Source of the DNA: an uncultured Ignavibacteria bacterium
Lineage (GTDB): Bacteria > Zixibacteria > MSB-5A5 > CAIYYT01
Assembly (NCBI GenBank): GCA_964537215.1
Contig: CAZIBI010000011.1
Location: 4,517 to 68,516, forward strand
Length of the DNA stretch: 64,000 nucleotides
Direction of reading: 5' to 3'
Shown here: in pieces, positions 1 to 64,000 of the stretch
How the letters are laid out: every line of letters starts with the position of its first letter
Numbering within the stretch: position 1 is the stretch's first letter
Made by a program: the position numbers and the translations under genes
Notes under the pieces: generated by a model
Seen by the model: only the letters and a program-made list of their open reading frames with translations
Told to the model about the DNA's origin: nothing
The model's database searches: none

Positions 1-333
1 CAGTTTAACGCCTATTTGCGCTCGATCGTCTTGAATACGGTCTTGAAAGCGGCTGAAAGCGAAGCAAGGCTGGAGCCAAGCTCGGAGTCTGTGTTGCCGG
101 AAGCCACCAACGGCGACGAGTTCAAGCGGTTTGCCGACAAGGACGTGGTCGAATTTGTCCTCGGTCGCCTAAACTCCGGATGCCGTGAGCTCCTGACGCT
201 CAAGTACTTGCAAGATTTGGACAATTCCGAAATCGCAGAGAAACTGGGACTGCGCGAGGGTACAGTTAGAGTTCGAATTCATCGTTGCACCGAGGGCGCA
301 AAAGAAGTATTGAGGGACAATGGACTTCTGTAA
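1..333 (+). CDS. ECF (sigma-70 family) RNA polymerase sigma factor, C-terminal part; gene continues upstream of the window
   Basis: The translation contains a sigma region 4 helix-turn-helix (...LTLKYLQDLDNSEIAEKLGLREGTVRVRIHRCTEGAKEVL). The reading frame is open back to position 1, and the start listed by the ORF finder at 16 is a TTG. An anti-sigma factor gene follows immediately. Confidence 0.7.
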   Translation, partial: QFNAYLRSIVLNTVLKAAESEARLEPSSESVLPEATNGDEFKRFADKDVVEFVLGRLNSGCRELLTLKYLQDLDNSEIAEKLGLREGTVRVRIHRCTEGAKEVLRDNGLL

Positions 334-382
334 CAATAGCATCGGAACTGGTACCGATATGTTGGAGGCGTGGAGATAGCTT

Positions 383-1231
383 ATGGCTTGCAACGATCCG
401 CGCTACCAATTCTTGCTGGCTGATGCCGCATTGGGCAAACTGTCGCCAGGCGAGATGTTCCAGCTTCAGAGCCACTTGCGCAGCTGTCAAACTTGCCGTG
501 AGAGCTTCAGGGCCGGCGCGATTTTGGCAGGAAAGGACCACGAAGATTTGACTAAGGAATTTGGCGGGCATCCATCAAACGACGAAATTACGCAATACTA
601 CTCGGAGCGCGCCGGCTTGGCGCCCGCCGTTTTGCAATCGATTGAATCGCATCTGGAACTGTGCGCCTTGTGCCGCGAAGAATTGCAATTGTTCGAGCAG
701 GTCGAGCAGGAAATGCTTGCGGCAGCTACGGCAGGACAGAAAACAGCCGGCAATGACGGCGGCTGGCAACACGCTAAGGCGATTGTCCTCCACCCGGTTT
801 TTGCTGCGGCGGTGCTTCTTGTCGTGGCGACGCCGCTGTATCTGATGTGGCGAGATCAAGCCAAACTTTCGGCGCCGATAGTTCCAGGCATACCAACTGC
901 GATAGAACTAAGAGAACCGAGCCGATCGGGCGGAAGCATACAGACTATCCTCAAGCGGCCCGATGGCAGCTATCTGCATCTCATTCTGCCCTATCCTTAT
1001 CAAGTCAGCACGCGTCACTATTTTGTGCAGCTTCACGGTGCCGAAGCAATGAGCGCGGAATCACCGCCGGTCTGGTTGAGATTTTCGCAAGCCGGTAAGA
1101 TCGATGCGTTGATTGGGGCCGCCAATCTCCCCGAAGGGCGGTATGAGCTTACAGTATTCGATGTCGGACGCGAGTTACTGCCCGATACTCTTACCACCTC
1201 ATTCATCTTTGATCTCAAAATTCGAGATTAG
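383..1231 (+). CDS. ZAS-type anti-sigma factor: two zf-HC2 motifs, one transmembrane helix and a periplasmic C-terminal domain
   Basis: There are two HxxxCxxC motifs (HLRSCQTC and HLELCALC). A hydrophobic helix (AIVLHPVFAAAVLLVVATPLYLMW) is followed by a roughly 130-aa C-terminal domain. The gene lies directly downstream of the ECF sigma gene. Confidence 0.6.
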   Translation: MACNDPRYQFLLADAALGKLSPGEMFQLQSHLRSCQTCRESFRAGAILAGKDHEDLTKEFGGHPSNDEITQYYSERAGLAPAVLQSIESHLELCALCREELQLFEQVEQEMLAAATAGQKTAGNDGGWQHAKAIVLHPVFAAAVLLVVATPLYLMWRDQAKLSAPIVPGIPTAIELREPSRSGGSIQTILKRPDGSYLHLILPYPYQVSTRHYFVQLHGAEAMSAESPPVWLRFSQAGKIDALIGAANLPEGRYELTVFDVGRELLPDTLTTSFIFDLKIRD

Positions 1232-1267
1232 CATTTTCAGCGCCAGCAAAGTTGTCGAACAACGCAA

Positions 1268-4200
1268 CTATCTTCCAACCACAATAAAGGCTCCCCACGA
1301 GTATGGATGCGGCGGCATATTTGCTTCGCGAAGTTCACGTAGCGTGGCAAGCTGCGCTTTTCGCACAGCCGATGCAAAACCTTCTTGAAGATTTGTGTAG
1401 AGTCGCTGCATTAGTCGTGCTGTTGATTGGTCGGGCACGTTCCAAAGCGTGCTTACGATGGTCTCGACTCCGGCCAGTTGGAATGCCCGGCGCAGACCAT
1501 AGACGCCCTCGCCATCGTTCACAGTCCCAAGACCCGACTCGCAAGCGGAGAGGACCACGCATTTCGTGCCATGTAAGTCCATCGCAGCGATTTCCTCGCC
1601 GGACAGAACTCCATCCTCCCCGACCAAGGCTGAATCCGCGGGCGCGAGCACTGCCGCTCCGGCTAATAGCAATCCAGATAGCAAAAGAGGATTTGCCGTC
1701 GTGACTTCTTCAAGAGCTTTTGGAAAACAATCATGTGAGAGAAAGTAGGCATGCGTTGCCAGGTGAATAATCTCGTTTCCGCTCGCCAGCCGTTTGAAAT
1801 TCTCCTCGGAAGCTGCGTCACCTACGAGAATATATACCGGCTGCGAATGCGCGGCTCGCCATATTCGAGCGGCGCTTTTTACCTCGCTGCGTGAGGCGAC
1901 CAATGGCGTCAATGATTCCCTCGGAATTCGACAATTTGCCAGTATGCCGCGCGCTACACTATTTTTATTAGAACCCGGTGCATATGAGGCAATCTCCGGA
2001 TTCGTGCTGGCGAAACGTTTCGACAGATCAGCAGTGAAATTCGGGTCGCCGAGCGCCAGCAATCCCGATTGGCGATTTGCAGGGGCAACATCTCGATTGA
2101 GATCGCGAATGCTGTTCAGGTAGGAAAATTGATATTGTTCGATCAGAAACGAATTCGTTGAAGTCGGGAGTGATCCAAACGAAAGCGAATTCAGCGCGCC
2201 GTCGGGAATGACAAACACCTGTCCCGAATCGGGCATGAACTTGCTCAAGGGCTGCCACACGCTGGCAGCTATTTTTTGACCGACCGCGAGGTAAACCAAT
2301 AGCGAATTTGAGTCAGCATCGCCGCCGGTTTCCGACATTGCGCTCATCTGCAAACCGACCCGTCCGATGGCGTCTTCGATTGGCTCTGCCGCGCCCAAGT
2401 TGATCGCCCGCAAAGATCCTCTGTTCGCGATGAACGCTGCATATTGCGATACTCTGCGAGTTGCTGAATAATATTTGACAAACTCAATGAGCGGCGAATT
2501 TTCGCGCAGTAAATTTATCGTTTTATCTTCGCTTAGAATTAGGGTGCCGGGGTCGTCGCCAATCTCGTATCCCAGATGCACCAGCGATTCTTCCAAGAAC
2601 AGTTTTCGAGCGGCAAGGCGCTTGAGTCGACGGTCGAATTTTGCAAAAGAGGAGTCCGCATCGTTTTCAATTTGCGCTCGCGCCAATTGAAGTGAAACAT
2701 CCCGCAACGAATCAAGCAATGGAGACACTCGTTTGTTATTCGAATTCATCAGGTGGGCGCGGTGCTCCAGCACAGATTCCGACACGATCGCCCTCCCGGA
2801 AAGAATCACGGCTGCAAACTCGTCGACAGCGACCGATTTGAGATCGATTCCGGATCTTTCGGGCTGCCGTCGCTGATCGTCATCGGCAAAGAGCGAAGAA
2901 ATGAATTTGTCGCGCAGTTTGTTAATTTCACCGGCAAAACGAGCCGCCTTCAATTCCGGCAATACCTGCACAGCATCCTGAAATCCTGCAAGAGCAATTT
3001 GGTAGGCTCTGGCAAAAGACCGCTGCGCTTCTTTTACTCGATTGCTCCGCAGCTGCAATTCGCCATAGCTGGATAGCAATTCACTCATTCGTGTGCTCTT
3101 GGTTATTTCAACTGATTCGGCAATCGCGATTGCGCGTTGATAAACTGTGTCCGATTGAACAAGATCGCCGCGATCGCGGAGATATTCGGCATGTTCGACC
3201 AAAGGTCGAATTAGGCGGAAGTTGCTCTCGCCATCCCGGCGGTTAACAATGTCTATTACGAGGCGCACCAGACTGTCGGCCTTGTCCAATTGACCTTCGG
3301 TCTTGTCGATTTCTGCGATTGTCATCAGCGCATCACTGTCGAGACTGTCGCCGCGAGCCCCAAGGATGGCAAGCGCCTTGTTCGCTTCAACATGTGCCAG
3401 CGGCAGTTTGCGTTGCTTGATATGCAGTTTGGCTAAGTCGAGATAACCGAATGCGACCTCCGGGTGGTCCGCACCCAGAAATTTGCGTTTGACTCGTAGA
3501 ACCCGATCCAGCATCTCTTCAGCATCGTCGCTTCGCCCCCACTCATCATATAGCACGGCAAGATTCTGAAGAATGCTCACCGTCGCGGCATCATTGGCGC
3601 CAAGTACAGTTTCACGAATGCCAAGCGCCCGTCGCCAATAGGTTTCCGCCTCGGCGGTCCTTCCCTGATCGAAGCAGACTTTACCCAGAGAATTGAAGCT
3701 TGAAGCGATATCCGGATGGTCCGGCGGCAGAGCCTTTCTGCGGATTTCCAGCGCTACGTTGTAAAGGGATTCGGCGCGCGCAAATTGTCCCATCTGGCGA
3801 TAGAGACCGGCAAGGTTTGACGTCAAGGAAGCGACCTCCTGATGCCCTTCGCCCTGGGTTTGCTTTCTCAATTTTATGCCAAGTGTAATCAGTTCTATGG
3901 CCCGCGAGTACTCGCCTTCGGAAGCAGCGACGCCGCCCAGCCGATCAATACTTCCTTGGCATTCGATATGCTCCAATGGTAAAGCAGCCAAGTTGATTTT
4001 GTACGCTTCGTTCCAATACTGAATCGCCCTCGCGCGATCACCACGTCGTACGTAGTAGTCGCCCAGCCGATTGAGAACATAGCCGACACTGGCATCCGCA
4101 GTTCCCAACCTGGTTCGCGCGATTTGCAACGCCTCCTCTCCGAGTTTGATGGCGGAATCCTGCTCGGCAAACCGACTCTGGACATTTGTAAGAAGAAATT

Positions 4201-4870
4201 TGGAGGCACCCTCGGCAAGATCCATCAGCGCGATGACAACAACCTTGGCATCTCCCCTTTGATTCGCCCGCCACTCTTGGGCGATTTGGGCATCGATGCG
4301 CCAGTTATCTTTGAAACGAAGTAGTCTGACATAGACTCCAACCAACTCGTGCAGATAGGTGAGGCGATTGACCAAAGATGCGTCTACTGAAGTGTCTGAT
4401 AGCGCAAGATTCTCCAGAGAGTCTGCACGCCGTTCGTCGCCTTGCTCCTCTGCCATAATCATCTGGCGCCAGGCGATTGCACGACGAAGCGCAACATTCG
4501 TTGGATGAATTTTCGCCGCGAATGCGGCTGCTGCCGACCAAGACGAGTCGGCTTGGGCGACGGAACTGTCCCGCATGTGATAATCGCCGAGACAGATGAG
4601 TATTGCGGCTCGCGCGCTATCAGCATCCGGCGCTTTCGGATTGACCAATGCATAGGCTTCCCACGCCAGTTGCTTAGCAGAATCGCTCGGCCATATTGCT
4701 CGCTGGCGGGCAAAGGAAATGTCGCACGACAAGCGCTCCGCCAGCGCGAGGCGCGACACCCAATCATTTTGCTCTGCGAGCGAAATAGCTGTAGATAGCA
4801 GAACCGTGATTAGTATGGCCAGACTGCGGGCCAAAACTCCTCCCAGTTTTATTGGTCGGTCAAAGATCAC
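1268..4870 (-). CDS. Secreted or exported TPR-repeat protein with C-terminal CHAT (caspase-like, clan CD) protease domain
   Basis: The N-terminus looks like a signal peptide or anchor (RSLAILITVLLSTAISLA). A long TPR-like helical repeat region follows. The C-terminus has CHAT hallmarks (HLATHAYF..., ...VVLSACESG...). The gene converges on the anti-sigma factor gene. Confidence 0.65.
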   Translation of the reverse strand: MIFDRPIKLGGVLARSLAILITVLLSTAISLAEQNDWVSRLALAERLSCDISFARQRAIWPSDSAKQLAWEAYALVNPKAPDADSARAAILICLGDYHMRDSSVAQADSSWSAAAAFAAKIHPTNVALRRAIAWRQMIMAEEQGDERRADSLENLALSDTSVDASLVNRLTYLHELVGVYVRLLRFKDNWRIDAQIAQEWRANQRGDAKVVVIALMDLAEGASKFLLTNVQSRFAEQDSAIKLGEEALQIARTRLGTADASVGYVLNRLGDYYVRRGDRARAIQYWNEAYKINLAALPLEHIECQGSIDRLGGVAASEGEYSRAIELITLGIKLRKQTQGEGHQEVASLTSNLAGLYRQMGQFARAESLYNVALEIRRKALPPDHPDIASSFNSLGKVCFDQGRTAEAETYWRRALGIRETVLGANDAATVSILQNLAVLYDEWGRSDDAEEMLDRVLRVKRKFLGADHPEVAFGYLDLAKLHIKQRKLPLAHVEANKALAILGARGDSLDSDALMTIAEIDKTEGQLDKADSLVRLVIDIVNRRDGESNFRLIRPLVEHAEYLRDRGDLVQSDTVYQRAIAIAESVEITKSTRMSELLSSYGELQLRSNRVKEAQRSFARAYQIALAGFQDAVQVLPELKAARFAGEINKLRDKFISSLFADDDQRRQPERSGIDLKSVAVDEFAAVILSGRAIVSESVLEHRAHLMNSNNKRVSPLLDSLRDVSLQLARAQIENDADSSFAKFDRRLKRLAARKLFLEESLVHLGYEIGDDPGTLILSEDKTINLLRENSPLIEFVKYYSATRRVSQYAAFIANRGSLRAINLGAAEPIEDAIGRVGLQMSAMSETGGDADSNSLLVYLAVGQKIAASVWQPLSKFMPDSGQVFVIPDGALNSLSFGSLPTSTNSFLIEQYQFSYLNSIRDLNRDVAPANRQSGLLALGDPNFTADLSKRFASTNPEIASYAPGSNKNSVARGILANCRIPRESLTPLVASRSEVKSAARIWRAAHSQPVYILVGDAASEENFKRLASGNEIIHLATHAYFLSHDCFPKALEEVTTANPLLLSGLLLAGAAVLAPADSALVGEDGVLSGEEIAAMDLHGTKCVVLSACESGLGTVNDGEGVYGLRRAFQLAGVETIVSTLWNVPDQSTARLMQRLYTNLQEGFASAVRKAQLATLRELREANMPPHPYSWGAFIVVGR

Positions 4871-5200
4871 GACTGTCGAATATGGTACTAATATAACCCC
4901 TTTTATCGATTAAGTCAAGCTCTGTTGGCGCGAGCCTGCAGTCCTTACGACCGCCCCCTGCGAATTGCGCTCTGGAGAAGCGTCATTTTGAAAGAGGTCT
5001 TTGCAGTGAGCTGCAATGGTGATTCTGGGAAGCTCGATAATGTCCATGAAAGAAGAAGGAATCAATAGTGCCTGGAAGCGACATGTCCGCACGACTTTCT
5101 TGCGACCCGTTCAGTTGGAAGTGTGGAGTTCTTCAGTTGGGTCCACCCGGATAGCTACGTTCCGATGTCAGTCACAATACCGAGGCACAAAAATGGCACA

Positions 5201-5222
5201 CCCGGAGTCTTCGGACTCCGGG
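5201..5222 (-). terminator. Stable hairpin (9-bp stem, UUCG/CGAA tetraloop) downstream of the tRNA remnant; possible terminator
   Basis: The plus-strand sequence is cccggagtc-ttcg-gactccggg. On the minus strand it is followed, after a 6-nt spacer, by AUUUUUG. It sits where a tRNA gene terminator would be expected. Confidence 0.35.
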
Positions 5223-5261
5223 CGGGCTAGTGAAGATCATGATAACTCGTTGGCTAGTAAA

Positions 5262-5306
5262 TGCCGGAGGGGGGAATCGAACCCCCACGGGTTTATGGCC
5301 CGCCGG
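5262..5306 (-). other. tRNA 3'-terminal fragment (T arm plus acceptor 3' strand); putative prophage att core or remnant
   Basis: The minus-strand sequence reads GGGGGUUCGAUUCCCCC-CUCCGGC-A, a canonical T stem-loop (GTPsiC-type UUCGAUU) followed by a 7-nt acceptor 3' strand and discriminator. No complementary 5' acceptor strand (G[CU][CU]GG[AG]G) and no D or anticodon arm occur within 150 nt upstream. Instead there is an unrelated perfect hairpin, GACAGC-AAA-GCUGUC. Confidence 0.5.
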
Positions 5307-5454
5307 ATTTTGAGTCGCTCGGACAGCTTTGCTGTCATAGAGTTACGAATCGTGTAACTGCCGCAGTGTCACTCCAAGAAATTCTTGTCAATAATAAGCT
5401 ATGATCGGTCAACCTCATACTACATTTTTAGGCTCGAATTAGGAAGGAGTAAAA

Positions 5455-6312
5455 ATGTGGGATGAATTGATCAGGTGGATTGGTGCTTTACTTGTCGGTG
5501 GAGCAGGGGTAGGAACATCTCTTGCCGAAACTCGGTATATGGGTGAACTCAACATTAAGGGTCGGCTCTTTCTGTTGAGCACGATTGTTGGCCTGCTAAT
5601 GATCACTGCAGGCGAGGTTTACAATCATTTTGTTGAAGACCGCCTTCAACGTCAGAATCAAATTGAAAATAAGTTCAGTACTCTTAAGGAATTTCCAATC
5701 AGAAATTTGGTGTTTGAATTTCATGTGGACAGCAAGAAGCTTAGCGACTTCCCGACTTTTAGCGCCAACTTCAATATAGAGGCTTTTACACCCGCTAACA
5801 TGAAGTTATTCGCACCCGTCGTACATATGCTCGGCGGGGTCTGCCATGATAGAGATTCGGGATGGGTCACGGGTGGCCCCCCTACTTATCCATTTGAAAT
5901 AGAACACAGCGATACTACACTGAGGTTCATAATTGAAAATCCCATGCTATATGCTGGTCCTAAGAATCCAAAACTTCGAATATCAAAAATATCTGACCTT
6001 GCGGGCCTTGATCTCCAGGTCTTCTTGGTGAGAACAGGGTGGACTGGAGATTGGCGAGATGCAACTTTTTCTCCAAGCGCCAATCCACTTACCGAATGTG
6101 AAGTGTTTGCTGAGGCCACCTTTGGAAAGCAACTTGTTTTGAAGTTGATTCCGGTGTATGAGCGTGATGATTCGAGCTGTGTCGCTGTGTACCTCCCCGC
6201 CACCGAAGCTCTAAAGCTAAGTACCGTGTCGGACTTTCGTCGCGCAGGGTGGAAATATAATCACTTCACGGTTGATGTCGCTGAAATGAAGAACTATTTG
6301 GAAGTACAATAA
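5455..6312 (+). CDS. Membrane protein (two N-terminal transmembrane helices plus a roughly 200-aa soluble domain); cargo or moron gene at the prophage end
   Basis: It is the only substantial plus-strand gene in the prophage. It is visibly more AT-rich than its surroundings and has a strong RBS (AGGAAGGAG, 7 nt before the ATG). The two hydrophobic segments are IRWIGALLVGGAGVGTSLA and LFLLSTIVGLLMITAG. Its own terminator follows. Confidence 0.6.
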   Translation: MWDELIRWIGALLVGGAGVGTSLAETRYMGELNIKGRLFLLSTIVGLLMITAGEVYNHFVEDRLQRQNQIENKFSTLKEFPIRNLVFEFHVDSKKLSDFPTFSANFNIEAFTPANMKLFAPVVHMLGGVCHDRDSGWVTGGPPTYPFEIEHSDTTLRFIIENPMLYAGPKNPKLRISKISDLAGLDLQVFLVRTGWTGDWRDATFSPSANPLTECEVFAEATFGKQLVLKLIPVYERDDSSCVAVYLPATEALKLSTVSDFRRAGWKYNHFTVDVAEMKNYLEVQ

Positions 6313-6313
6313 A

Positions 6314-6348
6314 CCCCGTCAACTTTAGTCGACGGGGTATGTCGCTTT
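6314..6348 (+). terminator. Rho-independent terminator of the plus-strand cargo gene
   Basis: The sequence is ccccgtc-aactttagtc-gacgggg followed by the T-rich stretch tatgtcgcttt, placed 2 nt after the stop codon. Confidence 0.5.
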
Positions 6349-6375
6349 AGGGGACCGACCGGCATCGAGAGAGGG

Positions 6376-6435
6376 GGCAGGAAACTCCCGATACCACACG
6401 GTCGCTCCCCAGCCGTAAGATAGCAGTTTCCTGCC
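6376..6435. repeat. 11-bp perfect inverted repeat (ggcaggaaact / agtttcctgcc) enclosing a 38-nt loop, in the gap between convergent terminators
   Basis: Direct inspection of the sequence. Confidence 0.5.
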
Positions 6436-6458
6436 GTAGTCAAGCGATTTCTCAACAC

Positions 6459-6487
6459 AAAAAAAACCCGGCCGTTTCCGACCGGGG
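6459..6487 (-). terminator. Rho-independent terminator ending the minus-strand late or lysis operon
   Basis: On the minus strand the sequence reads CCCGGUCG-GAAA-CGGCCGGG followed by eight U residues (plus strand aaaaaaaa-cccggccg-tttc-cgaccggg). It lies about 40 nt after the stop of the 6528..6962 gene. Confidence 0.6.
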
Positions 6488-6527
6488 TCACCCTAAAGAA
6501 GAAGCACACCGCCGATGCGGAGTTCTG

Positions 6528-6962
6528 TTAGGCCGCCTTGACCAAGGTCGGTGCTGCCACCTTCTTGAGCCAGTCGGCGCCTTTGAATTTGTTCAGCCAG
6601 GCAATCGCGGCGTCGACGCCCTTGCCGATGATCCAGCCCTCGATCGATTCCGGGACAAACGGAATGTCAATGACGCGGTTGATGATCTCGACCAAAGCGT
6701 CGCGCTTCTCTTTGCTGATCAGCACGGCACCGGTGTCCTTGGCGATCTTCTCGATCAGCCAACCGGCAGTGCGCGAGATCTCTGCGACGGCGAGCATGTT
6801 GCCGGTGACGGCTTTGTCGAAGCCGACGATCTTGCCGGTGTCGTCGAGCTCGAACGGATTCCACCCTTCGACGCCGACCATGCCGACCAACTCCTTGATC
6901 TTGTCGACGTCGAGATATTTGACTAATTCCGTTTTCAGGAATGTCGCATCAATAGATGACAT
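6528..6962 (-). CDS. Hypothetical phage protein (144 aa), last gene of the late operon
   Basis: An ORF with a protein-like composition, positioned downstream of the lysis genes. Confidence 0.4.
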   Translation of the reverse strand: MSSIDATFLKTELVKYLDVDKIKELVGMVGVEGWNPFELDDTGKIVGFDKAVTGNMLAVAEISRTAGWLIEKIAKDTGAVLISKEKRDALVEIINRVIDIPFVPESIEGWIIGKGVDAAIAWLNKFKGADWLKKVAAPTLVKAA

Positions 6963-7022
6963 AGTTATCTCCTGTGATTTTGATTATGGATTTGAGGTGA
7001 GTGAACGAAAGTGTTGCGAGGT

Positions 7023-7505
7023 TTACGCGCCGCGCCGCGGAGAGCCGCCCCAGATGAAATTGCCGACCATGTAGATGATGATCGCTGCCACTGCCCCCTG
7101 CAGACCGAACCGTATTGAATACCAAAACCCGAAACCGGTCGGTGAGATGAAGGCCAGGAATATGCCGATCACGAACGGCAATGCTATTGACCGATTGTCG
7201 ACAAAGAAGAGCTCGCCGTTCTTCTTGACCTTGCGCTTCGTAAATTCCGTCAACACGAAGATCATGCCGACAAGCACGGCGAACAGAAACGGGTTTGCGC
7301 CAAAGTACCGCGCCAGTGACTCGATCGTGAGAATTTTGTCGAAGTCGAACGGCGACGGTGTGACGATAGTCGTATCCACAACAGTCGAGTCGAAGCTGCT
7401 CGCGGTTACGGTTCCGACTGCAGGCACGGCATTAGTCGGAATGGTCTGCTGAGCCCAGAGAGTGACTGGCATGATCAGCAGTGCCAGAACGAAAAGGATT
7501 CTCAT
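7023..7505 (-). CDS. Holin-like or lysis-associated membrane protein (signal peptide plus three transmembrane segments)
   Basis: The product begins MRILFVLALLIMPVTLWAQQ and has three further hydrophobic helices. It lies immediately downstream of the endolysin gene. The start is placed at the internal Met, because the 7023..7640 ORF would overlap the endolysin by 115 nt. Confidence 0.4.
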   Translation of the reverse strand: MRILFVLALLIMPVTLWAQQTIPTNAVPAVGTVTASSFDSTVVDTTIVTPSPFDFDKILTIESLARYFGANPFLFAVLVGMIFVLTEFTKRKVKKNGELFFVDNRSIALPFVIGIFLAFISPTGFGFWYSIRFGLQGAVAAIIIYMVGNFIWGGSPRRGA

Positions 7506-7525
7506 GTGTTTCAAATTCCCTCCAA

Positions 7526-8089
7526 TCATAGCACCGTCCGCGACAACCAGCCGTGGAGGTACCTGCGAAACTGTGAATTGTTGATTGCTAACTGCGTATA
7601 GAAGGCCCGCCGCAAATCCACCTGGCTCTCGGCGATCCAAGCGTAGTCTGACTTTGCCGCGGTCAATGCAGCAATCGTCTGATCGCCCATGACACCATCG
7701 ATCTTGACATCGATGCGCGACTGCGGACTTTTGTTGTGGACGTTTAACGCTGACTGCAAAAATATGACAGCCCGTTGGGCGCCGATATTCACAGCGGCGT
7801 CGAAAAGTTCGTTGGCTATTCGCTGGTGGATAATCTGGTTGCAGCGCAGTCGCTCCCAGATGTCGAGATAGAATGTCTCAACCTCGTCATTGATATCCGG
7901 GTCCAGCTCGAGCATGCGCGGGAAGCCGGGCCCCTTCTTCATCTCGTCGACCTTCACCCACCCCGGCCATTGTGGGTTGCGCTTGCGAGCAATGCCGCGA
8001 AACGTCTCGCCGCCTGGATCGGCGGGATCGATTGAATAGCCGCCCTCGTGCTTGGAAGTTTGCTCCCAAGCGTATTTGAATTCTGCCAT
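7526..8089 (-). CDS. Endolysin, glycoside hydrolase family 108 lysozyme domain with C-terminal peptidoglycan-binding domain
   Basis: The N-terminus carries the GH108 signature HEGGYSIDPADPGGETFRGI. The C-terminal part resembles PG_binding_3. Confidence 0.75.
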   Translation of the reverse strand: MAEFKYAWEQTSKHEGGYSIDPADPGGETFRGIARKRNPQWPGWVKVDEMKKGPGFPRMLELDPDINDEVETFYLDIWERLRCNQIIHQRIANELFDAAVNIGAQRAVIFLQSALNVHNKSPQSRIDVKIDGVMGDQTIAALTAAKSDYAWIAESQVDLRRAFYTQLAINNSQFRRYLHGWLSRTVL

Positions 8090-8092
8090 GGC

Positions 8093-9097
8093 TTAAGTCG
8101 TGGTACCGGCGACCTGCAACTCGTAGAAGCTATTTTGCGCCGCGTCGCCGGCGTTGAGTGTTAGCTCGCACCAAATGCCGATAGCATCAGCGGGCTCGAG
8201 GTTTCCGGTCGGCACGTTCTTGTTGCTCGAGTCAAAGGTTCCTGAAGGCGCAACCTTTCGGTTATTGCCGGAACCGTTCGTACCCGAGGCGTTGAGCGAG
8301 CCTTCGAGCATGAATGCTTCTTTGGTCGAAATACCCGACACGACTTCGCTGACAACTGCGTTGGAGAGCGCCAGCGTCGCGTGGGTATTCTTGGCGAAGA
8401 TCTTGTCGTAGCTCTTGACGTTCGAGCCACCGGTCGCGGCCGCGGCTTCGTCGAAGTGAATGCGACGGCACTGCATGATTTCGGTCGGTGTCTTCTCGAA
8501 AAACATTCCCGGAGCCACTTCAAATCCGGATCCGTTGGCCGGAGCCGTGCCCCAATCGTTGCGGACATAAGCACGCTTCAACGTGCCGTTGTACGCGACA
8601 ATCTCGTTAAGCCCGTTTGCACCGGTTCCGGAAGTTACGCGGACGACCTGGCCCTTGTAGATATCGTCTGTGGCCGAAGCGCCGGCGTCGAGATCGATGT
8701 AGGGCTGGCCATCGGCGTCAACACCGCCGCCGGTTGCCGTGTTCGATCGTGTGGCCGTATTGGACATCAGCGCAATATGGCCAGCGCAAGTGGCGGACTT
8801 GACCGCCTTCAACAGGCGCGCAAACGTCTTCGGCGTACCGGCCTGGACTGCCGTTGTTCCGTTCAGGTTGATCGTTTCGGTGATCTTCGCTCCGGAAGAC
8901 GAGCGGCCGGTGATCGCAATGTTCTGTGTCGTGTCGCCGGCGTTTGCCGAAACGGCCTTGAGCTGCACAGCCGAGCTCAATTCGCCCCAGACGACTTTCT
9001 TGGCGGTGTCAATCGCGCCGCCGATTTGCTGCACTGTGTCATCGTCCGGCATGGTAGCAGAACCATAGAACCGGATGTCGCGCTTAATAACGCTCAT
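8093..9097 (-). CDS. Putative tail fibre or receptor-binding-associated structural protein (334 aa)
   Basis: It lies between the giant fibre gene and the lysis genes. Its G/T/S/N-rich composition is typical of fibre or adhesin proteins. Confidence 0.35.
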   Translation of the reverse strand: MSVIKRDIRFYGSATMPDDDTVQQIGGAIDTAKKVVWGELSSAVQLKAVSANAGDTTQNIAITGRSSSGAKITETINLNGTTAVQAGTPKTFARLLKAVKSATCAGHIALMSNTATRSNTATGGGVDADGQPYIDLDAGASATDDIYKGQVVRVTSGTGANGLNEIVAYNGTLKRAYVRNDWGTAPANGSGFEVAPGMFFEKTPTEIMQCRRIHFDEAAAATGGSNVKSYDKIFAKNTHATLALSNAVVSEVVSGISTKEAFMLEGSLNASGTNGSGNNRKVAPSGTFDSSNKNVPTGNLEPADAIGIWCELTLNAGDAAQNSFYELQVAGTTT

Positions 9098-9136
9098 GCT
9101 CTACCTCGCTATTCGAAATGTTGGGATTGCTGAAAT

Positions 9137-9520
9137 TTAGACTGTGGCCAGATTGGTAATCTTGAACCGTAGTTCATCGACAAAGGTCTTGGGCTCAGCG
9201 CCCGCAAGGACGACGGTCAAAGTTAGGACGTGCGTTTCCTCGCAGATCTCGGCTCCGCCGCTGTACACGATCACCGCATCAGCCGGAGTGAGCTCCAAGA
9301 GAAATTCTCCATCTTCATTGAAGCATTCGATCAAGTTCATTGCATTGCGACCGTTGACTGCTGCTGTAGGTTTTCCCTCGACCGTGATTTTTCCCGTCGC
9401 CGATGCGATCATCGAGCGGACGACGACGGTTCCATCCGAGGTTTTCAATTCCTGATCGAAATACAGGTCGAAGGAATTTCCCTCGCGGACTGAACCGGTT
9501 ACGTTGATCGGCATTGTCAT
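9137..9520 (-). CDS. Hypothetical protein (127 aa), coupled to the giant fibre gene by a 4-nt overlap
   Basis: ORF with a 4-nt overlap; possibly a fibre chaperone or assembly factor. Confidence 0.35.
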   Translation of the reverse strand: MTMPINVTGSVREGNSFDLYFDQELKTSDGTVVVRSMIASATGKITVEGKPTAAVNGRNAMNLIECFNEDGEFLLELTPADAVIVYSGGAEICEETHVLTLTVVLAGAEPKTFVDELRFKITNLATV

Positions 9521-12500
9521 TGCCTCCGAATTCGTGCTTTGATTAGTTCTGTGACTCGCGTAATGGCCGCATTGAGCGATGCGGATTTCATCGCAGCGCC
9601 GGACAGCTGCAGGGATTGCAACAGAACTTCCGTTAGCTCCGGCGTCCGCAACATTGCGCCGCCGAGCTCCGGCACAAACAGCCTGGCGTTGGCAATCGCC
9701 AGGACCGCCAGAAAGACGCCTATGTATTCAACTGGAAGTTGCGACTGTGCAATGATTCCGCGCAGGGCTTCGACCTCGAGCCGCGAACGCAGGCTGAAGG
9801 CGCGATTGAATTCAATGTGAGTTGTGATAGATCCCGACACCGGGCTGACAAAGTCAATCGACATGTGGCCCGTCGCGCCAATTCTCCCCATCCATTCCGC
9901 GAGAATACCCTGGGCGGCCGAAATTGCCTTGTTATGCTCGACGGCAAGCCGGTTGGAAGCCGCGAAGGCCTTGCCGGTCTCAACCAGAAGAGTTCCGCCG
10001 ACAACGTTAATCGTCGCACGCGATTCGATCGGCAACCGCGTGTTGGCCGCGACTGACGCTTTCCACTCAACCGGAATCGCGGAACTCATTGAGACGACCG
10101 TTGCGCCGGAGAATTCGAGCGGCAGCTTTGTCGCAAGAATCACTTGCAGCGCGTGCTCGATATTGGTTTTCAATACGCTTGTGACAATCGTGCCCGTATC
10201 GATTTGAAATTGGCTCTGCGCGGCAAGCTTACGCAGGAATTCGGTATTCATGCCAGCGATCACGCCCGCCAACGCCCGGCTTAATTCAACCGGAGCATTC
10301 AATCCGCCGGAAACAGACTTGAGCGATTCCGCCGGCAGCAACGCCGAAAGCGTCCGGACTGAAAGCGACTCGATCTCGACGCGGCCGCGGGCGTCGACCG
10401 AACTGCGCCATTCGACCGGCAGCTGCGCCGACACTTGGAAGTTCTGTGCTCCCAACCACTCGACGGCGATCTGTTGGGCAAAGGTGATCGTGGCCGCCAG
10501 CTCAACCGGAGCCTTCGCCATCGACAACCGCTGCATCAAGACTTCGACCAGTACACTGTTCGCCGCTTGAAGAGTGCGAAGGTGCTCGGTAAGTAGCCGC
10601 GTGACAATCTGCGTGCTGGCCAACCATTCGACCGCGGCTGCGCTTTTAACTATCAGAGATCCGGAGAAATCGACAGCGAGTTTTTGCCCGGCCGCAATCG
10701 CCCTGTTGGTCTCTACCGGGACGATGCCGCTAATCTGAACAGATCCCAGGAATTCGACCGGCAACGCGTGAGTCATCGCTACCTGAAATTGCCCTGTCCA
10801 CTCAACGGGAAGACTGACCGCGTTCGCGACGCTGCGCAGTGATTCGACCGGAACGATTTGCCCGGCAGCTACCAGCTTATTGATCTCCGCCGGCGACGTC
10901 ATCGCCGCAGCAAGTTGCCGCAGCGTTTCGACTGGAGCGACTAAGACCACTGCGAATCCGCCGCGCAGCTCGATTGGAAGTTGAACCGCGGCTGTTAAAC
11001 CGCGTGCGTTTTCGACCGCCATTCCTGCCGGCGTAACCAGGCTGTGCAGCAGATCCGCCGGCATCCCCGATATTGCGGACAGCGAGCGGACATAATCAAG
11101 CGGCAACGTGAAAAGAATCGCGACATTGCCCTTGTACTCTGCCGGCAGCATACTTCGCAATTCGATCCCTGCGAGTGAATCGACAGGAAGCGGCGTGCTC
11201 GCCTGCAGCGTGGAACGCCATTCGGAGAATATCTGCTGGGCAGTCGCCAATTGCTTGTTGGCTTCAACCGGCACGGCGATCTTCGCCTGGAGCGAGCCGG
11301 AGTATTCGTCGGGTAATTTTGTCGCGATCGCAATCGCCGCGAGGCTTTCCATATACTGCTTTAGCGACGCAACCAATGCTGCGCTGAATTCTACCGACAT
11401 TCCTGATCGTGCCTGCAATGAACCGCGCAACTCCGTTGGCAAAAGTGAGCGCGTCTGAAGTGCGCTATTATTCTCGGATGCCAGTACGGCCGTTGATCGC
11501 GTAAAGTATTTGTCCAGCTTCATGTCGATCGTGAATTGCTCGACGCCGGCGCCAAGTAGCGCGATATCGGTCGTGAAGCCCGCAACCTCTTCCGGCTGCA
11601 GATCGATGACCGGGTTGAGATCCCACCAGTAGATTTTGATTTCTTCGATTTCGGCGGTGACGTTTCCCGATGTCGTTACAGTGACCGCGTAATAATCCAC
11701 CTTGACCGAGTACTGACCCAGCGGCAAGCCCAGCGCCTTCAAATCAAATGAAACGGTTGTGCTCTGGAAGCTCGTGGTCAGATTCGTAATCGTGGCCGTC
11801 GAGTTGGCAACAGCTTTCGTCGCATCGTAGGTTGCGCCGCTGGAGACCCACACGTGGAAGCTGGCACTGGAACCGGCCGAGCTCGAGGTCAGCTTCGCGC
11901 GAATCTTGACGTCGAGTTTCCAAACGTCATTCTGCGCCATTTCGTGCTTGCCGTCTTGCGTCGCTTCGTAGGTGGCTGTGTGATCCGTGCTGTAAGAAAT
12001 TGTGTTATCGGTGAAGCTCGATGTCACCGTTGTCGTTTGCCGCTTGTCCTTCTTGCGCTTGACGATGATCTGATCGAAGTACGATCCTTGATCCGCCTTC
12101 AATTTCCATTTCGTCGCATTCGCGATTGAACTTGTGATTTCATCGGCAATCTTGGTACCGCCAAACCAGGCAGAGCAGCCAACGGAAGTGATCTGCAGGG
12201 CGACTTGATACATCTGGCTCTCGAGCGCGTGCAAGCTGCTGTCGTGCCACCCGGTGGAATCTTCGTACTGCGCATAGCTCACGTCGCGATTGATACCGAC
12301 CGACAACACGGCCGCGGCCGCATTGACCAGCTGCAAATAAGTCCGCAGGTACAGCTCATCCATCCAGAGAGCGCAACTAACGATGATATCATCGAGCGCC
12401 GAAGCTAAACTCTTCTCGAGCGCGAAGGTGCCACCCGGAGCGGTTTTCAGCGACCGCGAACCGGTGGCTGTCTTGTTCGGATGATTCGGAGGGCTGACGT

Positions 12501-15474
12501 AAACGGATCCGCTACTCGAGGTCACGGTCATGCCGCGCACGCCATTGACATTCGCTCCGTCCGCGAGCGTCTCAAAGTTCTCATACCCGAGAGGATAGAC
12601 AATCGTCGGATCCGACTTCGGATTGGTCGCGATATCGGGAGCGCCGTAATAGACGTAGAGATCCTTAGCGCCGGCCTTCTTTCCGGCCGACAACGCTTCC
12701 GGTGCCCGGAAAGAGACTATCGTCTCTTCATAGTTGGCGTAATCGATCACGCGGTCCAGCTCGGTCGTGCCCCAATAGACGCGTAGGTCCTTTACGTCGC
12801 GGCGAATCTTCCCATAGGGCGAGGCCGTGAGCTGGAAGACGTCGTTGCCCGATGTCCACATCAGATCAATGCGGTTGTTGGTCAGGCTGTGCTTGATGTT
12901 AAGTATCGGGACGCCAATAGATGAATTGCCGGTAAGGCTCCGTTTTGCCCAGGTTGCACCCGCGTCGTTCGAGAGCAGCTCGATAATCTCAGACGAATAG
13001 CTCTCGTCATCGGATGCTTCGACGAATTCGACAAGGCGATTAACCCGGCTAACTCTGATCGACGCGCCGGCGGTGAGCTGCTTGAATCCAAACTCGACCG
13101 TCTCTGCGGCAGCTTTGGTCCAGGCTGCCGAGGTCGACGGGTTCGTCGTCCAGATATATATTTTCTCGCCATAGGCAGTGTTGGTCAAGACCAGGTCCGG
13201 GCTCTGATAATCCGTGCTCGAGATCCGCAAGATCGCCCGCAGGTCCGGCGTGCCGGAGACCTTCTTCGCAGCGATCGCGACACCGACACCGATGATCAGC
13301 ACATCCGAAGGCAGCGTTGCCGACTTGGTAAAGGAGGCCTCGCAGGTGGACGACGCATGGAGATAAGTATCGTCGGCGTCATAACGTTGAATGCCGTCGT
13401 CGACCAGCGCGTAGTTGACTGACCCGGTCGAGCGTGAAATGTTTGTATGAAAGCCGTCGGCGGCCGGAATGTGATGCTTGTATGCGCGCGAGTCGGCAAC
13501 AGTATAGCAGTGAATCGTGCCGTCCTTGTCGCAGATTGCCGGGCTGCCGCAACGTCCCATCCGGATATTGAAATCCAGATCTTCGGTCATATAGGTGTGC
13601 TGCCAGGCGCCGCTTGCATAGCGCGAGCTGCCAAGGCCACCATCACCATCTGGAGCCCCGAAATCTGGGGCGTAAGCCCACAATACCACCGGCTTATTGT
13701 CGCGCGTCAATGTCAGGTGCCGACAAAAGAAGCTGACGCGATTCCCCGTTTCGTTTTCAATCACTGCGCCAGCGCTGGCTTTGTTGATTCCGGTGCCGGT
13801 TGTACCGCACTGGATTCCAGCGATCGTTCGCCAGGTTGCAAAGCCTCCGGAGCCGCCTTCGTTGTAGTCGCTGTATGCGTACCAGACGCCGAGGGCAATA
13901 TTTGATCCTCCGACGAATGACCAGGCGATGTGAATGCGCTCATTCTTGTCGAGGCGCAAGCCATACATGTAAGTTCGATAAGAGCCGACGTCGTTGTAAT
14001 TGATGATCTCCTGCTCGGAGCTCCAGCTCTCCCCTACCGTGTCGGAATAGTAGAGCACGACCTTGGTCGCCGCGTCGGTTGGTCCCTTGCGCGCGAACAT
14101 GTAAATGCGATTCGAAGAAGGCACCACGATCGCGATCGGATAAGTGTTCTGCGATCCGAGCGTGCCTTTGAGCGTCCAGCCGGTTTCGCCGGCAAAAGCG
14201 CCGGACTGATTTGGTGAGACCGACTTTGCGTAATAGGTCGCCGTGTAATGACAGCCATAGAAGACGTGCAGGTAGCCGGTGTTGTCGATCGTGATCGTCG
14301 GATAGTAGTGGGTGTCAGTGCCTGTGTGCGCGTTATCGATCTTATAGGGCGTGCCCCACTTGTTGGTCACATAGTCATAGCTCTGGATGTAAATACCGAG
14401 ATAGAAATCGCTCTCGAGCTGGCCGAGATAGACGACGTGCTTCTTGGTGCCGAACTCCGCGACCGCATATCCGCTTTCCTGGATCGCTTCATTGTAAGCG
14501 CCGTTGGTTGCAATCTTGTACCGGTTGCCGGTCTTGATTTTGAACTCGTGCGTGTAGTCATCGGTGCATCCGGAGTGCTTCGTATTGAACAGCATCTTGC
14601 GGCGGAAACAATATTTCTCATCCGCCCAAATCCGGTTGATACCTTTGAATTGCGCGTAAGCGCTGTAGTCCGATTCAATCGCCGACCCGTCTTTGAACTT
14701 GATGCGCCAGTAGTACCAGCCATTCGGCGGATCAGATGACAGCTCGCTGCCGTTGTAATCGATCAGCTGGCAGCGGTTGCCGTGCGAAATATCAGTGATA
14801 TCAATCCAGCCCGAGTCCCACACCGTCGAAGCGAAATTAGAAACCGTCGAGACCTGAACATAAGCATGCGTCGCTGTTCCCGATCCGGCAGTGGCATTCC
14901 ACTGCGCCGAGAAGACGGGATCTTCCGAAGCGTCGGTCGGCTGCGACTGGCGCTCGCACTCGAGGTTTGTTGGCGACGGGTGATTCGCGAGGGTGTAATC
15001 GACAACGATCCACACCTGCGTAACTTCCGGATGTTCGCCGGCGACGCCGCGGGCCCGGCACTTGACTCCAGCTTGCAGCGAATCGATATCGCTCGCCGAC
15101 CAGCTACCACCGCCCGGTCGCGAGACCACTTGAGAGTATTCGGCCCAGGATGTCGTAATCGAGAACTGGCTGCCTTCGACCGTCGTGCCGCCGAGGCGCA
15201 GGATCGGGATTACCTGGTTGTTGGTCGAAGTTCCAACCTTGCGGCAGCGAACATAGACCGTGACCGAATTGACAGCGCCATACGCGCCCGCATGATTCTC
15301 CAGCGCATAGCTGTCGGTCAGGTAACTGGTGCCGGTCGTGAAGACGTAAGTCGTGGCATCATCAGCCGACGACTCCGCTACGCACTCCCAGTTGGTTAAG
15401 AGGAGTTCAGGATCTTGTGGCGTCAGCGCGGTGAGGTCACCGGCACCGTTCGGGCGTAAGAGTTCTGTTGACAC
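9517..15474 (-). CDS. Giant (1985 aa) tail fibre or host-specificity protein: N-terminal Ig/FN3-like and beta-propeller-like regions, then about 40 tandem degenerate 18-aa repeats (LPVEW-type) at the C-terminus
   Basis: A single uninterrupted ORF. Its C-terminal ~700 aa are periodic (...SLPVEWTGQFQVAMTHALPVEFLGSVQISGIVPVETNRAIAAGQKLAVDF...). At DNA level the CCGGTCGAA-type unit recurs about every 54 nt. Confidence 0.6.
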   Translation of the reverse strand: MSTELLRPNGAGDLTALTPQDPELLLTNWECVAESSADDATTYVFTTGTSYLTDSYALENHAGAYGAVNSVTVYVRCRKVGTSTNNQVIPILRLGGTTVEGSQFSITTSWAEYSQVVSRPGGGSWSASDIDSLQAGVKCRARGVAGEHPEVTQVWIVVDYTLANHPSPTNLECERQSQPTDASEDPVFSAQWNATAGSGTATHAYVQVSTVSNFASTVWDSGWIDITDISHGNRCQLIDYNGSELSSDPPNGWYYWRIKFKDGSAIESDYSAYAQFKGINRIWADEKYCFRRKMLFNTKHSGCTDDYTHEFKIKTGNRYKIATNGAYNEAIQESGYAVAEFGTKKHVVYLGQLESDFYLGIYIQSYDYVTNKWGTPYKIDNAHTGTDTHYYPTITIDNTGYLHVFYGCHYTATYYAKSVSPNQSGAFAGETGWTLKGTLGSQNTYPIAIVVPSSNRIYMFARKGPTDAATKVVLYYSDTVGESWSSEQEIINYNDVGSYRTYMYGLRLDKNERIHIAWSFVGGSNIALGVWYAYSDYNEGGSGGFATWRTIAGIQCGTTGTGINKASAGAVIENETGNRVSFFCRHLTLTRDNKPVVLWAYAPDFGAPDGDGGLGSSRYASGAWQHTYMTEDLDFNIRMGRCGSPAICDKDGTIHCYTVADSRAYKHHIPAADGFHTNISRSTGSVNYALVDDGIQRYDADDTYLHASSTCEASFTKSATLPSDVLIIGVGVAIAAKKVSGTPDLRAILRISSTDYQSPDLVLTNTAYGEKIYIWTTNPSTSAAWTKAAAETVEFGFKQLTAGASIRVSRVNRLVEFVEASDDESYSSEIIELLSNDAGATWAKRSLTGNSSIGVPILNIKHSLTNNRIDLMWTSGNDVFQLTASPYGKIRRDVKDLRVYWGTTELDRVIDYANYEETIVSFRAPEALSAGKKAGAKDLYVYYGAPDIATNPKSDPTIVYPLGYENFETLADGANVNGVRGMTVTSSSGSVYVSPPNHPNKTATGSRSLKTAPGGTFALEKSLASALDDIIVSCALWMDELYLRTYLQLVNAAAAVLSVGINRDVSYAQYEDSTGWHDSSLHALESQMYQVALQITSVGCSAWFGGTKIADEITSSIANATKWKLKADQGSYFDQIIVKRKKDKRQTTTVTSSFTDNTISYSTDHTATYEATQDGKHEMAQNDVWKLDVKIRAKLTSSSAGSSASFHVWVSSGATYDATKAVANSTATITNLTTSFQSTTVSFDLKALGLPLGQYSVKVDYYAVTVTTSGNVTAEIEEIKIYWWDLNPVIDLQPEEVAGFTTDIALLGAGVEQFTIDMKLDKYFTRSTAVLASENNSALQTRSLLPTELRGSLQARSGMSVEFSAALVASLKQYMESLAAIAIATKLPDEYSGSLQAKIAVPVEANKQLATAQQIFSEWRSTLQASTPLPVDSLAGIELRSMLPAEYKGNVAILFTLPLDYVRSLSAISGMPADLLHSLVTPAGMAVENARGLTAAVQLPIELRGGFAVVLVAPVETLRQLAAAMTSPAEINKLVAAGQIVPVESLRSVANAVSLPVEWTGQFQVAMTHALPVEFLGSVQISGIVPVETNRAIAAGQKLAVDFSGSLIVKSAAAVEWLASTQIVTRLLTEHLRTLQAANSVLVEVLMQRLSMAKAPVELAATITFAQQIAVEWLGAQNFQVSAQLPVEWRSSVDARGRVEIESLSVRTLSALLPAESLKSVSGGLNAPVELSRALAGVIAGMNTEFLRKLAAQSQFQIDTGTIVTSVLKTNIEHALQVILATKLPLEFSGATVVSMSSAIPVEWKASVAANTRLPIESRATINVVGGTLLVETGKAFAASNRLAVEHNKAISAAQGILAEWMGRIGATGHMSIDFVSPVSGSITTHIEFNRAFSLRSRLEVEALRGIIAQSQLPVEYIGVFLAVLAIANARLFVPELGGAMLRTPELTEVLLQSLQLSGAAMKSASLNAAITRVTELIKARIRRQ
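9520..11500 (-). repeat. Tandem degenerate ~54-nt coding repeats (about 40 copies) inside the giant fibre gene
   Basis: Recurrent ttcgaccgg / ctcaaccgg / ctcgattgg motifs at regular spacing, matching the P[VI]E[WF] periodicity in the protein. Confidence 0.6.
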
Positions 15475-15834
15475 TTAGTCCTTAGCTACTTCGAAGTACG
15501 CCCGGCCCTTAACGCCGTCATTGGAAAACGGCACGATGTACTTGAGATTTGCAGCGCGCCAGCCGATCTTGTAGCCTTCACCGCTGATCGCTCCGTTTCT
15601 CAAGTTCATGATGCGCCCGGCGCCGCAAACCGGCCGCGCATCGTCCGGAATGCTGATCTCGTGGATCACTGCACCAGTTTCGACCGCAATCAGGCGAACG
15701 GCAATGACCGCTCCGTAGCGGTCGTCCGGATTCTGAGGATCAATGCGCTCAATGCGCGATTGCGGTGCCCACTCGCTGCGCCGGAGAACTTTCTCCGCGA
15801 AGACGATTTCCCATTCAAACTTATCAGACTTCAT
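15475..15834 (-). CDS. Hypothetical tail-associated protein (119 aa)
   Basis: ORF in the tail-fibre region. Confidence 0.35.
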   Translation of the reverse strand: MKSDKFEWEIVFAEKVLRRSEWAPQSRIERIDPQNPDDRYGAVIAVRLIAVETGAVIHEISIPDDARPVCGAGRIMNLRNGAISGEGYKIGWRAANLKYIVPFSNDGVKGRAYFEVAKD

Positions 15835-16369
15835 CGAAATACAGAAAATGCACTTGCGCCGGCAGCGTTACAGATCCTTGCGCGAGATATTCCACCCGCA
15901 CCTGCAGGTAGAGATAATTCGTCTTCTCCCCCACTGCGTCGATCTTGCTGTCGCCCGGAACGACGCCGATCGAAAGGCCCGTGGCTTCGGAGTAATAGTT
16001 GCTGTGCTGCGCTGACGTCGCTTTGGTTGATTGTGTATTGACAGGGGTTGCGCCGGTTCCGGAAGTGCCGGCGTAGATTGTTACCTTGTTCGGTGGACTC
16101 GATTCGAAATCCGGCCGGTTGGCCGGTCCCGCATATTTGAAATTGTTACAGTAGCCATCCGGCGCCGCTGTACATTCCCAGCGGAGCACGAGCTCGTAGG
16201 AATAAGCCGGGCTCGATCCGGAGTCGCGCGGAATCGGAACCGGATTATTCGCCGCGACGTTGGTCGTCACGTCGGCCGATTGAAATGCCAGCGCTTTGCC
16301 GGAGATCGTCGTTTCCGTTCCGGCGCTTGAGCCGGTGCACTTCTTCAGTGCGAATGCCGCAAGGCCCAT
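15824..16369 (-). CDS. Hypothetical tail-fibre-associated protein (181 aa)
   Basis: ORF in a coupled series. Confidence 0.35.
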   Translation of the reverse strand: MGLAAFALKKCTGSSAGTETTISGKALAFQSADVTTNVAANNPVPIPRDSGSSPAYSYELVLRWECTAAPDGYCNNFKYAGPANRPDFESSPPNKVTIYAGTSGTGATPVNTQSTKATSAQHSNYYSEATGLSIGVVPGDSKIDAVGEKTNYLYLQVRVEYLAQGSVTLPAQVHFLYFDEV

Positions 16370-16372
16370 GGC

Positions 16373-17491
16373 TTACGAGTAGACGCCTTCGATGACGACT
16401 TTCCGAATGCCCGAGGATCCGGTGTAGGGACTGGCCGTAATCATCTTGATCGCGATATCCAGGATGGCATTTTCAGTAACACCGGAGACGTCAACCGTCA
16501 GCTCGACGAACTCATAGGCGCCGGCTGACGAAACCCGCGTGAATACCGCAGGAGTCAACGCGTTAACCGTGAGCGAGACTTGATTGCTACTGGTTGAGTT
16601 ATCCTGCCGAAACTCGAACTTGGCGCGGATCCTTTTATAGTTGCGCCGACGATAGGCCGCAATCTTCAGAACCGTATTCGAGACACCGGAGCCGGAGCTC
16701 GCCGGACGGAAACAGTTTGCGTAAGCGCTATCATAGTCGGTTATGACAGAATTCTCGGAGTAAGCCGCAGCCAAAGTCTGGCTGTAGAGCACGTCGACCG
16801 ACTCGCTAAGATCGACGCCGTCGATAGTGATAGCGGTATCTACCGGGAGATTGCCCTTGACAGAGACATCGCCATACGACAGCAGCGGCTCGAAGATCCG
16901 CAGTTTGTTCGTGATGTTGCCGTTGCTGATCGTGGCCACTCCGGACGTGCGCGCAATTTCCGCCAGCGCTATGTAGTAGTGCCCGGTTGGCGCAGCCGGA
17001 ATCGAAGGCAGGCCGCCGCCGATGGATCCCTGCAGAACAACGAAAGCAAGTGACAGTCGCTGATCAACGCAGGCTTCCGTACCGACGGCCGGATTGATCA
17101 GCGTTGCATCATCGCCGACGTCGATAATCGGGAAACTGATATCGAGATAGACGACATCGTTGCGATTGCCGCCCGACGGTGTCGTGAAACCGGTGATGGT
17201 TTGGTTACCGGTGAGAGTAACGACAAATGACTGGCTCGTGCTGATGTTCAAAATCGCCTGGCCCGCGGCCACTACGATTTGATTTGAGCCGCCAGTCAAA
17301 GCCCAACCGCTGCCGGAGCGCGCTTGCGCGCCGTCCGTGGCCAGCCGCGCAACTTCGTTCAACCGGTAGTCGGCCACCTGCCCGGCTTCATTGAAATCTG
17401 CGTCGACGATGTAGGTATCGCGCTGCGCGATCTTGCGCAGGACGCGTTTGCTTACGCTGAATTGGTCCCGAGTGATATCAGCAGTTCCCAT
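16373..17491 (-). CDS. Putative tail fibre protein (372 aa)
   Basis: It follows the gpI-like gene, the usual position of P2 gpH-type fibres. Its composition is G/S/T/A/V-rich. Confidence 0.4.
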   Translation of the reverse strand: MGTADITRDQFSVSKRVLRKIAQRDTYIVDADFNEAGQVADYRLNEVARLATDGAQARSGSGWALTGGSNQIVVAAGQAILNISTSQSFVVTLTGNQTITGFTTPSGGNRNDVVYLDISFPIIDVGDDATLINPAVGTEACVDQRLSLAFVVLQGSIGGGLPSIPAAPTGHYYIALAEIARTSGVATISNGNITNKLRIFEPLLSYGDVSVKGNLPVDTAITIDGVDLSESVDVLYSQTLAAAYSENSVITDYDSAYANCFRPASSGSGVSNTVLKIAAYRRRNYKRIRAKFEFRQDNSTSSNQVSLTVNALTPAVFTRVSSAGAYEFVELTVDVSGVTENAILDIAIKMITASPYTGSSGIRKVVIEGVYS

Positions 17492-17499
17492 AGTTCACC

Positions 17500-18723
17500 T
17501 CACACCCAGGCGACGGCAACGTCGATGGGCACAAATTGCGGAATGATCTTGGCTAAGTACTCTCTCTTGGCGGTCTCGAATTGCGGCGACCCGGAGAGTG
17601 TGATTGTCAATGTCTTGTCTGCCTGTCCGGCAGCGAAGAACTTCGGCTGCTTGCGCCGGTCCAGCACGCGCAGGATGTAGTTGTCAAATTCGACATCGGT
17701 GCCGAAGGCGCAGAACAGTCCCTTCTTGTTAGCTGCCACCAGCGCGGCATAGTTCTGTTCATAGATCAAAGTCGTCTCATCGAGTATGACGGTGATCTTT
17801 TCGCCGGTATCCCAGATCGTGATTCGATGCGTTCCGGTTCGCCAGGTTGTGCCGGTGATGTCGACGACGTGAATTGGAATCCACGTACCGCTGAAGACGT
17901 AGACCGTCAAGCTCTCAGCCGAGCCGCTCTTGTCGAGCGTCACTAAAAGTGCCTTCGTCGCGCTCTCATATCTGGCCACAGCACCAAACCAGCAATCGCC
18001 GGTTGTCAGCAGCCGGTACTCAAATTGCAGATTGTAATCCGAGGTCGTCTCCGGGAATGTCGCCGACATCGTCGGCGCCAAGGTTCCGCTCAAGGCTGAG
18101 CCGCGCAAGCTTTGCGCAATCGCTTTGAAATTGCCCAGCGCCTCATTCGTCCAGCCTTCCATCGAACCAGAATCCCACGAGTGCGAGACTTCCTTTGACG
18201 TCACTGCCAGACGCGACCAAAATTTGTGCCGGTTGAAGCGGCCGGAAATCTGATACTCCATATCCATTAGCGCCGTGAAGCCCAAATCCTCGATGATGCG
18301 CTTCACGGACCAAAACGTCCCGCGACGCTTGAGGATCGTGAATGCATCGCGCACTAAGCGCCGACGCTCGCGTTCAGTGGCGTACGGCAAATCGATCAAC
18401 TCGAATCCGAAGTTGGCCGCCAGATGCGACAGAAACCGCTGGTCACAGCGCTCATAGTCGCCGAGATACTGGAGCTCGCGCGCGCGGTCGTACATGGTGT
18501 TGAGCATGTCATTGAGCGGTCCGGCAAATTCGACCATGCCCGGCGATTTCTGGCAACCCGGCAAAAAGTCGAGAATGTCAATCGCTTGCGGCTTGATGCG
18601 CGTTTCCGGAAAAGGGCGCACGCCGCGGTGGTCAACCGGACCGCCGCCGATACCGGCCGGAAACTGCGGATTGAAGTCAAAAAAACCGCCGGGAGTCGGC
18701 GAGACATTGTGATCTAAAACCAA
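17500..18723 (-). CDS. Baseplate protein, P2 gpI-like N-terminal region with an extended C-terminus (407 aa)
   Basis: The N-terminal ~150 aa resemble the tail protein I family (...RRLVRDAFTILKRRGTFWSVKRIIEDLGF). The gene sits in the baseplate region. Confidence 0.4.
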   Translation of the reverse strand: MVLDHNVSPTPGGFFDFNPQFPAGIGGGPVDHRGVRPFPETRIKPQAIDILDFLPGCQKSPGMVEFAGPLNDMLNTMYDRARELQYLGDYERCDQRFLSHLAANFGFELIDLPYATERERRRLVRDAFTILKRRGTFWSVKRIIEDLGFTALMDMEYQISGRFNRHKFWSRLAVTSKEVSHSWDSGSMEGWTNEALGNFKAIAQSLRGSALSGTLAPTMSATFPETTSDYNLQFEYRLLTTGDCWFGAVARYESATKALLVTLDKSGSAESLTVYVFSGTWIPIHVVDITGTTWRTGTHRITIWDTGEKITVILDETTLIYEQNYAALVAANKKGLFCAFGTDVEFDNYILRVLDRRKQPKFFAAGQADKTLTITLSGSPQFETAKREYLAKIIPQFVPIDVAVAWV

Positions 18724-18726
18724 GGC

Positions 18727-20301
18727 TTAGTCCTTGCGCGTTTTCCGCGCATCGAGCACGGCGGGATTGTTATTGTGGTAGAATGTGATCGTCGCCTTTT
18801 TGGTGCCGGCCAGATAGACTTCGTAGCCGTCTTTGTAACCGCTGCCGTCGGCCGGAAGATATTTCGTCGAGCAGCCGGCGCACGAGCCGGCGACATACAT
18901 CATCATTTCGATCCACGACTCAAGACTGTCGGTGGCCGACAGTGCAGTAGTCAGCGAGTTGATGATGCTTGTAATCCGCGTGTCGTTTTGCGTTCCATTG
19001 GCCGCCAGAAGAACGGTTATCTCTGCAACCGCGTTAGAGCCATCGGCGTCAAAAGCTTCGTTCAGCCCGGTGATGCCAACAGTCGATCCGCCAAGCTGCG
19101 TCAGGTTCGTCACCGTCGCCAGCGTGCCGCTGGGAGCAAGCCTGGTTGAGACCGCAACGTCAAGATTCGGCGCTTCCGAGGAAGTGATCGCGCTGGCTGC
19201 AATCTTGGCCCCTGTTATTGCGTCGGTGCCAATTTCGCCAGCGTCGATAGTCCCGGAAGTATTATTCAGATCAATCCCGGCCTCGCCGGTGGCGTTAACG
19301 TCGAGCGTCCGCGCTGGTACTGTCGGTGCCAGGCGCGATGATACCGGAACGTCAAGCCCGATCGCTATGGCATCCTGCAAACCCTGCAGCTTTGTTTGCG
19401 CACCGGAGAATGAAGTATCGCTGTCCAATCCATTAGCTCCGAGCCGGACAAATCCACTGACGTTGCCGCTGAGATTTCCGAGCACATGCAATTCCGCCGA
19501 GACATAGTTCTCGTTGCCGTCGAACATTCCGTTGAGGCCGAGAATGCCAAAATTGGTACCGCCGAGCTGGGTGACGTTTGTCACGGTCGCCAGAGTACCA
19601 CCCGGTGCGAGCCTTGAACTAACAGCCGCATCGAGGTTCGGCGCCTTAGCTGCAGTGATCGCGCCGTCCGCGATCTTCGCGCCCGTCAAAAAGCCGTCGG
19701 CAAACTTGGCGGCAGTGAAAGAGTTGCTCTCCAGATCTCCAGCTCCGAGCAATCCGCTCGTAGCATCGAAGTCGACACCGGCGTAGCCGATACCGTTGAT
19801 CGCGAGGGTTCGACCTGCCACTGCGGGAGCAAGCCGCGAAGTCACCTGCGCATCGAGGTTTGCCATGATCCTTGCATCGACGGCCTCGACTGTGTTGGTC
19901 TTCACATCGTATTGGAACTTGGTTTCTGCTATGTCGCCGGCGCCGTAGAGAGTCACCGTCGTCGTGTACTGGCCAAGCCCGCCCGCCCCGTCGATGTCCT
20001 GTATCTGATCATACCAGATGTAGCTGGTATCTTCGCGGTTGACCACCATCGCAATACTGATGTCGTTGAATGGGAAGGTAGTCGAGAAAGCAAAGTAGGC
20101 CTGCCCTGTTCCCGCCAACACTGTCTTAATTGAAGCACTGTCGGGCTTGACCGGCACCACGACTGAACCAGAGGCGATCACGGGCTTAACCAGGTAGTCG
20201 CCGATGTTGTCAACGGCGCGCTTCTCGCCGAGATTGGATGCCACAAGCGGCAAAACCGGCAGGCTCAAAATGAGCAGCCGGAGCATGAATCTCCTGAACA
20301 T
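18727..20301 (-). CDS. Signal-peptide-bearing repeat protein (524 aa) with an internal ~170-aa duplication; putative fibre or adhesin, or a secreted moron
   Basis: The N-terminus (MFRRFMLRLLILSLPVLPLVAS) looks like a Sec signal peptide. The internal repeats are ...VSSRLAPGGTLATVTNVTQLGG... and ...VSTRLAPSGTLATVTNLTQLGG.... Confidence 0.45.
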   Translation of the reverse strand: MFRRFMLRLLILSLPVLPLVASNLGEKRAVDNIGDYLVKPVIASGSVVVPVKPDSASIKTVLAGTGQAYFAFSTTFPFNDISIAMVVNREDTSYIWYDQIQDIDGAGGLGQYTTTVTLYGAGDIAETKFQYDVKTNTVEAVDARIMANLDAQVTSRLAPAVAGRTLAINGIGYAGVDFDATSGLLGAGDLESNSFTAAKFADGFLTGAKIADGAITAAKAPNLDAAVSSRLAPGGTLATVTNVTQLGGTNFGILGLNGMFDGNENYVSAELHVLGNLSGNVSGFVRLGANGLDSDTSFSGAQTKLQGLQDAIAIGLDVPVSSRLAPTVPARTLDVNATGEAGIDLNNTSGTIDAGEIGTDAITGAKIAASAITSSEAPNLDVAVSTRLAPSGTLATVTNLTQLGGSTVGITGLNEAFDADGSNAVAEITVLLAANGTQNDTRITSIINSLTTALSATDSLESWIEMMMYVAGSCAGCSTKYLPADGSGYKDGYEVYLAGTKKATITFYHNNNPAVLDARKTRKD

Positions 20302-20314
20302 GGGGATCTCCTAT

Positions 20315-23300
20315 TTAGTCGATTTGTCTTTTCTTCTTGCGCAGAACAGTGCTGGGCTGCTCGCCGGATTGGAAAGTGAAGTTGAGAGTCGTTGGCTGGT
20401 TGATCGTGAACTGCTGCTGTTGCTCGACGAAGTTGTGCGTCACCTTTATCGTGTAGGGATTGTACAAGGCGCGGTCCGAGTTCTGGTTATAGGTCGTCGT
20501 CTTGGCCGAGTCACGGAATTCATCCAAGATCGTGATCAGTTGACCGGAAACTCCCGTAACGCCGGAATAGACCAGCGAGTCGAGCGCATTGCGGATCTCC
20601 ACGTTCGTGCCGGAAAGCGGCGCGGCCGTTTCGTTGCGGCTATTGATCGTCGCCGTCCACGAGATAAACCATTCGGTGCCGTCATTCGGCGTGGTGAGGA
20701 AATTATAAGCGCCGAACATCATCGTGCGCTCGAACGCCGAATCGGCCTCGGCGTCGCCGTAGCGATTGTCGATGAATCGCAAATCGCGGGACGACAGATA
20801 CGTGTTCTCGCCGTTCTTGGCCTTGCGCCAGTTCGGGGCGGTCAGCGTATCCTTGAAATCGAAAAAATTATCGCGGAATTCGAGGCCAACCGAGTTGACA
20901 CCAACGCCGCGCAGCAAGAGTCCATTGGAGATAAAATTGTTGTGCCGCATTTCCATGAAGTCGACGCCCGCCTGGTAGCTCCAGCTCGGGTAGTAAAGCT
21001 GCAGCGCCGATCCCGTCACCGTTCCGGTCGAGAAGCCTCGGAAAGTATTGTCGTGGATGAACCACTTGAAACTGCCGGAGCGCGTAATCCGGATGCCGTC
21101 GACGGCCGGCGCACTCGGATTGATCGCCAGCGCCGTCGCGTAATTGTTGCGCAGAGAACAAATCGGCGCGCCCTCGATCTGGATACCGTAAGCGAGATTC
21201 CCGTAGCCATATTCCTGCGAGTACTGGTAGGACTCGACAGAAATGATGTTGCCCTCGACAATCGACCACTGCATCGAATCCGGATCAACTGCCTTGGTGG
21301 TTATATGGATGCCGGTGCCGTGGTAGGTCCCGGTGCCGAAGACCTTGTTGTAACGAATGATGCTCGCAGCATTGCCATAATCTTCAATCGCGAATCCGTT
21401 TGTGAGTACTGTCTTGGGGTAGAATTCGCAATTCTGAACGATGTTGCGCGGGTATTGGAGTATCCCGTCACCTGTCACGTCGCGCTTCGTGGTTACATAG
21501 ACGCCCTGGTAGGGATAATTATAGAAGCGGCAATGATCAATGACAGAACTATATCCATAGCCTCCCTTGTCGGCTCGCAGATTCACCCCGACCGAAGGCA
21601 CCGCCTCGCGCTTGGTGTAATGGAATGACAGCGGATTATCCGGGAAGGTGACATCGGTCGAATCGACATTCCAGCGAATAGCGTTCCAGGTGAAAATGCC
21701 ATTGGGATTTGAACCCTTCGGGAAGATCGTCGCCTTCTTGATCGTGACATCCGAGCAAGTATAGGAGCCGTAAATACCGACGCTGAACAGCGACGGCTGA
21801 ACCGGCTCAATGCGGAGATCTCTGATGATCGTCCCCTCGCCAACACCGCCGGCGACGCCGAGTCCCCAAAACTCGCGGTTGCTCGCTGTCGTGCCGTAAC
21901 AAGTGCCACCATCGACAGCCATCGTATCGCCCGCGGCATCGTGATAGCGCTGCGCGTTCATCATGTCGAGCACGAGCGAACAGGTGTCCGGTTCAAGCGC
22001 GACGCCGAACGATCGGAACGTCGTATGCAGAACATGATCGAAGTAGACTTGATCGGAGCTTGCAGCTGTGCTGCCGCCGGTAATCTGAATGAAAATCTTG
22101 TAACTCTCCACCGAATTGCCGGTCATGAAATGCACCCAAACCGGTTCGGAACCCCGCTCCATCGTACCAGTGTTGTTCGTCGCGGAATAAGCGGTATCGC
22201 CGCCTGCGGTTAGTAGTCCCATCGTCACGCGGACGTTGGTGTTGGCTGTGTTCAGATACGCCATTTCGATCGCGTGATGAGTCTTCGGTGCAAAATTGTA
22301 GAATGCCGCGCTCTTGACCGTCTGCGTTGTGCAAGGGAGCTGTACTCGCAGTGCATAGCCGCCATCCCAAACCGACGGTTCATCGCTGCCCTCCAGGACA
22401 ACTTCATAGTGACCGGACCTGCGCGTAATCGCCGGCGCATCGCTGAAGTCCCAATTCACAGCCCGGGTCGGATCGGTGTCGGGAGTCTCAAAGGAATTGT
22501 TAGCGATGTTGTTCAGCGCAACGGAGTCTGGCGCCAGCTTATAACCATTGCCGAGGATGATCACGGGCGTCTGAATAACCAGTCCCCACTTCTTATTGCG
22601 GCAATAAACATTCTCGATGAAATTGAGCGTGTCGCCTGAGGCGAATCCATTCGCCGTATTGACAAGCCCGCCGTAATTGTCATGCCACATCTGCCCGATA
22701 TCGTGCCACTTGGGACTGTGCGAAGGCGCGGCCGGCTGCCAGGCACCATAGTAGGTGTGTGGCTTCCCGCCGTAAGTGAAGTTCATTTGCGCCGGAGCGG
22801 TTGGTCGGCCGAAGTTTCGATTCTCCGGATCGGTCAGAAGCGGATCGACGTTCGGGGTACTGTGAGCATCGAGCCCGCAAGCCTGCCATTGCGTCCAGTT
22901 CGTGCTATTGGAATTGCAGTAGCCGATGAACGACGTCGCGGGGTCAAAGTACATGTTGCTGTCAATACTGATGAATTCCTGCGGCTGATGACCATTCCAG
23001 GAAACCAGTCGCATCCAATTGTCATATTGATTCGATGCGTGCAGATAATCGTACATTAGGTTGTACTTGACGACGGTGCCGCTCCCGGAGATAGCCTCCT
23101 GCGCCCCAAACAGGGCATTGCACTTATAGGCTGTATTGTTGCAGATGAAATTGCCGCCGCGAGCATATCCGGTTGAATCCGTCGCGCTGGCGCCGGAAAG
23201 TTGTATGAACGTGGTTGGTAGCTTATAGCCGATGTTTGTGTATGCCGAGCAGGCTTCCGCCTTCTCTCCGATCCAGATCCCATATTCCCTTTGCCCAATG

Positions 23301-24406
23301 CAAGTGCAGTTGCGCACGACATTGCCGACCGCATGATGGCCAAAGTCCGGATAGTTACCCATCTTGAGGCTGACGCCGGCCGCAAAGACCGTTGAGTCGA
23401 AATAACAGCCGTCGATGACCGTCTCTCTTGTCGCGTAAAGTGCAATCCCCGATCCACCATGAGGCGTCACTGCCGTGCCGCTCAAATCGCCGCGCACGTG
23501 CCACAAAGAACAGTTCAATATTTCATTGAATTGCGACCACGAGGAAAGTGCGGAGCCGTAGGTCGCTCCGTGGAAGATTGCCGCGGGATTGGAGTATTTG
23601 AAATTTGATGAATACTTCAGATTACATTGTTCGATTCGCCAGTTATCGCCCCCGCCACCATCGGATGTTCCCTGCGCAATCAGGTAATGGCCAAGATAGA
23701 TATTCAGCCCGTAGATCGTGACATAGTCGCAGGTCTCACTGCGACTGCTGAATACTTCCTGGACTGCTGCCATGTAAGTTAAGGTGTTCGGATTGACGCG
23801 CGTGGACGGCCAGATATATAAAGTGTCGGTGATGGCCTGATAGTAGAAAGTCCCAGGGCCGTTCATCCAGACAGATGTATCCTGCGCGAGCTGCGATCCA
23901 TAGATAGAATACTCGCCGCTGTTGAGCACACGGCACGGCCGCATGAGAACATTCGTGCCCTCGATGACGCAAGTCACAACGTCCGTGCGGCTATACCAGG
24001 CGTTTCTGGCTGAGGCTGTCGGCGCGTACACCTTCTTCCACTTCCAATTCGAACCGCTCGAATCAAAGCAGACCCACGAAGCGCCGCCAACGACTTCGCC
24101 GCCCCAGAGGGTTGTGCGGTAGGCGGAACCAACAGTAAAGGTCGAGCAGGCATAGACGGTTCGGTCTGTTGCCGAAGTGCCACCCGACGGTACATTGATG
24201 CGAACATTGTACCAGTTGCCGGTACCGAAAAGGACGGTATCACCGGCAACAACAGTCGAATTGATCTTTGTATGCGTCGCCCAAGCCGTCGCCCAAGACG
24301 TTCCATTGTTGGCATCACTGCCGCCGATTGCGACGTAATAGGTCAGCGCGTTTGCTGTCACCGACCAAAGCAGCAGCAGGGCCAGTAGCCCGATGATTCT
24401 CTTCAT
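20315..24406 (-). CDS. Signal-peptide-bearing right-handed parallel beta-helix (pectate-lyase fold) protein, 1363 aa; putative tailspike, depolymerase or secreted polysaccharide lyase
   Basis: The N-terminus MKRIIGLLALLLLWSVTANA precedes the beta-helix entry motif LTYYVAIGGSDANNGTSWATAW. The body is a long N/G/T/Y-rich repetitive region typical of beta-helix carbohydrate-active proteins. Confidence 0.5.
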   Translation of the reverse strand: MKRIIGLLALLLLWSVTANALTYYVAIGGSDANNGTSWATAWATHTKINSTVVAGDTVLFGTGNWYNVRINVPSGGTSATDRTVYACSTFTVGSAYRTTLWGGEVVGGASWVCFDSSGSNWKWKKVYAPTASARNAWYSRTDVVTCVIEGTNVLMRPCRVLNSGEYSIYGSQLAQDTSVWMNGPGTFYYQAITDTLYIWPSTRVNPNTLTYMAAVQEVFSSRSETCDYVTIYGLNIYLGHYLIAQGTSDGGGGDNWRIEQCNLKYSSNFKYSNPAAIFHGATYGSALSSWSQFNEILNCSLWHVRGDLSGTAVTPHGGSGIALYATRETVIDGCYFDSTVFAAGVSLKMGNYPDFGHHAVGNVVRNCTCIGQREYGIWIGEKAEACSAYTNIGYKLPTTFIQLSGASATDSTGYARGGNFICNNTAYKCNALFGAQEAISGSGTVVKYNLMYDYLHASNQYDNWMRLVSWNGHQPQEFISIDSNMYFDPATSFIGYCNSNSTNWTQWQACGLDAHSTPNVDPLLTDPENRNFGRPTAPAQMNFTYGGKPHTYYGAWQPAAPSHSPKWHDIGQMWHDNYGGLVNTANGFASGDTLNFIENVYCRNKKWGLVIQTPVIILGNGYKLAPDSVALNNIANNSFETPDTDPTRAVNWDFSDAPAITRRSGHYEVVLEGSDEPSVWDGGYALRVQLPCTTQTVKSAAFYNFAPKTHHAIEMAYLNTANTNVRVTMGLLTAGGDTAYSATNNTGTMERGSEPVWVHFMTGNSVESYKIFIQITGGSTAASSDQVYFDHVLHTTFRSFGVALEPDTCSLVLDMMNAQRYHDAAGDTMAVDGGTCYGTTASNREFWGLGVAGGVGEGTIIRDLRIEPVQPSLFSVGIYGSYTCSDVTIKKATIFPKGSNPNGIFTWNAIRWNVDSTDVTFPDNPLSFHYTKREAVPSVGVNLRADKGGYGYSSVIDHCRFYNYPYQGVYVTTKRDVTGDGILQYPRNIVQNCEFYPKTVLTNGFAIEDYGNAASIIRYNKVFGTGTYHGTGIHITTKAVDPDSMQWSIVEGNIISVESYQYSQEYGYGNLAYGIQIEGAPICSLRNNYATALAINPSAPAVDGIRITRSGSFKWFIHDNTFRGFSTGTVTGSALQLYYPSWSYQAGVDFMEMRHNNFISNGLLLRGVGVNSVGLEFRDNFFDFKDTLTAPNWRKAKNGENTYLSSRDLRFIDNRYGDAEADSAFERTMMFGAYNFLTTPNDGTEWFISWTATINSRNETAAPLSGTNVEIRNALDSLVYSGVTGVSGQLITILDEFRDSAKTTTYNQNSDRALYNPYTIKVTHNFVEQQQQFTINQPTTLNFTFQSGEQPSTVLRKKKRQID

Positions 24407-24422
24407 GATGTCCTTGAGAGTT

Positions 24423-25934
24423 TTAGAGTTCGAAGTCGAGGATCGTACGCGACACCGATGTGCCGCCCTGATTGGCCGTTATCGCAATCGAAGCGATATT
24501 CCTGATTTGATAAAGCGGCATCGTCAAATCCGAGGCCGGCGAATCGATAACAACGCGGTCGATGCCCTTGACATTTTGGATCTCGCGCGAAAGCTTGGAG
24601 AGTGCGACGACAGCGCCGAATTCGTTTGGATAGAGTCCGTCGGCGTCGCGGTAAGTCGGCGAACCGAAGCGCACGATCGCTTGCCGCACTTGCTCAATGA
24701 CCTGATCACGGAAATAGCCGTCGGCAATCCAGATCTCGATATCGTAACCGACATCCAAATAGGACGGATCGGATACTCTAACCTCGGTGAGAATTGCTCG
24801 GATATCATCGCCGTTCAGATAGGCGGCAACTTCGGCTTTGAACCCGGCGGCCGGATTGCCCCCGGAAGCGGGCACGAAACGCACGTCGATGGTTAGATTG
24901 TCAATTCCCACAGCAACCGCCTGTGCGATTGCGCCATAATCTTCAGAAACATAGTCGAGCAGTAGCGACTTGATGGCTTCCGAGGTCAGACCCGACATCT
25001 GTGCGCGCCACTTCGCGAGTGCCAGAACCTTGGCGTGCCGAACCGTCTCGGCATCCATGCCGCCAGTGGCCGCCAATGGATTTGTGACGGATTGCACGTG
25101 ATCGATGACGGTGAGAAGTTCCGTGATCGTGTTCGCGCCGACATTACCGGTCGATCCTCCACCGGTGCGATACGTCGCCCGAATGTTGTTGGTGCCGGCG
25201 GCCGGGACAGCTCCCATTTCACCATCGCCGAACTGCAGATAAACCCAGCCTTCGTTGTCGATCGTTATCGTATAGTGTTTCGCCGTCGGGCTGGAGTCCA
25301 CCAGATCGATAACTCTTGTCCATGTCACCCAGGCTGATCCGTCAAAAACGTCGATGCCTTCCGATTGCCACACCACCGGCCGGCGCTTCAGATAGAACCG
25401 CTGCCGCGCCGTGCCGTTCGATGAGCCCACGACTTCGTGGATCACTGACTCGCCCTGGATCACCGGAACCGAAGCCGTCGCCGCATCGGCGAGCACCAAA
25501 ACGTCTTGCGTGCTTTCGAACGGGATCGCGTCGTCAGTGATGCTGGTGTCGGTTGCGAATCGAGTGCGAGCAGGGATCGTTAGTTCTGCATGCGGAACCT
25601 CGAACGTGAATTGCACCGACGTTGTCGCCGAGGTCCTCTCCCTTACCATGTGCCCTACCTGCCGGCAGAGCGAGCGCACATCTTCGCGCCGGTCAGCCGT
25701 CACGAGAAACGCATTACGCGCTGCTTGGTTGGCTGCCTGCTGGGTGATGTGAGATAAGGAAGAAAAGACCGAGAGCAATTGATTGCCCGGATCGGTTGCC
25801 GAGTTGTCGGTCCAGCTCGGAGCGACAACTGACTTGATCGCGAGCGCGTTGTCGAGTAAATCCTGCAGCGAGTACTCACTGAACGGAATCTCGACCAGCG
25901 GGATCTTCCGCGTTCTGTCGGGAACTAAAACCAT
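24423..25934 (-). CDS. Baseplate protein, gpJ-like (503 aa)
   Basis: Its size and position immediately after the gp25/W-like gene (1-nt overlap) fit gpJ in the canonical V-W-J baseplate order. Confidence 0.5.
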   Translation of the reverse strand: MVLVPDRTRKIPLVEIPFSEYSLQDLLDNALAIKSVVAPSWTDNSATDPGNQLLSVFSSLSHITQQAANQAARNAFLVTADRREDVRSLCRQVGHMVRERTSATTSVQFTFEVPHAELTIPARTRFATDTSITDDAIPFESTQDVLVLADAATASVPVIQGESVIHEVVGSSNGTARQRFYLKRRPVVWQSEGIDVFDGSAWVTWTRVIDLVDSSPTAKHYTITIDNEGWVYLQFGDGEMGAVPAAGTNNIRATYRTGGGSTGNVGANTITELLTVIDHVQSVTNPLAATGGMDAETVRHAKVLALAKWRAQMSGLTSEAIKSLLLDYVSEDYGAIAQAVAVGIDNLTIDVRFVPASGGNPAAGFKAEVAAYLNGDDIRAILTEVRVSDPSYLDVGYDIEIWIADGYFRDQVIEQVRQAIVRFGSPTYRDADGLYPNEFGAVVALSKLSREIQNVKGIDRVVIDSPASDLTMPLYQIRNIASIAITANQGGTSVSRTILDFEL

Positions 25935-26308
25935 TAGCGCAGTCCTATGCTTATTGTCTGCCCTTGCGAGCTGTCCTTGTGGCGAAACTCAACCGAATAT
26001 CCCATCTGCCCAGCCGCAAATCGTTCAAGATTGATCGGGCGCACTGCAATCAAATCGACATTGCGACACCATACCCGGATTGAATCCGCGGTATCCGCCT
26101 GCAGCATCGCCGAACGGCTGACCGACGTGAAGACACGTTTGGGAAGTTCCGATCCGAATGTTGGCCAGAACGGCAATTCGCCGTGCGCCGTCATCAGCAC
26201 CTGGGCAATCGATTCCTTGAGATGTTGCACTCCGGATGACATCAGTAGCTTGCCGTCCGGTCCGAACTCAAGCGGAAATTTCAATCCGCGAATGTCGTCG
26301 AGCTTCAC
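25934..26308 (-). CDS. Baseplate wedge protein, gpW / gp25-like (124 aa)
   Basis: The sequence GELPFWPTFGSELPKRVF and the overall size match the GPW_gp25 family. Confidence 0.6.
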   Translation of the reverse strand: MKLDDIRGLKFPLEFGPDGKLLMSSGVQHLKESIAQVLMTAHGELPFWPTFGSELPKRVFTSVSRSAMLQADTADSIRVWCRNVDLIAVRPINLERFAAGQMGYSVEFRHKDSSQGQTISIGLR

Positions 26309-26571
26309 GAGATCTTGCCTGTCGCCGCGGTGGTTGTTGAGGGTGAATGTACGTGCGGCGCGCCGTCGTTAGGGGTCATTGTCACAGTCAGCACATCGAT
26401 TGTGGCATATTGATTGATGTGCGCTATGATCACCGCGGCCATCGCCCGATAGCGCGCCTGTCGATAGGCCGCGTGATTGGCCGGGTTGGCGTTCTCGCCG
26501 ATGTAGTTATTGTAAACAGCGTCCTCGGCTGCCATCATGGCGTCGCCCAGGACGTTAGCGTTCATGGCCAT
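26305..26571 (-). CDS. Hypothetical baseplate-associated protein (88 aa)
   Basis: ORF coupled by 4-nt overlaps to the spike-like and W-like genes. Confidence 0.35.
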   Translation of the reverse strand: MAMNANVLGDAMMAAEDAVYNNYIGENANPANHAAYRQARYRAMAAVIIAHINQYATIDVLTVTMTPNDGAPHVHSPSTTTAATGKIS

Positions 26572-26572
26572 A

Positions 26573-27091
26573 TCAACCTGCCTTCACGTTTCCGAGTCCC
26601 TGCGGGTGCTCCTTGCCTGTATAAGCGCAAACCATTTTCGTCGTCACCAGTTTTCCCGCAGCTCCATTGAGTTCGATATTGCCGTTCTCGCGGACCTTGA
26701 TCTCCGCGCCGCCGGAACTATGGATAATGATGTCGCCGTCTTCAACGAACTGCAGCCGGTGCCCGGCTGGAGTTTTGAAGACGCGAGTGTTGGCGTTTGC
26801 TTCACTTGGCTTAGGTTGCGTTCCTGTCCACTGATAGCCGAGAATCATGAACTCCCCGTTTCCCATTGGCGCCAAAATTGCCGTGTCGCCGATTTCCGGC
26901 AAACAGTAGAAGCCGAAGCCGGGCCCGGCGAATGGCGCGCAACTGTGACACCAGGCGGTGATATTTGCTCTCGGGTAGGAGTTATTGATGCCAAGCTCCG
27001 GGCTGCAAAATCCATGCACCTTAATCTTCACGCGCCCCTGTTGCTTTGGGTCAGAGACGTTGACGACAGTACCGCGATAATTCCTATACAC
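26573..27091 (-). CDS. Baseplate spike or assembly protein, gpV-like (172 aa)
   Basis: Its size and position between the gpD-like and gpW-like genes fit gpV. A G-rich beta-strand motif GDIIIHSSGGAEIKV is present. Confidence 0.5.
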   Translation of the reverse strand: MYRNYRGTVVNVSDPKQQGRVKIKVHGFCSPELGINNSYPRANITAWCHSCAPFAGPGFGFYCLPEIGDTAILAPMGNGEFMILGYQWTGTQPKPSEANANTRVFKTPAGHRLQFVEDGDIIIHSSGGAEIKVRENGNIELNGAAGKLVTTKMVCAYTGKEHPQGLGNVKAG

Positions 27092-28241
27092 TCAAAGCAC
27101 TCCGCTCGACATCGAAGGAAGTCCGGTAGCCTTCGTCGCGCGACCAATTGTGCTCGGTACCGGTGATGAAATAATCGCCGGAATACTTGGCGCCAAAATC
27201 ATTGAACCCGCGCACGATAAAATTGTGTGTCTGTCCCATCCGGACATGCGGCCAGCCCTTGAGTGATCCTTGTCCTTCGATGAACTTGCGCGCCCGCTTT
27301 TCAATCTCCGCTTGCGCGAGAATAATTGCTTCGTTGGTGCTGCGCACGGAGCCGCTGACAACCAAAGTCTCGACGCGGGTTGTGGCTACTTTGAGCATCG
27401 TGTAATCGAGCTGCCCGCGCTGCGGCTGCAGATCTGCACTACCGCGTTTCTTTCCTTGCGCATCGACCGAAGTCCAGGCAATCAGTTCGACCTTTTGGCG
27501 TTGCTTCAGCGGCCGGCGTCGCGGTCGGAAATGGTATAGCTCCACTCCCAGCGGATCGACTTCTTGTTCGGCCAGCGGCCGATAGTAGAAATTCAATTTG
27601 AACGTCGGCACAATCCCGACTTGCGTCGCTGTCGGCTGCAAAAATGAATCGTAGGCGACCAGATAGATTGTCTTGTTGCGCACAAACAGGGCGAGATCGT
27701 TTTCCTCAGCGATCAAACTTAGAAAGTACCAGTCCGTCTGATCGTCCGGGCGAAATCCGACTTGATAGTCGTTCAGTATGTAATCCTTGAGCGGCGCATT
27801 GGTGTCGATGACATAATCGAACCCGTCCGGCCGGTATTTGTCCAGGACAGCTGTCACGACTTCGAGCAGCTTGTTTTTGGCGTAAACTTCCGGTGGCCAC
27901 TCGAAACGTTTCAGGCGCCAGCTCCGATCGTAAGCTGTCAGCCGCAGTTCATTCGGCCGCATGTGAGCAAACTCCGGCGCATCTTCGGTCAGTTCGCCAT
28001 TGAAGACCTCCACCAGCTCGTGCTCCCATCCGATCTGCAGCGAGAATTCACTCTCCGGCGCTACTGCGGCAACGGTCAGATCAAACAACTCGCCGTCCTC
28101 AAACGTGACTTCGACCTTGCTGGTACTGCCGAGCTTTTCCTCAAAGGTGATTTCCTTCACCGCAAGCTTGGCGTTCTCGCTCAACTCCGCGCCGTTGATC
28201 GCAATCTGCCAGCGCGGCGTTAGCCGGCTGCTGTTGATCAT
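27084..28241 (-). CDS. Tail protein, late control gene D-like (385 aa)
   Basis: Its size and position after the tape measure, gpU-like and gpX-like genes match the P2 and Mu order. Confidence 0.5.
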   Translation of the reverse strand: MINSSRLTPRWQIAINGAELSENAKLAVKEITFEEKLGSTSKVEVTFEDGELFDLTVAAVAPESEFSLQIGWEHELVEVFNGELTEDAPEFAHMRPNELRLTAYDRSWRLKRFEWPPEVYAKNKLLEVVTAVLDKYRPDGFDYVIDTNAPLKDYILNDYQVGFRPDDQTDWYFLSLIAEENDLALFVRNKTIYLVAYDSFLQPTATQVGIVPTFKLNFYYRPLAEQEVDPLGVELYHFRPRRRPLKQRQKVELIAWTSVDAQGKKRGSADLQPQRGQLDYTMLKVATTRVETLVVSGSVRSTNEAIILAQAEIEKRARKFIEGQGSLKGWPHVRMGQTHNFIVRGFNDFGAKYSGDYFITGTEHNWSRDEGYRTSFDVERSALSV

Positions 28242-28420
28242 AGCGCCGCCGGGTTCTCGCCGCGGACGCGCAACTGCAGATCCGGATGCGGATAGAACAA
28301 ATCGGCATCACCGTTCAATGCGGCAATGCGCGTGTACTGCAGTGGGTCTTTGGCATAAGCCCGCTCCGCAATCTGATCAATTCTCTCGCGCGGCAGCGGG
28401 TTCAGAAACTGTTCATCCAT
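28238..28420 (-). CDS. Small tail protein, gpX-like (60 aa)
   Basis: A 60-aa ORF coupled between the gpU-like and gpD-like genes. Confidence 0.4.
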   Translation of the reverse strand: MDEQFLNPLPRERIDQIAERAYAKDPLQYTRIAALNGDADLFYPHPDLQLRVRGENPAAL

Positions 28421-28996
28421 TTATCGAATTCTCGCTAATCCTCTTGGCCCGTTGATTCCAAAGCTTACCGGCGAACGCCACTCTTTGAAACCGACGCGCA
28501 GGCCTCCCCGCCGAATAGTCCCATCCTTGAACCGCTCGTCAATCCGGAATGAAAACCGCGTCATACGGCCGTTGTAATACCAGTCGTCGCCGATTATCAC
28601 CCGCACGAGCGATGAGCGCCCATTGTCGGGCCGGATGTTTCCCCAGTCGCGCAGCGCACCGATCACATTTTCGATTTTCACCAGCTTGTTGTCGGCACCG
28701 TCATCGTAGACGAGGTTCCGGTCAAGGTTATGCCGAACCACGGGTGCGGCCGGATCGACAACCCAGTCCGAGACGATTTCCATTTCCGTTTGGCCGACGC
28801 CGAGGAACTGCACGTCGATCTTGTCGGCTCCCGTCCACTCGGTGTCTGACCAACCGTAGGAAACGGCCGGCTCGATCATCTGCGGATTGAATTGCAAACT
28901 GAAAAATCTGTTATCATCCAGATTGTAGAGCTGCGCCCTGGCTATCGCCTGCGGTGCGCGTGACGTCACGAGCCGAATTGGTATGACAATGTTCAT
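28421..28996 (-). CDS. Tail protein, gpU / DNA-circulation-like (191 aa)
   Basis: Its start overlaps the tape measure stop by 1 nt, which is the canonical position for gpU. Confidence 0.4.
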   Translation of the reverse strand: MNIVIPIRLVTSRAPQAIARAQLYNLDDNRFFSLQFNPQMIEPAVSYGWSDTEWTGADKIDVQFLGVGQTEMEIVSDWVVDPAAPVVRHNLDRNLVYDDGADNKLVKIENVIGALRDWGNIRPDNGRSSLVRVIIGDDWYYNGRMTRFSFRIDERFKDGTIRRGGLRVGFKEWRSPVSFGINGPRGLARIR

Positions 28997-31227
28997 TAGA
29001 ATTGCGCCTCTGGCGATCTATCCGCCTTGTCTTTGACATAGCGGTCGAACGCGTCGACATAATCTTGCGGGTTGGATCCCGCCGGCGTCACGATGTAGAT
29101 ATTGCCGAAGTTCTGCTGCACGGCCGGAGCGGCGTCGTTCGCCTTGCTGCCAAGCGAGGTGTCAAAATAGACTCGCGCCAGTGCATCCATGCTTTCGCGC
29201 ATTCTCTGATTGTGGTCAAGCGTCGTACCAAGACGCTGATCTGAAACCGGGTTGAACATTCCCGTCTCGATCAGGTTTGCCCGGATATCTCCATGCCGGA
29301 TTGCGCCACTCATTAGAGCTCGCTCGACATCGGCGGAATATCCAAGCTTTGAATCGAACGGCGTCGGAATGATGCTGGCAGCCGCAAGCGGCACGAATCC
29401 CTTGGCCGCGCCAAAAATACCTTTGCCCATCATGCCGGCAAGTTCGCGCGCTGCGCCGCGCTGGGTCTCGCGCGCAACAGCAGTTGCGGCATCTTCAATG
29501 AGCGCCTTGCCGAGAATGTTCTTAGGCAGCTCCTTGGCCGCCGTAAATTCGCTGAAGAACGCGTCATCTGCTGCAGTCGCAGTTGACTTTACAATCTGCT
29601 TGACTGCGTCGTCTACTTGGCTCGCCGCCGCCTTTGCCCCCGCAACTGCTGCGTCGTCGGCGACGGTTGCCGCTGCCTGGGATGCGGCCTTCATTTCTCG
29701 CATCAGTCGCCACGACTTGTATCCGAGATATGTATTCATCGCGGCACCGCCGAGTACCATCGCACCACCGCCGAGTTCCGCCGCACCTCCTACAATTCCG
29801 CCGCTGACTAAGGCGGTCTTGACGAAGTTCGGATTGTTCTTCGCAAAGTCAGTGAGGTCTTGCAGCCACGGCCGTATCTCTTTGGAGAGATCCTTGACGA
29901 CCGGCAGCAGATTCGTTCCGATATCTTCCGCGAGGTTGCCGAATTGATTCTTCAATATCTGCAGCTGAAAATCCGCATCCTCGGCCGTGGCGCCGAACGC
30001 CTCGGTGATGTAACCCGTGTCGCGGAACTCGACTTCCATGCGTTTGATCGCTTCGGACTTGCCGATGAAATTGCCGATCTGGATTCCAAAGGAGTCGATC
30101 AAAGCCCGCTGTGCATCGCCGGTCAGACCGAGGGCCGCCATGCGTTGATTCTCCGGAATCTTCCCTGCCGCGATTTGCTCATCCACCTTGGCCATCGCTT
30201 CTTTGGTGATCCCCATCGTCGATTCGATATCGGAGAGTACTTCGGTGAATCCACGCATTTCGCCACCCGGTCCGGTCATCCGGATATTCATCAGCTTCGA
30301 CATCTGCGGCGAAATGCTCTTGCGCAATTCATCTTTGGCGAGGAAGTCGGTAAGTGAAAGTTCCGGCTTACCCAGTTCCTTGCGCATGTCCTTTACCTTC
30401 TTGTCGAAGTTGAGCATGTTCACCATCACTCCCGCAACGCCCGACCCAACCATACGATCCAGCTTGCCCATCGCCAGAAGCGGCGTCATCAGCGCGAACG
30501 TCTGTTCCATACTGGGATTCATGATCCCGGCTTCCTCGGTAAACTGCCGCAGGGCGCCGGTCATGCTGCTGACGTCGAAGGAATATTTCCGCGAAGCGAA
30601 CGCCAGCGCATTGGTGATGCGCAGCGATTTTTCCTGCTCGGAAATATTGCCCATGCTGTCCTTGAACATTTTATAGGCGATATTGTAAGCTTCGACGGAC
30701 TGCACGGCGTCGGTAGTCGTCACTGCGGCCATGCGCATGATATTCTGATACGAAGCCGCCGCAGCCTCGCTGTTGTTCATCAAGCCCTGCAGCTTGATAA
30801 ATGCCGCGTCCATCTGATCCGACGGCAACCCGATTTCCGAGTTGGCCAGCGAGTCGACGAAGTCCTTCTCTTTCGCCATTATCCGCACGGCTTCCAGCCG
30901 GCTGAGATTCTGTTGCGCCATCGCCTGCGTAACACGCCCGGTCCACATGTGCTCATCCTGCATCGCTTTGCGGCCCGCGACGAATGCCGGAGCGAGCAGG
31001 GCCGCGCCGCCGGCCATCACCGATGCGCCCTGCACCATCATCTGCCGACTGCGCGCCGCTTGCTTCTCGATCATCTCCGCCTGTTTGACATAGTCCTTGG
31101 TCAAATCCTGAACTTCACCCTTGAGGTTGCGGAGCTCTTTCGCCGCGGCACGAGCTTCTTTTGAGGTTTTATCTGTGAACTCGAGCACGAACCCAAGTCC
31201 CATTTGTTTGATTAGATCAAAACTCAT
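28996..31227 (-). CDS. Tail tape measure protein (743 aa)
   Basis: A long alpha-helical protein with an internal Gly-rich hydrophobic segment (LVSGGIVGGAAELGGGAMVLGGAAM). It lies after the tail chaperone genes. Confidence 0.7.
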   Translation of the reverse strand: MSFDLIKQMGLGFVLEFTDKTSKEARAAAKELRNLKGEVQDLTKDYVKQAEMIEKQAARSRQMMVQGASVMAGGAALLAPAFVAGRKAMQDEHMWTGRVTQAMAQQNLSRLEAVRIMAKEKDFVDSLANSEIGLPSDQMDAAFIKLQGLMNNSEAAAASYQNIMRMAAVTTTDAVQSVEAYNIAYKMFKDSMGNISEQEKSLRITNALAFASRKYSFDVSSMTGALRQFTEEAGIMNPSMEQTFALMTPLLAMGKLDRMVGSGVAGVMVNMLNFDKKVKDMRKELGKPELSLTDFLAKDELRKSISPQMSKLMNIRMTGPGGEMRGFTEVLSDIESTMGITKEAMAKVDEQIAAGKIPENQRMAALGLTGDAQRALIDSFGIQIGNFIGKSEAIKRMEVEFRDTGYITEAFGATAEDADFQLQILKNQFGNLAEDIGTNLLPVVKDLSKEIRPWLQDLTDFAKNNPNFVKTALVSGGIVGGAAELGGGAMVLGGAAMNTYLGYKSWRLMREMKAASQAAATVADDAAVAGAKAAASQVDDAVKQIVKSTATAADDAFFSEFTAAKELPKNILGKALIEDAATAVARETQRGAARELAGMMGKGIFGAAKGFVPLAAASIIPTPFDSKLGYSADVERALMSGAIRHGDIRANLIETGMFNPVSDQRLGTTLDHNQRMRESMDALARVYFDTSLGSKANDAAPAVQQNFGNIYIVTPAGSNPQDYVDAFDRYVKDKADRSPEAQF

Positions 31228-31427
31228 GATGCACGACTAATTCCAAACGAGAATTTTACCTTTGCCCTGCAGTTCCAGCATCTTGCTGACGCGACGGCAA
31301 AGCGAAACGCGGTAGTGATGTGACAAGTTGAGAATCTCATTTTGTGATAGCGAGGTTTGCGTCAAGAGGAAGGCCTCTTGCTCCTGGTAGGTTTCGTCCT
31401 GAACGAATAGACCGGCGACCTGGTCGG

Positions 31428-31910
31428 CTACTTTTCGGCCGCCGCGGGAGCTTCCCCCAGTTCTTTTTTCAACTCTGCATTGATCTCATTGCGCAGGCCA
31501 TCCGACAGCCTGACCGAATCGAGAATCGCGAGTACGCGGTCAATTTTGATCAGTCGGCCGCCGGAGCCGTTCTGATAGGCGATCATGATCCCGATATCGC
31601 GCGCCGTCAGCTTATAGAATACATCATCGGCGCGGAGCGTTGTCTGCTCGATTGTTCCGATTGACAACACCGTCTGCTTAAAGACGATGCAGTAATACTG
31701 GTTGAATTCTGCCAGGGCAAATTGACGCTCAACGGGATTCGGCGATTCAAGGTCGTACTTCGACGATAGCAGCTTGCGCGCTGTAGTGTCCATATCCTTG
31801 ATCGTGATCTGGTCCTGCATCGTCAGCCGCCGCATGACAACGTCTTTGTGAACAGTTCCGCCGGCATCTTCGTAACCGTCAAGTAACTCAAATGTGATGC
31901 GGTCTTGCAT
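31428..31910 (-). CDS. Tail assembly chaperone (160 aa)
   Basis: Positioned between the tube gene and the tape measure gene. Confidence 0.45.
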   Translation of the reverse strand: MQDRITFELLDGYEDAGGTVHKDVVMRRLTMQDQITIKDMDTTARKLLSSKYDLESPNPVERQFALAEFNQYYCIVFKQTVLSIGTIEQTTLRADDVFYKLTARDIGIMIAYQNGSGGRLIKIDRVLAILDSVRLSDGLRNEINAELKKELGEAPAAAEK

Positions 31911-31924
31911 GTGCTTCTTCTCCT

Positions 31925-32449
31925 TTAGCCAATTCCGATAAATGCGCCGACCGGCGCTTCTTCGATTTCTTCGTAAGTAATTGTCACTCGCTCCAATGCG
32001 AGATCGTTCGCCATCGCGTTATTCTCCGGTCCGTCCCACGCGGAGGGGAACGCCTTGAACAAGTCCCAGCCGCGCCGCGCAATTGAGACCTCGCCGGTGA
32101 CTTCCTGAAGCGCATAGATCGTCACGGTCCGGTGATAGTCCTTTTCGCCCGGCTGCCATTCTTTTGCTGCCTTAAACCAGCGAAACAGGAAACCGGAGAC
32201 ATCGAGCACCTTGGTCAGGGTCACTTCCTTGTAGGTCGCTCGCTGGGGAAAATTCCGCCGCTTGTTATCGCCTGGCTCATTGATCGTGAAACTTTCCAGC
32301 GTTCCGCCCGGCCCGCTCGATTCGCGAAAGCCGCCGAAACCGACAACCAGCGGGTTTGTCTCCCCTTCGATGATGATAGCGAAACGCGCCACCTGAAGTT
32401 CAGGCAGCGCGATCGTTAAGGCATTCTGGATATCTTGTTCGAGTGCCAC
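31925..32449 (-). CDS. Tail tube-family or tail assembly protein (174 aa)
   Basis: Positioned after the tube gene, with an RBS AGGAGA before the next gene. No slippery site is evident. Confidence 0.4.
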   Translation of the reverse strand: MALEQDIQNALTIALPELQVARFAIIIEGETNPLVVGFGGFRESSGPGGTLESFTINEPGDNKRRNFPQRATYKEVTLTKVLDVSGFLFRWFKAAKEWQPGEKDYHRTVTIYALQEVTGEVSIARRGWDLFKAFPSAWDGPENNAMANDLALERVTITYEEIEEAPVGAFIGIG

Positions 32450-32452
32450 GGA

Positions 32453-32902
32453 TTACAGAGCAACCTCGTAGACACGCGGCGTCGCGATCTTGATTTCAAA
32501 TGTTGCCTTGGCGGTATTGTCGTTCGCATTGGCAGCGGGCGTCTTCACACTGACGCAAATGGCATTCTCGAACACGACCCGGTGATAGGGCGTACCCGTT
32601 TCCGGATGCCGGAATGTGATTGTACCCGACTTCTTCATCTGGCCGCCCTTCTGACGCCAGTCGATAAATGAATTGAGTACAATCTGGTCGAGCTCGCGCG
32701 CCACCTTGCGCAGCGTGATCGTCACCGGCTCGTGATTGCCCAGCGTCAGAGTCATGTAGTTCGGATCGGTACCGTCGCGGTTCTGGATCAACGCCCGCGC
32801 CTGTTCCGGAACATCGATTTCCTCGAACGCCGCGACAGTGATTCCATCCAGCTCGATTTCGAAAGCCGTCCCGACTATGGGATTTTTGAGTTGGTCACTC
32901 AT
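32453..32902 (-). CDS. Tail tube protein (149 aa)
   Basis: Its size and position immediately after the sheath gene fit a tube protein. Confidence 0.55.
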   Translation of the reverse strand: MSDQLKNPIVGTAFEIELDGITVAAFEEIDVPEQARALIQNRDGTDPNYMTLTLGNHEPVTITLRKVARELDQIVLNSFIDWRQKGGQMKKSGTITFRHPETGTPYHRVVFENAICVSVKTPAANANDNTAKATFEIKIATPRVYEVAL

Positions 32903-32942
32903 GTTTTGGTTATCTCCTCTTCACCCCGGAAATCTCCCGGGA

Positions 32943-34661
32943 TTACGCCGCTGCGCCGAGTGAAGACTCGACGAAACCGGTGTTATCAAAGCTCATCACA
33001 TAATCAATCTTCTCGGCCACTCCGACGAGTCCGATTGACAGATTCACCCGCAACGTGTCCGAGCCGACCTGTGAGATTGCCACGCCATAAGACGTGATCT
33101 CGCCGTCGTTCAGCTTGTTGCGGAAATAGTTGTCCAGACGCCGCTGCAGCATCGCCTTGGTGCGATCATTGATCGGCTTGAACGCGACATCGCCGGTCTC
33201 GGACTTGAGCGTCTGCGCGATGTCGTTAAACTGCTCGGAATGATTCAGGAATTTCCACAGCGGATTTGCGGCCAGTGTGTATCCGCCCCAGACGCGCGCG
33301 CCGTTGGGCGTAATTGTGTTGATATTGCTTTGCGACATCAACTGATCATTGGCCTCGGAGTATTTGTAGTACGGCTTGCCGCGCAGCACGATTTCTTTGT
33401 TGCCGACCGATTCAAAGATGCCAAACGAGGCGTCTTTCTTCGCCGCCACGCCGAGCACGGCGCCGATAACCGGACTTACCACAGTCGCGCCATTGACCAA
33501 TCCCGTCTGCCAGTCGTACCAGTTGGCGATCTCTCTGCCCTCGAACTTGCGCGCGAACAGGATCGCGTCGGTGACCGACGTATTGAACGGCGTCTCCATA
33601 TACAATTCGAAGCCGCGTGCCTTGGCAGTCTTGGCTTTGGCGTAGGCCAGCAGCGCCCGCATCACAGCCTCATAACCGTCGGCCGGCGAAGTGTTGATCT
33701 TCGGATTCGGGCAGGCGATTCGGAACAGTCCCTCGATTGTCTCAAACGCATAGAGCCCGGTGCCGTTGTCGGCCGAACCGATCCAATGCGAAGACTCCAG
33801 TCCGCCAACGTCGTCGGTGCCGCCGGTCAAAGCCACCGGTGTCGTCGCCGAAGCCACACTCGGCCACTGGTCATAGAGCGGCGTCGAAGGCGAAGTCACA
33901 TCCACCGTTTCGATCGGATAATTCTTCTCGTCGATGTTGACGACCTTGGTGTGGAAGAATGATACGAGCGGATTCTTGGACAATCCCTTGAAACGCTCGA
34001 TCTCAAGCGTCCGGTGATAGACGATGATCATGAACTCCTGCGAGCTCGCGGTCGTCAATGCGACGGTGTAGGTGTTCGTCAGGCCGCCGGTCCAGGTCAC
34101 AATGCCCGTACCGTCGCCGGAAGCGCTCGGCGTCACCGTATCCAGCGTGACCTTTTCGCTCTGCGTGCCGTTGTCGAACTTCAGCACCGAGCCGGTCTCA
34201 AGCTGCGCCACCGACTGAAGCGTCGCCGTTGTCGCCGAGGCGCTCACCTGCGCCGTCAATCTGGTAATCAAACGGCTGTCCGGAGCAATTGAGACGCGTA
34301 AGAGATTTCCCCAGGCGCCAAACCACTTACAGCGGATCGTCAAAGTCGGCTGCGGTGAGCTGTCGATATCATTGACAGTCACAAAGGCGCGAACCGCTGC
34401 CGGTCCCTTGACATTGACAACAGCAAGTTGCGCGTCGCCTGCGTTGTTGAAGAAATCGACCAGGTCATAGTGCGAGGTCGTTCCCGTGACCGCTTCATTG
34501 CCAAACAGACCCTGCGCTTCGGCCATACTGCCGACGAAGACGGCTTTGTTGAGCGGGCCCTTCTGGAAGGTACCCATCAAGCCGGTAATACGTGCGCCGC
34601 GGCCGGTAATCGCAGCAACGCCCAAGCCCTCGCGGACGTTGACACCTTTCTGTAGTGTCAT
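32943..34661 (-). CDS. Contractile tail sheath protein (572 aa)
   Basis: Its size and its position upstream of the tube, chaperone and tape measure genes fit a sheath protein. Confidence 0.55.
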   Translation of the reverse strand: MTLQKGVNVREGLGVAAITGRGARITGLMGTFQKGPLNKAVFVGSMAEAQGLFGNEAVTGTTSHYDLVDFFNNAGDAQLAVVNVKGPAAVRAFVTVNDIDSSPQPTLTIRCKWFGAWGNLLRVSIAPDSRLITRLTAQVSASATTATLQSVAQLETGSVLKFDNGTQSEKVTLDTVTPSASGDGTGIVTWTGGLTNTYTVALTTASSQEFMIIVYHRTLEIERFKGLSKNPLVSFFHTKVVNIDEKNYPIETVDVTSPSTPLYDQWPSVASATTPVALTGGTDDVGGLESSHWIGSADNGTGLYAFETIEGLFRIACPNPKINTSPADGYEAVMRALLAYAKAKTAKARGFELYMETPFNTSVTDAILFARKFEGREIANWYDWQTGLVNGATVVSPVIGAVLGVAAKKDASFGIFESVGNKEIVLRGKPYYKYSEANDQLMSQSNINTITPNGARVWGGYTLAANPLWKFLNHSEQFNDIAQTLKSETGDVAFKPINDRTKAMLQRRLDNYFRNKLNDGEITSYGVAISQVGSDTLRVNLSIGLVGVAEKIDYVMSFDNTGFVESSLGAAA

Positions 34662-34734
34662 ATTGCTATTCTCCTATTGAATGGAATCTAAGAATCGAAT
34701 GAGGGATCATTCCGGCTGAAGCCGGAATCGAAAA

Positions 34735-34950
34735 CTAATTATCGTCGTCTGCAGGAGCGCCGGAAACATCCGCGCCGGTCTCGTCAACCTTGACGGCGAT
34801 TGAAATAATGTCGCGCTGTTCGAGCAGGCGGATTTCTTCGCTCAGAGCGCCGCGCCCAGAGGCCTCGACCTCGAAGCTGCTGCCCTTGACCAACTGATTG
34901 CCGGCAAGTGTAAACGGCGCATCGACCAAACTGGTGATCGTGAAAATCAT
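34735..34950 (-). CDS. Hypothetical small structural protein (71 aa)
   Basis: Coupled ORF. Confidence 0.3.
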   Translation of the reverse strand: MIFTITSLVDAPFTLAGNQLVKGSSFEVEASGRGALSEEIRLLEQRDIISIAVKVDETGADVSGAPADDDN

Positions 34951-35540
34951 TCTTCCTCCTGCAAAGTAATCGTCTGACCCTGATATTGTAGCTGCACGCC
35001 AAGTACGAGTGCGACTTCCTCGATATCGCGCGGATCGTCAAACCAAACCGGCGAATGGAATCGAATAACTTTATGGAAGTCGCCGTCGAGTAGATCGTCT
35101 TGATTGTCGCCCGGCTCGGGATGCATCTCGTAGTTTGTGATATTGGGAGCCTGCAGAGTGCCATGGTTCACCGGAAATGAAGTCCGCGCTGCCATCATCA
35201 CCGAAAGCGGCTCGACCAGATTCCAGTCGTCGACCGAAGTCCGACAGAAGGTGTCGATCTGAATAAACGCGCGAAACGGCACCGGCAGTCGCTTGAGTTC
35301 CGCTGTTTGCGCCTGAAGGTCAATCGACTCTTCCTGGAAGTAGCCGGAATAGCGCAGGTCCGGGGCGGGTTCAAATCCGTAAAGCGACAGTGTCAACTTC
35401 GGCGGATCGGTTTTTACATCGTCGCTGGTGACAACGCGGTCATCCGGAATCGCAACGCGGATATCGTCCGCAATGATGCCGTCCAGCTTGCCTGCCAGGT
35501 GCGTCTTGAGACCGTCGAAAATCTGATAGATCTTGCTCAC
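34947..35540 (-). CDS. Head-tail joining or tail completion protein (197 aa)
   Basis: Based on position only. Confidence 0.35.
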   Translation of the reverse strand: MSKIYQIFDGLKTHLAGKLDGIIADDIRVAIPDDRVVTSDDVKTDPPKLTLSLYGFEPAPDLRYSGYFQEESIDLQAQTAELKRLPVPFRAFIQIDTFCRTSVDDWNLVEPLSVMMAARTSFPVNHGTLQAPNITNYEMHPEPGDNQDDLLDGDFHKVIRFHSPVWFDDPRDIEEVALVLGVQLQYQGQTITLQEEE

Positions 35541-36208
35541 TAATCAGCCTTGAAGATCATCCGCACTTGAACGCCCTTGATTGTCGCGGCGACAAAGTCA
35601 ACGCCCATCGTGATACAACGCTGCGCCTCGACAGAAATCGGCGCCTGGTCAACATGCGCCCAGCGGTAGCGTTCCGCCTGCGGATTGCATTGTACCGACC
35701 AGATCGAATTTGATCCGAACGTCAAGGCTGAGGCTCCGGCCGCGGCTCCTTTGAGTATATGAATCGTCGCATTGGCCGTCGCATCGGCGTATTGAACCGT
35801 GGCGACAATGGAGAGTATCTTGCCCGCCGCCGGTGTGTAGTAAATTGCGGTGTTCTCGCTCTCATTGACGTCGGCTCCAATTGTGCCGTTGATCCGGCAG
35901 ACCCAGGTCTCGGGGAATTTGGTGAGATAGTCGGCGGGTGCGTGGATAAACGTCTCGCGCAGCAGCCCGTCAATCCAAATGTCGTATTCGCCGACCGGCA
36001 GCGCCGTCAGCTTGATAATTCCGTCGGCGTCGGCAGTCCCCGATCTCACGATCGGGGTCGTGGTACCGGTGGCATAGAGCACGTAAGGCGCATTGCGGTA
36101 GACCCGGAGAATGTCCGAACCCACCGAAAGGCGCTGTGCGATTAGATATTTTTCATTCGCCATATTTACACACTGCCGAGCACGGCCTTGCGCACTTCGA
36201 CTCTCCAA
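35540..36208 (-). CDS. Structural protein with a carboxypeptidase-regulatory-like (prealbumin-fold) domain (about 210 aa)
   Basis: The motif DGIIKLTALPVGEYDIWIDG is present. Confidence 0.35.
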   Translation of the reverse strand: MESRSAQGRARQCVNMANEKYLIAQRLSVGSDILRVYRNAPYVLYATGTTTPIVRSGTADADGIIKLTALPVGEYDIWIDGLLRETFIHAPADYLTKFPETWVCRINGTIGADVNESENTAIYYTPAAGKILSIVATVQYADATANATIHILKGAAAGASALTFGSNSIWSVQCNPQAERYRWAHVDQAPISVEAQRCITMGVDFVAATIKGVQVRMIFKAD

Positions 36209-36627
36209 TTCTCATAGAGTTCATCGCGGATTTGTTCAATAGTTGGGCGTAGGTATGACCGCGCAGGTATCCGGAGGAAGTAGGTTGTTCCAGTCTTGGA
36301 ATTCGTCACATATCCCATGAATCCAAACTCATGCACGCGGGCGATGTTCACGAGCGAGTCGCCTGATTTCTTTCTGCTGGCTGTTCGCAGGACGCCCACG
36401 AACGCCGAGTACGGATTGATCGCTTTGAATGTGATCGAGTTGAGCAAATCGCCCTTGTCGATGAGCATCTTCGAAGATCCCTTGCGGGCTATTGTCGCCG
36501 CCTGCAATGGCTCCCAGTCGAACACTTGGTCGCGGATGTTGCGTCTGACCTGCTCGGCTGCAAACGAAGCATTCTTCTTGGTTGCCTTCTCGGCCGCTTG
36601 CCTCACGATGTCCGGCAACTTGTTCAT
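36166..36627 (-). CDS. Head-tail joining protein, HK97 gp10-like (153 aa)
   Basis: Its C-terminal motif ...VNIARVHEFGF... and its size match the HK97 gp10 family. Confidence 0.45.
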   Translation of the reverse strand: MNKLPDIVRQAAEKATKKNASFAAEQVRRNIRDQVFDWEPLQAATIARKGSSKMLIDKGDLLNSITFKAINPYSAFVGVLRTASRKKSGDSLVNIARVHEFGFMGYVTNSKTGTTYFLRIPARSYLRPTIEQIRDELYENWRVEVRKAVLGSV

Positions 36628-36667
36628 CGCATTTATCGCGCCGTCCCAGTCGCCGGTCGTGTATGCT

Positions 36668-37090
36668 TTAGCGATTGCGTTTCTCCCCGGCCTTGCGCGT
36701 CAAGGCAACCTGATAGCCGAAATATTTTCCGCGACTCTGCATGTGTGGCATGACCTTATCTACGTAGAACATTTCTGCGAATTCCGGCAGAGTGAAGCGG
36801 TCCTTAGTTGTGAGAGTGATCGCCAATGCTGTCAAATCTCTCTTCGTGACGAGCAGGACAGCAGCAACATCTTCCTTCAGCCCGAGCTTCGTCCGCATCG
36901 CCTGACTTGGCGCCATTTCGATTTGCGCCTTGAGCGTCTTGTGCGACCCGCTCGGATAACAAGCATCTTCATCCGCGACCTGTTTGGTCAAAGAATCAAC
37001 GCCGGTCTCGACGAACTTCTGATAAGTGACATTCGACCCGCAGCGATCGATCATCGACTGCAGATTGATTTCAAAAGCGTCAGTTACCAT
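36668..37090 (-). CDS. Head-tail connector or head-closure protein (140 aa)
   Basis: Based on position only. Confidence 0.35.
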   Translation of the reverse strand: MVTDAFEINLQSMIDRCGSNVTYQKFVETGVDSLTKQVADEDACYPSGSHKTLKAQIEMAPSQAMRTKLGLKEDVAAVLLVTKRDLTALAITLTTKDRFTLPEFAEMFYVDKVMPHMQSRGKYFGYQVALTRKAGEKRNR

Positions 37091-37362
37091 TAGTCACCGT
37101 TTCGGGCAATCATCTTCTGAATTAACAGATTGTTCTGATCGACGACTTTCGTCACAAGTCGGACAGCTTCCTGGTGTAGACTGATAGCTTGATTCACGCG
37201 CTCCGAAAGGTGATCATCTTCATTGTGCAGTTGCTCAATGTCCTTTTCAGCCGCCTGAAGCTTGATTGCTTGGTCATCTTGCGACTTTTTTACCCAAACC
37301 GCCATCCCACCCAAACCGATCAGCAGTCCGATCGTCGTAAACAAAACATTCGTTAAATCCAT
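37090..37362 (-). CDS. Small membrane-anchored coiled-coil protein (about 90 aa), i-spanin-like in architecture
   Basis: A transmembrane helix (LFTTIGLLIGLGGMAVWV) is followed by a coiled-coil segment. The start is placed at the internal Met (MDLTNV...) to avoid a 100-nt overlap with the upstream gene. Confidence 0.35.
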   Translation of the reverse strand: MDLTNVLFTTIGLLIGLGGMAVWVKKSQDDQAIKLQAAEKDIEQLHNEDDHLSERVNQAISLHQEAVRLVTKVVDQNNLLIQKMIARNGD

Positions 37363-37369
37363 AGCTCCC

Positions 37370-38011
37370 TTACACAGCAGCCATCCGTAGCCGCCGATAA
37401 CGTGCCAATGTTTGCGCGATCTCGGAATCGCCGGTCCAGCCGTGACTCGTGATCGCAGTTTGTGCGTATTCAAACTCCGCCGGTCCGAGCCTCTCTCTCA
37501 CGATATCGCCGCGCCCGGCTGTTGCTACTTCCTCGACCGGCGTCTTCAATGCGAATGCGACGATCCGAATAATCAGCCGCCTGATCAGCGCCGGCGGCAA
37601 GTACACCACTGGCGAAGATCCTGGCTTGGCGATGACATGCCCGAACGATCCAACGATTTTGATATTGCGATTTCCCGTCGACCAAACGCCGCCAATTCTC
37701 CGCAGCTGCGGTTTGAACAAGGCGTGCTCAACGATCAGGTCCGTTACAATCTCATAGTCGCCGGAATCGAGCGCCCTGCCGTTCTCTTCGATCGAAGTAA
37801 TGCTGATTGCCGGATGCTCAAGGTTAAGCAGCTCCTTGCTGTAGCCGGAAACGTACATCGTGTGGTTATCGACCTTTCGGAAGAGGCGGCCGGTGACAGA
37901 CTCAACCGTCTGCTCGGCCAGGTCGATCAAACCGTTGACGCGCGTTATGGCGTACGGGGGATCCGTAATCCCCTCGCACGCCAGTTCGCTGAATTCAATG
38001 ATCTGACCCAA
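37370..38011 (-). CDS. Head-tail connector protein (213 aa)
   Basis: Based on position only. Confidence 0.35.
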   Translation of the reverse strand: MGQIIEFSELACEGITDPPYAITRVNGLIDLAEQTVESVTGRLFRKVDNHTMYVSGYSKELLNLEHPAISITSIEENGRALDSGDYEIVTDLIVEHALFKPQLRRIGGVWSTGNRNIKIVGSFGHVIAKPGSSPVVYLPPALIRRLIIRIVAFALKTPVEEVATAGRGDIVRERLGPAEFEYAQTAITSHGWTGDSEIAQTLARYRRLRMAAV

Positions 38012-38014
38012 CGC

Positions 38015-38569
38015 TTAACCCTGCAGAATCGGCATCGGCTGATCCGGGATGTCGAACGGAGAAATTGCGTTGTTGTACTCCTGAGTCAGAGCCGTGGCGC
38101 CGGTACACTTGAGGCGCGTCTCACCGACGCACATCCAAATGACATCGTCACCAAAGCCCAGCGCCGTTTTGATCTGGGCGATTGTCGGACGAACGACCGT
38201 CGCGTGCGCGGCCACCGTTCCCGGCACCCAAGCGGACCGAACGGCGCCGTCGCCCTTCGATCTCCAATAAATCAGACAGTAGATGACCGACTGTCCGGAT
38301 GCCAGCGGAGCGGCCGATCCCGAATTCGACAGATCGATGTCAGCCAGCGGATTGACGTTTACGACAACGCCGTCAACTGCCAGTGCTCCCGCACTGAGGT
38401 TGACGTTGAAATCATGCGCCGGAGTTCCGGTGTTGATGGTGCTTGCGTTCGTCGGCGCACCGATGATGCAGCCGCGCAGGACTTTGGTCTTGTCCTGAAA
38501 GTCGGCGGCACCAACGCCGCCTGGCATGTACCGGTTCGAAAAACCGTTATAGTGATTCTGATTTCCCAT
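38015..38569 (-). CDS. Hypothetical head protein (184 aa), possibly a decoration protein
   Basis: Based on position only. Confidence 0.3.
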   Translation of the reverse strand: MGNQNHYNGFSNRYMPGGVGAADFQDKTKVLRGCIIGAPTNASTINTGTPAHDFNVNLSAGALAVDGVVVNVNPLADIDLSNSGSAAPLASGQSVIYCLIYWRSKGDGAVRSAWVPGTVAAHATVVRPTIAQIKTALGFGDDVIWMCVGETRLKCTGATALTQEYNNAISPFDIPDQPMPILQG

Positions 38570-38635
38570 CGGGAACCTCGAATTATCTGGTTAAAGATTA
38601 GTTACTGCGAAATGTTCATTTGAGCCCGGCAGGCA

Positions 38636-39178
38636 TTAGTTGCCGGGTGCACCCGCATCCTGTCCGGTGCCGGCTGCCGGCTTGTTATCGCCCGCGCCTG
38701 GCTCGGTGTTGGCTCCCGGAGCTGGCGGGGCTGCTGTCGATTTAGTCGTGACTGCATCCAGAGCGGTCCGTATTCGCTTGAGTCGACCTTCGCCGATCCC
38801 GTTGACGGCCAGCAACTGTTCGTCGCTCATCGCCGCGAGAGATTTGATCGAGTCGATTCCCGCTTGCTTGATGAAGCCCACTGTCACTTCGTCGATGTCG
38901 AGATTATCGAGTTCGTGATCGCCTTGCCCCACGCGCGACGGCATCTCCACATTGACAAGGCTCTCGAGATAGTCGGGCCTGAAGATTCCGAGAGGAATGT
39001 CCGGACGAACCGGGAGATCGAGGTCAGTGGCGAAGAACGCGTCGCTCACGAACAGCTTGCAGAGCGGGCTGTTCGCGGGCAACGTGATTGTGAAAGGCGA
39101 TTCAAGCTTAGCTCCAAAGCAGGGAGACTCGAAGCTCTGCGGCCTAAGCGTGAATCGTTTACATGCTACTTGTGACAT
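38636..39178 (-). CDS. Helix-hairpin-helix-containing protein (180 aa) adjacent to the major capsid gene
   Basis: The C-terminal sequence ...LLAVNGIGEGRLKRIRTALD is HhH-like. The protein has a Pro/Ala/Gly-rich tail. Confidence 0.3.
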   Translation of the reverse strand: MSQVACKRFTLRPQSFESPCFGAKLESPFTITLPANSPLCKLFVSDAFFATDLDLPVRPDIPLGIFRPDYLESLVNVEMPSRVGQGDHELDNLDIDEVTVGFIKQAGIDSIKSLAAMSDEQLLAVNGIGEGRLKRIRTALDAVTTKSTAAPPAPGANTEPGAGDNKPAAGTGQDAGAPGN

Positions 39179-39209
39179 TTACTGTCTCCTGCTTGGGAAG
39201 AAATCGGGG

Positions 39210-40484
39210 TTATGTCAACGAAACTTCGGGCAGGCGAATACGAGTGATCTTCGACACCGCCTTGGGGATGACGAGGATGACATCGTAGTCAAAGAAATTC
39301 CGGAACCAGATGCGCTCGTAGTTCGATTCGAACTCCGAGTAGTTGCGCCAGTCGTCCGAAATACAGAGACCGAAGTTAAGCGGGTTGCAATGGATGATCG
39401 TGGTTTCGTCAGCGACGTAAACGCGATAGTTGGTCGCGGTTGTGTTGGCAGCACCGAGCCCGTAGAAGTCGGTGGTGTCAAATTCCAGATGGCTGGACAC
39501 ATCCGAGACGCGGCCAGTGCGCGTCTGACCAGTCGGGATATATACGACCTTGACGCGGCGGCCGGCATGCGCCGAATTGTAACCACCGAAAGCGGTGTCG
39601 CAACGCACGCGGGTAAAGCCCGACTGCGCGGAAGCCGCATCAGCAAGAGCGCTCGGACCGCCCTTGGTCGAAATCTGCGGAATACGCAGGAAAGGAATCG
39701 AGAAGGGAGCTGTGATGCCGCGCTGTGTGAGCGCCTCAGCGGTCAAACCGGCGTACGAGGAACTCGTGTTCACATAGCCGATTTCTTCCTGCCACTTGTC
39801 GATGATGGCCGGGTTGCAGATCCAGCGAGTGGCATCGTCGCCGGAGAAGTCTTCGTCCATCAGCTCGCGCAGCTTGGCGAAGAACTTCTTGTTGAGCGGA
39901 AGGCTTAATGCGTCATAGAGCTGAGTCCCGGTGTTGGTTAACTTGAGAATGCCGTCGTTGACCGAACGCGAGTACTCGATGTCATTTGCGGGCGAAGCTG
40001 CGAGCGCCTCATCGCCGTTCATGAGGTTGTCGGCCATGTCATTAGAGACAACCGTAGCCCAGCGGGTCTTGATCATCTCGGTGACGTCGGTGATGCCATT
40101 GGCCTTGAACTGCCGGATCATCTGGCGAGTGATGGCCAGATCGGAACGTACACCGGCTGTCTTGAACGGGCGCTCGGTGAATTCCGGAGAAGTGGTCTTC
40201 TCGTAGCCCTTGTTTTCCTTTGCCGGGAAGACGGCGCGCTGCGTCCAGTCCATGACCGGCGCGTCGCCAGCCGGGCCGGCGACCGGAATAACCTGAATCG
40301 CCGCAAGCACAGAGGACTTTTGCTTGATCATGTCGATCATTTCCAGGCGCTGTTCAGGCGACAGGCTGCCTGTCAGCAGCTCGCTGGTGACAACGCTCTT
40401 CGTGATTGCCCCTTCCGGATTAAACTCGACACCTACGTCGTTGGCAATCTTCGAGAGAGCATCAATCGGATTTACCTTGCTCAT
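39210..40484 (-). CDS. Major capsid protein (424 aa)
   Basis: Its size and its position directly after the protease-scaffold gene fit a major capsid protein. Confidence 0.6.
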   Translation of the reverse strand: MSKVNPIDALSKIANDVGVEFNPEGAITKSVVTSELLTGSLSPEQRLEMIDMIKQKSSVLAAIQVIPVAGPAGDAPVMDWTQRAVFPAKENKGYEKTTSPEFTERPFKTAGVRSDLAITRQMIRQFKANGITDVTEMIKTRWATVVSNDMADNLMNGDEALAASPANDIEYSRSVNDGILKLTNTGTQLYDALSLPLNKKFFAKLRELMDEDFSGDDATRWICNPAIIDKWQEEIGYVNTSSSYAGLTAEALTQRGITAPFSIPFLRIPQISTKGGPSALADAASAQSGFTRVRCDTAFGGYNSAHAGRRVKVVYIPTGQTRTGRVSDVSSHLEFDTTDFYGLGAANTTATNYRVYVADETTIIHCNPLNFGLCISDDWRNYSEFESNYERIWFRNFFDYDVILVIPKAVSKITRIRLPEVSLT

Positions 40485-40557
40485 TATGAACCTCGTATTG
40501 TGAGACTAAATGTTTTCGGATTGTTGCCTTGCCCCGCTTTGATCCACCCGCCTGCGA

Positions 40558-41880
40558 TTAGGCGGGATTCGAGAGTTTCTCTTCCGCCAGAAGCGAAAGA
40601 CTCTTGAAGATGGCGTCCGTCGAAGACGTCTTTTTCGGCGGATCATCGGCCTTCTCGATGACAATGTTCGAGCCAAGTGATTTCTTGAGAACAGCCGAAA
40701 TGTTCTCAACCTTGGTATTGAGGTTGACCACCGCCTTGGCCATCGTCGCGGTGATCTCACCCTCCTCACCCTTGACGAGCTTGTCCAGCTTGCCGGTGAG
40801 ATCGGTGACCGACTGCTGCAGCGCGTTGAGATCGCCCGTAGCCTTCTTGACTTCGTCGAGCTTGTTGGTGATGGCCTTGTTGACGGCATCCGGTAGCGCC
40901 GCGGAGATACCATCCGCGATCATCTTGTTCAGTTGTTCCGGCGTCAATTGCATTTCGATTTCTCCTTCTTGAGGCGGCTTCGCGCCGCCGTCGTTATCCA
41001 GATTGAATTCAATTTTCTCGGGTTCTCTCTCCACACCCTTGCGCAGCTCAATGACTGACTTGGACATCTTCTCCAGGACGCCCATAATCTGAGCCATCTT
41101 GTTCCAGAACTGGTCGAGTGATTCCTTGATCGCGGCAAGCTTTTCGGCGTCGGATTTTCCGTCTTCGTACATGGCGGAGACTATTGCGGAGTAGATGGTG
41201 TCCATCATCTTGGGTAGATTGTCCCAGAACTCCTGCAGGCGCATCGCTTGGTCGAAGTCGATTGACTTGACTATCGCTTCGATGTTGTCAGCCGGAACGT
41301 AGCCCGCTTTGCGCAACAGGGAATCCAGCCCGCGCTCGACAAAGCTCTTTTCAACCGGACTGCGCTTCGCGTAGCCACCGATCGACACTCCGGTAATCTC
41401 GCCTTTGACGATCTTGTCCCAGGTGGCGTCGGTGCACTGAATGCAGATCCACCAGGCGCCCGGATAGACTTTCTCAAAGCCGTGAGCCTTGCCCAGAGCG
41501 CCGTCCTTGTCGATAGCCGACTGGACCGCATTGCCGACGTTGTCGAATATCTTGTGATCGATTCCGGTTCCGGTGCCTTTTTGGGTACCGACGGACAGGT
41601 TTGTCATGAAGGAATTGCACGCACGCTCGACCTGTTCTTCGTGAACGGCCTCACCGTCGCGGTGTGGCAGCTCCGGCACCAGCGCATAGAGCAGGACTTG
41701 CTTCTTGACAGTGTCAACTTTGGTGAACTCAAAGAAGCGTTCGACCTTTTCGTAGCCTTGAGGCGCGGTCGCAGCTGACTTCATGACTTGGATCGTTGCT
41801 TCCGGCACCATTGGCGTGCCGCAAAGCGAGACCTCGACAACCGAAATCTCTGACAGATATGCCTTGATATCTCCGGGCAT
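40558..41880 (-). CDS. Prohead protease fused to a coiled-coil scaffold domain
   Basis: The N-terminus looks like an HK97-type prohead protease (...ISVVEVSLCGTPMVPEATIQ...). The C-terminal 200 aa are coiled coil (KLDEVKKATGDLNALQQSVTDLTGKLDKLVKGEE). The start is placed at MPGDIKAY. Confidence 0.55.
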   Translation of the reverse strand: MPGDIKAYLSEISVVEVSLCGTPMVPEATIQVMKSAATAPQGYEKVERFFEFTKVDTVKKQVLLYALVPELPHRDGEAVHEEQVERACNSFMTNLSVGTQKGTGTGIDHKIFDNVGNAVQSAIDKDGALGKAHGFEKVYPGAWWICIQCTDATWDKIVKGEITGVSIGGYAKRSPVEKSFVERGLDSLLRKAGYVPADNIEAIVKSIDFDQAMRLQEFWDNLPKMMDTIYSAIVSAMYEDGKSDAEKLAAIKESLDQFWNKMAQIMGVLEKMSKSVIELRKGVEREPEKIEFNLDNDGGAKPPQEGEIEMQLTPEQLNKMIADGISAALPDAVNKAITNKLDEVKKATGDLNALQQSVTDLTGKLDKLVKGEEGEITATMAKAVVNLNTKVENISAVLKKSLGSNIVIEKADDPPKKTSSTDAIFKSLSLLAEEKLSNPA

Positions 41881-41917
41881 CTTGACTCCTGTATGACTGT
41901 GAATGGAAAGTTCCGAA

Positions 41918-42436
41918 TTAGATCTGGGCGAATCGAGGATCGTAAGTTGCGAGCTCTTCGCTCTGCTCAATCTTGGTTATCTCACCGCGTTTGATTGCAG
42001 CCAGCGCCCTTGTGAGTGCCCGCAACCCGGCAGGAATGAATCGCGCGTGGTACGCGCGGCCGGCGCTCTCACCTGGCTTCAGTAGGACGGCCTCTTGTTC
42101 ACAAATCGGGCCGGTGTCAATTCCCTCGTCGCACCAAAACCAAGTGACTCCGGAAACACGTTCGCCGGATGCAATCGAGTGTCGAATTGCGTCAGGACCG
42201 CGGCGATACGGAAGGATTGACGGGTGAAAGATCAGCGTGCCGAGTATTGGCGCGGACCATTCAGAGCGCTTGAGAATCCTGTTCAGCCGCGGCGCAAGGG
42301 CGAAACATGCCAAGTGCGGATTTGCGCATAAATGGAATCCGGCATCCCGGCAAAGCGCCAAACACTCGAGTCCGAATTTCTCACCGCCACCATAGATAAA
42401 GACATTGCTATGGACGACCTCGGCGAGCGCGCTCAT
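41918..42436 (-). CDS. Formyltransferase-domain protein (172 aa), Fmt/PurN N-terminal-domain-like
   Basis: The motifs HPSILPYRRGPDAIRHSI and GVTWFWCDEGIDTGPI resemble the Fmt SLLP and DTG motifs. The catalytic Asn position reads LIFHPS, with no Asn. The gene overlaps the upstream gene by 4 nt (ATGA). Confidence 0.5.
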   Translation of the reverse strand: MSALAEVVHSNVFIYGGGEKFGLECLALCRDAGFHLCANPHLACFALAPRLNRILKRSEWSAPILGTLIFHPSILPYRRGPDAIRHSIASGERVSGVTWFWCDEGIDTGPICEQEAVLLKPGESAGRAYHARFIPAGLRALTRALAAIKRGEITKIEQSEELATYDPRFAQI

Positions 42437-43593
42437 TGCTTCACCTCGCCATAGTAGCGGAATCCCTGCACAGCGCGGAAGTGACCGCCGTATCCGGAAG
42501 AGGGGGCATCAACGCGTCCTAAGCGGGCCGCCGACTTTTGTATCGAGGCGGCGCTCTTTGCCTTCGATGATCCAAAGAGCTTCGCGGAAACTTGCCGCCA
42601 CCGTTTGTCGTGGCGCAGAGCCGAGCACAAGCCAGGATGGGAAGTATGGAAGATCGTTCGTAGCTTGCGCCCTGGAATCCTGCCCTTGCCCTCGAGCTGC
42701 AGCTGGCAGATGAAATTCAGGAACCGCATACCGACGCCGGCGCCTTGCCATTCCGGCATGACGACCAATCGGCAGGCCCTTGCTTCTATTCCGTCGCCGC
42801 AATTCTTGGTTGAGACCGCCAGGTGTACGACCGGCTCACCGTCTACCGAGCCAACGTAGCACTTGGCGCCGATCATCTTCGGAATTTTCAGATAGTGATG
42901 CGGCTCAAACAAGTCCCAGTAACGCCAGTCCGTCTGCCAAACCGAGAGCTCAAACTTTGGCCGTCGCCAAAGGCCCCTCCCAGAGTACTTTCCGGTCCCG
43001 GTGTCGAACACCCAGTCGGGTTCCAGCCAGTCGATGATATCGTAATGGCATGAGAGCAGCACGCACTTGCCGACGCCGCGCTTCCACGACTTGGCAAAGG
43101 CCAGCGCTCCGAAGCGGGCGATCTGACGATCAACGACCGACGTGAATTCATCGATAACGATCGAATCCGGCCGTTCGGCAATTACCCGAGCGAGATCCGC
43201 TCGAAACTTTTCTCCGTTCGACAGAACGCGATACGGCCGCAACCAAGTCGGTACCGATCCGAGGCCGACCGATGCAAGCGCCGCAGTGACATCGTTGAAG
43301 TCGCCGCTGGCCGCGATTGCGTCGATGATCGGCTTGTTGCCCGGCCAGTCGGTAGACTGGTAAAACGCTTGCTTGCCGAGAACCTTTTCACCCAGCGAGC
43401 TCTTGCCGCTTCCACTGGGACCGACAATCAGTCCGAGTTTCCAATCTGCGTCATCTATCGGCAGATCAACTACGAGATCGAAGTTTGCTCCGGACTCGGC
43501 GTTGAAGAGTGACTTTACTCGGGCGGCCCGGTAGCTCCGGAAATTGGCGCAAGACTTGTGGACCTCAATCTTCATGTGGTCACCACCTTGCAC
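42433..43593 (-). CDS. ABC-type ATPase domain fused to a C-terminal GNAT-like domain (386 aa)
   Basis: ABC hallmarks are present: Walker A GPSGSGKSSL, the signature LSNGEKFRADLARVI, Walker B / D-loop DSIVIDEFTSVVD and an H-loop LSCHY. The C-terminal sequence RLVVMPEWQGAGVGMRFLNFI resembles GNAT motif A. Confidence 0.5.
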   Translation of the reverse strand: MQGGDHMKIEVHKSCANFRSYRAARVKSLFNAESGANFDLVVDLPIDDADWKLGLIVGPSGSGKSSLGEKVLGKQAFYQSTDWPGNKPIIDAIAASGDFNDVTAALASVGLGSVPTWLRPYRVLSNGEKFRADLARVIAERPDSIVIDEFTSVVDRQIARFGALAFAKSWKRGVGKCVLLSCHYDIIDWLEPDWVFDTGTGKYSGRGLWRRPKFELSVWQTDWRYWDLFEPHHYLKIPKMIGAKCYVGSVDGEPVVHLAVSTKNCGDGIEARACRLVVMPEWQGAGVGMRFLNFICQLQLEGKGRIPGRKLRTIFHTSHPGLCSALRHDKRWRQVSAKLFGSSKAKSAASIQKSAARLGRVDAPSSGYGGHFRAVQGFRYYGEVKQ

Positions 43594-44132
43594 TGGTAAC
43601 CTTGCTTGGTCAGCTTCGCATAGACCGCGGACTGCTCTTTCTCATTTGCGCAGGTGACAATGACGCCGAACTGTTCCCGATAGTTGTTCTCGTCGGGGAT
43701 TGGCGCCGCAAGGTCTGACAGATCGGCGGAGCCGATTTGCTTGGCGAGAGCCTTCAGGTCCTCGTCGCCAAAGCCGAGGTCTAATGCCGTGATGTCGAGC
43801 GATTGAGTGATGCTCTCTATCTGCTGTAGCAGCTGGGCTTCATCCCAGCTCGACAGCTCGCCGGTTCGATTGTCGGCGATAGCGAACGCCTTCGCCAAGG
43901 TGCCCTTCAGTTCCGTGCGGACAACGTCAACCGTCTTCCAGCCGAGTTCGCGGGCAGCGGCAACGGTACCGTTGCCGGCGATTACGAAATTCTTTGCATC
44001 GACGACGACCGGTTTCTGTTGCCCGTATCTCGTCAGCGAATCCTTGATTGCAGCGAGATTCTTCTCGTTATGCAATCTCGGGTTGGCCGGGTGCAGCTTT
44101 AGCCGCTCCAGCCGGACACGCTCCAGCTTCAT
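43572..44132 (-). CDS. ParB/Srx-like N-terminal-domain protein (186 aa)
   Basis: The sequence VRLERLKLHPANPRLHNEKNLAAIKDSLTRYGQQKPVVVDAKNFVIAGNGTVAAARELGWKTV matches the ParB N-terminal fold. The GxRR arginine pair is replaced by GNGT. Confidence 0.5.
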   Translation of the reverse strand: MKLERVRLERLKLHPANPRLHNEKNLAAIKDSLTRYGQQKPVVVDAKNFVIAGNGTVAAARELGWKTVDVVRTELKGTLAKAFAIADNRTGELSSWDEAQLLQQIESITQSLDITALDLGFGDEDLKALAKQIGSADLSDLAAPIPDENNYREQFGVIVTCANEKEQSAVYAKLTKQGYQCKVVTT

Positions 44133-44180
44133 GGTTCACCTTCCGATAAGATTAGATATACCACACCCCAAAAGGGATAT

Positions 44181-44240
44181 GGCACAGTGGAAAGTGACAC
44201 GGTGAGCTGCTAACTTTGCGTGTCATGGGGGCACTGTGCC
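44181..44240. promoter_or_regulatory. Nested inverted repeats (outer 9-bp ggcacagtg/cactgtgcc, inner gtgacacg/cgtgtca) in the 140-bp gap between the head-morphogenesis gene and the three-gene insert
   Basis: Direct sequence inspection. This is the only sizeable intergenic gap in the head operon. Confidence 0.45.
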
Positions 44241-44274
44241 CTCCAGAAAAGTGCTTAGAATCGTTCGGCGCTTA

Positions 44275-45231
44275 CTACGCCGCTCGCCTGAAATGTCTTG
44301 AGATATCGCCCCGCATCTTGCGCATGAATGAGACAACTGTACACCGGCAACTGAAATGGAACGGCGGCAGTATCATGCCCTTATCCATTATCTGGCCAAT
44401 GTCCAGTCCTGAGATATCATCGAATGACAGCCACGGCGAAACCGCCTTGACGTCTTCCGGATTCTCGCTTGCGATCATGCGCTCGACCTGGCCGTAAGCC
44501 TTGCCGACCGGAATGATCTTGCCGTTCATCTCGCCGCAGATCGGGCAAGTGCGCTCGTCATCCATCGCAATGATTTCGAGCTCGGCGATGTCGACTTCTT
44601 TGTAGCCGCGAATCAATCCGAAATTGCGACTGCGATTCATGGCGCTGCCGGCGAGGCCCGACCAGTAGTTCTGCGGTTTGGCCGGTACGCCTGGATAGTC
44701 TTCGAAGAAATTGCTGAGCAGCTTGCCGACTTCATCGCGGCCGAGTCCCTGCTCGAGTCCGCTGGCCACCGTTTGGGAAATGGCGCCGGATATATTCTTG
44801 TCGAAGTAGTTGCCGATCCAATAGGTGTGATGGTTGGTCAACCAATTGACCGACACCTCATCGCGGAGACTGAAACTCACATCGAGCAACTGCTGACTGA
44901 GCCCAATCGCCTTGCCGTTCAGATAAGACTTGCCGAACAAGGTCAGGAGGCCTTCGCGCATATCCTTGGCCATCTTCGGGCCTGCCTCCGACCGCAGGAC
45001 TTCGATTATCACCTGGAGGTCATCCTGCGTCACCCGAGTACTGACCTCGTGGATGTACGCCATTGCGGTCTTCAACCCGCGACGCGTTGCTGCTATCCAG
45101 CCGGTATATACCAGCTCGAGCATGTCAGCCTCGTACGGAATTGTCTCGCGCTTGTTGATCGCGTCAACGGAGCGATCAATAATTTGGATTGCGAGATTGC
45201 GCTCGTCAGCGGTGAGGCAGTCAAGGCACAT
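44275..45231 (-). CDS. Head morphogenesis protein, Mu gpF / SPP1 gp7 family (318 aa)
   Basis: A C-terminal ...PPFHFSCRCTVVSF motif is present. The gene lies directly after the portal gene. Confidence 0.6.
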   Translation of the reverse strand: MCLDCLTADERNLAIQIIDRSVDAINKRETIPYEADMLELVYTGWIAATRRGLKTAMAYIHEVSTRVTQDDLQVIIEVLRSEAGPKMAKDMREGLLTLFGKSYLNGKAIGLSQQLLDVSFSLRDEVSVNWLTNHHTYWIGNYFDKNISGAISQTVASGLEQGLGRDEVGKLLSNFFEDYPGVPAKPQNYWSGLAGSAMNRSRNFGLIRGYKEVDIAELEIIAMDDERTCPICGEMNGKIIPVGKAYGQVERMIASENPEDVKAVSPWLSFDDISGLDIGQIMDKGMILPPFHFSCRCTVVSFMRKMRGDISRHFRRAA

Positions 45232-45233
45232 AA

Positions 45234-46859
45234 CTATTGCACCGCGTGCTTCTTTTCGATCGCTTTTCTTAGACCGCTTAGTCCATCGATAAGCGAACGA
45301 CCGAACGGGTCGCCACCCGATCCACCGGAACCGAATGGGTCAAACGCCGGAGCGAATTGCTGCTTGTACTCGCCGTAGAGCATGTTGCGAATCTTCTCAT
45401 CCAGCTTCGGCGGCTCCTTGCCCATCAGTGAGCAGAGGAAGTCAACAGCGTGGCCAACCGGTATCAGATCCGGAGTCTTGCTCATTGCGTCGAGGATTTC
45501 GACATTGTCGACGATGGGTAACGGCAGAGATTCGAAACGCCAGTTCCGGATTCCCATGCTCAGGCAGATCTGGTTAAACATCTCGTCATCGGCGTGGCGC
45601 AGTGGCGCAAACGCCTGCTGCTCGGAAATGACCTTGGCCTCTTTGACAGCTGCGTGACTGTAATCTGTCGACGCGCCAACCAGCGCCGGAGCGATACGAA
45701 ATTTCTTAAGGACAGCGTCGGCGTTGTTCTTGATGTAATTCTGGAAAAGCGCGTCCTGCTGCATGTATTGTGCAAGCGGCACGAACTCGATCTTGACTGG
45801 GCTGGCCTTTTCCCCACCGGAGGCATCTTCGTACTTAAAGGGCTCGGCCTGTAGAATCATCGACTTGTGGAAGTTCTGAACTCCGGCGATGTTCGTTTCG
45901 ATGAACCCCCGGATACTCTCGGAAGCATCTTCGCCGGCTTCTCCGGTAGGTAGGAAGCCGCCGGAAACGAGAATCGCAAACTGCGGTATGCCCTTGTTAT
46001 CGAAGTAGAGATAGTTGACGTCCTTGGCGAGCTTGGCGCCAACGATGTTGATTATCTCACTGACCCAGGGCGCTTCACCGTAAGGCGAATTGTTCGAAGG
46101 GTAGCAATCGAAGATAAGCTCGGTCGCTTCGAGATTGAGCGGCCAGCGGCTGTCGCCCTTGCCGAACTCTCCCGTCAGCTTGTTGAGGCTGCGCGGATCC
46201 CCGAATGACTTAAACCAAACTTTCTTGTTTCCGATTTGCTGGCAGAACTTCCGGAAGCGAGTGACGCTGGTCTTCTCTTCCCAGCTGCCGTCATCCATCC
46301 GGACCGCATAGTTAACCTCGATGTCCGTTGTGTCCGGCTTGCTCATGCGGACGGTCTTGGCCGGCACGCGATAGAGCTCTACAGGATCGCCGATAAAATT
46401 GCGGACAATCTCGGTGCAGCGATAGCCGGTATAGCTTTTGTCCATCCGCAGCTCCGCGCGAAACTTGCGCAAAGACTGATGCGGATTGGGCTGCCGGAAG
46501 AGAAGCTCGACGCGCTTGAGATCGGCCAGGTCGGCGGCGCCTGGGTTTTGATCGGGGTTCGCCCTGGGCGCCTGAAACTTGATCGCGTAACCGGTGTAGT
46601 CGACGTTGACCGTCAGGGCTTCAACGCATTGCGAGATCGTATCGGAGTTGAATGAGAATGTGCAGAGCGTAGCCGGATCAAACATCGGCCGCAAGAGTTC
46701 ATTCTTGCCATAGCTCTGTTCGAAGCCGTCGATGATGTTGGACTGCGGCCCCGTCATCGCCTTTTCGACGATGGACGACATCATGCGCGGCTGTATGAAC
46801 TTCAGCCCGGCTTGTTTGTCCTTGGTGACAATCCTCGACGTCGCTACAACTTCGCCCAT
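45234..46859 (-). CDS. Portal protein (541 aa)
   Basis: Its size and its position between TerL and the Mu F-like gene fit a portal protein. Confidence 0.6.
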   Translation of the reverse strand: MGEVVATSRIVTKDKQAGLKFIQPRMMSSIVEKAMTGPQSNIIDGFEQSYGKNELLRPMFDPATLCTFSFNSDTISQCVEALTVNVDYTGYAIKFQAPRANPDQNPGAADLADLKRVELLFRQPNPHQSLRKFRAELRMDKSYTGYRCTEIVRNFIGDPVELYRVPAKTVRMSKPDTTDIEVNYAVRMDDGSWEEKTSVTRFRKFCQQIGNKKVWFKSFGDPRSLNKLTGEFGKGDSRWPLNLEATELIFDCYPSNNSPYGEAPWVSEIINIVGAKLAKDVNYLYFDNKGIPQFAILVSGGFLPTGEAGEDASESIRGFIETNIAGVQNFHKSMILQAEPFKYEDASGGEKASPVKIEFVPLAQYMQQDALFQNYIKNNADAVLKKFRIAPALVGASTDYSHAAVKEAKVISEQQAFAPLRHADDEMFNQICLSMGIRNWRFESLPLPIVDNVEILDAMSKTPDLIPVGHAVDFLCSLMGKEPPKLDEKIRNMLYGEYKQQFAPAFDPFGSGGSGGDPFGRSLIDGLSGLRKAIEKKHAVQ

Positions 46860-46872
46860 GATTTCCTATTTC

Positions 46873-48516
46873 TTAGATTAGAGTGATGCCGGCAGGCTGC
46901 TTTCGGATCTTTCTCTTCGCCGTCGGCTGCGTTGCCACATCCACGGGCACCGTTGGTTCTGTCCTCACCTTTGCCTGAGACACATGTCCGACTCGCTCCA
47001 GGTATCTCAAGAACCACTGAACACCCCGCTCGGTGATCCAAGCTGCCGAGAGCTGGTCGTCGTGATCACAGGCCGTCGGATCGTGAAGCTCTTCGATCAG
47101 ATTGTCAGTGATTTCCTTATCTTCGGGAGTCTTGTACGGGAAATGGATTTGGCGGTTCTCACAGAGCACCGAGAGCGATGGATAGCCTGCGAATGGATCG
47201 TACTTATTGCCGCCGGTGTAGTGCTTTTTGATCGGGACGCCGGTCTCTTCTCTGATATGCCAGCTGTAGATTTCACCGAAGGCATTTTCTTCGAAGAACA
47301 TCCGGTTCGGGCGATGAAGTCGGCACTGGTTGACGATCGTGCTCTTGACTGTCTTCGGCGACATTCCGCGATCGCGGAAGAGATCCAGCAGATACCGATG
47401 TTCGTTTTCCGCGATGCCCCAGGTCATATTGACAAAGAAATCGGTGTCGTTTTTCTCGGCCCGCTTCTTGTCAGTAACTAAGGCCGGGTCGCACCCGGAA
47501 ATGATGCCAAGGAATTTCTTCCGGTCGTACTCGCGGTAGCTAATTGTATCATCGCAGCACGCCTTGAGGTCGTCTCGCGAGATAAGTGCGCTAACATCGT
47601 CGCTCGCCTCCTGCTGATATTTCAGGTTGAAAGCGACAGTGCCAATTTCGCGGCGCAGAGCGAGCAGTCGTTTGACCGGATATCGCTCTTCGGTGAGTGC
47701 CTTGCCCGGAAACTTTAGGTCAATTTCGACGCGCCACTTACTGCGGTCGCCGAATTCATTGACCTCATGCCGCGGCAGCTCGACGATGCGGTAATGCTCT
47801 GGCCCCGGATCCTCGACCAGCGCCTTGCTGATAATCATGTGGTAGTCGGCAAGGCCCGCAAGGTACGCGTAGATGTCCTTGGGGTGCTGCTTATTGGCGA
47901 GCACCAACAAACGGCCGCCCGGTACCAAACGCGTACGAATCGCGTTCTGGAACATGTGGACGTGGAACTTCCGCGTCTTCTCGCTTCTGACGTTGAGATC
48001 GTTCTGGATGTCATCCAGAAGGATCAAGTCATAGTGCTTCCCGTAGAAGCGCTTCGAGTCCATGCCGTAGGCCTCGAAGGTGCGCTCTTTCGCATTGAGG
48101 TCGCGGCGAACTTGGAAGCGACGATCCGACCAATACTTCGCAGTCCTAAACGGTCCGAAGTCCTCGATGATTCTATCGTTCTCGAGGTCTTGGCGGAGCA
48201 CCGAGCCGGAGGCCTCCGAAAGGTCGCCGGTCGATGAAATATAGCAAATGCGGATGTTGCGATTGAATGTTATCGACCGCAGCGGAACAAGCCGCGCGAT
48301 AACTTCGGTCTTGCCGGAATCCGGCGGGCCGACGATGCCACCCTTGGTGATCTCGCGCAGTTCTTCGAACCACGCCTTTTGACACGCCCAGAGATTTAAG
48401 TCAAGATAGTACGCCGCATAGAATTTGATCGACTTCGCGGCAAGCTTGCGCCTCGCTGTCGGGGTGCTTGCACCCAAATCTCTAAGTGCGGCATTGATCT
48501 CACTTGGGCTTATCAC
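46873..48516 (-). CDS. Terminase large subunit (547 aa)
   Basis: An N-terminal P-loop (GIVGPPDSGKTEV) and a C-terminal nuclease-like region (DTDFFVNMTWGIAE) are present. The gene lies between the TerS-like and portal genes. Confidence 0.75.
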   Translation of the reverse strand: MISPSEINAALRDLGASTPTARRKLAAKSIKFYAAYYLDLNLWACQKAWFEELREITKGGIVGPPDSGKTEVIARLVPLRSITFNRNIRICYISSTGDLSEASGSVLRQDLENDRIIEDFGPFRTAKYWSDRRFQVRRDLNAKERTFEAYGMDSKRFYGKHYDLILLDDIQNDLNVRSEKTRKFHVHMFQNAIRTRLVPGGRLLVLANKQHPKDIYAYLAGLADYHMIISKALVEDPGPEHYRIVELPRHEVNEFGDRSKWRVEIDLKFPGKALTEERYPVKRLLALRREIGTVAFNLKYQQEASDDVSALISRDDLKACCDDTISYREYDRKKFLGIISGCDPALVTDKKRAEKNDTDFFVNMTWGIAENEHRYLLDLFRDRGMSPKTVKSTIVNQCRLHRPNRMFFEENAFGEIYSWHIREETGVPIKKHYTGGNKYDPFAGYPSLSVLCENRQIHFPYKTPEDKEITDNLIEELHDPTACDHDDQLSAAWITERGVQWFLRYLERVGHVSQAKVRTEPTVPVDVATQPTAKRKIRKQPAGITLI

Positions 48517-49105
48517 CGCGACGCTGCTTGATTATGTCATCGGCGATCGTGTCGCCGAGTTCCTCGAGGTTGACCTGCGCAACCTGTTCGAGCTTGTCGA
48601 GTATGGCCGCAACGCGATCCGTCTTCTGTTCCGTGGGCTCCGGTGTGTCGAGCGGAATCTCCGGAGTCACCATGTCGAGCAACTCCATTTTTGTTTTTAC
48701 CAGCTCGCGGTAATCTTTGAGGTCGCCCTTAATGCCCCTTACTTTGCCAGTACCCTGGCAGGCCTCGCAATTCCCGCCGGCAACTTTGCCGGTAGCGCTG
48801 CAGTTCGGACATGGCCGCGGATACTTCGCTTCGAGGACGATGTTGTTCACGACGCCGGCGATGAAGGTATTGGTCTCCATCAGCTGGTTGGCCATCGAAT
48901 ACGATGCCCGGTTATCAGCAATCCTTTGTGCCTTTTGCCGGCGCTCTTCTATGCGCTCATCCCAACGGTCCCGCTTCTTGATCCGCGAGATCGTAACCTC
49001 TGAAATCCCGAAGGTCCGACTAAGTTGAGCAAAAGGCGTGTCCTGCTCGTAGAGCTTGAACATCGCAACGGCGATGTCTTTCGTTACTTTGCGTTGGACT
49101 GGCAT
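48500..49105 (-). CDS. Putative terminase small subunit / HTH DNA-binding protein with an internal zinc ribbon (201 aa)
   Basis: The N-terminus has an HTH (FAQLSRTFGISEVTISRIKK). A CPNC...CEAC ribbon follows. It is the first gene after the late intergenic region and overlaps terL. Confidence 0.5.
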   Translation of the reverse strand: MPVQRKVTKDIAVAMFKLYEQDTPFAQLSRTFGISEVTISRIKKRDRWDERIEERRQKAQRIADNRASYSMANQLMETNTFIAGVVNNIVLEAKYPRPCPNCSATGKVAGGNCEACQGTGKVRGIKGDLKDYRELVKTKMELLDMVTPEIPLDTPEPTEQKTDRVAAILDKLEQVAQVNLEELGDTIADDIIKQRRGDKPK

Positions 49106-49400
49106 TAGGAGTTGAGACTTTCGGGTTCAATGCAGCGCGGCGTTATTGGCGCCGCGCCGCTACTTCAGGGAGGTACTGGCTTACATATAAAGGAAGGACT
49201 GTACTTTGTGACTGGGGATGTTGTTGGCGTTGAGTTGATTAACTCAAGTTGGGTGTTTTTGCACCCGTTGGTGGACAAGGAGTTACTGGTGTATTGCGAG
49301 CGGAATTTCAAAAAACTATTTTTTCGGCGAGTACGACTAAACTTGGCTTAAGTTATTCGCCGATATGTTTTTGCGGAAAGTGAAAGTTTTTTTGTCTACC
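49106..49400 (-). promoter_or_regulatory. 295-bp AT-richer intergenic region upstream of the packaging and late operon, with a terminator-like GC hairpin and a 7-bp palindrome
   Basis: The hairpin gcgcggcg-ttattgg-cgccgcgc lies at about 49131-49153. The palindrome TTGAGTT-gatt-AACTCAA lies at about 49232-49250. There are A/T runs around 49310-49400. Confidence 0.45.
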
Positions 49401-49667
49401 CTAATATACTTCCCGGAAATCGCATTTGTCGCACTGAATTATTTGACTAACGAGGTCACCGTCGCCACCTTCTTCGGTGTCAAAACACTCCTGTGTGTAA
49501 TGGATGAGTCCGCCGCATTTGCATCGTTTGGGGAATTTCTCATTCCTAAGTGTGCCAAACTGGTTCCAATCGAGGCAGCCAGAGCAATTCTCTACCGCCC
49601 GAAAGTGTTCCGGCCAGGCAATATTGAAACCTTCGTTGTCGCTGAAGAAAAACTGGCTTGGGATCAT
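49401..49667 (-). CDS. Cys-rich zinc-ribbon protein (88 aa)
   Basis: The Cys clusters are CSGC...CKCGG...C...CDKC. Its start and the stop of the upstream 80-aa gene overlap in an ATGA. Confidence 0.4.
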   Translation of the reverse strand: MIPSQFFFSDNEGFNIAWPEHFRAVENCSGCLDWNQFGTLRNEKFPKRCKCGGLIHYTQECFDTEEGGDGDLVSQIIQCDKCDFREVY

Positions 49668-49906
49668 CCGAGAAGCTCCCTTGGGACGCCGAGGCTGACA
49701 GTGCCCGCCTCCAGGTACTGTTTGAAATTCCGGTCGTCCATGATGTACCTCATGAATATTCCGTACTCGGAAGTTAGGGTGACTCCCAGATAGAGCTGGC
49801 CGAAGAACGCTGGATCGCGCCTCGCGCGTTCCATTAGCCTTCTCACCGTCCGCTTTGTTGCCTTCCGTCTCCGCCCCGGGCAGACGCCGCGCTTCCAAGC
49901 CTTCAT
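49664..49906 (-). CDS. Small basic protein (80 aa)
   Basis: An ORF with a protein-like composition, coupled by ATGA overlaps on both sides. It is preferred over the overlapping 177-aa frame, whose N-terminal half is low-complexity. Confidence 0.4.
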   Translation of the reverse strand: MKAWKRGVCPGRRRKATKRTVRRLMERARRDPAFFGQLYLGVTLTSEYGIFMRYIMDDRNFKQYLEAGTVSLGVPRELLG

Positions 49907-50403
49907 TTCCCCTCCGCCAAATCAGCCGCGTCAATCGGGTCGCTGAATACTCTAAAGCTGAAGTCGTAGCGATCAGGGTGCGTCACTTCTTCCGGATGTC
50001 TCATTCTCCAGACCCAAGTACTTCTCGACCCGTTGGGCAGGTTCCACTTCTCGCCTTTGTAGATCAGTGTTATGACGTCAGTGGCGACGACTTTCCTAAA
50101 TCGGTAAACGCCCGGACCCTCCTCGTATGAATATAGGCTGTCGAGCCGATAGAGCATTTCGCCATTGCCCTTTACGCCATCGGCTTCGGCAACTCCAGAG
50201 CTTAACGGCGGCAACTGATTGCCAAACCGTTCAGTCATCCCTCTGACCAGCGAGGCATTGGTTTCGATTTCCTCAAGGTTGCGATTGATCTCGCCGGCAG
50301 CGTATAGGACATAAATCAAAGCTGACACGGAGAAGATCAAGCTGAACACGTGAAACCATGTGCCAATAAGCGAATAATCATGTATGGATTTCTTCGCTGT
50401 CAT
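49903..50403 (-). CDS. Membrane protein (166 aa; N-terminal transmembrane helix plus C-terminal domain)
   Basis: The transmembrane segment is IGTWFHVFSLIFSVSALIYVLYAAG. The gene lies directly downstream of the HerA-like gene. Confidence 0.45.
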   Translation of the reverse strand: MTAKKSIHDYSLIGTWFHVFSLIFSVSALIYVLYAAGEINRNLEEIETNASLVRGMTERFGNQLPPLSSGVAEADGVKGNGEMLYRLDSLYSYEEGPGVYRFRKVVATDVITLIYKGEKWNLPNGSRSTWVWRMRHPEEVTHPDRYDFSFRVFSDPIDAADLAEGK

Positions 50404-50416
50404 TCTTCCTCCACCT

Positions 50417-52258
50417 CTAACTTAACTGATCCGCTATCAGCTGCGATAGCCTTATTTCGGACGATCCTTCTATCAGGCCGAGCGAGCGCATGCGCGAAAG
50501 ATACTCGCCGAAAGTCCCACCGCTCGCTACCACACCCACCAAATCGGCAAGCTCTGCCCTGCTGATTCCTTTGGGGTGGTCCAGGATAATATCGAGCATC
50601 TCAGCTTGCCGCGCGTTCAAATGGTTGGCCTTATACCAGTCGATCAACTCCCTTCCGATCGGCAGCGGCTCGACATCGCGGACGGTGGCCTCGCCTGTGG
50701 CGGTTATTCGGATGCTATCCCGTTGCCCCTCAATCAGTCTGGCTACTCGTAGGCGCGAGAGATACTCCCCAAACGTACCGCCGGTACTCTTGAGCCCGAC
50801 CAGCGTCCCGATTATCCGAGCACTGGTCGACTCAAAACCCATCTGTTGACGCTGCGAGAGAGCTACCAGAATGCGCTTCTGGGAAGCGTTGATTTTGAAG
50901 TCGCCGTCAACTTGTTCAGCTTTCTTTACATCTTTCGGAACATGTAAAGTTTCGGGGCGATTTCTGAACGAGTTTGGCTGTTCCTTGGCGACTTTTACAG
51001 ATTCCGTTATTGTGTTATCTTCCTCACGGACTGTAAGGTGCCGGGTGCCTGGTGTGAAGGTTCGGTGAACTCGCATTTCCGTTGAATGACCTTTCGGGTC
51101 GACCTCTTCAACTCTCTTTTTGTTCTCGATTATAACTCCGGCCATCGCGTGGACGTCCTCAATGAAGCTTTCGGCGGGAGAGAGGCGTTTAACCAACCTT
51201 CCGACAAGCCTTTCCGCGTCAATTAGGCTCTTGCGAAGACCCATGATTTCGGTTCCATGATCGCACGGCTTCACCTGGCTCTTTTCCGCCAGCGTCAACT
51301 TGCGCTTAAGGTCGGTTATCTCCCTGCGGAGATCCTCCGTCGTGCGCGCCTGCTCTTCGGCTTCCTGCGGGAGATCTGCGAGTTTAGCGAGGATGTCCTT
51401 AACCTTTGCGTTCGGCGCCGGCGGCGTCTCGAGGAAACGAGCCCCGACCTTGGGGTGGTGCGTCTCAACCGGACCGACCTTGAGCAATAGGACACCGGGG
51501 GCTTCCTGTTTGTCGGTTCGCCAAGCCGGACCGTAAGCGTAGAAGTCCCCGGGTCGGAGGATTCGCAAGGCTGTTCTGTCGGCCTTGCCGATGAGTCCAA
51601 GTTCGTCGGCGGCTCTTGCCTGGTCGATGTCGAGAGACGTTCGGCCAATAAGCTTGTTACCCAGTTCCGCACAGACGTCCTTGTGGAACTTCGATAGTCT
51701 TTGTGTGGCTGCTACGAGACAAAATCCACGTTTCCTTCCCCTCGTGGCCAGATCAATTACGGATGGTGCGGATTCAGCTTGGCCTTTTTCCGGACAGAAG
51801 TGATGAGCTTCGTCGATCACTACAAGTATCGGACGCCACAAATCTTTCTTGACCATCATGAGAGACTCGAGGAAAAGCCGCACAAATCGGATTCTGTCAT
51901 GGGCTTTCAGCTCGTAGAGATCGCAGATCGCGGAGACCTGCAGCTCCATCAGCTTTTGCGCGAGTAGCCCGGCCGTCTTGGGCGAAGCCTGCACGTCGCC
52001 GTTCTTGCTGGCGATGATGTAATCAAATTTAGAGCGGAGCGTCGAGAACTCGCCTTCGAGGTCGATGACAATCTGCTGCACCTGTCCGTGCGATTGTTCG
52101 AGCAGCCGGCGAATCGCCCAAGACTTTCCGGCGCCGGATTGCGCCTGAATCAACGCCCGTGATTCGATCAAAGTCGGAAGGTCGAGATCGAGATCGCGGC
52201 CTTCGTTGGTCTTGCCGATGTTAAGTTTCATCGCCGGTTCCTCCGAAAGAACTTCCAA
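50417..52258 (-). CDS. HerA/FtsK-superfamily P-loop ATPase (DUF87-like) with two C-terminal winged-helix repeats (613 aa)
   Basis: Walker A (AQSGAGKSWAIRRLLEQ) and Walker B (PILVVIDEAHHFCPEKG) are present, as is ATRGRKRGFCLVAATQRL. The C-terminus carries a tandem ...GGTFGEYLSR(L/M)R...LIEG... duplication. Confidence 0.55.
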   Translation of the reverse strand: MEVLSEEPAMKLNIGKTNEGRDLDLDLPTLIESRALIQAQSGAGKSWAIRRLLEQSHGQVQQIVIDLEGEFSTLRSKFDYIIASKNGDVQASPKTAGLLAQKLMELQVSAICDLYELKAHDRIRFVRLFLESLMMVKKDLWRPILVVIDEAHHFCPEKGQAESAPSVIDLATRGRKRGFCLVAATQRLSKFHKDVCAELGNKLIGRTSLDIDQARAADELGLIGKADRTALRILRPGDFYAYGPAWRTDKQEAPGVLLLKVGPVETHHPKVGARFLETPPAPNAKVKDILAKLADLPQEAEEQARTTEDLRREITDLKRKLTLAEKSQVKPCDHGTEIMGLRKSLIDAERLVGRLVKRLSPAESFIEDVHAMAGVIIENKKRVEEVDPKGHSTEMRVHRTFTPGTRHLTVREEDNTITESVKVAKEQPNSFRNRPETLHVPKDVKKAEQVDGDFKINASQKRILVALSQRQQMGFESTSARIIGTLVGLKSTGGTFGEYLSRLRVARLIEGQRDSIRITATGEATVRDVEPLPIGRELIDWYKANHLNARQAEMLDIILDHPKGISRAELADLVGVVASGGTFGEYLSRMRSLGLIEGSSEIRLSQLIADQLS

Positions 52259-52617
52259 ATGATCGGATCGAGGTTATACGTCCACGATGGGTAAAAGCGG
52301 CCGAGCGTCAGCAACCCGACAGTAGCTTCGGCGAAGTTGATGACTGCATAAGTCAAGTCATCCAGGAACTCAGCACCCCAGAAGCGATACTCAATCGAGA
52401 AAGCCGCTATCTCATTGATCCGCTTTTTGAATTGTTCCGCCAACTCTTCGTTGTTCTTTCCTGCTGTCATTTCTTCCCGCCTTCCCTTTCCGCCAAATTC
52501 AGAAGCGAATCTACTTCGGCATCGGTCGGATTTGTATCGAGTTTCAGCCTTCCACCATCGGTACCACCAGGTAGGGGATAATAAATACCGCCTCTGCCTT
52601 CGTGAGCGTCGATACAA
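52228..52617 (-). CDS. Hypothetical protein (true start probably the internal Met, about 80 aa)
   Basis: The ORF overlaps the HerA-like start. The alternative overlapping frame 52467..52763 carries a signal-peptide-like N-terminus. The two could not be resolved by eye. Confidence 0.25.
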   Translation of the reverse strand: MYRRSRRQRRYLLSPTWWYRWWKAETRYKSDRCRSRFASEFGGKGRREEMTAGKNNEELAEQFKKRINEIAAFSIEYRFWGAEFLDDLTYAVINFAEATVGLLTLGRFYPSWTYNLDPIIWKFFRRNRR

Positions 52618-52729
52618 TAACTTAGGCCGGAGCGAAATGATTTTCGTCTCTCATCCCGAACCCATAGCCACGCAAGCAGTGGTTGGCTTAGAATCAGGGT
52701 ACAGAGGATGACCGCTCGAGTGACCTTAC

Positions 52730-53215
52730 TCATCCCTTCCCCTTTCCCACGCAGGCGGAGCAAAGATCGGGTTCGACCCAGTGGCAGAAGCCTTCATCCG
52801 TAGAGCATGCGGAAAATTCTGTGCATGCACAAACGCGGCACTTCTTATTGGCATCAGTCTGTGCAGCCTTCCGTTCCCGCGTCATGTTGAAAAAGTCCCG
52901 CGCGGCAAAGACGCGTCCGATGCCCATGATCTCACGCGCCCTGTTGGCTTCTGCCACGGTCCAGCGCTGTCGCGGCTTCCGCTGAATCTTGTTCATCTCG
53001 AAGATGTCGCAGATTGTCAGCTCCAACTCTTCAACCCGCTTGTTCATGGCAACAATTTCGTCGAGTTCATTTACTGCCGCGAGCAATCCCTGATAAGCAA
53101 GCCTCGTATGCTCGACCTGCTCTTTACTGTCTAATGAGAGGTCCTCGAATTGCGTCCGGCATCCCTTCGCCGCCTCCTCGATGCGGCGAATAATGTCGAT
53201 CTTCGCTCGGTTCAC
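52730..53215 (-). CDS. Hypothetical protein with a C-terminal Cys cluster (161 aa)
   Basis: The C-terminus reads CRVCACTEFSACSTDEGFCHWVEPDLCSAC. The gene overlaps the ParB-like gene by 4 nt. Confidence 0.4.
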   Translation of the reverse strand: MNRAKIDIIRRIEEAAKGCRTQFEDLSLDSKEQVEHTRLAYQGLLAAVNELDEIVAMNKRVEELELTICDIFEMNKIQRKPRQRWTVAEANRAREIMGIGRVFAARDFFNMTRERKAAQTDANKKCRVCACTEFSACSTDEGFCHWVEPDLCSACVGKGKG

Positions 53216-54831
53216 TTCTTCCCTGCCTTCTTCTCCGGTGCGGCGCCGACCTTCGGCTTCGCGTCGGGGATCGCTTTCACCGCGTCCGCTTCGAGGTCGG
53301 ACCAGTTGAGGCCGAGCAGGTGAATTGCAATCTGTTGCGTTGCCTGCCAGTCATCAACGTAGATGCTCTCCGATACGACTCTCCAGATTTCCTTAAGCGC
53401 CGCACCTTCGCTCATATTCTTCCACTTCGCGAGTCCGTCAAATTTACCGTGATCGTTGCAGATAAGCGCGGATGCAAAGAGCCTCATGACGTCCATCGGG
53501 GTGAGCAAAACAAGATGCGCCGGTGGGTTAGAGCGCGAATCGAAGGAATTCATTATCTTCTCGCGAATCCACTGCTCGCGCCGTGCCGCAATTTCTTCGG
53601 CTTTCTGTTTCTCAACTTGTTCCGGCGTCATCTTCTTGACATCAGCCTTGGTCGGTTTCTTCGGCTCATCCGCCTTCTTGATCTTGATGTAGCTGATCGA
53701 TCCAAGCCCTCTCTCGTTGATCGTCATGGCGGGGACTGCGCCCTTGTCACTCTTCCTGACGACCTCGTAACCTAAGTCACTACTCCACGGTTTGGGCTTA
53801 ATGAGGGTGTTGCCGCGCGACAAACCTCCGACGATCCGATTATCGCCCCTGCCCCAGCCGGAGTTCTTATCCAAAAGCACAAGGTTCGGATGTTTGGCTT
53901 GCGCCTCTGCAAGCTTCTGCTTGCCGAATTTTTCCAGCTTCTTGTTCCAGCAGGCGATGTCCAAACACTTGTCCTCCGGCGATGCTTTCTTGCCATCGAC
54001 TTCGCCGTCGAAAAGCAGCGACTGGCAGGACGACCGTTTCGGGCAGGCGCTACAAGCACCGGCAGCCGGGAACAAAATCGCGTCATCGAGCTTCCACGGC
54101 GCGGACTTGAGCGTTCGATCGAACGCCGATAGCTCGCGCTTAACATCGTTGACGGTCGGGACGTTGCTGCTCTTCAAGTAAGATTGCAGTAGCTTGCCCT
54201 GTACGCTCGGCTCATAACTGGCGATCATTTCGAACGCGGCCACTGATAGAGCTTTGCCTTCTCGCAAGTTGGCGATGTACTTCATCCATTCCGGCGTGAG
54301 CTTATTGAGCTGCTCGCGCCGCGCTACCGCCTGCGGTGTCATCCCCAGATCGGCGGCAATATCTTTCGTCTCGCGGCCGTCGTCGCGCAGATTCTTGATC
54401 GCGGCCGCTTCTTCGAATGCGGTGAGCTGCAAGCGGTGAAGATTGGCAGTGAGCTGGATCGTCTGCATTTTGTCACCAGGCATGTCTTCGGCGATCTCTA
54501 TCACGCGCGCGGTCTTGGTTTTGTTCTTCTGCAGAGCGGCGAACCTCCGATGGCCGTCAACCAGCAAATACTTCTCGTTGCCTTTGATGTCGCCGCCGTC
54601 CGGAATGTGCTGCACGATTAACGGAATTTGCAGTCCGATTGCGGCGATGGATTTCGCCAACGTGTCGATATCACGCAGGCGGTCGTTCCCTTGACTCGCC
54701 CGAATGTGACTCAATTCAATTTCTTTTACTTCTTCTCTTGCGGTGGTCATTACTTCCTCACTTGGTTCGTTGAAAACTCTCCGGCTCCCAGAAGACCAGC
54801 CAGCGGTCGACTGTCGCAGTCGGTTCCTCAA
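53212..54831 (-). CDS. ParB-like nuclease / partition-family protein (539 aa)
   Basis: An N-terminal ParB domain (...YLLVDGHRRFAALQ...) and a central HTH-like region are present, followed by a Lys-rich C-terminus. Confidence 0.6.
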   Translation of the reverse strand: MRNRLRQSTAGWSSGSRRVFNEPSEEVMTTAREEVKEIELSHIRASQGNDRLRDIDTLAKSIAAIGLQIPLIVQHIPDGGDIKGNEKYLLVDGHRRFAALQKNKTKTARVIEIAEDMPGDKMQTIQLTANLHRLQLTAFEEAAAIKNLRDDGRETKDIAADLGMTPQAVARREQLNKLTPEWMKYIANLREGKALSVAAFEMIASYEPSVQGKLLQSYLKSSNVPTVNDVKRELSAFDRTLKSAPWKLDDAILFPAAGACSACPKRSSCQSLLFDGEVDGKKASPEDKCLDIACWNKKLEKFGKQKLAEAQAKHPNLVLLDKNSGWGRGDNRIVGGLSRGNTLIKPKPWSSDLGYEVVRKSDKGAVPAMTINERGLGSISYIKIKKADEPKKPTKADVKKMTPEQVEKQKAEEIAARREQWIREKIMNSFDSRSNPPAHLVLLTPMDVMRLFASALICNDHGKFDGLAKWKNMSEGAALKEIWRVVSESIYVDDWQATQQIAIHLLGLNWSDLEADAVKAIPDAKPKVGAAPEKKAGKK

Positions 54832-54997
54832 TCCGAGAAATCTTCGCGACAGCTACGCAGTGCGGGCCATCAAAGAACCTGATCTTATCTCCGACTTTTC
54901 CGTCGGGAACGTACTTCTTGGAAATGTTAGTGATCTCGCCGCGAACGCAGGCGTCCACCAATTCATCAACCCGCCGGGCGGGTATCCTGTGATTCAT
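54758..54997 (-). CDS. Small hypothetical protein (79 aa)
   Basis: ORF only. Confidence 0.3.
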   Translation of the reverse strand: MNHRIPARRVDELVDACVRGEITNISKKYVPDGKVGDKIRFFDGPHCVAVAKISRIEEPTATVDRWLVFWEPESFQRTK

Positions 54998-55611
54998 TCG
55001 TCTCCCTTCTTTGGATCAAGACTCTTTAACTTCGCCGTGTCGACTGGCGCCAAAGTTGAATCCGGCGACCAGCCGTCTATCTGGTTAAAGTCGATCACGC
55101 TCGTGTTCATCATCATCATCTGATCGGTGATCGCTTCCCTCGCGCTTTCGGAGACGATCCAGTAAATGCCGCGGATTGAATCCCGGCTGGTGATCGCGTA
55201 GACCTTGCGAATGCCTCTTCCCCGCGCGACTTCAATGCCGCCGAATTGCTGCGACGTCCAATTGGTGTCCTCGGTATAGGTCTCAACAACCTGGGGAAAC
55301 TCGCCATCGAAGAGGAAGAACGACCGCGGACACTCGCAGGGTTTCGGTTCCGGTCCGCCCGCAAAGATGTAGTTGATCAGCCACACGGCATCGCCCATCG
55401 TGATGCGGCCGTCACCGTCGCAGTCGCCACCGGTTGAGGCTTTAGCAATTTCGATGGCGCTATTCAATGTCCAGAGCGCCGCGGCAATAAGAAGAACTCT
55501 GAAAATGATCAGAATGATAGCGGCACGTTTCGTAGTCATCGCGTCTTCTCCTTCTCTTTGTGCTCTAAGTCGCAACCCATCCAGCCGCCTTCCCCCTTGC
55601 AGATATCGCAC
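54994..55611 (-). CDS. Membrane-anchored protein with a dockerin-type Ca-binding repeat
   Basis: A hydrophobic anchor (AAIILIIFRVLLIAAALWTL) is followed by DCDGDGRITMGDAVWLINYIF, which fits the dockerin consensus D-x-D-G-D-G-x-I-x-x-x-D-x-x-x-L-x-x-Y-I. Confidence 0.45.
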   Translation of the reverse strand: MRYLQGGRRLDGLRLRAQREGEDAMTTKRAAIILIIFRVLLIAAALWTLNSAIEIAKASTGGDCDGDGRITMGDAVWLINYIFAGGPEPKPCECPRSFFLFDGEFPQVVETYTEDTNWTSQQFGGIEVARGRGIRKVYAITSRDSIRGIYWIVSESAREAITDQMMMMNTSVIDFNQIDGWSPDSTLAPVDTAKLKSLDPKKGDE

Positions 55612-56120
55612 TGGACATTGAGGTCTTCATCCGGTTCGAGACAACAGCAACAGTCTTCACCGCAATCGTGATATGCGCCTTCGCCGGAACAACTCCAGCA
55701 GCCAATCCATTCCAGCGGGGCACCACATTCTTTGCAGTAGCCATCATCGTCGGGAACGTACTGCTCTACGGTGAAGCCTTCCGGCAAGTCGAACAGCCCC
55801 AGCTTCCCTTTGACTGAAACCGATACGATGCGCTGCACGTCTTCCAAAATCCACGCCCACGCTTTCGGATAGACTTGGCATTTCGCGGCGGCCTCGTGAA
55901 CCTGTGTCATTGGAACACAATCGACCAATCTCACAAGGCAGAGGGCAATGCCCTTGGGGAGCTTGTCCATTTCGTCCTTGCTGAAGTTCGGATTGGGTGT
56001 CTTGCTCGCACAGATCAGAATGTCGCCTCGATAGTTCGTCTTGTACGTCCGCGTTTCAATAGTCTTTTCTCCGGACGCAATCATCGAAGCCCAGGGTTGG
56101 ATAATGGAGAGGGCTTTCAT
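55536..56120 (-). CDS. ASCH (PUA-like) domain protein with a C-terminal poly-Cys tail
   Basis: The N-terminus reads MKALSIIQPWASMIASGEKTIETR. The C-terminus carries about 16 Cys residues (...CKECGAPLEWIGCWSCSGEGAYHDCGEDCCCCLEPDEDLNVQCDICKGEGGWMGC). Confidence 0.55.
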   Translation of the reverse strand: MKALSIIQPWASMIASGEKTIETRTYKTNYRGDILICASKTPNPNFSKDEMDKLPKGIALCLVRLVDCVPMTQVHEAAAKCQVYPKAWAWILEDVQRIVSVSVKGKLGLFDLPEGFTVEQYVPDDDGYCKECGAPLEWIGCWSCSGEGAYHDCGEDCCCCLEPDEDLNVQCDICKGEGGWMGCDLEHKEKEKTR

Positions 56121-56623
56121 CCTGCAAAGCCTTTCTCTAAAACGCCGAGTGTGTGTTTGGCTTCCTTAAGATCCAAGATTGCGTTGCAGAGATAGCATCC
56201 AACGACGCCGTCACTGTTTGCGTGCTGGCAGGCGCCTCTCGTGACTTCGCTTAAGAGCTTGTCAGCTGCGAGGCGATAATCGTGAATCGCCGCTGTCCGC
56301 CTGCCCTCGACGGTCAGCGCTTCTTCCACGAGTGCAATTGCGGCATCCCGATTCGCTGAGCCGGTTGGTATGATTAGACCAGCACACTTGAGTAATTCTT
56401 CCACCGCACCAACCAGACGCGGCTTGAATTCGAGGTGATCCGCCTGTACCGCCTGCACCTGCAACGGCTGCAAGAATTCTTCCGCCTGCGCTAAGAATTG
56501 AGCGATGCACTGATCGCAGATGTCCATTGACTTGTTGACGTTCCCACCAACCCCGTCGAAATGTGCGTGGGCAAGGAGTCCGGCATTTGCTCCCTTCGCC
56601 CCGCAACGATCACAGATAATCAT
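56117..56623 (-). CDS. Zinc-finger-containing hypothetical protein (168 aa)
   Basis: The N-terminus has CDRC...CDQC; further Cys residues occur near the C-terminus. Confidence 0.35.
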   Translation of the reverse strand: MIICDRCGAKGANAGLLAHAHFDGVGGNVNKSMDICDQCIAQFLAQAEEFLQPLQVQAVQADHLEFKPRLVGAVEELLKCAGLIIPTGSANRDAAIALVEEALTVEGRRTAAIHDYRLAADKLLSEVTRGACQHANSDGVVGCYLCNAILDLKEAKHTLGVLEKGFAG

Positions 56624-56958
56624 ACTTTCTTCCTCTTTTCCAAGCTCGACATGTCAATCCAGAGCTTGCCGTTTCTAATCTCGTGTGGCACGATGGTCGT
56701 ACCCATTTGCGAGAAGACATTGAGATAGTTGGCGATCGCGCTGAACGGAAATCCGTTGTAACTCCGACGCGCCATCGAGTAACAATTCCAGCCCTCTTCT
56801 TTTTCCCGCGTCAATCGCACCATGCCGGTCTTGCGGTCTACTTCGACCGAAACGAAATCAGCATCGAAGATTTGGCGCGGAATCATCACCCGCCCCAGCC
56901 CGACGCGGATTTGCGGATTGTTCGTCCTGTTATCAATCTTCAACTTCTCGAACGCCAC
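56620..56958 (-). CDS. Hypothetical protein (112 aa)
   Basis: Coupled ORF. Confidence 0.3.
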   Translation of the reverse strand: MAFEKLKIDNRTNNPQIRVGLGRVMIPRQIFDADFVSVEVDRKTGMVRLTREKEEGWNCYSMARRSYNGFPFSAIANYLNVFSQMGTTIVPHEIRNGKLWIDMSSLEKRKKV

Positions 56959-56959
56959 G

Positions 56960-57241
56960 CTACTTTCTCCTAAACTCTTTCGCCGCCGGGCAGTCCGCGA
57001 AGTGCGGCTCCAGCGTGTCGGCGTTGACCGGAATGAATTTTCCCGTCTTCGGATTCTTGTAGAAGAATATCTTCGCCGGACACTTGCTGCATTTTTGGAT
57101 CAGCTCCGTCGTGTGCGGGTAGGTGATCTTCTTGCGGTCAGTCATCGTCATCCTCGGTCTCAAAATCGGATTCATAATCATCGAGCGCATCATCGTGGCG
57201 CTCGGCCGGTGTGTCCGATACGCAGTGAGTGCAGTCGCCAA
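56960..57241 (-). CDS. Zinc-ribbon protein (93 aa)
   Basis: The Cys pattern is CSKCPAK...HFADC. Confidence 0.35.
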   Translation of the reverse strand: MATALTAYRTHRPSATMMRSMIMNPILRPRMTMTDRKKITYPHTTELIQKCSKCPAKIFFYKNPKTGKFIPVNADTLEPHFADCPAAKEFRRK

Positions 57242-57408
57242 GCGAGTTCAGTGCGCAATCGCACGGCTCGCCGCAAACGTCGCAAGTGTGCATCACTTCC
57301 TCCGATTGATCCGGCGCGACCGCCGAGCTTGCTTGTTTCGCGCTTTGATCTTGCCGCGCGGCTCGCGAAACCCGCCGTTAGTATTCGATGTCGTGGTTGA
57401 TTGCGATT

Positions 57409-57666
57409 TCATCGCTTGTTCCTCCGGAGCATCGCCTTGAGGCATTTGCCGCAGCCGATGAACGAATGTTGGTCAAAGAAACCATCGAACCAATCGAGGT
57501 ACTTGAAGCTCTTGTAGCTGCGGCCACACTTGCATTTCTCAATCGTGTATTTCGCCATTGTCTCTCCCTGTAAATTTCCGGCGCTGTCCAAGAAGCACGT
57601 CCGTGTGCAGCGCCGGAGTTGGTTGATTGAACTACGGTTTGTCCTTCGGCCTGAATCGCAGCTCAC
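57409..57666 (-). CDS. Zinc-ribbon protein (85 aa)
   Basis: The Cys pattern is CKCG...CGKC. Confidence 0.35.
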   Translation of the reverse strand: MSCDSGRRTNRSSINQLRRCTRTCFLDSAGNLQGETMAKYTIEKCKCGRSYKSFKYLDWFDGFFDQHSFIGCGKCLKAMLRRNKR

Positions 57667-57780
57667 CGCGCACGGCCTCGTCTTTCCGGCGTCGCTTGCA
57701 GATCTTGATGATCCAGTCGGCGACGATGCCGAGCAGAATTGCCGAGATACAGGCGATAACGATCTTGACGCCGATGGACA

Positions 57781-58146
57781 TTAGGCGGCTACCTTCGCCT
57801 TCCAGACCAAGGTGCTGGTCACAGCTTCCGGATGCAGCGCCGGGTCAAGGAACTGGATCGATCCGGTACAGATGATCTCCTTGACCTCGTCACCGAAACG
57901 TGCGTCGACGATCACCGTCACCGTAGCGACATCGAGGTCGGTAATCGCCGCGAAGTCGGGAACGGTAACATCGAGAACGCGACCGGTTTCAAATCCGCCC
58001 GGTACAGCGGCGACGACACCGTGGTGGTCGCAAACGACCGACAGGATTTTCTCGACCGGGACCTCCTGGGTCATCGCCTCGTCGGCGTAGAATTTCATCT
58101 CGCCTTCGAGTCCGTTGGGGTTCTCCCCGAGCTTCCATGTAAACAT
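57781..58146 (-). CDS. Hypothetical protein (121 aa)
   Basis: ORF only. Confidence 0.3.
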   Translation of the reverse strand: MFTWKLGENPNGLEGEMKFYADEAMTQEVPVEKILSVVCDHHGVVAAVPGGFETGRVLDVTVPDFAAITDLDVATVTVIVDARFGDEVKEIICTGSIQFLDPALHPEAVTSTLVWKAKVAA

Positions 58147-58242
58147 TGTCTCTCTCCTATGAGATTGGTTGTATGTTGTCCCGCCCGTGTTGCCCCGGCC
58201 GGGTGTTATCTGCTAAGGCAAGCCGCGCCGGCTTGAAGTGAA

Positions 58243-58371
58243 CTACTGCGGTAGATCAGGCGGTTTCGCCGAACGCGGCTGTGCTGGTTTCTTCTTCTTA
58301 TTTGGCCAGTCGATCTCAATCTTCAGCCCGCAAAGAGCGAGCACGATTATGAGCCATCCCCACCAAGGCAT
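58243..58371 (-). CDS. Unlisted small membrane peptide (42 aa, MPWWGWLIIVLALCGLKIEIDWPNKKKKPAQPRSAKPPDLPQ)
   Basis: Found by hand translation. An RBS GGAAGGA lies 7 nt upstream of the ATG. A hydrophobic helix is followed by a basic tail. The ORF fills an otherwise empty 230-bp gap. Confidence 0.3.
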   Translation of the reverse strand: MPWWGWLIIVLALCGLKIEIDWPNKKKKPAQPRSAKPPDLPQ

Positions 58372-58375
58372 AGAA

Positions 58376-59017
58376 TTATCCTTCCTTCTCGACCGCGACA
58401 CGCGGCACTGGCGACATCACCGGGATCTCAATGCGCGCGCCGTTGCCGGTCCAGACGAGGCGCTGTTCCGAGTAAAGTCTCACAAGGCCGGGGTTGCCTT
58501 CCGTGGCAATCCAGAGAGTGATCTCTTCACCTGGATTCGCTCCATCAACACCCGGCCGCCAAGGGTCGCTATTGCCGTAGACCGGCATGAAGCGCACCTT
58601 GCCGCCAACTTCGAGCTGCCCGTATCCGCATGTGATTCCCGCCGGCGTCCGGGCGATCAGCTTTGTTCCGTCCGGCGTCGGGATCAGATTTCCGTTTTCT
58701 TCTTTGATTTGGAATTTCGAGCACCAGAGGCTGACCCACGTCTGCGTGATCACAACGCCGTAGTGCAGTAGCTCCGCGATGTAAGCCTGCATGCCCGGCA
58801 GGCTCATCCAATAGGTGACCAGCGGCCGCGGATCGTCGAAGGTCTTCACGAATGAAGTCCACGGCATTCCGTTCGCGCAGTAGGTCTCAACGATCGTGTT
58901 GCCGACCTCGAGTACTGATACGCCCTCGAGGTGAATGTCAACCGCGACGCGGCCCGAAGGCATCACCGGGTTGAAGTCGAAATTTTGTCCCATCATTCCG
59001 TACATCTTTGTCCTCAC
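58376..59017 (-). CDS. Hypothetical protein (213 aa)
   Basis: ORF only. Confidence 0.3.
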   Translation of the reverse strand: MRTKMYGMMGQNFDFNPVMPSGRVAVDIHLEGVSVLEVGNTIVETYCANGMPWTSFVKTFDDPRPLVTYWMSLPGMQAYIAELLHYGVVITQTWVSLWCSKFQIKEENGNLIPTPDGTKLIARTPAGITCGYGQLEVGGKVRFMPVYGNSDPWRPGVDGANPGEEITLWIATEGNPGLVRLYSEQRLVWTGNGARIEIPVMSPVPRVAVEKEG

Positions 59018-59490
59018 AGTCTCCGATATTTGGATATTTCGATTGTTGTCTTGATGAATGCTTTGACGTCGGAATCTTCCACCGACTCGTAAGGGTAGCG
59101 CAGCGGATTGGACACCTGGCGCTTGCCCTCAAAGACTCGCTGCCAGTGTTCGACGTCGCCGCCTAAGTCGAGCTTGGCGGTGATCGCGGCGCGCGCGTGA
59201 CTGGCAGTCGCGAAGTAGATGCAGTATTCGCGCAGGAGAGCGAAGACTGCTTTGAATGCCGACTCCAGTGTGCCGCGGCTGCCGAATCCGAACCGCTTCA
59301 TGATCTCGCTGTCGCACAATCCCAATTCGATCTTCGCTGCCACCAGCTCGCGCTCCGCCGGCGTCAGATGATCCACGGCTTTCCGCATGAGCTCGACCAG
59401 CTCACTGGCCTCCATGTCGCGGCCAAGAATATCCTTGAGTCTATGCGCGATCGAGCGAATTGACTTTTCGGTCAAGTAACCGTACGTCAT
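59014..59490 (-). CDS. Sigma-70 region 4-like HTH protein (possible phage late regulator)
   Basis: The sequence ...LTPAERELVAAKIELGLCDSEIMKRFG... is region 4-like. The true start may be the internal Met at about 59415, which removes the overlap with the upstream gene. Confidence 0.4.
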   Translation of the reverse strand: MTYGYLTEKSIRSIAHRLKDILGRDMEASELVELMRKAVDHLTPAERELVAAKIELGLCDSEIMKRFGFGSRGTLESAFKAVFALLREYCIYFATASHARAAITAKLDLGGDVEHWQRVFEGKRQVSNPLRYPYESVEDSDVKAFIKTTIEISKYRRL

Positions 59491-59989
59491 CTATCCTCAC
59501 TGTGCATCTCGTGGGCCGGCCCACGAAGGTTATCTCCAACACCACTGATCCGCGCGGTCCCGCGTTCAGCACCTTCCCGTAGGTTCCACCGAAAGCGCCG
59601 CCGACGATCTCGACGGTCCGGCCGCGGTTGATGTCGCCAAAGTCGGCCGACTTCACATGCTTGCGGATTTCCACCGAAGCCCGTTCTGTGGATGCTTTGA
59701 TCTTGTCGATTTGCGCGTCGGTAAGAATCGCGATGCGGCCGCCGAAGATCACCCAGCGCAGCGGCAGCATTGCCGGCAGCGCTTCCGGATCCACGCCGCC
59801 GGTGTCGCGGACAAAGAGGTAATTGAAGTAGAGCGGCTGGGGTCTTTGCACTATCCCCGCGTCGGAGTAGATCGGCACCAGCACGGTCGGCTGGTAGATC
59901 TCCATGCTTAACTTCTTGAGTCGAAGACTCCGGTAGAGCCTTTCGATTTCGCCTAAGTGAACAGCAGTCATCCATGACATTATCCTCAC
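59441..59989 (-). CDS. NusG/RfaH-family (NGN + KOW) transcription antitermination-like protein (182 aa)
   Basis: The N-terminal NGN-like segment is WMTAVHLGEIERLYRSL...YLFVR. The C-terminal KOW motif is GRTVEIVGGAFGGTYGKVLNAGPRGSVVLEITFVGRPTRCTV. Confidence 0.5.
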   Translation of the reverse strand: MRIMSWMTAVHLGEIERLYRSLRLKKLSMEIYQPTVLVPIYSDAGIVQRPQPLYFNYLFVRDTGGVDPEALPAMLPLRWVIFGGRIAILTDAQIDKIKASTERASVEIRKHVKSADFGDINRGRTVEIVGGAFGGTYGKVLNAGPRGSVVLEITFVGRPTRCTVRIDDVRLLDRKVNSLDRA

Positions 59990-59996
59990 CTATCCC

Positions 59997-60599
59997 TTAG
60001 AATTCTTCCTCGACGAAATTCCCCGGCCTGGGGCGTCTTGTCGTTTTTGTATCCCCGAAATTCAATTTGCTTTGTTCGACGTGCGGCTGGAATTCGCCCA
60101 CGACCTCGAGCGCGACAACGATCCATTCATCGAAGCCCGGCTCGGTCACAAACCATTCCTTGCCCGGAAATGGATAGGCGTTGACGACGTTGTCGTTGAT
60201 GTAGAGGAATCGAGTGTCGACAAACGGATTCTTCTTTGTCTTTCGATCGCGCTGCAGCGAATCCTTGACGCCCTTCTTGAGATTGTCTTCATCGAGCAGC
60301 GCCCGCGTTCTCGTCTGTGACTTGAGCGGACGGCCGTTCTTGTCTGCGAATTTCTTCCGCATCGTCTTTTGGTGGCTGGCGACGTGGTACTCGAGGTACA
60401 TCACGATCGGAGTCTTGACATCCGGAACGATCCATCCGGATTTCTTCTTGGCCCTTTCCAGCTCGCGCCGCGCCCGCTCCCGGAATGCTTTGTAATCGCC
60501 CTCCAGGAAGACCATCTTCCTGCCGTTCTTCCACGCCTCGATACGGCGATGGTCGAATCCGAGCGGACCGGGAATGATGAATTCGATGCGCTGGCTCAT
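59997..60599 (-). CDS. RusA-like Holliday junction resolvase (200 aa)
   Basis: The motif ...LLDEDNLKKGVKDSL... matches the RusA D-x-DN-x-x-K-x-x-x-D signature. The gene overlaps dnaB by 4 nt. Confidence 0.5.
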   Translation of the reverse strand: MSQRIEFIIPGPLGFDHRRIEAWKNGRKMVFLEGDYKAFRERARRELERAKKKSGWIVPDVKTPIVMYLEYHVASHQKTMRKKFADKNGRPLKSQTRTRALLDEDNLKKGVKDSLQRDRKTKKNPFVDTRFLYINDNVVNAYPFPGKEWFVTEPGFDEWIVVALEVVGEFQPHVEQSKLNFGDTKTTRRPRPGNFVEEEF

Positions 60600-61993
60600 A
60601 GCGGCAGTCCCTGCTGGCTACCGGCCAGCGATTCAAACGAGACCAAATCGCCGCACCAGAAGAGCGAGGCCTTCCCAAGTGGATTTTGTCTCGACTTCTT
60701 CAGGAGAATTCGCGCGTGATTCTTGGGGAACTCATTCAGGCGATCGGGATAATCCATATAGGGATGCCAGACGAAGAGCACGTTGTCGGCGTCCTGTTCG
60801 ATCGATCCAGATTCTCTCAAGTCCGTAAGCTGCGGCTCTTTGTTCTGACGCTGCTCGACCAAGCGATTCATCTGGCAGAGGCCGATAACCGCGACCGATA
60901 ATTCCCGAGCCATGCGCTTCAGAAAGCGCGTGATGAAGCTGACTTCGGCGACGCGCTCATTGGCCTTGAATCCGCCGACTTCGATGAGCTGGACGTAATC
61001 TATGATGATCACCTTCGAGTTGCGCTCGCGGATGGAGCGCCGCGCGAGCCGCCGCAATGTGTATGGGCCGGGATCGTCAATGAGGTAGTGGTATTTGACG
61101 AGCGATTCCTGCCCGACAGCGCGCTGAATCGCCGCATACTCTTCCGCGGAGAGCCCGCGGCCGTTCTTGATCTTGGCATGAGGAATCCGGGTCCGCCAGG
61201 AAACCCGGCGCGACTCGATTTGGACCTCGTCCATTTCGTACGAAAAGAAATCAGATGCGATCCCGATGTCGCTCAAGTGCTCGGCCATTTGCTGCGCCAG
61301 CGCCGACTTCCCTTGCCCCGGCCTGCCGGCCAAAACTGTGAATGTACCGTCGTCGAACTCATCGAAGAGATCGTCGACTTCAGGAAACCCAGTCCGCACC
61401 AGCGACCGCACTTCTTCCGGATGCTCGTTTGCGTAGATTCGTGCGTCGAGCTTCTTGAGAAACGCAAGTCCGGAATCCACCGGCGATATTTCTTTGTCGA
61501 CCTTGGCTTCAACCGCCAGCTTGAACAGCTTGTGGTCAGCGAACTCGAGTACATCTGATGGACTCTCGTGTTCATTTGCCCGCTTGAATACTTCAGCGGA
61601 GAAGTGCATCAGCTTGCGGAGGATCGCTTTCTCCTTGACGATCTGCGCATAGCGCTCGCAGTTGGCGGCAGAGTAAACATCTTCCTGCAATTCCACCAGA
61701 TAGGCGCGGCCGCCGATCGCTTCAAGTTGCCCCGCGCTCACCAGCTGATCAGTCACCGTCACAATGTCCGCCGGCTGCGCCTTGTCGTTGATCTCCAGGA
61801 TCGCCTTAAATATCTCGATGTGGCGCCGCTCGTAGAAATCATCCGGAGCGACTATCGAGCGAGCAGCGTCGATGTAAATGTTGTCGATCATCAGTGCGCC
61901 GAGCAGCGACATCTCCGCCTGCCGGTCCTGTGGTGGAATCTTGTCTAAGGTCGCTTGGTCGATTTCACCAGCCGGCGCGTTTGTATGACTCAC
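60596..61993 (-). CDS. dnaB: Replicative DNA helicase, DnaB family (465 aa)
   Basis: The N-terminal DnaB domain reads SLLGALMIDNIYIDAARSIVAPDDFYERRHIEIFKAIL. Walker A is LAGRPGQGKSALAQQMAEH. RecA-like C-terminal motifs follow. Confidence 0.85.
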   Translation of the reverse strand: MSHTNAPAGEIDQATLDKIPPQDRQAEMSLLGALMIDNIYIDAARSIVAPDDFYERRHIEIFKAILEINDKAQPADIVTVTDQLVSAGQLEAIGGRAYLVELQEDVYSAANCERYAQIVKEKAILRKLMHFSAEVFKRANEHESPSDVLEFADHKLFKLAVEAKVDKEISPVDSGLAFLKKLDARIYANEHPEEVRSLVRTGFPEVDDLFDEFDDGTFTVLAGRPGQGKSALAQQMAEHLSDIGIASDFFSYEMDEVQIESRRVSWRTRIPHAKIKNGRGLSAEEYAAIQRAVGQESLVKYHYLIDDPGPYTLRRLARRSIRERNSKVIIIDYVQLIEVGGFKANERVAEVSFITRFLKRMARELSVAVIGLCQMNRLVEQRQNKEPQLTDLRESGSIEQDADNVLFVWHPYMDYPDRLNEFPKNHARILLKKSRQNPLGKASLFWCGDLVSFESLAGSQQGLPL

Positions 61994-62981
61994 TTGCGTA
62001 CTCCATTACTTTTGCCGGGTCCTTGAGTTGAGTTTTGAAATAGGCGATCACGGAGCCAAGCGTTTTCGGCCTTCCGTTCGTCGACGAAACGTGTTCATCC
62101 AGGACTTGCTTTAGAAATGCGATTAGAGCTTCCGGTGGCGGCCAGGTATCAACGCGATTGATGTCCTTGAAGTAGACCTCAACGATCAGTCCATTGGCGA
62201 TGTTACCGGCAATGCCGCCGATGTGCTTCATGTCCGCGCACGGCAGCAACTCTCCGAAGTATTCCTTGACCGCCGCGACATAATCACCGCGAGTTAATTT
62301 TTCAGCTTGAGATTCAATAGGCGCCGTAGGCGCACTTGGTTGTGGCTCCGGATATGGTTCCGGTTCTGGATCAGGTTCTGGTTCTGGTATTGCCGAACCG
62401 TTTGCCGAACCCTCCGGGAACGGTATGGGTAACGGTATGGCAGACAGTTCGGCGAACCGTTTCTGTAACCGTTCGTGTAACGGTTTGCCTAACCGTTCGG
62501 AGATGGTTTCGGAAGTCGCCTTGAGAAACGGGCAAAGCGAGTCATAGAAGTCTTTGAAGATTGGAGTCGCCGGTAGATCAAGAGCTCGCTTAAGCATGCC
62601 GATTGCGACGTTGACATTGTCCGGAGCGTCGTACTCGTGCCACTTGGTGCAAAAGACGATCTTCTTTTCGAAGTCGTACTTGATCCAACCCTCATCAGCG
62701 AGCGCGATTAATTCGGCCCTGACGGCCTCTATGGCCGCCTTGAAGGCGATTGGATCGGTCTGCTCGATATCTATGCCGTCAACCTCATCAACAATCGTTA
62801 GAATCGGCAGACGGTAGAGTCCGGGGTTGCCGGTGGCGTGCTCGTTAGACCATAGATATGCGAGCAAACACTTTGTATCACGAGGCTTGACCTTGAACCT
62901 TTTCGAGTTCCAAGTCTTCCGTACGATCTTGCCGTATGGAGTGCGGCCACCTTTGCTTAGTTCACTCATCAAGAGTCCCAC
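61965..62981 (-). CDS. Replication initiator / replisome organiser protein with an internal Pro-Glu linker (338 aa)
   Basis: It lies immediately upstream of dnaB. It contains an internal linker EPEPDPEPEPYPEPQP. An iteron-like repeat array lies inside the gene, as in lambda O-type initiators. Confidence 0.5.
   Translation of the reverse strand: MGLLMSELSKGGRTPYGKIVRKTWNSKRFKVKPRDTKCLLAYLWSNEHATGNPGLYRLPILTIVDEVDGIDIEQTDPIAFKAAIEAVRAELIALADEGWIKYDFEKKIVFCTKWHEYDAPDNVNVAIGMLKRALDLPATPIFKDFYDSLCPFLKATSETISERLGKPLHERLQKRFAELSAIPLPIPFPEGSANGSAIPEPEPDPEPEPYPEPQPSAPTAPIESQAEKLTRGDYVAAVKEYFGELLPCADMKHIGGIAGNIANGLIVEVYFKDINRVDTWPPPEALIAFLKQVLDEHVSSTNGRPKTLGSVIAYFKTQLKDPAKVMEYASESYKRAGW
62411..62520. 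repeat. Iteron-like array: six copies of AACGGTT / AACCGTT (direct and inverted) at ~12-bp spacing inside the initiator gene; candidate origin of replication
   Basis: The copies lie at about 62419, 62431, 62454, 62467, 62479 and 62491. The array is preceded by GGTTC(T/C)GG tandem repeats at 62336-62400. Confidence 0.5.
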
Positions 62982-62996
62982 GATGTGTATTCATCT

Positions 62997-63398
62997 TCAT
63001 ATAGCCATTCCCATTCCTGCGTTGATGATTGGCAGCTCCGATTGGATCGCTACCACTTCGGCTTTACTGGGGAGTTGTGCGCAGCGCTGTTCGACTGCGA
63101 CGCGGACGATGTGAATCTTGACCTCGCGCTGGTAGAGATGATCGCGCGTCGATTGGAGATCCTCGCGCCACCAAGCCCACGAGAACCCCTTGCCGCCGGA
63201 AGCGATCTCTTTCATCTGTAGCCGGAGCCAACTTATAAGCTGGCGCGTATCGGCCTCGCGCTCGTGCAGAGCATCGGCCAACACCCCGGCATAGATCGGC
63301 TTGTCGGAGGTGCGCAGGATGTCAATTAGCAACTGCGCCTTTCCTTTCAGCCGATCCGAGAGATCGCTGTTGACGTTTTCGTATCCGGTGAGATTCAC
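62997..63398 (-). CDS. Hypothetical early protein (133 aa)
   Basis: ORF only. Confidence 0.3.
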   Translation of the reverse strand: MNLTGYENVNSDLSDRLKGKAQLLIDILRTSDKPIYAGVLADALHEREADTRQLISWLRLQMKEIASGGKGFSWAWWREDLQSTRDHLYQREVKIHIVRVAVEQRCAQLPSKAEVVAIQSELPIINAGMGMAI

Positions 63399-63421
63399 TA
63401 CCCGTCCGCCCTATGCCCTTA

Positions 63422-63955
63422 CTACTTTCCCTTTCCAGATTTGCCGGTCTTGCCCTGCTTGGCGGACTTCTTCTCGTCTCCGCCGTCGGCAAAGTCTTCG
63501 TCGACCGACTCCTCTTCTCCATCACCATCGCTTTCGTCGAGCGGCAACGGCAATTGCGCCGGCGTAAGTGTGACCTCAATCAAACTCGCGAGCAGCACGT
63601 CCCAAAGCAGGTCAATGTCCGTCAGCTCGCGCCTGGAACACGAGACCGGGAGGACGACAAACCGGGTTGTCACATCGCCGGAGTCGCTCTTGCGGCTGTC
63701 GCAGGTGAACTCATAGTCATTCTTGGTATTGAAGCTGACTTGCAGATCCTGCGCGGGATCCTTGATGATCAGCTTAAAGGGATTGCCGTCGCAGAACCCT
63801 TCGAGGGTTTCGAGTGTGTGGAATTGTGACTGTTCGATCTGCAACTTGAATGTGCATCCTGGCACCTTCTTGCCGTAAACGTCCAGCACTTGGGCGCGAC
63901 AGCGGAGGTCGCCGTCGGGGATAGCTTCGAATTTGATTGGCTTGCGAGTCGCCAT
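63422..63955 (-). CDS. Hypothetical early protein with an acidic and Lys/Gly-rich C-terminus (177 aa)
   Basis: ORF only. Confidence 0.3.
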   Translation of the reverse strand: MATRKPIKFEAIPDGDLRCRAQVLDVYGKKVPGCTFKLQIEQSQFHTLETLEGFCDGNPFKLIIKDPAQDLQVSFNTKNDYEFTCDSRKSDSGDVTTRFVVLPVSCSRRELTDIDLLWDVLLASLIEVTLTPAQLPLPLDESDGDGEEESVDEDFADGGDEKKSAKQGKTGKSGKGK

Positions 63956-64000
63956 TAAATCACTCCATGTGTGATAAGTTCCATCTGCCTGTTAATAGCC

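Follow-up and report, generated by a model that had tools for sequence, protein, structure and literature searches.

Relatives of the ATPase

Canonical HerA proteins (HerA-NurA of archaea and Deinococcus, Sir2-HerA and DUF4297-HerA) carry an N-terminal HAS barrel and have a partner nuclease or effector. They belong to the same P-loop clade as the prophage ATPase described here and provide its best structural and sequence matches, and their D-x-E-G-E, RGRKxG and TQR motifs and Pfam DUF87 domain are also found in it. The ATPase has, however, neither the barrel nor a partner and adds a coiled coil and two winged-helix (wH) domains. Its scores against the NCBIfam equivalogs are far below cut-off, at 37.9 bits versus 970 for HerA (NF040819) and 23.5 versus 800 for anti-phage HerA. 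Identity as a canonical HerA was rejected on all three counts (barrel, partner gene and equivalog score).

FtsK/SpoIIIE and Streptomyces TraB are double-stranded DNA (dsDNA) pumps, in which a C-terminal wH reads KOPS, SRS or clt sites. The ATPase appears to share their logic, with the ring-translocase core in front and a wH "address" domain at the C-terminus, but these pumps have a membrane anchor and one gamma domain, whereas the ATPase has no anchor and two wH domains on a coiled-coil stalk. No hydrophobic segment that could serve as an anchor was found in the protein (maximum KD19 0.97), no FtsK_SpoIIIE or Ftsk_gamma Pfam match was obtained at E ≤ 0.1 to 1, and the wH domains are of generic MarR/DtxR type, on which grounds identity as such a pump was rejected. 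In Foldseek comparisons the core resembles HerA more than FtsK.

TraB is carried by mobile elements (PMC5365140), as is the ATPase family. TdtA, encoded by the Thermus thermophilus mobile element ICETh1, is HerA-like, forms hexamers with a dsDNA-wide channel, has ATPase activity, cooperates with a NurA-like nuclease, the gene of which precedes it in a four-gene operon, and serves DNA donation between cells (PMC5365140). It is HerA-sized, with no wH tail reported as far as that source's description of it goes, and its comparison with the ATPase family is by this description only (PMC5365140).

The minimal packaging NTPases (STIV2 B204, the corticovirus and PH1 ATPases, and A32-like proteins) resemble the ATPase in their compact FtsK/HerA core, which is free of accessory domains, measure about 200-300 aa and serve capsid packaging in non-tailed membrane-containing viruses. 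They are the best matches in a viral structure library, aligned to the core of the ATPase alone; the ATPase, in contrast, comes from a tailed prophage with its own TerL and has a 340-aa C-terminal extension. The only profile to match nearly the entire core was mad8 (MADS, PADLOC PDLC04140), with aa 11-217 aligned to profile positions 3-262 of 314 at E = 1.5e-14. It represents a small ATPase of HerA type that lacks the HAS barrel, and its 314-position profile does not reach the wH tail. None of the proteins tested significantly matched any other MADS profile. A chromosomal 504-aa "ATP-binding protein" of alphaproteobacteria (between murI and rpsD in Sinorhizobium meliloti) is 38% identical over the whole core, the post-core HHP segment included, and shares the Pfam DUF87 signature with the ATPase, but it has a housekeeping context and another C-terminal half, without the wH pair.

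The ATPase gene and its domains

The gene and its parts have the following coordinates in the window, that is, the whole 64,000-nucleotide stretch of DNA that was analysed.

50417..52231, minus strand: ATPase gene, 604 aa, start ATG 52231, stop 50417-50419 (open reading frame and sequence, Pfam, AlphaFold, Foldseek)
51437..52231, minus strand: ATPase core, aa 1-265 (alignment, pLDDT)
51101..51436, minus strand: linker motif and long coiled coil (alignment, DSSP on model)
50897..51100, minus strand: low-complexity disordered linker, about aa 378-445 (pLDDT <50 at residues 378-443)
50420..50896, minus strand: tandem wH domains, wH1 (about aa 446-522) and wH2 (about aa 523-604) (AF2 model, profiles, Foldseek)

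All open reading frames lie on this strand at the place given by a preliminary description made from the sequence. That description had listed the motifs GAGKS, VIDEAHHF, ATRGRKRGF and a doubled GGTFGEYLSR(L/M)R...LIEG, all of which were found. It had also given the protein 613 aa, the length of the TTG open reading frame. The most likely start is instead ATG 52231, which lies 9 nt downstream of a GGAGG and overlaps the gene before it by ATGA; the protein then has 604 aa. Products of 604, 166, 80 and 88 aa are independent, exact gene calls in a protein collection, and codon-usage log-odds prefer the annotated frame for the ATPase and for each of the three small genes downstream.

From N- to C-terminus the protein consists of a HerA-clade core without HAS barrel, a coiled coil and two wH domains. 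It is a HerA-clade member of the FtsK/HerA P-loop superfamily, with an ASCE core and GAGKS, VIDEAH, TQR and RGRKRG motifs, and the earlier reading of a HerA/FtsK-superfamily ATPase with a tandem wH tail was borne out. Pfam DUF87, the HerA central domain, matches it at 37.2 bits (cut-off 23.2, E 4.5e-9), and its PDB sequence matches are HerA (7f6d at 1e-8). With the AlphaFold (AF2) model (pLDDT 85) as query, the top Foldseek match was HerA 4d2i (E = 4e-13), followed by SIR2-HerA, DUF4297-HerA and the STIV2 B204 ATPase. The core comprises Walker A (S32-G-x-G-K-S37), a HerA-type D57-x-E-G-E61, Walker B (D140-E141), R164-G-R-K-R-G169, the sensor T176-Q-R178 and the conserved basic residues K181, K184 and R197, and all of these columns are invariant in an alignment of 44 homologues. 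Mean pairwise identity over the core is 66% in the homologue alignment, with pLDDT >90 and a region pI of 9.05. The P-loop starts at residue 32, preceded by two short strands alone, and no HAS barrel was found ahead of it in the model or in any aligned homologue. No helical-bundle insert was obvious in the alignment or the model, and the model has no nuclease domain.

Two further identities were rejected. A phage large terminase, with its RNaseH-like nuclease, does not fit a protein without nuclease domain beside a separate TerL, the match to PHROG 2666 being limited to the P-loop core, and ParA-type partition ATPases have a deviant Walker A (KGGxxK[ST]) and a Soj/MinD fold where the ATPase has SGAGKS and a HerA-like fold.

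The core is followed by a conserved linker motif, PPxPTxKI..L..LADLPxEAE, in a segment (aa 266-320) with 42% identity in the homologue alignment. The coiled coil consists of helices 287-318 and 326-376 (DSSP on the model), and the disordered linker behind it has 14% identity and differs in length among homologues. The helix GGTFGEYLSR(L/M)R is present in both wH1 and wH2, and a separate AF2 model of the pair has a pLDDT of 95 and a pTM of 0.86. Profile matches are to DtxR/MntR/MarR wH domains (E 0.005-0.05), and Foldseek returned generic MarR, SelB and ScpB wH matches for the pair, among them the tandem modules of ScpB (protein-binding) and SelB (RNA-binding). The pair has a median pI of 7.2 and a net charge of 0. 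Since the tail is near neutral and its structural matches are generic, including protein- and RNA-binding modules, DNA binding by it is putative only. The coiled coil is 15% identical across homologues and the wH domains are 34-35% identical, versus 66% for the core.

Gene neighbourhood in the prophage

The prophage is integrated beside host genes, and the ATPase gene lies near the 3' end of its long early/middle gene array, with DnaB, RusA-like, ASCH and ParB-like genes upstream. The genes of this array all run in one direction, between about 62 kb and 49.4 kb, and 4-nt overlaps (ATGA or GTGA) recur throughout. The genes and sites around the ATPase are listed below (L numbers denote related loci).

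53212..54831, minus strand: ParB-like gene with ParB_N, HTH and a CxxCPKR Cys cluster (Pfam, PHROG and NCBIfam matches)
52228..53215, minus strand: three upstream genes, joined by 4-nt overlaps (open reading frames, gene calls)
52730-53215, minus strand: upstream 161-aa gene with Cys-rich C-terminus, conserved in L001, L002 and L072
52467-52733, minus strand: upstream 88-aa gene with hydrophobic N-terminus, found elsewhere only in L072 (tblastn, 152 loci)
52228-52470, minus strand: upstream 80-aa gene, found nowhere else in the 152 related loci (tblastn)
49903..50403, minus strand: TM166, 166 aa, one N-terminal TM helix (open reading frame, hydropathy)
49664..49906, minus strand: basic80, 80 aa, pI 10.9, ATGA overlap at each end, lineage-specific
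49401..49667, minus strand: Cys88, 88 aa, acidic, 7 Cys (CxxC...CxC...C...CxxC; open reading frame)
49106..49400, minus strand: non-coding spacer of 295 nt before terS, with motif and hairpin
49179-49192: motif CTTTATATGTAAGC in the 295-nt spacer, unique within the window
49133-49159: 10-bp GC hairpin in the 295-nt spacer

The ATPase had been placed at the head of an operon, but its translation is coupled to that of at least three genes upstream (of 80, 88 and 161 aa) and of the ParB-like gene, which shares its coupled operon here and in L001, L002 and L072. Positions 52228-52617 are not a single 129-aa gene but comprise the 80-aa gene and part of the 88-aa gene. On the downstream side, the ATGA overlaps reported throughout are present at both ends of basic80, while the junction between ATPase and TM166 is a 13-nt gap with a GGAGG ribosome-binding site.

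The three small downstream proteins have the sizes and the membrane, basic and Cys-rich character first ascribed to them. TM166 reaches a Kyte-Doolittle value of 2.03 in a 19-residue window and has a coding score of 0.18 in frame, and Cys88 is possibly a zinc ribbon, judging by its Cys pattern. TM166 found no match besides itself among 5.8 billion (5.8e9) proteins. Cys88 had no Pfam, PHROG, NCBIfam or PADLOC match and retrieved from 1.8 billion (1.8e9) cluster representatives itself and two 19-aa Cys-motif matches only. Both are ORFans in large libraries. The search for basic80 homologues covered the 152 loci encoding ATPase relatives, to which the billion-sequence libraries were added for the other two, and none of the three had a homologue in those loci (tblastn, E ≤ 0.01). 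In L001, the closest relative (ATPase 73% identical), a single HTH_3 gene replaces all three. These genes are lineage-specific and on a shared transcript and are not conserved partners of the ATPase; the proposed four-gene module is not supported.

This bears on the suggestion that the ATPase joins the small membrane, basic and Cys-rich proteins, as novel partners, in a defence or superinfection-exclusion module. HerA ATPases are known defence components, PADLOC HerA profiles (1.8e-16) as well as mad8 match the core, and a membrane protein with two tiny ORFans is typical of accessory "moron" genes. We nevertheless regard such a module as quite improbable, given three small genes that are missing from all related loci, two of them global ORFans, a PADLOC similarity that is generic and an ATPase without the effector-docking HAS barrel of Sir2-HerA and DUF4297-HerA. 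No effector domain was found, the ATPase is translationally coupled inside an early operon of replication and DNA metabolism, and the family holds its place in replication modules across many phages. As the preliminary description had stated, a NurA, Sir2 or DUF4297 partner is absent from the neighbouring proteins tested (Pfam, PHROG, NCBIfam and PADLOC). The PADLOC partners of Sir2-HerA, DUF4297-HerA and MADS had no significant match in six other nearby proteins tested, and NurA, Sir2 and DUF4297 are not among the 25 commonest families listed for 276 flanking ORFs of relatives.

The ATPase does lie just upstream of terS and TerL, as first noted, and the same position directly upstream of terS is seen in L001, L002 and L003. 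It could be imagined as a packaging or DNA-maturation accessory that feeds or resolves concatemers with terS/TerL, Cys88 taking the place of the HNH protein that frequently precedes terS. PHROG 2666 ("terminase large subunit") matches the core at 2.6e-18, and a substantial minority of viral loci have terminase or portal genes within 9 kb downstream (for 69 large ORFs on the same strand, about 11 domain matches to terminase and 11 to portal). In most loci, however, the next genes are methylases, polymerases, helicases and similar, the terS adjacency being confined to this sub-lineage, and a capsid-less ICE and plasmids also carry the family. The prophage already has a complete set of terS, TerL (phrog_38, 1.3e-56) and portal, as well as a Mu-F-like gene, and the ORFan Cys88 has neither an HNH-family match nor an HNH motif obvious by eye. 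An accessory of this kind is similarly improbable.

For the late promoter proposed ahead of terS, a sigma-70 consensus scan did no better than background. The spacer does hold a lineage-conserved motif and hairpin. L001, L002 and L003 each have a single copy of the motif at the equivalent position, and none of 150 other loci has it.

Spread of the family and probable role

A full-text search found no study of this ATPase family. It has more than 2,433 matches, most of them with about 97% query coverage and 41-48% identity, and the best matches have the same layout. We define it here as the DUF87-coiled coil-2xwH family of mobile elements, of which the ATPase is a member, having the HerA core without HAS barrel, the PPxPT...LADLPxEAE linker, the coiled coil, the two wH domains and a full length within about 520-630 aa. 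Genome matches span about 20 bacterial lineages and viral members occupy 65 IMG/VR loci, the carriers being tailed (pro)phages, an ICE and actinobacterial plasmids. The plasmid homologues are full-length, with a C-terminus recognised as Pfam HTH_Crp_2 and HTH_45, and in one ICE context with TraL/E/K the homologue lies at the element edge beside DUF4326 and a primase.

There is no conserved partner gene for the family, the most common neighbour occurring in at most 23% of loci (BLAST and HMM clustering, 109 loci). A Pfam scan of the 276 flanking ORFs returned scattered PolA, UDG, methylases, DUF5131, RusA, RNR, ParB and HNH. The preliminary description had allowed that the ATPase might prove to be a standard replication or recombination helicase with conserved neighbours; the family is typically found among replication and recombination genes, and is vertically conserved within replication modules in many phages, but the neighbours are not conserved. 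Because they vary, gene context narrows the biological step little.

The commonest recognisable neighbour is a ParB-like gene of the same subtype as here (ParB_N, HTH, CxxCPKR). It occurs in 25 of 109 loci; in 20 of them it lies no more than 3.5 kb from the ATPase gene and in 8 it is directly adjacent (within 400 bp). With the coupled operon shared by four loci, and with a ParA/Soj-like ORF in just one of the 109 (the Soj query never matched the ATPase itself), this would suit a motor that partners the ParB-like protein in ParA's stead and segregates, condenses or organises ParB-clamp-loaded element DNA. We think this unlikely, as a ParB-like gene is missing within about 10 kb on each side in about 77% of loci, and tyrosine integrases (14 of the 109 loci) and prophage integration beside host genes argue against a partition-dependent plasmid lifestyle.

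The range of carriers, with the homologue at an ICE edge beside DUF4326 and primase, and the frequent proximity of genes characteristic of early or leading regions (orphan methylases, DUF5131, ParB-like genes) also bring to mind an anti-defence or host-takeover motor stripping host nucleoid or defence proteins off the incoming or replicating element. This idea, drawn from context only, seems very improbable to us; no similarity to known anti-defence proteins was found, and 66% core conservation is unusual for arms-race genes.

A replication initiator or origin-binding ATPase, with the wH pair on origin sites and the ring melting DNA or aiding the loading of the phage DnaB, is in our opinion rather unlikely. 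The layout recalls the ATPase-plus-wH initiators Orc1/Cdc6, MCM and the P4 alpha protein, the gene is in a replication module with DnaB, a fast-evolving wH pair on a conserved engine is expected for element-specific site recognition, and the phages, ICE and plasmids that carry the family all require initiation. Against this, no iterons, repeated sites or AT-rich repeat cluster were found in or near the ATPase gene, a more conventional initiator or loader candidate is the 338-aa gene that directly precedes DnaB, FtsK/HerA-type ATPases are not known as initiators, and the wH pair is not basic.

We favour, with moderate confidence, a self-sufficient HerA-clade ATPase that would be an autonomous ring DNA translocase working on the element's own DNA. 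The minimal RecA-like core, without the HAS barrel that in canonical HerA serves to dock nuclease or effector partners, is connected to the rigid wH pair by the linker, the long coiled coil and the disordered tether. Most likely it would assemble into a ring and, driven by ATP, move along or remodel dsDNA; we infer both, rather than observe them, as characterised relatives (identity 12-24%) do so. The fast-evolving wH pair may supply the address, by binding to a partner protein or to DNA specific to the element. A role as packaging motor or defence system is unlikely, and the gene could be dispensable. The ATPase would be expressed within the early/middle DNA-metabolism operon, with DnaB, RusA-like, ASCH and ParB-like genes, so that its most likely substrate is the replicating DNA of the phage itself. 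Candidate steps would be replication start-up, the processing of branched or concatemeric DNA, and DNA organisation with the ParB-like protein.

The ATPase gene and its operon

Every gene across 45-64 kb of the window lies on the minus strand, and ATGA or GTGA overlaps recur along this co-directional array back to DnaB at ~62 kb. The large HerA-like open reading frame at 50417-52258 contains the motifs quoted in the preliminary description, which gave its product as 613 aa, the length obtained from a TTG codon. The reading frame stands, but the ATG at 52231 is the better start: a GGAGG lies 9 nt before it, and it overlaps the stop codon of the gene ahead as ATGA. The resulting 604-aa product (50417-52231, minus strand), hereafter the ATPase, is identical to an entry in a public protein collection. 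The gene had been taken to head an operon; it is instead coupled through 4-nt overlaps to upstream genes for proteins of 80, 88, and 161 aa and for a ParB-like protein, and is expressed in the window from an early/middle DNA-metabolism operon. Three small genes follow it:

49903-50403, minus strand: 166-aa gene, with a ribosome-binding site in the gap that separates it from the ATPase gene
49664-49906, minus strand: 80-aa gene, overlapping the 166-aa gene
49401-49667, minus strand: 88-aa gene, overlapping the 80-aa gene

The ATGA overlaps described throughout these four genes are present before the 80- and 88-aa genes, the ATPase/166-aa junction being a 13-nt gap. Scans for sigma-70 promoters and intrinsic terminators between 48.4 and 55.2 kb stayed at background level, Rfam had zero matches over 48.5-53.5 kb, and a search for iterons or binding-site repeats around the ATPase gene returned only short repeats at chance level.

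The window is a prophage, and one boundary falls near 6.4 kb since host-type genes occupy 1-6.4 kb and are then followed by an endolysin:

383-1231: zf-HC2 anti-sigma-like protein, host-type gene
1268-4870: TPR-CHAT protein of 1,200 aa, host-type gene
7526-8089: GH108/PG_binding_3 endolysin, after the host-type genes

Probably a tail fibre or depolymerase, a structural protein of 1,985 aa (9517-15474, minus strand) combines a BNR/sialidase-like repeat domain with a Rha78A-like Ig domain. TerL (46873-48516) is barely detected by Pfam (E = 0.016) and readily by PHROG 38 (1e-56); it co-clusters at 90% identity with a 49-aa "hypothetical protein" of Bradyrhizobium pachyrhizi, WP_346283736.1, which may be the terminase remnant of a related prophage.

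The three small downstream proteins have the features first ascribed to them, namely one N-terminal hydrophobic helix in the 166-aa protein, a pI of 10.9 in the 80-aa protein, and seven cysteines in the 88-aa protein. Their genes are independent gene calls, each scoring best in its own frame under a codon model trained on the large genes of the window. The suggestion that they form a recurring four-gene set with the ATPase found no support, as none of the three had a tblastn match (E <= 0.01) in 152 related loci, a result shared by the upstream 80-aa protein. In a library of 5.8 billion proteins the 166-aa protein found itself alone. The matches of the 88-aa protein among 1.8 billion representatives were itself and two others, each covering 19 residues of the Cys motif. 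These locus and library searches speak against a conserved four-gene set. No significant match to any of the small proteins was obtained in Pfam, PHROG, NCBIfam, or PADLOC, the sole database match being a marginal NCBIfam one to the 166-aa protein, below cut-off. The 88-aa protein, noted for its place where an HNH endonuclease usually precedes terS, is without a match to any HNH family, and inspection by eye revealed no obvious motif of that kind. Given this lack of homologues, in the related loci for all three and in the libraries for the 166- and 88-aa proteins, the small genes are best seen as ordinary ORFans of this lineage that ride on the same transcript.

The closest relative, L001, a related locus whose ATPase is 73% identical, has the same backbone as the window (DnaB ... 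ParB-like ... small genes ... ATPase ... terS-TerL-portal-MuF) with a single HTH_3 gene between ATPase and terS. Two further related loci, L002 and L003 (ATPase 47% identical), have a reverse-strand gene at that position. In the window a 295-nt spacer precedes terS and holds the following:

49133-49192, minus strand: motif CTTTATATGTAAGC plus a hairpin

The 64-kb window has a single copy of CTTTATATGTAAGC, followed ~20 nt downstream by CCTGAAG and then by the 10-bp GC-rich hairpin. Its core, TTATATGTAAG, is found once each in L001, L002, and L003, in the corresponding position ahead of terS, and zero times in the 150 other loci. The position of the hairpin is constant in all three phages, the stem sequence being different in each, and Rfam matched neither motif nor hairpin. 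Motif and hairpin together are a candidate for a late promoter/leader or for an element of pac type.

An ATPase core fused to tandem winged helices

The ATPase scores above the cut-off of Pfam DUF87, the HerA central domain, and has partial matches to HerA in NCBIfam and PADLOC that fall far under the equivalog cut-offs. A profile of the small mad8 ATPase aligns with the core almost full-length, and the top match in a sequence search of the PDB is Deinococcus HerA (1e-8). An AlphaFold model built from 44 homologues (pLDDT 85) has HerA 4d2i as its best PDB fold match (4e-13); next come the HerA subunits from SIR2-HerA and from DUF4297-HerA, and STIV2 B204, a minimal NTPase. No full-length match was found in a viral structure library; the sole alignments there, confined to the core, were with minimal packaging NTPases and with a few phage proteins labelled "FtsK/HerA-like". 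The protein is organized as follows:

aa 1-265: compact core, with the P-loop starting at residue 32
between core and coiled coil: conserved segment PPxPTxKI..L..LADLPxEAE
aa 287-376: long coiled coil
aa 378-443: disordered tether
C-terminus: two winged-helix (wH) domains forming a rigid unit (separate model, pLDDT 95, pTM 0.86)

Because the P-loop starts so close to the N-terminus, the HAS barrel, the partner-docking N-terminal domain of canonical HerA, is absent. The protein combines an intact ATPase core of the HerA clade with a tandem wH unit. The alignment shows no variation in Walker A, the HerA-type D-x-E-G-E, Walker B, RGRKRG, or TQR, and this invariance of the catalytic motifs indicates selection for an active enzyme. 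Across the 44 homologues identity is 66% in the core, 34-35% in the wH domains, and 15% in the coiled coil, a pattern of constancy in the engine and variation in the putative address module. The core has a pI of 9.05, and K181, K184, and R197, located after the sensor motif, are invariant; both features would fit a DNA-contacting channel.

The wH pair is near neutral in charge. Profile and fold searches with it gave only weak, generic matches to MarR, DtxR/MntR, SelB, and ScpB (best E 4e-3) and none resembling FtsK-gamma, the fold matches including protein-binding and RNA-binding tandem wH modules. Three phages share an identical TTATATGTAAG core upstream of terS although their wH domains agree at just ~31% of positions, which makes it unlikely that motif and wH pair are linked.

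Distribution and neighbors of the family

More than 2,433 matches to the ATPase came from the library of 5.8 billion proteins, those listed being mostly 520-630 aa long with ~97% query coverage and 41-48% identity. Pattern scans located family members in at least 65 loci on IMG/VR viral contigs and, in genomes, relatives in ~20 bacterial lineages, including Ignavibacteria, Zixibacteria, Nitrospinota, Patescibacteria, Chloroflexota, Acidobacteriota, Planctomycetota, Gemmatimonadota, Myxococcota, and Proteobacteria. Among the hosts in culture are Nitrobacter vulgaris DSM 10236, Nannocystis exedens DSM 71, and Rhodanobacter sp. B04. The C-terminal wH pair is retained in full-length homologues on actinobacterial plasmids (23-26% identity). 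An F-type conjugative element has one relative at its edge, and a further relative sits in a prophage-like island alongside SbcCD-like genes, YopX, DUF5131, and a methylase. Cultured-phage records gave only three tblastn matches, all partial. Databases already label the family "DUF87 domain-containing protein", and full-text literature searches directed at it brought up no study. The ATPase of the window is one ordinary member of this large family, and nothing in the locus is exceptional beyond that membership.

A fixed partner gene was sought by all-against-all BLAST clustering of open reading frames from 71 and then 153 loci and by Pfam scans of three open reading frames per side in the first 71 loci, and was rejected, as no neighbor family occurs in more than 23% of loci. 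The flanking Pfam families are a scatter from replication and DNA metabolism: PolA, UDG, N6/N4 and C5 methylases, DUF5131, RusA, RNR, ParB, HNH, and helicases. A RusA association is weak, with just 3 matches among 276 immediate neighbors; a local iterative search found none, at a sensitivity so low that the window's own weak RusA-like gene was also missed. Among large same-strand downstream open reading frames, ~11 have terminase and ~11 portal domains, and in a sizeable minority of loci a packaging module follows the ATPase within 9 kb. The ATPase is kept as a single gene in mobile elements.

Counted over 109 non-identical full-length loci, the commonest neighbor is a ParB-like protein of the subtype seen in the window (25 loci; within 3.5 kb in 20 and adjacent in 8):

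53212-54831, minus strand: ParB-like protein of 539 aa, with ParB_N, HTH, and a CxxCPKR Cys cluster, weakly similar to PRTRC-ParB

No ParA lies near this gene in the window, and a ParA/Soj-like open reading frame accompanies the ATPase in 1 of the 109 loci. DUF5131, the phage Gp37/Gp68 family with an N-terminal Cys cluster, is present in 21 (median ~450 bp downstream; e.g., L004 12096-13016 and L082 7642-8625) and was not found in the ~22 kb of the window taken into the neighbor analysis (40.4-62.2 kb). A tyrosine integrase is near the ATPase in 14.

Two further neighbors are rich in cysteine. An ASCH-domain protein (55536-56120, minus strand) carries a C-terminal extension (CKECG...CWSCSGEG...CGEDCCCC...CDICKGEG) and has homologues near the ATPase in L002, L037, L042, L048, L056, and L065. 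The 161-aa protein (52730-53215, minus strand) ends in a segment, CRVCACTEFSACSTDEGFCHWVEPDLCSAC, of which 30-45 aa recur at 46-58% identity in otherwise unrelated open reading frames of L011, L026, and L069; the segment, also present in L001, L002, and L072, looks like a small mobile Cys-rich module.

Known systems and the possible role of the ATPase

HerA/FtsK motors serve in DNA repair, chromosome segregation, conjugation, packaging in membrane-containing viruses and, as recognized recently, anti-phage defence. Unlike canonical HerA, the ATPase has no HAS barrel and no partner and scores far under the equivalog cut-offs; unlike FtsK, SpoIIIE, and TraB, it has no membrane anchor and no match to the FtsK motor or gamma domain. 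Nor does it belong with ParA, with the terminases, or with the known HerA-containing defence systems. Neither of the roles first envisaged, a packaging accessory or a defence or exclusion module, is supported. FtsK or TraB offers the nearest architectural analogy, a motor with a C-terminal wH address.

The nearest labelled sequence relatives are the mad8-type small ATPases, mad8 not being described in the MADS paper, and an alphaproteobacterial chromosomal paralogue whose core is 38% identical:

L153 7989-9503: 504-aa "ATP-binding protein" between murI and rpsD on the Sinorhizobium meliloti chromosome (record label pSymB)

The C-terminal half of this protein differs from that of the ATPase, and its genomic context, taken from S. 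meliloti only, makes it a housekeeping-context paralogue of the mobile-element family. Matches of the same extent by tblastn (aa ~1-281, 36-38% identity) come from Sinorhizobium, Shinella, Bosea, Methylobacterium, Indioceanicola, and Sphingobium.

HerA, FtsK, TraB, and the viral packaging NTPases are ring-shaped dsDNA motors. TdtA has been described as one as well (PMC5365140). By analogy with these proteins the ATPase would form a ring for translocating or remodelling dsDNA, the wH pair seeing to recruitment, a general reading to which we give an even chance. It is tempered by the near-neutral charge of the wH pair, by the protein- and RNA-binding modules among its fold matches, and by the lack of repeated sites near the gene. 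Candidates for the step served are initiation, the processing of branched or concatemeric DNA, organization together with ParB, and anti-defence. A bolder proposal, which we consider rather unlikely, is that DUF87-coiled coil-2xwH proteins constitute an unrecognized pan-bacterial class of autonomous mobile-element motors, in which a minimal HerA ring, steered by a tandem wH address module specific to the element, performs a step without a described enzyme in the DNA biology of phages, ICEs, and plasmids; examples would be an NTPase partner of ParA-less ParB-like clamps, or a site-loaded translocase clearing or reorganizing element DNA before packaging or transfer.

The observation in the preliminary description was largely real, and what deserves interest is one gene, that of the ATPase, together with its family, rather than an operon of four genes. 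Since the core is so conserved between distant hosts, the family is probably important to its mobile elements. With thousands of members in ~20 bacterial lineages it is, being widespread and strongly conserved, a reasonable experimental target. Tailed phages and prophages carry a HerA/FtsK engine that is stripped, partner-less, and fused to a DNA-address-like module, and its role, once worked out, could reveal an unrecognized step in phage and mobile-element DNA handling.

Follow-up and report, generated by a model that had tools for sequence, protein, structure and literature searches.

How does a phage switch on its late genes, and could a paralog of the elongation factor NusG do it? Chromosomes and plasmids carry specialized NusG paralogs such as RfaH, UpxY, LoaP, TaA, and ActX, which guard operons that are long or foreign against pausing, Rho, and terminators. 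The control of phage late genes is the textbook domain of factors unrelated to them, such as N, Q, the put RNA, and gp55/gp33. The question is raised by a locus in a stretch of 64,000 nucleotides that we have analyzed at its full length (the window), with ~56 kb of phage genes on one strand. The phage is a myovirus-type prophage, and no phage RNA polymerase was recognized in the window.

An overlapping pair of genes in the early/middle replication module of this phage (DnaD-like, DnaB, RusA) encodes a NusG-like protein and a partner. The reading that we favor, with a probability of roughly 0.55, is that the phage NusG paralog and its dedicated sigma-4-like partner, made together, antiterminate the late block by way of the leader of terS. 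If true, this adds a new solution to late-gene switching. The pair would also give, in just two proteins, a compact system in which to study the target specificity of NusG paralogs, the closest parallel being UpxY-UpxZ, and the pair and the leader yield directly testable predictions.

The NusG-like gene and its protein

The original prediction placed a NusG-like gene and a neighbor similar to sigma region 4 at 59014-59989, in an early or middle phage operon. The interval exactly spans two minus-strand open reading frames, and the replication genes around them agree with that placement. The features of the pair are the following.

59441..59980, minus strand: gene of the phage-specialized NusG paralog, 179 aa, so called on the basis of profile matches, an AlphaFold model, and an alignment to RfaH
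59014..59490, minus strand: partner gene, 158 aa, with a putative sigma-70 region-4-like helix-turn-helix at residues ~28-88 and a C-terminal part that is conserved but of unassigned fold
59441-59490, minus strand: overlap of the two genes, 50 nt
59494-59500, minus strand: partner ribosome-binding site GTGAGGA, within the NusG-like coding sequence

The listed open reading frame of the NusG-like gene is 59441..59989 (minus strand), with 182 aa counted from a GTG at 59989. That GTG falls inside a Shine-Dalgarno-like GTGAGGA (59983-59989), a heptamer also found 5′ of the partner ATG and, as GTGAGGAC, 5′ of the next gene. Because the GTG belongs to this ribosome-binding site, the true start is most likely the ATG at 59980 (MSWMTAV...), which retains the N-terminal Trp conserved across the NusG-like family.

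The gene encodes a genuine NGN+KOW protein of the NusG/Spt5 superfamily, and the complete architecture that had been proposed for it stood up to profile search. The best NCBIfam match is UpxY (NF033644, E = 3.1e-9), nearly over the full length, with further matches to RfaH (E = 3.9e-5) and the Spt5 KOW (E = 1.4e-4); PHROG 6386, "transcription antiterminator," is matched at E = 4.2e-6. All 27 family members match the UpxY model, and 17 of the 27 match Pfam NusG (PF02357) with E up to 0.01, the best of them at 1.7e-18. When the profile of the family is compared to E. coli RfaH with hhalign, the result is 98.8% over 154 columns (E = 4.3e-17).

Structure modeling gives the same picture. The AlphaFold2 model built from the 27-sequence alignment has a pLDDT of 88.3, and it supersedes an earlier model from a shallow 5-sequence alignment (pLDDT 38, unusable). 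In a Foldseek search of the PDB, the best matches to the model are all NusG, RfaH, or Spt5. In 176-aa numbering, the modeled protein consists of an NGN domain (~1-84), a long helix (85-114), and a KOW barrel (119-165). The NGN domain matches the RfaH NGN 8pen_P with TM 0.71 (rmsd 3.2, 99 columns), and the KOW domain matches the E. coli NusG CTD 2jvv with TM 0.75 (rmsd 1.5). The KOW motif G-x-V-x-I-x-x-G-x-F-x-G is present, as GRTVEIVGGAFGGTYG, and aligns with the KOW domains of Spt5, uL24, and NusG; the domain is mildly basic (+4).

Which NusG paralog is it? The label of LoaP- or RfaH-like that the protein had been given needs to be revised, as the closest named subfamily is UpxY. The curated NCBIfam cut-offs are missed for UpxY (37 vs. 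100 bits) and for RfaH (TIGR01955, 23.7 vs. 144.5 bits), and the LoaP model (NF033641) gives no match at E up to 1. The window protein also stays under the Pfam gathering cut-offs (14.1 vs. 22.2 bits for PF02357, and 11.1 vs. 22.3 bits for PF00467).

With RfaH, the protein shares homology over the full length of NGN and KOW, and it has a structural match to RfaH on paused RNA polymerase (8phk, 6c6s). Moreover, the strand motif PLYFNYLFV aligns with PLFPNYLFV of RfaH, the strand that binds the clamp helices of RNA polymerase. Just three columns are invariant across the 27 sequences, and the Tyr and Phe of PLYFNYLFV account for two of them. On this indirect basis, the NusG-like protein would contact the beta-prime clamp helices of a multisubunit RNA polymerase.

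The protein also differs from RfaH. In RfaH, H20, R23, and Q24 are ops-contact residues, and HTT is the gate-loop motif. In our alignment, for which the RfaH sequence was checked against 2oug, K10/H20/R23/Q24/R73 align to L6/S15/K20/L21/M68 of the window protein, and HTT65-67 aligns to D61-P62-E63. K10 and R73 have roles in the contact to ops DNA (PMC7593976). The window residues aligned to E48, I93, and F130 of RfaH are Q, I, and V. The KOW domain of RfaH is an autoinhibited alpha-hairpin that refolds when the factor is loaded; in the window protein it is modeled as a beta-barrel, a single AlphaFold state that cannot exclude fold switching. Unlike RfaH, the window gene is not stand-alone, and the protein has the helix 85-114 and ~9 extra inter-domain residues. 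Because the scores lie far under the UpxY, RfaH, and LoaP cut-offs, and the ops-contact residues of RfaH are absent, the sequences indicate that the NusG-like protein belongs to a separate, rare, phage-borne clade of specialized NusG paralogs.

The late block and the leader before terS

The proposed target of the factor is a co-directional late block that includes terL, portal, protease, capsid, tail sheath, tape measure, and baseplate genes. A distance of 10 kb separates the factor gene from the terS leader downstream of it, and all genes downstream of the pair are co-directional. The features of this region are the following.

7526..49105, minus strand: co-directional late block, terS to endolysin, 41.6 kb
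48500-49105, minus strand: terS, directly after the leader and followed by terL
49106..49400, minus strand: terS leader, non-coding, 295 bp, alignable among three related phages
49179..49191, minus strand: conserved box TTTATATGTAAGC, unique in the window
49132..49160, minus strand: GC-rich sense-strand hairpin with an 11-bp stem and a 7-nt loop (CCAAUAA), 26 nt 5′ of the terS ATG
49123..49130, minus strand: TTGAACCC box (TTGAAC), directly 3′ of the hairpin

A gap of 295 bp had been predicted before the terminase operon, and the coordinates are exact. A terminator-like hairpin had also been predicted within it, and of this the strong hairpin stands; no U-run follows the stem, and an intrinsic-terminator scan did not call it. 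Because it has no U-tract, the hairpin is not a canonical terminator, and a leader hairpin for pausing or loading is the better match to its appearance. Scans of the region for sigma-70-type promoters and for intrinsic terminators gave counts no higher than those of shuffles.

Is the hairpin conserved? Its stability is -24.2 kcal/mol (z -3.7). In three sequences, 97% of the hairpin is paired, with the pairing preserved by G-C/G-U exchanges and by two double changes, and the G-U wobbles pair on the sense strand only. The covariation in these three alignable sequences is not significant, as the observed value is reached in 59/500 shuffles. Stable hairpins occur in other phages as well: L010 has one in the corresponding position (z -4.25), and L003 has one in a candidate position (z -3.5). 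The leader of L010, which has no TTGAAC, could not be reliably aligned with the other three, and we have counted it solely for the presence of a hairpin.

The TTGAACCC box is conserved in three lineages and reads TTTAACC in L003. The search of the leader for ops-like elements that had been proposed turned up one candidate for an ops-like or pause element, this box 3′ of the hairpin, and the rest of the window gave no ops-like motif that recurs. The upstream box is kept as TTTATRTGTAAGC in L004, L005, L007, and L009, and it may be a promoter or a protein-binding element. The 45 matches to the box CTTTATRTGTAAGCYA found in IMG/VR we judge to be chance matches, because no relative of terS, of terL, or of either protein of the pair is encoded at any of them.

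Alternatively, the hairpin could have nothing to do with the factor and serve as a terminator or attenuator, without a U-tract, at the end of the upstream unit, as a stem that stabilizes or processes the mRNA at the 5′ end of the late transcript, or as a translational element of terS. Hairpins downstream of the leader lie, for example, at 44118-44289 and 34647-34749. Other late intergenic gaps hold similar GC hairpins without U-tracts, Rfam has no family match in the window or in the leader, and there is no GAGG (Shine-Dalgarno) upstream of terS, all of which leave room for such a role. Against it, 240 nt separate the hairpin from the stop codon upstream and only 26 nt from terS, with the conserved TTGAAC at its flank. 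We consider an unrelated hairpin unlikely, if a serious competitor, and it is compatible with the antitermination that we propose, since an antiterminator would read through a terminator at this place.

The partner and the conserved pair

Resemblance of the partner to sigma-70 region 4, as originally proposed, is sub-threshold but very consistent. Taken one at a time, the matches are weak. The window partner reaches E of only 0.055-0.067 with sigma region 4 profiles. Among 11 partner sequences scanned, 3 (more distant members) match Pfam Sigma70_r4 or r4_2 at 7e-4 to 6e-3, all below cut-off, over profile positions 1-31 of 50 (r4) and 2-36 of 54 (r4_2). A PDB sequence search reports region 4 of SigF, SigD, and ECF factors in register with E of 0.12-0.9, none significant singly, and the hhalign probability to region 4 of E. 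coli RpoD is 4.5%. Taken together, the matches are consistent. The 25 NCBIfam models most matched by the partner family include 24 of the sigma-70 family (best 2.4e-4). In the PDB ranking, 4 of the top 5 are sigma region 4, the best natural proteins, and the fifth is a designed binder. No partner-family sequence scanned has a match to sigma region 2; all the sigma matches are at region 4 positions.

The new finding is a module: across distantly related phages, the two genes are conserved together and always overlap. The overlapping pair is kept in 10/10 loci examined (~9 lineages), with overlaps of 8 to 50 nt. The ten loci are the window, L001, L003, L004, L007, and L010, and a distant clade of L011, L012, L013, and L063, in which NusG identity is ~20-32%. 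The partners are homologous (hhalign 95.6%, E = 1.3e-8). The pair is always within a phage replication module, either with DnaB/RusA or with SbcCD, helicase, and DNA polymerase genes; in the window, RusA and the partner flank the NusG-like gene. The conservation of an overlapping pair across such distant phages strengthens the idea that the two proteins act jointly.

The partner could instead be an independent HTH regulator, an activator or repressor of the late promoter, that is encoded in one operon with the NusG-like protein but forms no physical complex with it. Its sole recognizable feature, an HTH of the DNA-binding type, would suit such a protein well. A regulator of this kind does not readily explain the strict co-occurrence with this NusG clade, where the overlap is kept down to ~20% identity. 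More distant NusG-like genes, one in the lambdoid-type phage L014 and one in the cellular polysaccharide locus L016, are without the partner, and a word-index search with the partner found only three proteins, the window copy and two relatives, all encoded beside a NusG-like gene. We find an independent partner improbable.

The 50-nt overlap also prompted the idea of a programmed frameshift that fuses both proteins. We reject it as the main reading because the partner has its own GTGAGGA and ATG, the overlap varies from 8 to 50 nt, and the overlapped NusG tail is unconserved and modeled with low confidence. In L063, a 190-aa gene downstream of the pair was guessed by eye to be a sigma factor; Pfam and PDB sequence searches did not support this.

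Comparison with UpxY, LoaP, and Q

UpxY, from the capsule operons of Bacteroides, is the best-scoring named family, and its gene, too, is that of a NusG paralog directly 5′ of a small one, that of the antagonist UpxZ. Loading of UpxY takes place at pause sites of the leader that have pause hairpins, and UpxY leaders too have a nascent-RNA hairpin and then a loading site near the start codon; two UpxY classes have the start codon at +9 to +42, with outliers at +25 and +111, and UpxZ binds UpxY (PMC11685472). Unlike upxY, the first gene of a polysaccharide operon, the window gene lies in a phage replication module, its partner is sigma region 4-like, and its presumed target is 10 kb downstream. 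A UpxZ-like identity for the partner was dropped, as no UpxZ match appeared among the NCBIfam results, from a library that may hold no UpxZ model.

LoaP, too, is a specialized paralog of NusG, one that serves very long operons. Its antitermination at dfn and mln in Bacillus velezensis depends on a small RNA hairpin in the leader (PMC12691694), and the counterpart in the window would be the leader hairpin before the 41.6-kb block. The mildly basic KOW domain of the window protein is a further likeness. The LoaP hairpin has a UNCG tetraloop, whereas the one in the window has an 11-bp GC stem and a 7-nt loop. Taken as a whole, the layout of the terS leader resembles the UpxY leaders, with their pause hairpin plus ops, and the LoaP leader hairpin.

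Lambdoid Q, a phage factor, loads promoter-proximally, renders the host RNA polymerase termination-resistant, and activates the late genes (PMC9388147, PMC6606751). In L014/L015, the place that Q takes in lambdoid phages, with NinG on one side and the terminase genes on the other, is occupied by a related phage NusG-like gene. The NGN+KOW fold and its predicted site on RNA polymerase are different from those of Q, and neither protein of the pair has a Q-family match in Pfam or PHROGs.

A proposed mechanism

In the mechanism that we propose, both proteins would be produced together from their overlapping frames in the early/middle module. The NGN domain would displace host NusG at the beta-prime clamp helices of the host RNA polymerase, and the modified elongation complex would resist pausing, hairpin-dependent termination, and Rho. 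Transcription could thereby traverse the late block from terS to endolysin. Loading would most likely occur in the terS leader, where the polymerase would meet the conserved box, then the nascent-RNA hairpin, and then TTGAAC before the start codon. The partner would either target the factor, through a DNA or beta-flap contact made by its sigma-4-like fold, or gate it, in the manner of UpxZ.

A more specific version, which we regard as speculative and improbable as it stands, has the two proteins as an obligate heterodimer, a two-piece sigma mimic on the host RNA polymerase that is loaded at the terS leader and then becomes a processive antiterminator. The NGN domain would occupy the clamp-helix site of sigma region 2, and the partner the beta-flap/upstream-DNA position of sigma region 4. 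If true, this would be a late-gene switch made from an elongation factor and a sigma fragment, analogous in function to lambdoid Q or to T4 gp55/gp33, and evolutionarily unrelated to both.

Does the factor need a loading site at all? It could be part of a general host takeover, in which the phage protein replaces NusG on all elongation complexes with no site-specific loading and blunts, across the genome, the silencing of phage DNA by Rho and NusG, the hairpin being unrelated. The lack of the RfaH ops-contact residues and of HTT, the lack of a second ops-like site in the window, and a gene in an early/middle module distant from any single leader are what one would expect of it. But characterized specialized paralogs all need a loading signal to outcompete the abundant NusG (PMC7819879; PMC11685472), and a dedicated conserved partner together with a conserved leader suggests specificity, so that we rate a general takeover slightly lower again than an independent partner.

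That the factor acts on its own early/middle operon of replication and nucleotide genes instead of on the late block is quite improbable: UpxY, LoaP, and TaA are encoded in or beside their own targets (PMC7819879), unlike the window factor relative to its presumed leader, and the pair is always embedded in a replication module, but it sits mid-module and not at the head, its upstream gene is 7-25 nt away with no leader or gap 5′ of the pair, and a loaded complex would reach the co-directional late genes anyway.

Occurrence in databases and in the literature

How widespread is the pair? A tblastn search with the window NusG-like protein and P0024 against 50,697 GenBank phage records found nothing, and blastn of 56001-64000 against GenBank phages found trivial matches only. 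Scans of IMG/VR and of JGI metagenomes with the close-clade NusG alignment and with the partner alignment also found nothing; only the distant-clade alignment recovered a locus, L063 in IMG/VR.

In our literature search, phrases such as "phage-encoded NusG" were not found, and within the literature searched, surveys of NusG paralogs do not treat phage-encoded members. Phage NusG-like genes have already been annotated in uncultured and jumbo phages (A0A6J5PZH6, A0A6J5MAV8, nusG of Microcystis phage MaAM05, and PHROG 6386). Like the window protein, these are phage-borne and have NGN and KOW; none is characterized, and none has a described partner.

The contigs related to the window carry the MAG labels Zixibacteria and Ignavibacteria. 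These two groups and Bacteroides belong to the same FCB superphylum.

A conserved gene pair in a phage operon

The main new result of this analysis is the pairing of a NusG-like gene (gene 1) with a sigma-region-4-like partner gene (gene 2), a real and apparently undescribed regularity. At ten loci, from about nine separate lineages (L012 and L013 are identical in sequence), the partner follows the NusG-like gene in an overlapping reading frame, and the overlap ranges from 8 to 50 nt (50 nt in the window). The close loci are the window, L007, L004, L001, L003, and L010. In the distant clade (L011, L012, L013, and L063) the NusG-like protein has about 20-32% identity to that of the window, and the pair is surrounded by a different replication module (SbcCD, helicase, and DNA polymerase A). 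The partner could be merely a co-encoded regulator; the strict co-occurrence together with the translational coupling argues instead that the two proteins probably work together.

More remote NusG-like genes (L014/L015, and L016) have no partner gene alongside. The one in L016 is within a cellular polysaccharide locus. In L014 (6907-7389) and L015 (4735-5217), a 160-aa NusG-like gene is found in a lambdoid-style phage (DnaB ... NinG ... terminase), between the NinG and terminase genes, where the lambdoid Q would be expected, and it stands as an independent instance of a NusG paralog in a phage.

In the window, the minus strand between about 64000 and 7526 carries a single array of co-directional phage genes, to which the pair belongs.

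Features of the window, in the order of transcription of the phage genes
Ahead of the pair, minus strand: DnaD-like loader, DnaB, and RusA genes
59441-59980, minus strand: gene 1, NusG-like
59014-59490, minus strand: gene 2, sigma-region-4-like partner
53212-54831, minus strand: ParB-like protein (539 aa, ParB_N domain)
50417-52258, minus strand: DUF87/terminase-like ATPase (613 aa)
49106-49400, minus strand: 295-bp gap, the terS leader
49179-49191: box TTTATATGTAAGC, occurring once in the window and retained in four related loci
49132-49160: hairpin with an 11-bp GC stem, -24.2 kcal/mol, z -3.7
Beyond the gap, minus strand: terS-like, terL, portal, protease, capsid, tail sheath, tape measure, and baseplate genes
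7526-8089: GH108 + PG_binding_3 endolysin, end of the phage array
1268-4870: CHAT-TPR protein (1200 aa), cell-type gene left of the endolysin
383-1231: zf-HC2 anti-sigma-like protein, cell-type gene left of the endolysin

The presence of cell-type genes to the left of the endolysin means that the element is probably a prophage, and since the endolysin adjoins them, a prophage-host junction is suggested near 6500-7500. Searches found neither a phage RNA polymerase nor a tRNA. The ATPase and the ParB_N protein, between the pair and the late leader, are kept in all close relatives. In the head module, an ORF of 386 aa (42433-43593), with weak ABC-ATPase-like similarity, matches PHROG 11143 (unknown function) with E = 2e-145, which is unusually strong for an otherwise novel phage.

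The region 59014-59989 holds two overlapping minus-strand ORFs, 59441..59989 and 59014..59490. Reading the DNA directly, the GTG at 59989 is part of a GTGAGGA ribosome-binding motif (59983-59989), with an ATG after it at 59980. The product of gene 1 is therefore most likely 179 aa long, starting MSWMTAV..., and this start retains the N-terminal Trp, a conserved residue in RfaH as well as in the family. The motif, GTGAGGA(T/C)A, stands upstream of three consecutive genes: gene 1, gene 2 (59494-59500, ahead of the ATG at 59490), and a third gene (about 59010-59017, as GTGAGGAC). Because the motif contains GTG, two of the three start at GTG in mechanical ORF lists. There is no GTGAGGA-type motif upstream of terS.

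The NusG-like protein

Gene 1 encodes a NusG-like protein. As a single sequence, its Pfam matches are sub-threshold (NusG E = 0.07, KOW 0.38). In NCBIfam it matches UpxY near full length (E = 3.1e-9), RfaH (3.9e-5), and Spt5 KOW (1.4e-4), and in PHROGs it matches 'transcription antiterminator' (E = 4.2e-6). Among the aligned family members, 27/27 match UpxY, 22/27 RfaH, and 17/27 Pfam NusG; and the family profile aligns to E. coli RfaH (a sequence identical to PDB 2oug) with 98.8% probability and E = 4.3e-17, covering both domains. In an AlphaFold2 model from the 27-sequence alignment (pLDDT 88.3), an NGN-type alpha/beta domain is joined through a long helix (85-114) to a KOW barrel of five strands. 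All significant Foldseek matches of the model in the PDB are NusG, RfaH, or Spt5, and by domain the TM is 0.71 to the RfaH NGN and 0.75 to the NusG KOW. The original prediction had claimed a complete NGN plus KOW architecture and had set profile search as the test to refute it; that test was run, and the assignment survived it. In the model, the helix 85-114 (176-aa numbering) is a 30-residue continuous NGN-KOW link, in which about nine residues have no counterpart in RfaH.

The protein belongs to no named NusG subfamily. It scores 37 bits against a curated cutoff of 100 for UpxY, and 23.7 against 144.5 for RfaH, and it has no match to LoaP in NCBIfam. Of the proposal of a LoaP- or RfaH-like specialised paralog, the specialised NusG paralog stands, with UpxY nearer to it than LoaP or RfaH. 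The RfaH residues that contact ops (K10/H20/R23/Q24/R73) align to L/S/K/L/M, the RfaH HTT motif aligns to DPE, and the net charge of the KOW is +3 to +5 in the close clade versus -1 in RfaH. The clamp-helix strand, PLFPNYLFV in RfaH, is retained as PLYFNYLFV. When 1.84 billion representatives were searched exhaustively by HMMER with the profile of the close family, just 26 proteins came in at or below E = 1e-3. The best description of the gene 1 product is as a member of a rare and separate clade of specialised NusG paralogs carried by phages, with UpxY as its nearest named relatives. The related contigs carry the MAG labels Zixibacteria and Ignavibacteria, which are in the same superphylum as Bacteroides.

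The partner protein

A word-index search with gene 2 gives three proteins in all: the copy in the window plus two relatives. At the more distant loci, the ORF downstream of the NusG-like gene, once translated, is a gene 2 homologue, and the partners of the close and distant clades align with an hhalign probability of 95.6% (E = 1.3e-8). The window copy has a sigma match in NCBIfam at E = 0.055-0.067; three family members match Pfam Sigma70_r4 or r4_2 at E = 7e-4 to 6e-3; and 24/25 of the most-matched NCBIfam models are sigma factors. For an eight-sequence profile, the top five in the PDB are one designed binder and four sigma region 4 structures, the best natural-protein matches, all in register (E = 0.12-0.9, none significant singly). 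A direct hhalign comparison with E. coli RpoD region 4 is not convincing. For the predicted sigma-R4-like neighbour, then, the region 4 matches are very consistent overall and weak in each single test. The partner has no sigma region 2 and is therefore not a sigma factor. Its C-terminal 70 residues have no assignment.

The terS leader

The 295-bp gap before terS matches the original description exactly, and it aligns with the corresponding gaps in L007 and L004. Its hairpin is followed directly 3′ by a conserved TTGAAC(C/T)C box, 26 nt upstream of the terS ATG. In the three aligned sequences, 97% of hairpin cells pair, with two positions altered on both sides and four changes from G-C to G-U. 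The L007 hairpin has five G-U pairs that would be mismatches on the opposite strand, which suggests a constraint acting on the sense strand, as RNA or non-template DNA; with three sequences the covariation is not significant (the observed value is reached in 59/500 shuffles). In L010 the corresponding place ahead of the terS homologue is taken by a different hairpin, also stable (z -4.25), and L003 has a hairpin followed by TTTAACCGAAA at a candidate position.

The 'terminator-like hairpin' of the original prediction is half right. The hairpin is stable; it has no U-run 3′, it is not called in a terminator scan, and there is no Rfam match in the window or the leader. It could be an unrelated terminator, a stabiliser, or a translational element, which would be compatible with the reading favored below.

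The leader also includes a perfect 18-bp palindrome, TTGAGTTAATCAACTCAA (49230-49247, minus strand), which shares only the GTTAA(T) core with L004 and L007 and could be an operator. L007 has a second strong hairpin followed by TTGAACC (about 6996-7070, -18.1 kcal/mol) inside the DnaD-like loader gene, for which we found no counterpart in the window. The slot just upstream of the leader holds variable cargo: two unknown small ORFs in the window (49401-50403), SNase-domain and TIR_2-domain genes in L004/L005 (L004 17843-19852), and an HTH_3 gene in L007 (18559-18996). The slot resembles a hotspot for moron or defence genes, placed at an operon boundary.

A possible mechanism

The reading that we favor, with a probability of about 0.55, is that the NGN would replace NusG on the host RNA polymerase and render the enzyme resistant to pausing, to termination, and to Rho; that the factor would be loaded at the terS leader and take transcription across the 41.6-kb late block; and that the partner would target or gate it. 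Alternatively, the NusG-like protein may be a general NusG competitor, independent of site, or it may act on its own early/middle operon.

The layout of the terS leader has parallels. In UpxY leaders, a nascent pause hairpin that ends 9-16 nt before the pause site aids loading, and the ops element is in the bubble; the two UpxY classes have their start codon at +9 to +42, and +25 and +111 are outliers (PMC11685472). LoaP antitermination requires a leader hairpin (PMC12691694). The terS leader resembles both, the former in having a hairpin before a candidate loading site near the start codon. In other late intergenic gaps on the minus strand (44118-44289, 40470-40572, 34647-34749, and 31213-31442), the sense strand has stable GC-rich hairpins that lack a U-tract; one example is UUCCGGCUUCAGCCGGAA, after 34735. 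These are possible U-less terminators or mRNA-stabilising stems, and could be obstacles that a processive factor overrides.

In its logic, the pair as a whole has its nearest parallel in UpxY-UpxZ; within phage biology, the nearest is Q. The searchable literature has no phrases such as 'phage-encoded NusG', and the evolutionary surveys of NusG paralogs consulted here do not treat phages. At BLAST sensitivity, GenBank phages contain no member of the clade, and IMG/VR contains almost none. Phage-borne NusG-like proteins as such are already annotated (PHROG 6386, a few BFVD uncultured-phage entries, and the nusG of Microcystis phage MaAM05), and the distinctive feature of this clade is its dedicated sigma-4-like partner.

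Follow-up and report, generated by a model that had tools for sequence, protein, structure and literature searches.

A putative phage replication origin built from 12-bp-phased iterons inside the gene of its own initiator

The DNA analysed here, referred to below as the window, is a 64-kb stretch that encodes terminase, portal, sheath and tape-measure proteins further along its length, and it is therefore that of a myovirus-like phage or prophage. According to the list of open reading frames, all genes near the feature under study lie on the minus strand (Table 1). The gene that carries this feature encodes a replication initiator whose 334-aa product is identical to database protein P0001. 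Its reading frame (61965-62981) extends to a GTG at 62981, with the ATG at 62969 as the probable start. The preliminary description had placed the repeats inside the gene directly upstream of dnaB, and the reading frames and Pfam agree with this. The last 29 nt of the initiator gene (61965-61993) overlap the annotated start of dnaB, and the same is seen in locus L001 (10857-10885), which suggests translational coupling of the two genes. Downstream of dnaB follow a gene for a RusA-like resolvase and an antiterminator-like gene. Two reading frames (46873-48516 and 50417-52258) match terminase large-subunit PHROG families, the second with a partial match only, and a ParB-like protein of 539 aa is encoded at 53212-54831, between the replication and packaging genes. 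The GC skew of the window was uninformative, and promoter and terminator scans gave hits at chance level only.

Table 1. Positions of the genes, protein domains and DNA elements of the initiator locus.
Feature	Position	Strand	Description and basis
DnaB-type replicative helicase gene, phage-encoded	60596..61993	-	Pfam DnaB 2.3e-30, DnaB_C 7.4e-62; phrog_19
Replication initiator gene	61965..62969	-	334 aa, two domains joined by a repeat-encoded linker; list of reading frames, PHROG matches
C-terminal domain, presumed recruiter of the phage DnaB	61965..62327	-	aa 215-334; comparison with P0002
Least stable duplex of the gene, candidate unwinding core	62280..62321		ATAATCACCGCGAGTTAATTTTTCAGCTTGAGATTCAATAG; nearest-neighbour stability
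GC palindrome	62321..62333		GCGCCGTAGGCGC, flanked by the hexamer repeat and the AT-richer patch
Hexamer repeat, part of the candidate unwinding element	62337..62388		(GGTTCY)n on the plus strand, (RGAACC)n on the gene strand; Tandem Repeats Finder period 6, TGGTTC, 8.7 copies
Iteron array	62396..62509		ten 12-bp units with 7-bp core AACSGTT; 5 exact, 5 degenerate
Array units 1-5	62396 AACCGTT; 62408 AACCCTC (11 bp unit); 62419 AACGGTA; 62431 AACGGTA; 62443 GACAGTT	+	
Array units 6-10	62455 AACCGTT; 62467 AACCGTT; 62479 AACGGTT; 62491 AACCGTT; 62503 ATGGTTT (degenerate)	+	
N-terminal winged-helix domain, presumed to recognise the origin	62520..62969	-	aa 1-150; structure model

The array lies inside the initiator reading frame, between the parts that encode the N-terminal and the C-terminal domain (N-domain and C-domain). 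Its units are arranged head to tail; five carry an exact AACSGTT core, two carry AACGGTA, and three are weaker. Six AACGGTT/AACCGTT cores at a spacing of about 12 bp had been reported for this place in the preliminary description; the phased 12-bp array is indeed there, with five exact cores and not six. The cores had also been said to coincide with the Pro/Glu linker of the protein. This has to be corrected, as the array encodes aa 157-192 (SERLGKPLHERLQKRFAELSAIPLPIPFPEGSANGS), the segment that precedes this linker, and it is the adjoining GGTTCY hexamers that encode the linker itself (PEPEPDPEPEPYPEPQP). Tandem Repeats Finder detected both the 12-bp period, at 62455-62497, and the 6-bp period of the hexamers. 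Exact AACSGTT occurs 11 times in the window, five of them within the array, with about 0.01 per 100 bp expected from shuffled sequences, and the array is the sole phased cluster of AASSSTT anywhere in the window. As single-stranded DNA, the gene strand of 62277-62512 folds with -43 kcal/mol, better than shuffled controls (z = -4.2), as is expected because the cores are palindromic and phased.

Read in the direction of the gene, the array is followed by the hexamer repeat, the GC palindrome, the least stable stretch and finally the coding region of the C-domain. The linker DNA lay more than 5 sd below its synonymous recodings in stability (0/20,000), because six of its nine prolines are encoded by CCA, a codon that makes up 11.5% of Pro codons. 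DNA encoding aa 213-232, which comprises the palindrome and the AT-richer patch, was less stable than 99.9% of synonymous recodings, and two control segments of the initiator gene had an ordinary stability by the same comparison. In nearest-neighbour terms, the 30-mer at 62291 belongs to the least stable 0.31% of the window and the 40-mer at 62280 to the least stable 0.64%; GC content at 62260-62319 is 41.7%. A search for an AT-rich unwinding element near the repeats, as proposed earlier, points to a candidate at 62280-62321, within the least stable 0.3-0.6% of the window. On the plus strand, the GC palindrome scored weakly as a terminator-like hairpin.

Since the array is translated, its regularity has to be weighed against the regularity of the peptide. 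We randomly recoded aa 153-195 with synonymous codons, taking the codon usage from 20 genes of the window. Five AACSGTT were not reached in any of the 200,000 recodings; the best of them contained four, and 78% contained none. Rare codons are concentrated at the same place, with four of the six TTA Leu codons and three of the five ATA Ile codons of the gene in the array or at its edge (TTA accounts for 3.3% of Leu codons and ATA for 9.4% of Ile codons). The centre of the core flips between C and G along the array, by which R and P, and G and P, are exchanged in the peptide, and this argues for a DNA site that is read on either strand rather than for a constraint on the protein. In addition, the core at 62396 does not share the frame of the others (AAC GGT TCG, encoding N G S). 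The idea that codon repetition in the Pro/Glu linker explains the repeats, which had been raised along with the original observation, therefore fails on the recodings as well as on the use of several frames.

We looked for relatives of the protein in several ways. An exhaustive phmmer search gave 230 representative relatives, nearly all of which matched the N-terminal half, and a word-indexed protein search gave only the initiator itself and one relative of the C-domain. The N-domain of the window protein and of 39 relatives matched no Pfam model, and searching solved structures with a sequence profile returned only low-complexity noise. HMM matches over the N-terminal 130-150 residues were obtained with phrog_1701 and phrog_25711 (6e-6 and 2e-5 for the window protein); of the 40 aligned members, 39 and 35 matched these two families, the best E-values being 1e-27 and 1.5e-31. 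The PHROGs of the relatives comprise phrog_25711 and phrog_1701, annotated as 'DnaD-like helicase loader', together with several families named 'replication initiation protein'. An AlphaFold model from the single sequence had a pLDDT of 45; modelling of the aligned N-domain confidently predicted a winged-helix fold, with a single winged helix in the model.

The C-domain has a different distribution. Its only close relative is in protein P0002, where the domain shows 74% identity and the gene that follows encodes a DnaB of 71% identity. By its N-domain, P0002 falls into another initiator PHROG family, and AACSGTT is absent from its linker, where a 21-bp palindrome and (CCAAA)7 take its place. 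At 10439-10513 of L001, which combines a different N-domain with the same C-domain, the linker contains the 21-bp near-perfect palindrome GGCAATGCGTCACGCAATGCC and related CTATGCGTG half-sites; the (CCAAA)7 that follows has a 5-bp unit and cannot be a codon repeat. Weak homologues of the C-domain were found in L123, L125 and L127, each with DnaB directly after. Judged from these sequences, the N-domain and its sites appear to form one module and the C-domain and the helicase another, which is the lambdoid pattern.

Loci fetched with N-domain peptides alone came from 4 Ignavibacteria MAG contigs, 5 metagenome contigs and 9 viral contigs, and two cultured phages were added through tblastn with N-domain peptides. 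Almost all of these loci, although retrieved by their protein, have a phased array directly after the N-domain. The cores are AACSGTT or TACCGTT in L123-L127, L129 and L142, AAGGGTT/AACCCTT in L130 and L134-L141, and GAAGGGCT/GAAGCCCT (GAAGSSCT type) in L131; the array is less clear in L128 and in Citrobacter phage Chris1. Klebsiella phage ST13-OXA48phi12.4 (QBQ71951) has AAGGGTT, AAGGGTT and AACCGTT at 12 bp, followed by (CAGGAW)n. Given the variants AACSGTT and AAGGGTT/AACCCTT among relatives, the general core can be written as AASSSTT. Other searches were negative. No match was found among 50,697 phage records with the initiator (tblastn) or with 24 kb of the window (megablast), a search of viral contigs with a 10-sequence alignment returned nothing, as did one query with a single protein, and in blastn of the Klebsiella homologue against E. 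coli genomes the C-terminal part alone matched.

The association between array and domain was also approached from the DNA side. IMG/VR was scanned for three AACSGTT cores at 12-bp spacing, using DNA only, and the contigs obtained were then examined with an HMM of the first 150 residues of the window protein, which excludes the array. The scan yielded 119 contigs, 57 of which encode an N-domain homologue in one and the same open reading frame as the array; in all but a few of these 57, the array starts 4-160 bp past the end of the N-domain. Some of the 119 are plain tandem repeats in genes of giant viruses and in other genes. With the sister core AACCCTT, the N-domain was present in 53 of 106 contigs, and with the composition-matched palindromic control ACASTGT in 1 of 29.

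A few contigs of this collection have arrays elsewhere. L010 (IMGVR_UViG_3300020428_000119) carries nine AACSGTT at an exact 12-bp spacing in a non-coding gap (7709-7860), followed by a TATATATA-rich stretch, and no N-domain homologue was found in the 13.8 kb examined; by its layout, the array resembles an origin that stands on its own. L046 likewise has a non-coding array, flanked by TATA-rich DNA, and similar arrays adjoin TATA-rich stretches in L004, L017 and L064. L086 (2000-2030 and about 2548) has an extra three-core array, about 40-70 bp upstream of the putative initiator start, while also keeping the usual array after the N-domain; by its position, the extra array could be an autoregulatory operator.

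The relatives allowed us to separate the DNA word from the peptide it encodes. In 45 non-redundant relatives, exact cores occupy codon phases 0, 1 and 2 in 63, 80 and 60 cases, and they accordingly encode NGS, NGL or NRS in phase 0, ERL, QPL or EPF in phase 1, and ETV or QTV in phase 2. At 11 of these loci, phases are mixed within a single array. Neighbouring cores in the relatives are spaced by 12 bp in 127 of 159 pairs and by 11 bp in 8, and the 5-bp spacers carry less than 0.35 bit at every position, so that conservation is restricted to the 7-bp core. Cores are kept between homologous proteins of about 25% identity while the peptide varies. That a DNA word is kept and the peptide changed among such distant homologues argues that the cores are under selection at the DNA level.

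The instability of the DNA behind the array is likewise shared. In 48 non-redundant relatives, DNA 10-40 bp past the last core was on average the least stable of the locus (z +1.4 to +1.5). In most relatives this DNA is a T-poor simple repeat with a unit of 5 or 6 bp (A 45%, C 25%, G 24% and T 6% on the gene strand), and units are read in different frames: AACAGG as QEQE or GTGT, AGGATC as QDQD or GSGS. The (CAGGAA) hexamer that lies about 60-110 bp past the N-domain differs in copy number among L134-L141, the N-domains of which are 79-96% identical to the query; the linker or unwinding repeat therefore behaves like a microsatellite of variable length. Further along, the GC palindrome of the window recurs in relatives: GCGCCnnnGGCGC stands directly behind the simple repeat in L001-L003 and L124-L127 (L001 10523; L124 and L127 3526; L125 2349; L126 2679) and 60-110 bp after the array in L023 (8480), L029 (11947) and L102 (10126). 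It often consists of two GGCGCC hexamers, is present even in L001 with its unrelated N-domain, and encodes AP-x-AP, with conservation at the DNA and peptide levels not separable. Of note, a second phased array, made up of 2-4 cores, was seen in about 29 of the 48 non-redundant relatives (for example L020, L090, L051 and L123); it falls within the stretch that encodes the winged-helix domain, about 165-210 bp short of where the N-domain coding region ends. Its cores conform to AASSSTT, the third unit often being AACTGTT, and lie in phases 1, 2 and 0 in 48, 19 and 10 cases. The initiator gene of the window has no such second array.

Altogether, the array and the candidate unwinding element very probably constitute a lambda-like replication origin, embedded in the phage's own initiator gene. 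Our analyses support the selection on the cores, their association with the N-domain, the low stability of the DNA that follows, the predicted fold, and the way in which C-domain and DnaB go together as a module; from these we infer binding, oligomerisation, melting and helicase recruitment. The origin reading of the preliminary description is strengthened in this way, with an array that is tied to a winged-helix domain across many phages and has easily melted DNA behind it.

The parallel with the lambda origin within gene O, which had been drawn before, also extends to the order of the elements, with iterons first and easily melted DNA next. The lambda ori lies in the middle of the initiator gene O, between the sequences for the N-terminal origin-binding and the C-terminal helicase-recruiting domains (PMC7466680). 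As in the window, its iterons are followed along the direction of transcription by a stretch that is easily melted, A-rich in lambda, and both are translated as linker (PMC7466680). The A-rich run of lambda, ACAAAAGAAAAAAGAAAAGA, stands right after the four iterons and is translated within O. Lambda differs in having four inverted-repeat iterons of 18-19 bp about 20-24 bp apart, compared with about ten 7-bp cores every 12 bp here. Its easily melted stretch is also unlike the T-poor hexamer repeat of the window, and it recruits the host DnaB through P, whereas the window phage encodes its own DnaB. Homology to lambda O was not detectable by hhalign of the N-domain profile (probability 0.35%), nor did Pfam Phage_rep_O match the initiator or 39 relatives. 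In phage P22, the initiator gene 18 is followed by gene 12 for a phage helicase of the DnaB family, with the origin inside the initiator gene. By this layout, an O-type initiator with a phage helicase, the P22 module resembles that of the window. QBQ71951 of the Klebsiella phage, a protein of the phrog_1701/phrog_25711 kind, has a homologous N-domain and its gene a matching layout, but the C-domain is another one and a DnaC-like gene follows in place of dnaB; its gene record reads 'hypothetical protein', and no origin feature is annotated in the stretch examined.

SPP1 and the iteron plasmids offer further points of comparison. The oriL of SPP1, in gene 38, has direct repeats that are bound by the product of that gene and lie beside an AT-rich unwinding element, and like lambda it matches the window in having iterons and then an A-rich stretch within the initiator gene (PMC6316719). 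The likeness extends to the helicase, since in the SPP1 set of gp38, gp39 and gp40 a DnaB-family helicase is phage-encoded too (PMC6316719). SPP1 differs in that it has gp39 as a loader apart from the initiator and oriR as another origin, and Pfam Phage_rep_org_N did not match the initiator or 39 relatives. The iterons of plasmids measure 17-22 bp and lie outside rep. At iteron plasmid origins, the initiator sites are direct repeats beside an unwinding element and are recognised by a winged helix (PMC4980987). Plasmid Rep proteins have two winged-helix domains, compared with the one modelled here, and the 7-bp cores of the window are spaced at 12 bp inside the gene. No Pfam domain of the Rep families was found in the initiator or in 39 relatives.

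We propose the following mechanism. Monomers or dimers of the winged-helix N-domain would occupy the AACSGTT cores. With a 12-bp repeat, neighbouring copies would be set off by about 50 degrees, and because the cores come every 12 bp and not every 10.5 bp, about ten bound copies would describe a shallow spiral round the helix and distort the DNA. The resulting strain may open 62280-62390, that is the T-poor hexamer repeat and the AT-richer patch, after which the C-domain would deliver the phage's own DnaB, encoded immediately downstream. Transcription of the gene would itself run through the origin, as in lambda. Since the origin DNA also encodes the interdomain linker, the origin would dictate part of the protein sequence.

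Three other explanations of the array were weighed against this one. The sites might bind the initiator for the sake of regulation, by autorepression, or by titration or handcuffing to control copy number, while replication starts elsewhere. The extra array of L086, at an operator-like place upstream of the putative start, would fit such a role, as would the second array inside the N-domain coding region of most relatives, and the iterons of iteron plasmids serve in both origin function and regulation. However, the window has no second phased cluster, and its array is coupled to a conserved, strand-asymmetric stretch of low stability that a pure operator would not need. A site between the two domains of an initiator is moreover the classical position of an origin (PMC7466680, PMC6316719), and we consider purely regulatory sites unlikely. 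It is less likely still that the array acts in cis for some other protein or process, be it as a centromere for ParB, a packaging site or the binding site of a host factor. The window does contain the ParB-like gene, and phased short repeats are typical of centromeres, but in more than 100 contigs the arrays accompany the winged-helix N-domain, usually in the same reading frame and just after the domain, and the AACSGTT array is gone where the N-domain has been swapped. A single host factor is difficult to reconcile with relatives in both Ignavibacteria MAGs and enterobacterial phages.

To the absence of any function at the DNA level we assign the lowest probability, and regard it as highly improbable. 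According to this explanation, the array would have arisen as a side effect of the repetitive peptide, or of recent slippage duplications in a linker that tolerates them. The peptide does have a 4-residue periodicity and a Pro/Glu dipeptide repeat, and the copy number of the hexamer is microsatellite-like among close relatives, a length variation for which slippage may be responsible. Neither source accounts for the outcome of the recodings, the near-random spacers, the reading of cores in three frames, the C/G flips and the conservation at about 25% protein identity. Peptide repetition, a ParB centromere, a host-factor site and neutral slippage were thus rejected as the main explanations.

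An origin inside the initiator gene has been classical since lambda, and the finding widens the known picture rather than overturning it. No description of AACSGTT/AACCGTT iterons was found in the literature searched, the coverage of which was incomplete; together with 'iteron' or 'origin', these words occurred only as a primer or an entry in a terminator list. The initiator family and its iteron design (a 7-bp core, contiguous 12-bp phasing, about ten copies and a microsatellite as unwinding element) appear to be undescribed. What seems to be new from the sequence comparisons is that the core is conserved, that it is read in three frames, and that more than 100 uncultured phages share it. Beyond this locus, we lean towards the view that one conserved origin design, with AASSSTT every 12 bp and then a T-poor microsatellite, serves a large, Pfam-unclassified family of winged-helix initiators in phages whose hosts are unrelated, with the cores in any frame and in most relatives also inside the region for the DNA-binding domain.

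If this is true, the microsatellite would double as unwinding element and interdomain linker, and part of the amino-acid sequence of the initiator would be imposed by the origin. The locus would then be a case of overlapping codes in which the cis DNA element is invariant and the encoded protein shifts with the reading frame. For most uncultured phages, the replication origin has not been located. Provided that the cores are initiator sites, a simple rule (a winged-helix N-domain, followed by AASSSTT at 12-bp intervals and next by a T-poor simple repeat) locates the origin here and in at least 110 IMG/VR contigs, and the origins of many uncultured phages would become predictable from sequence alone.
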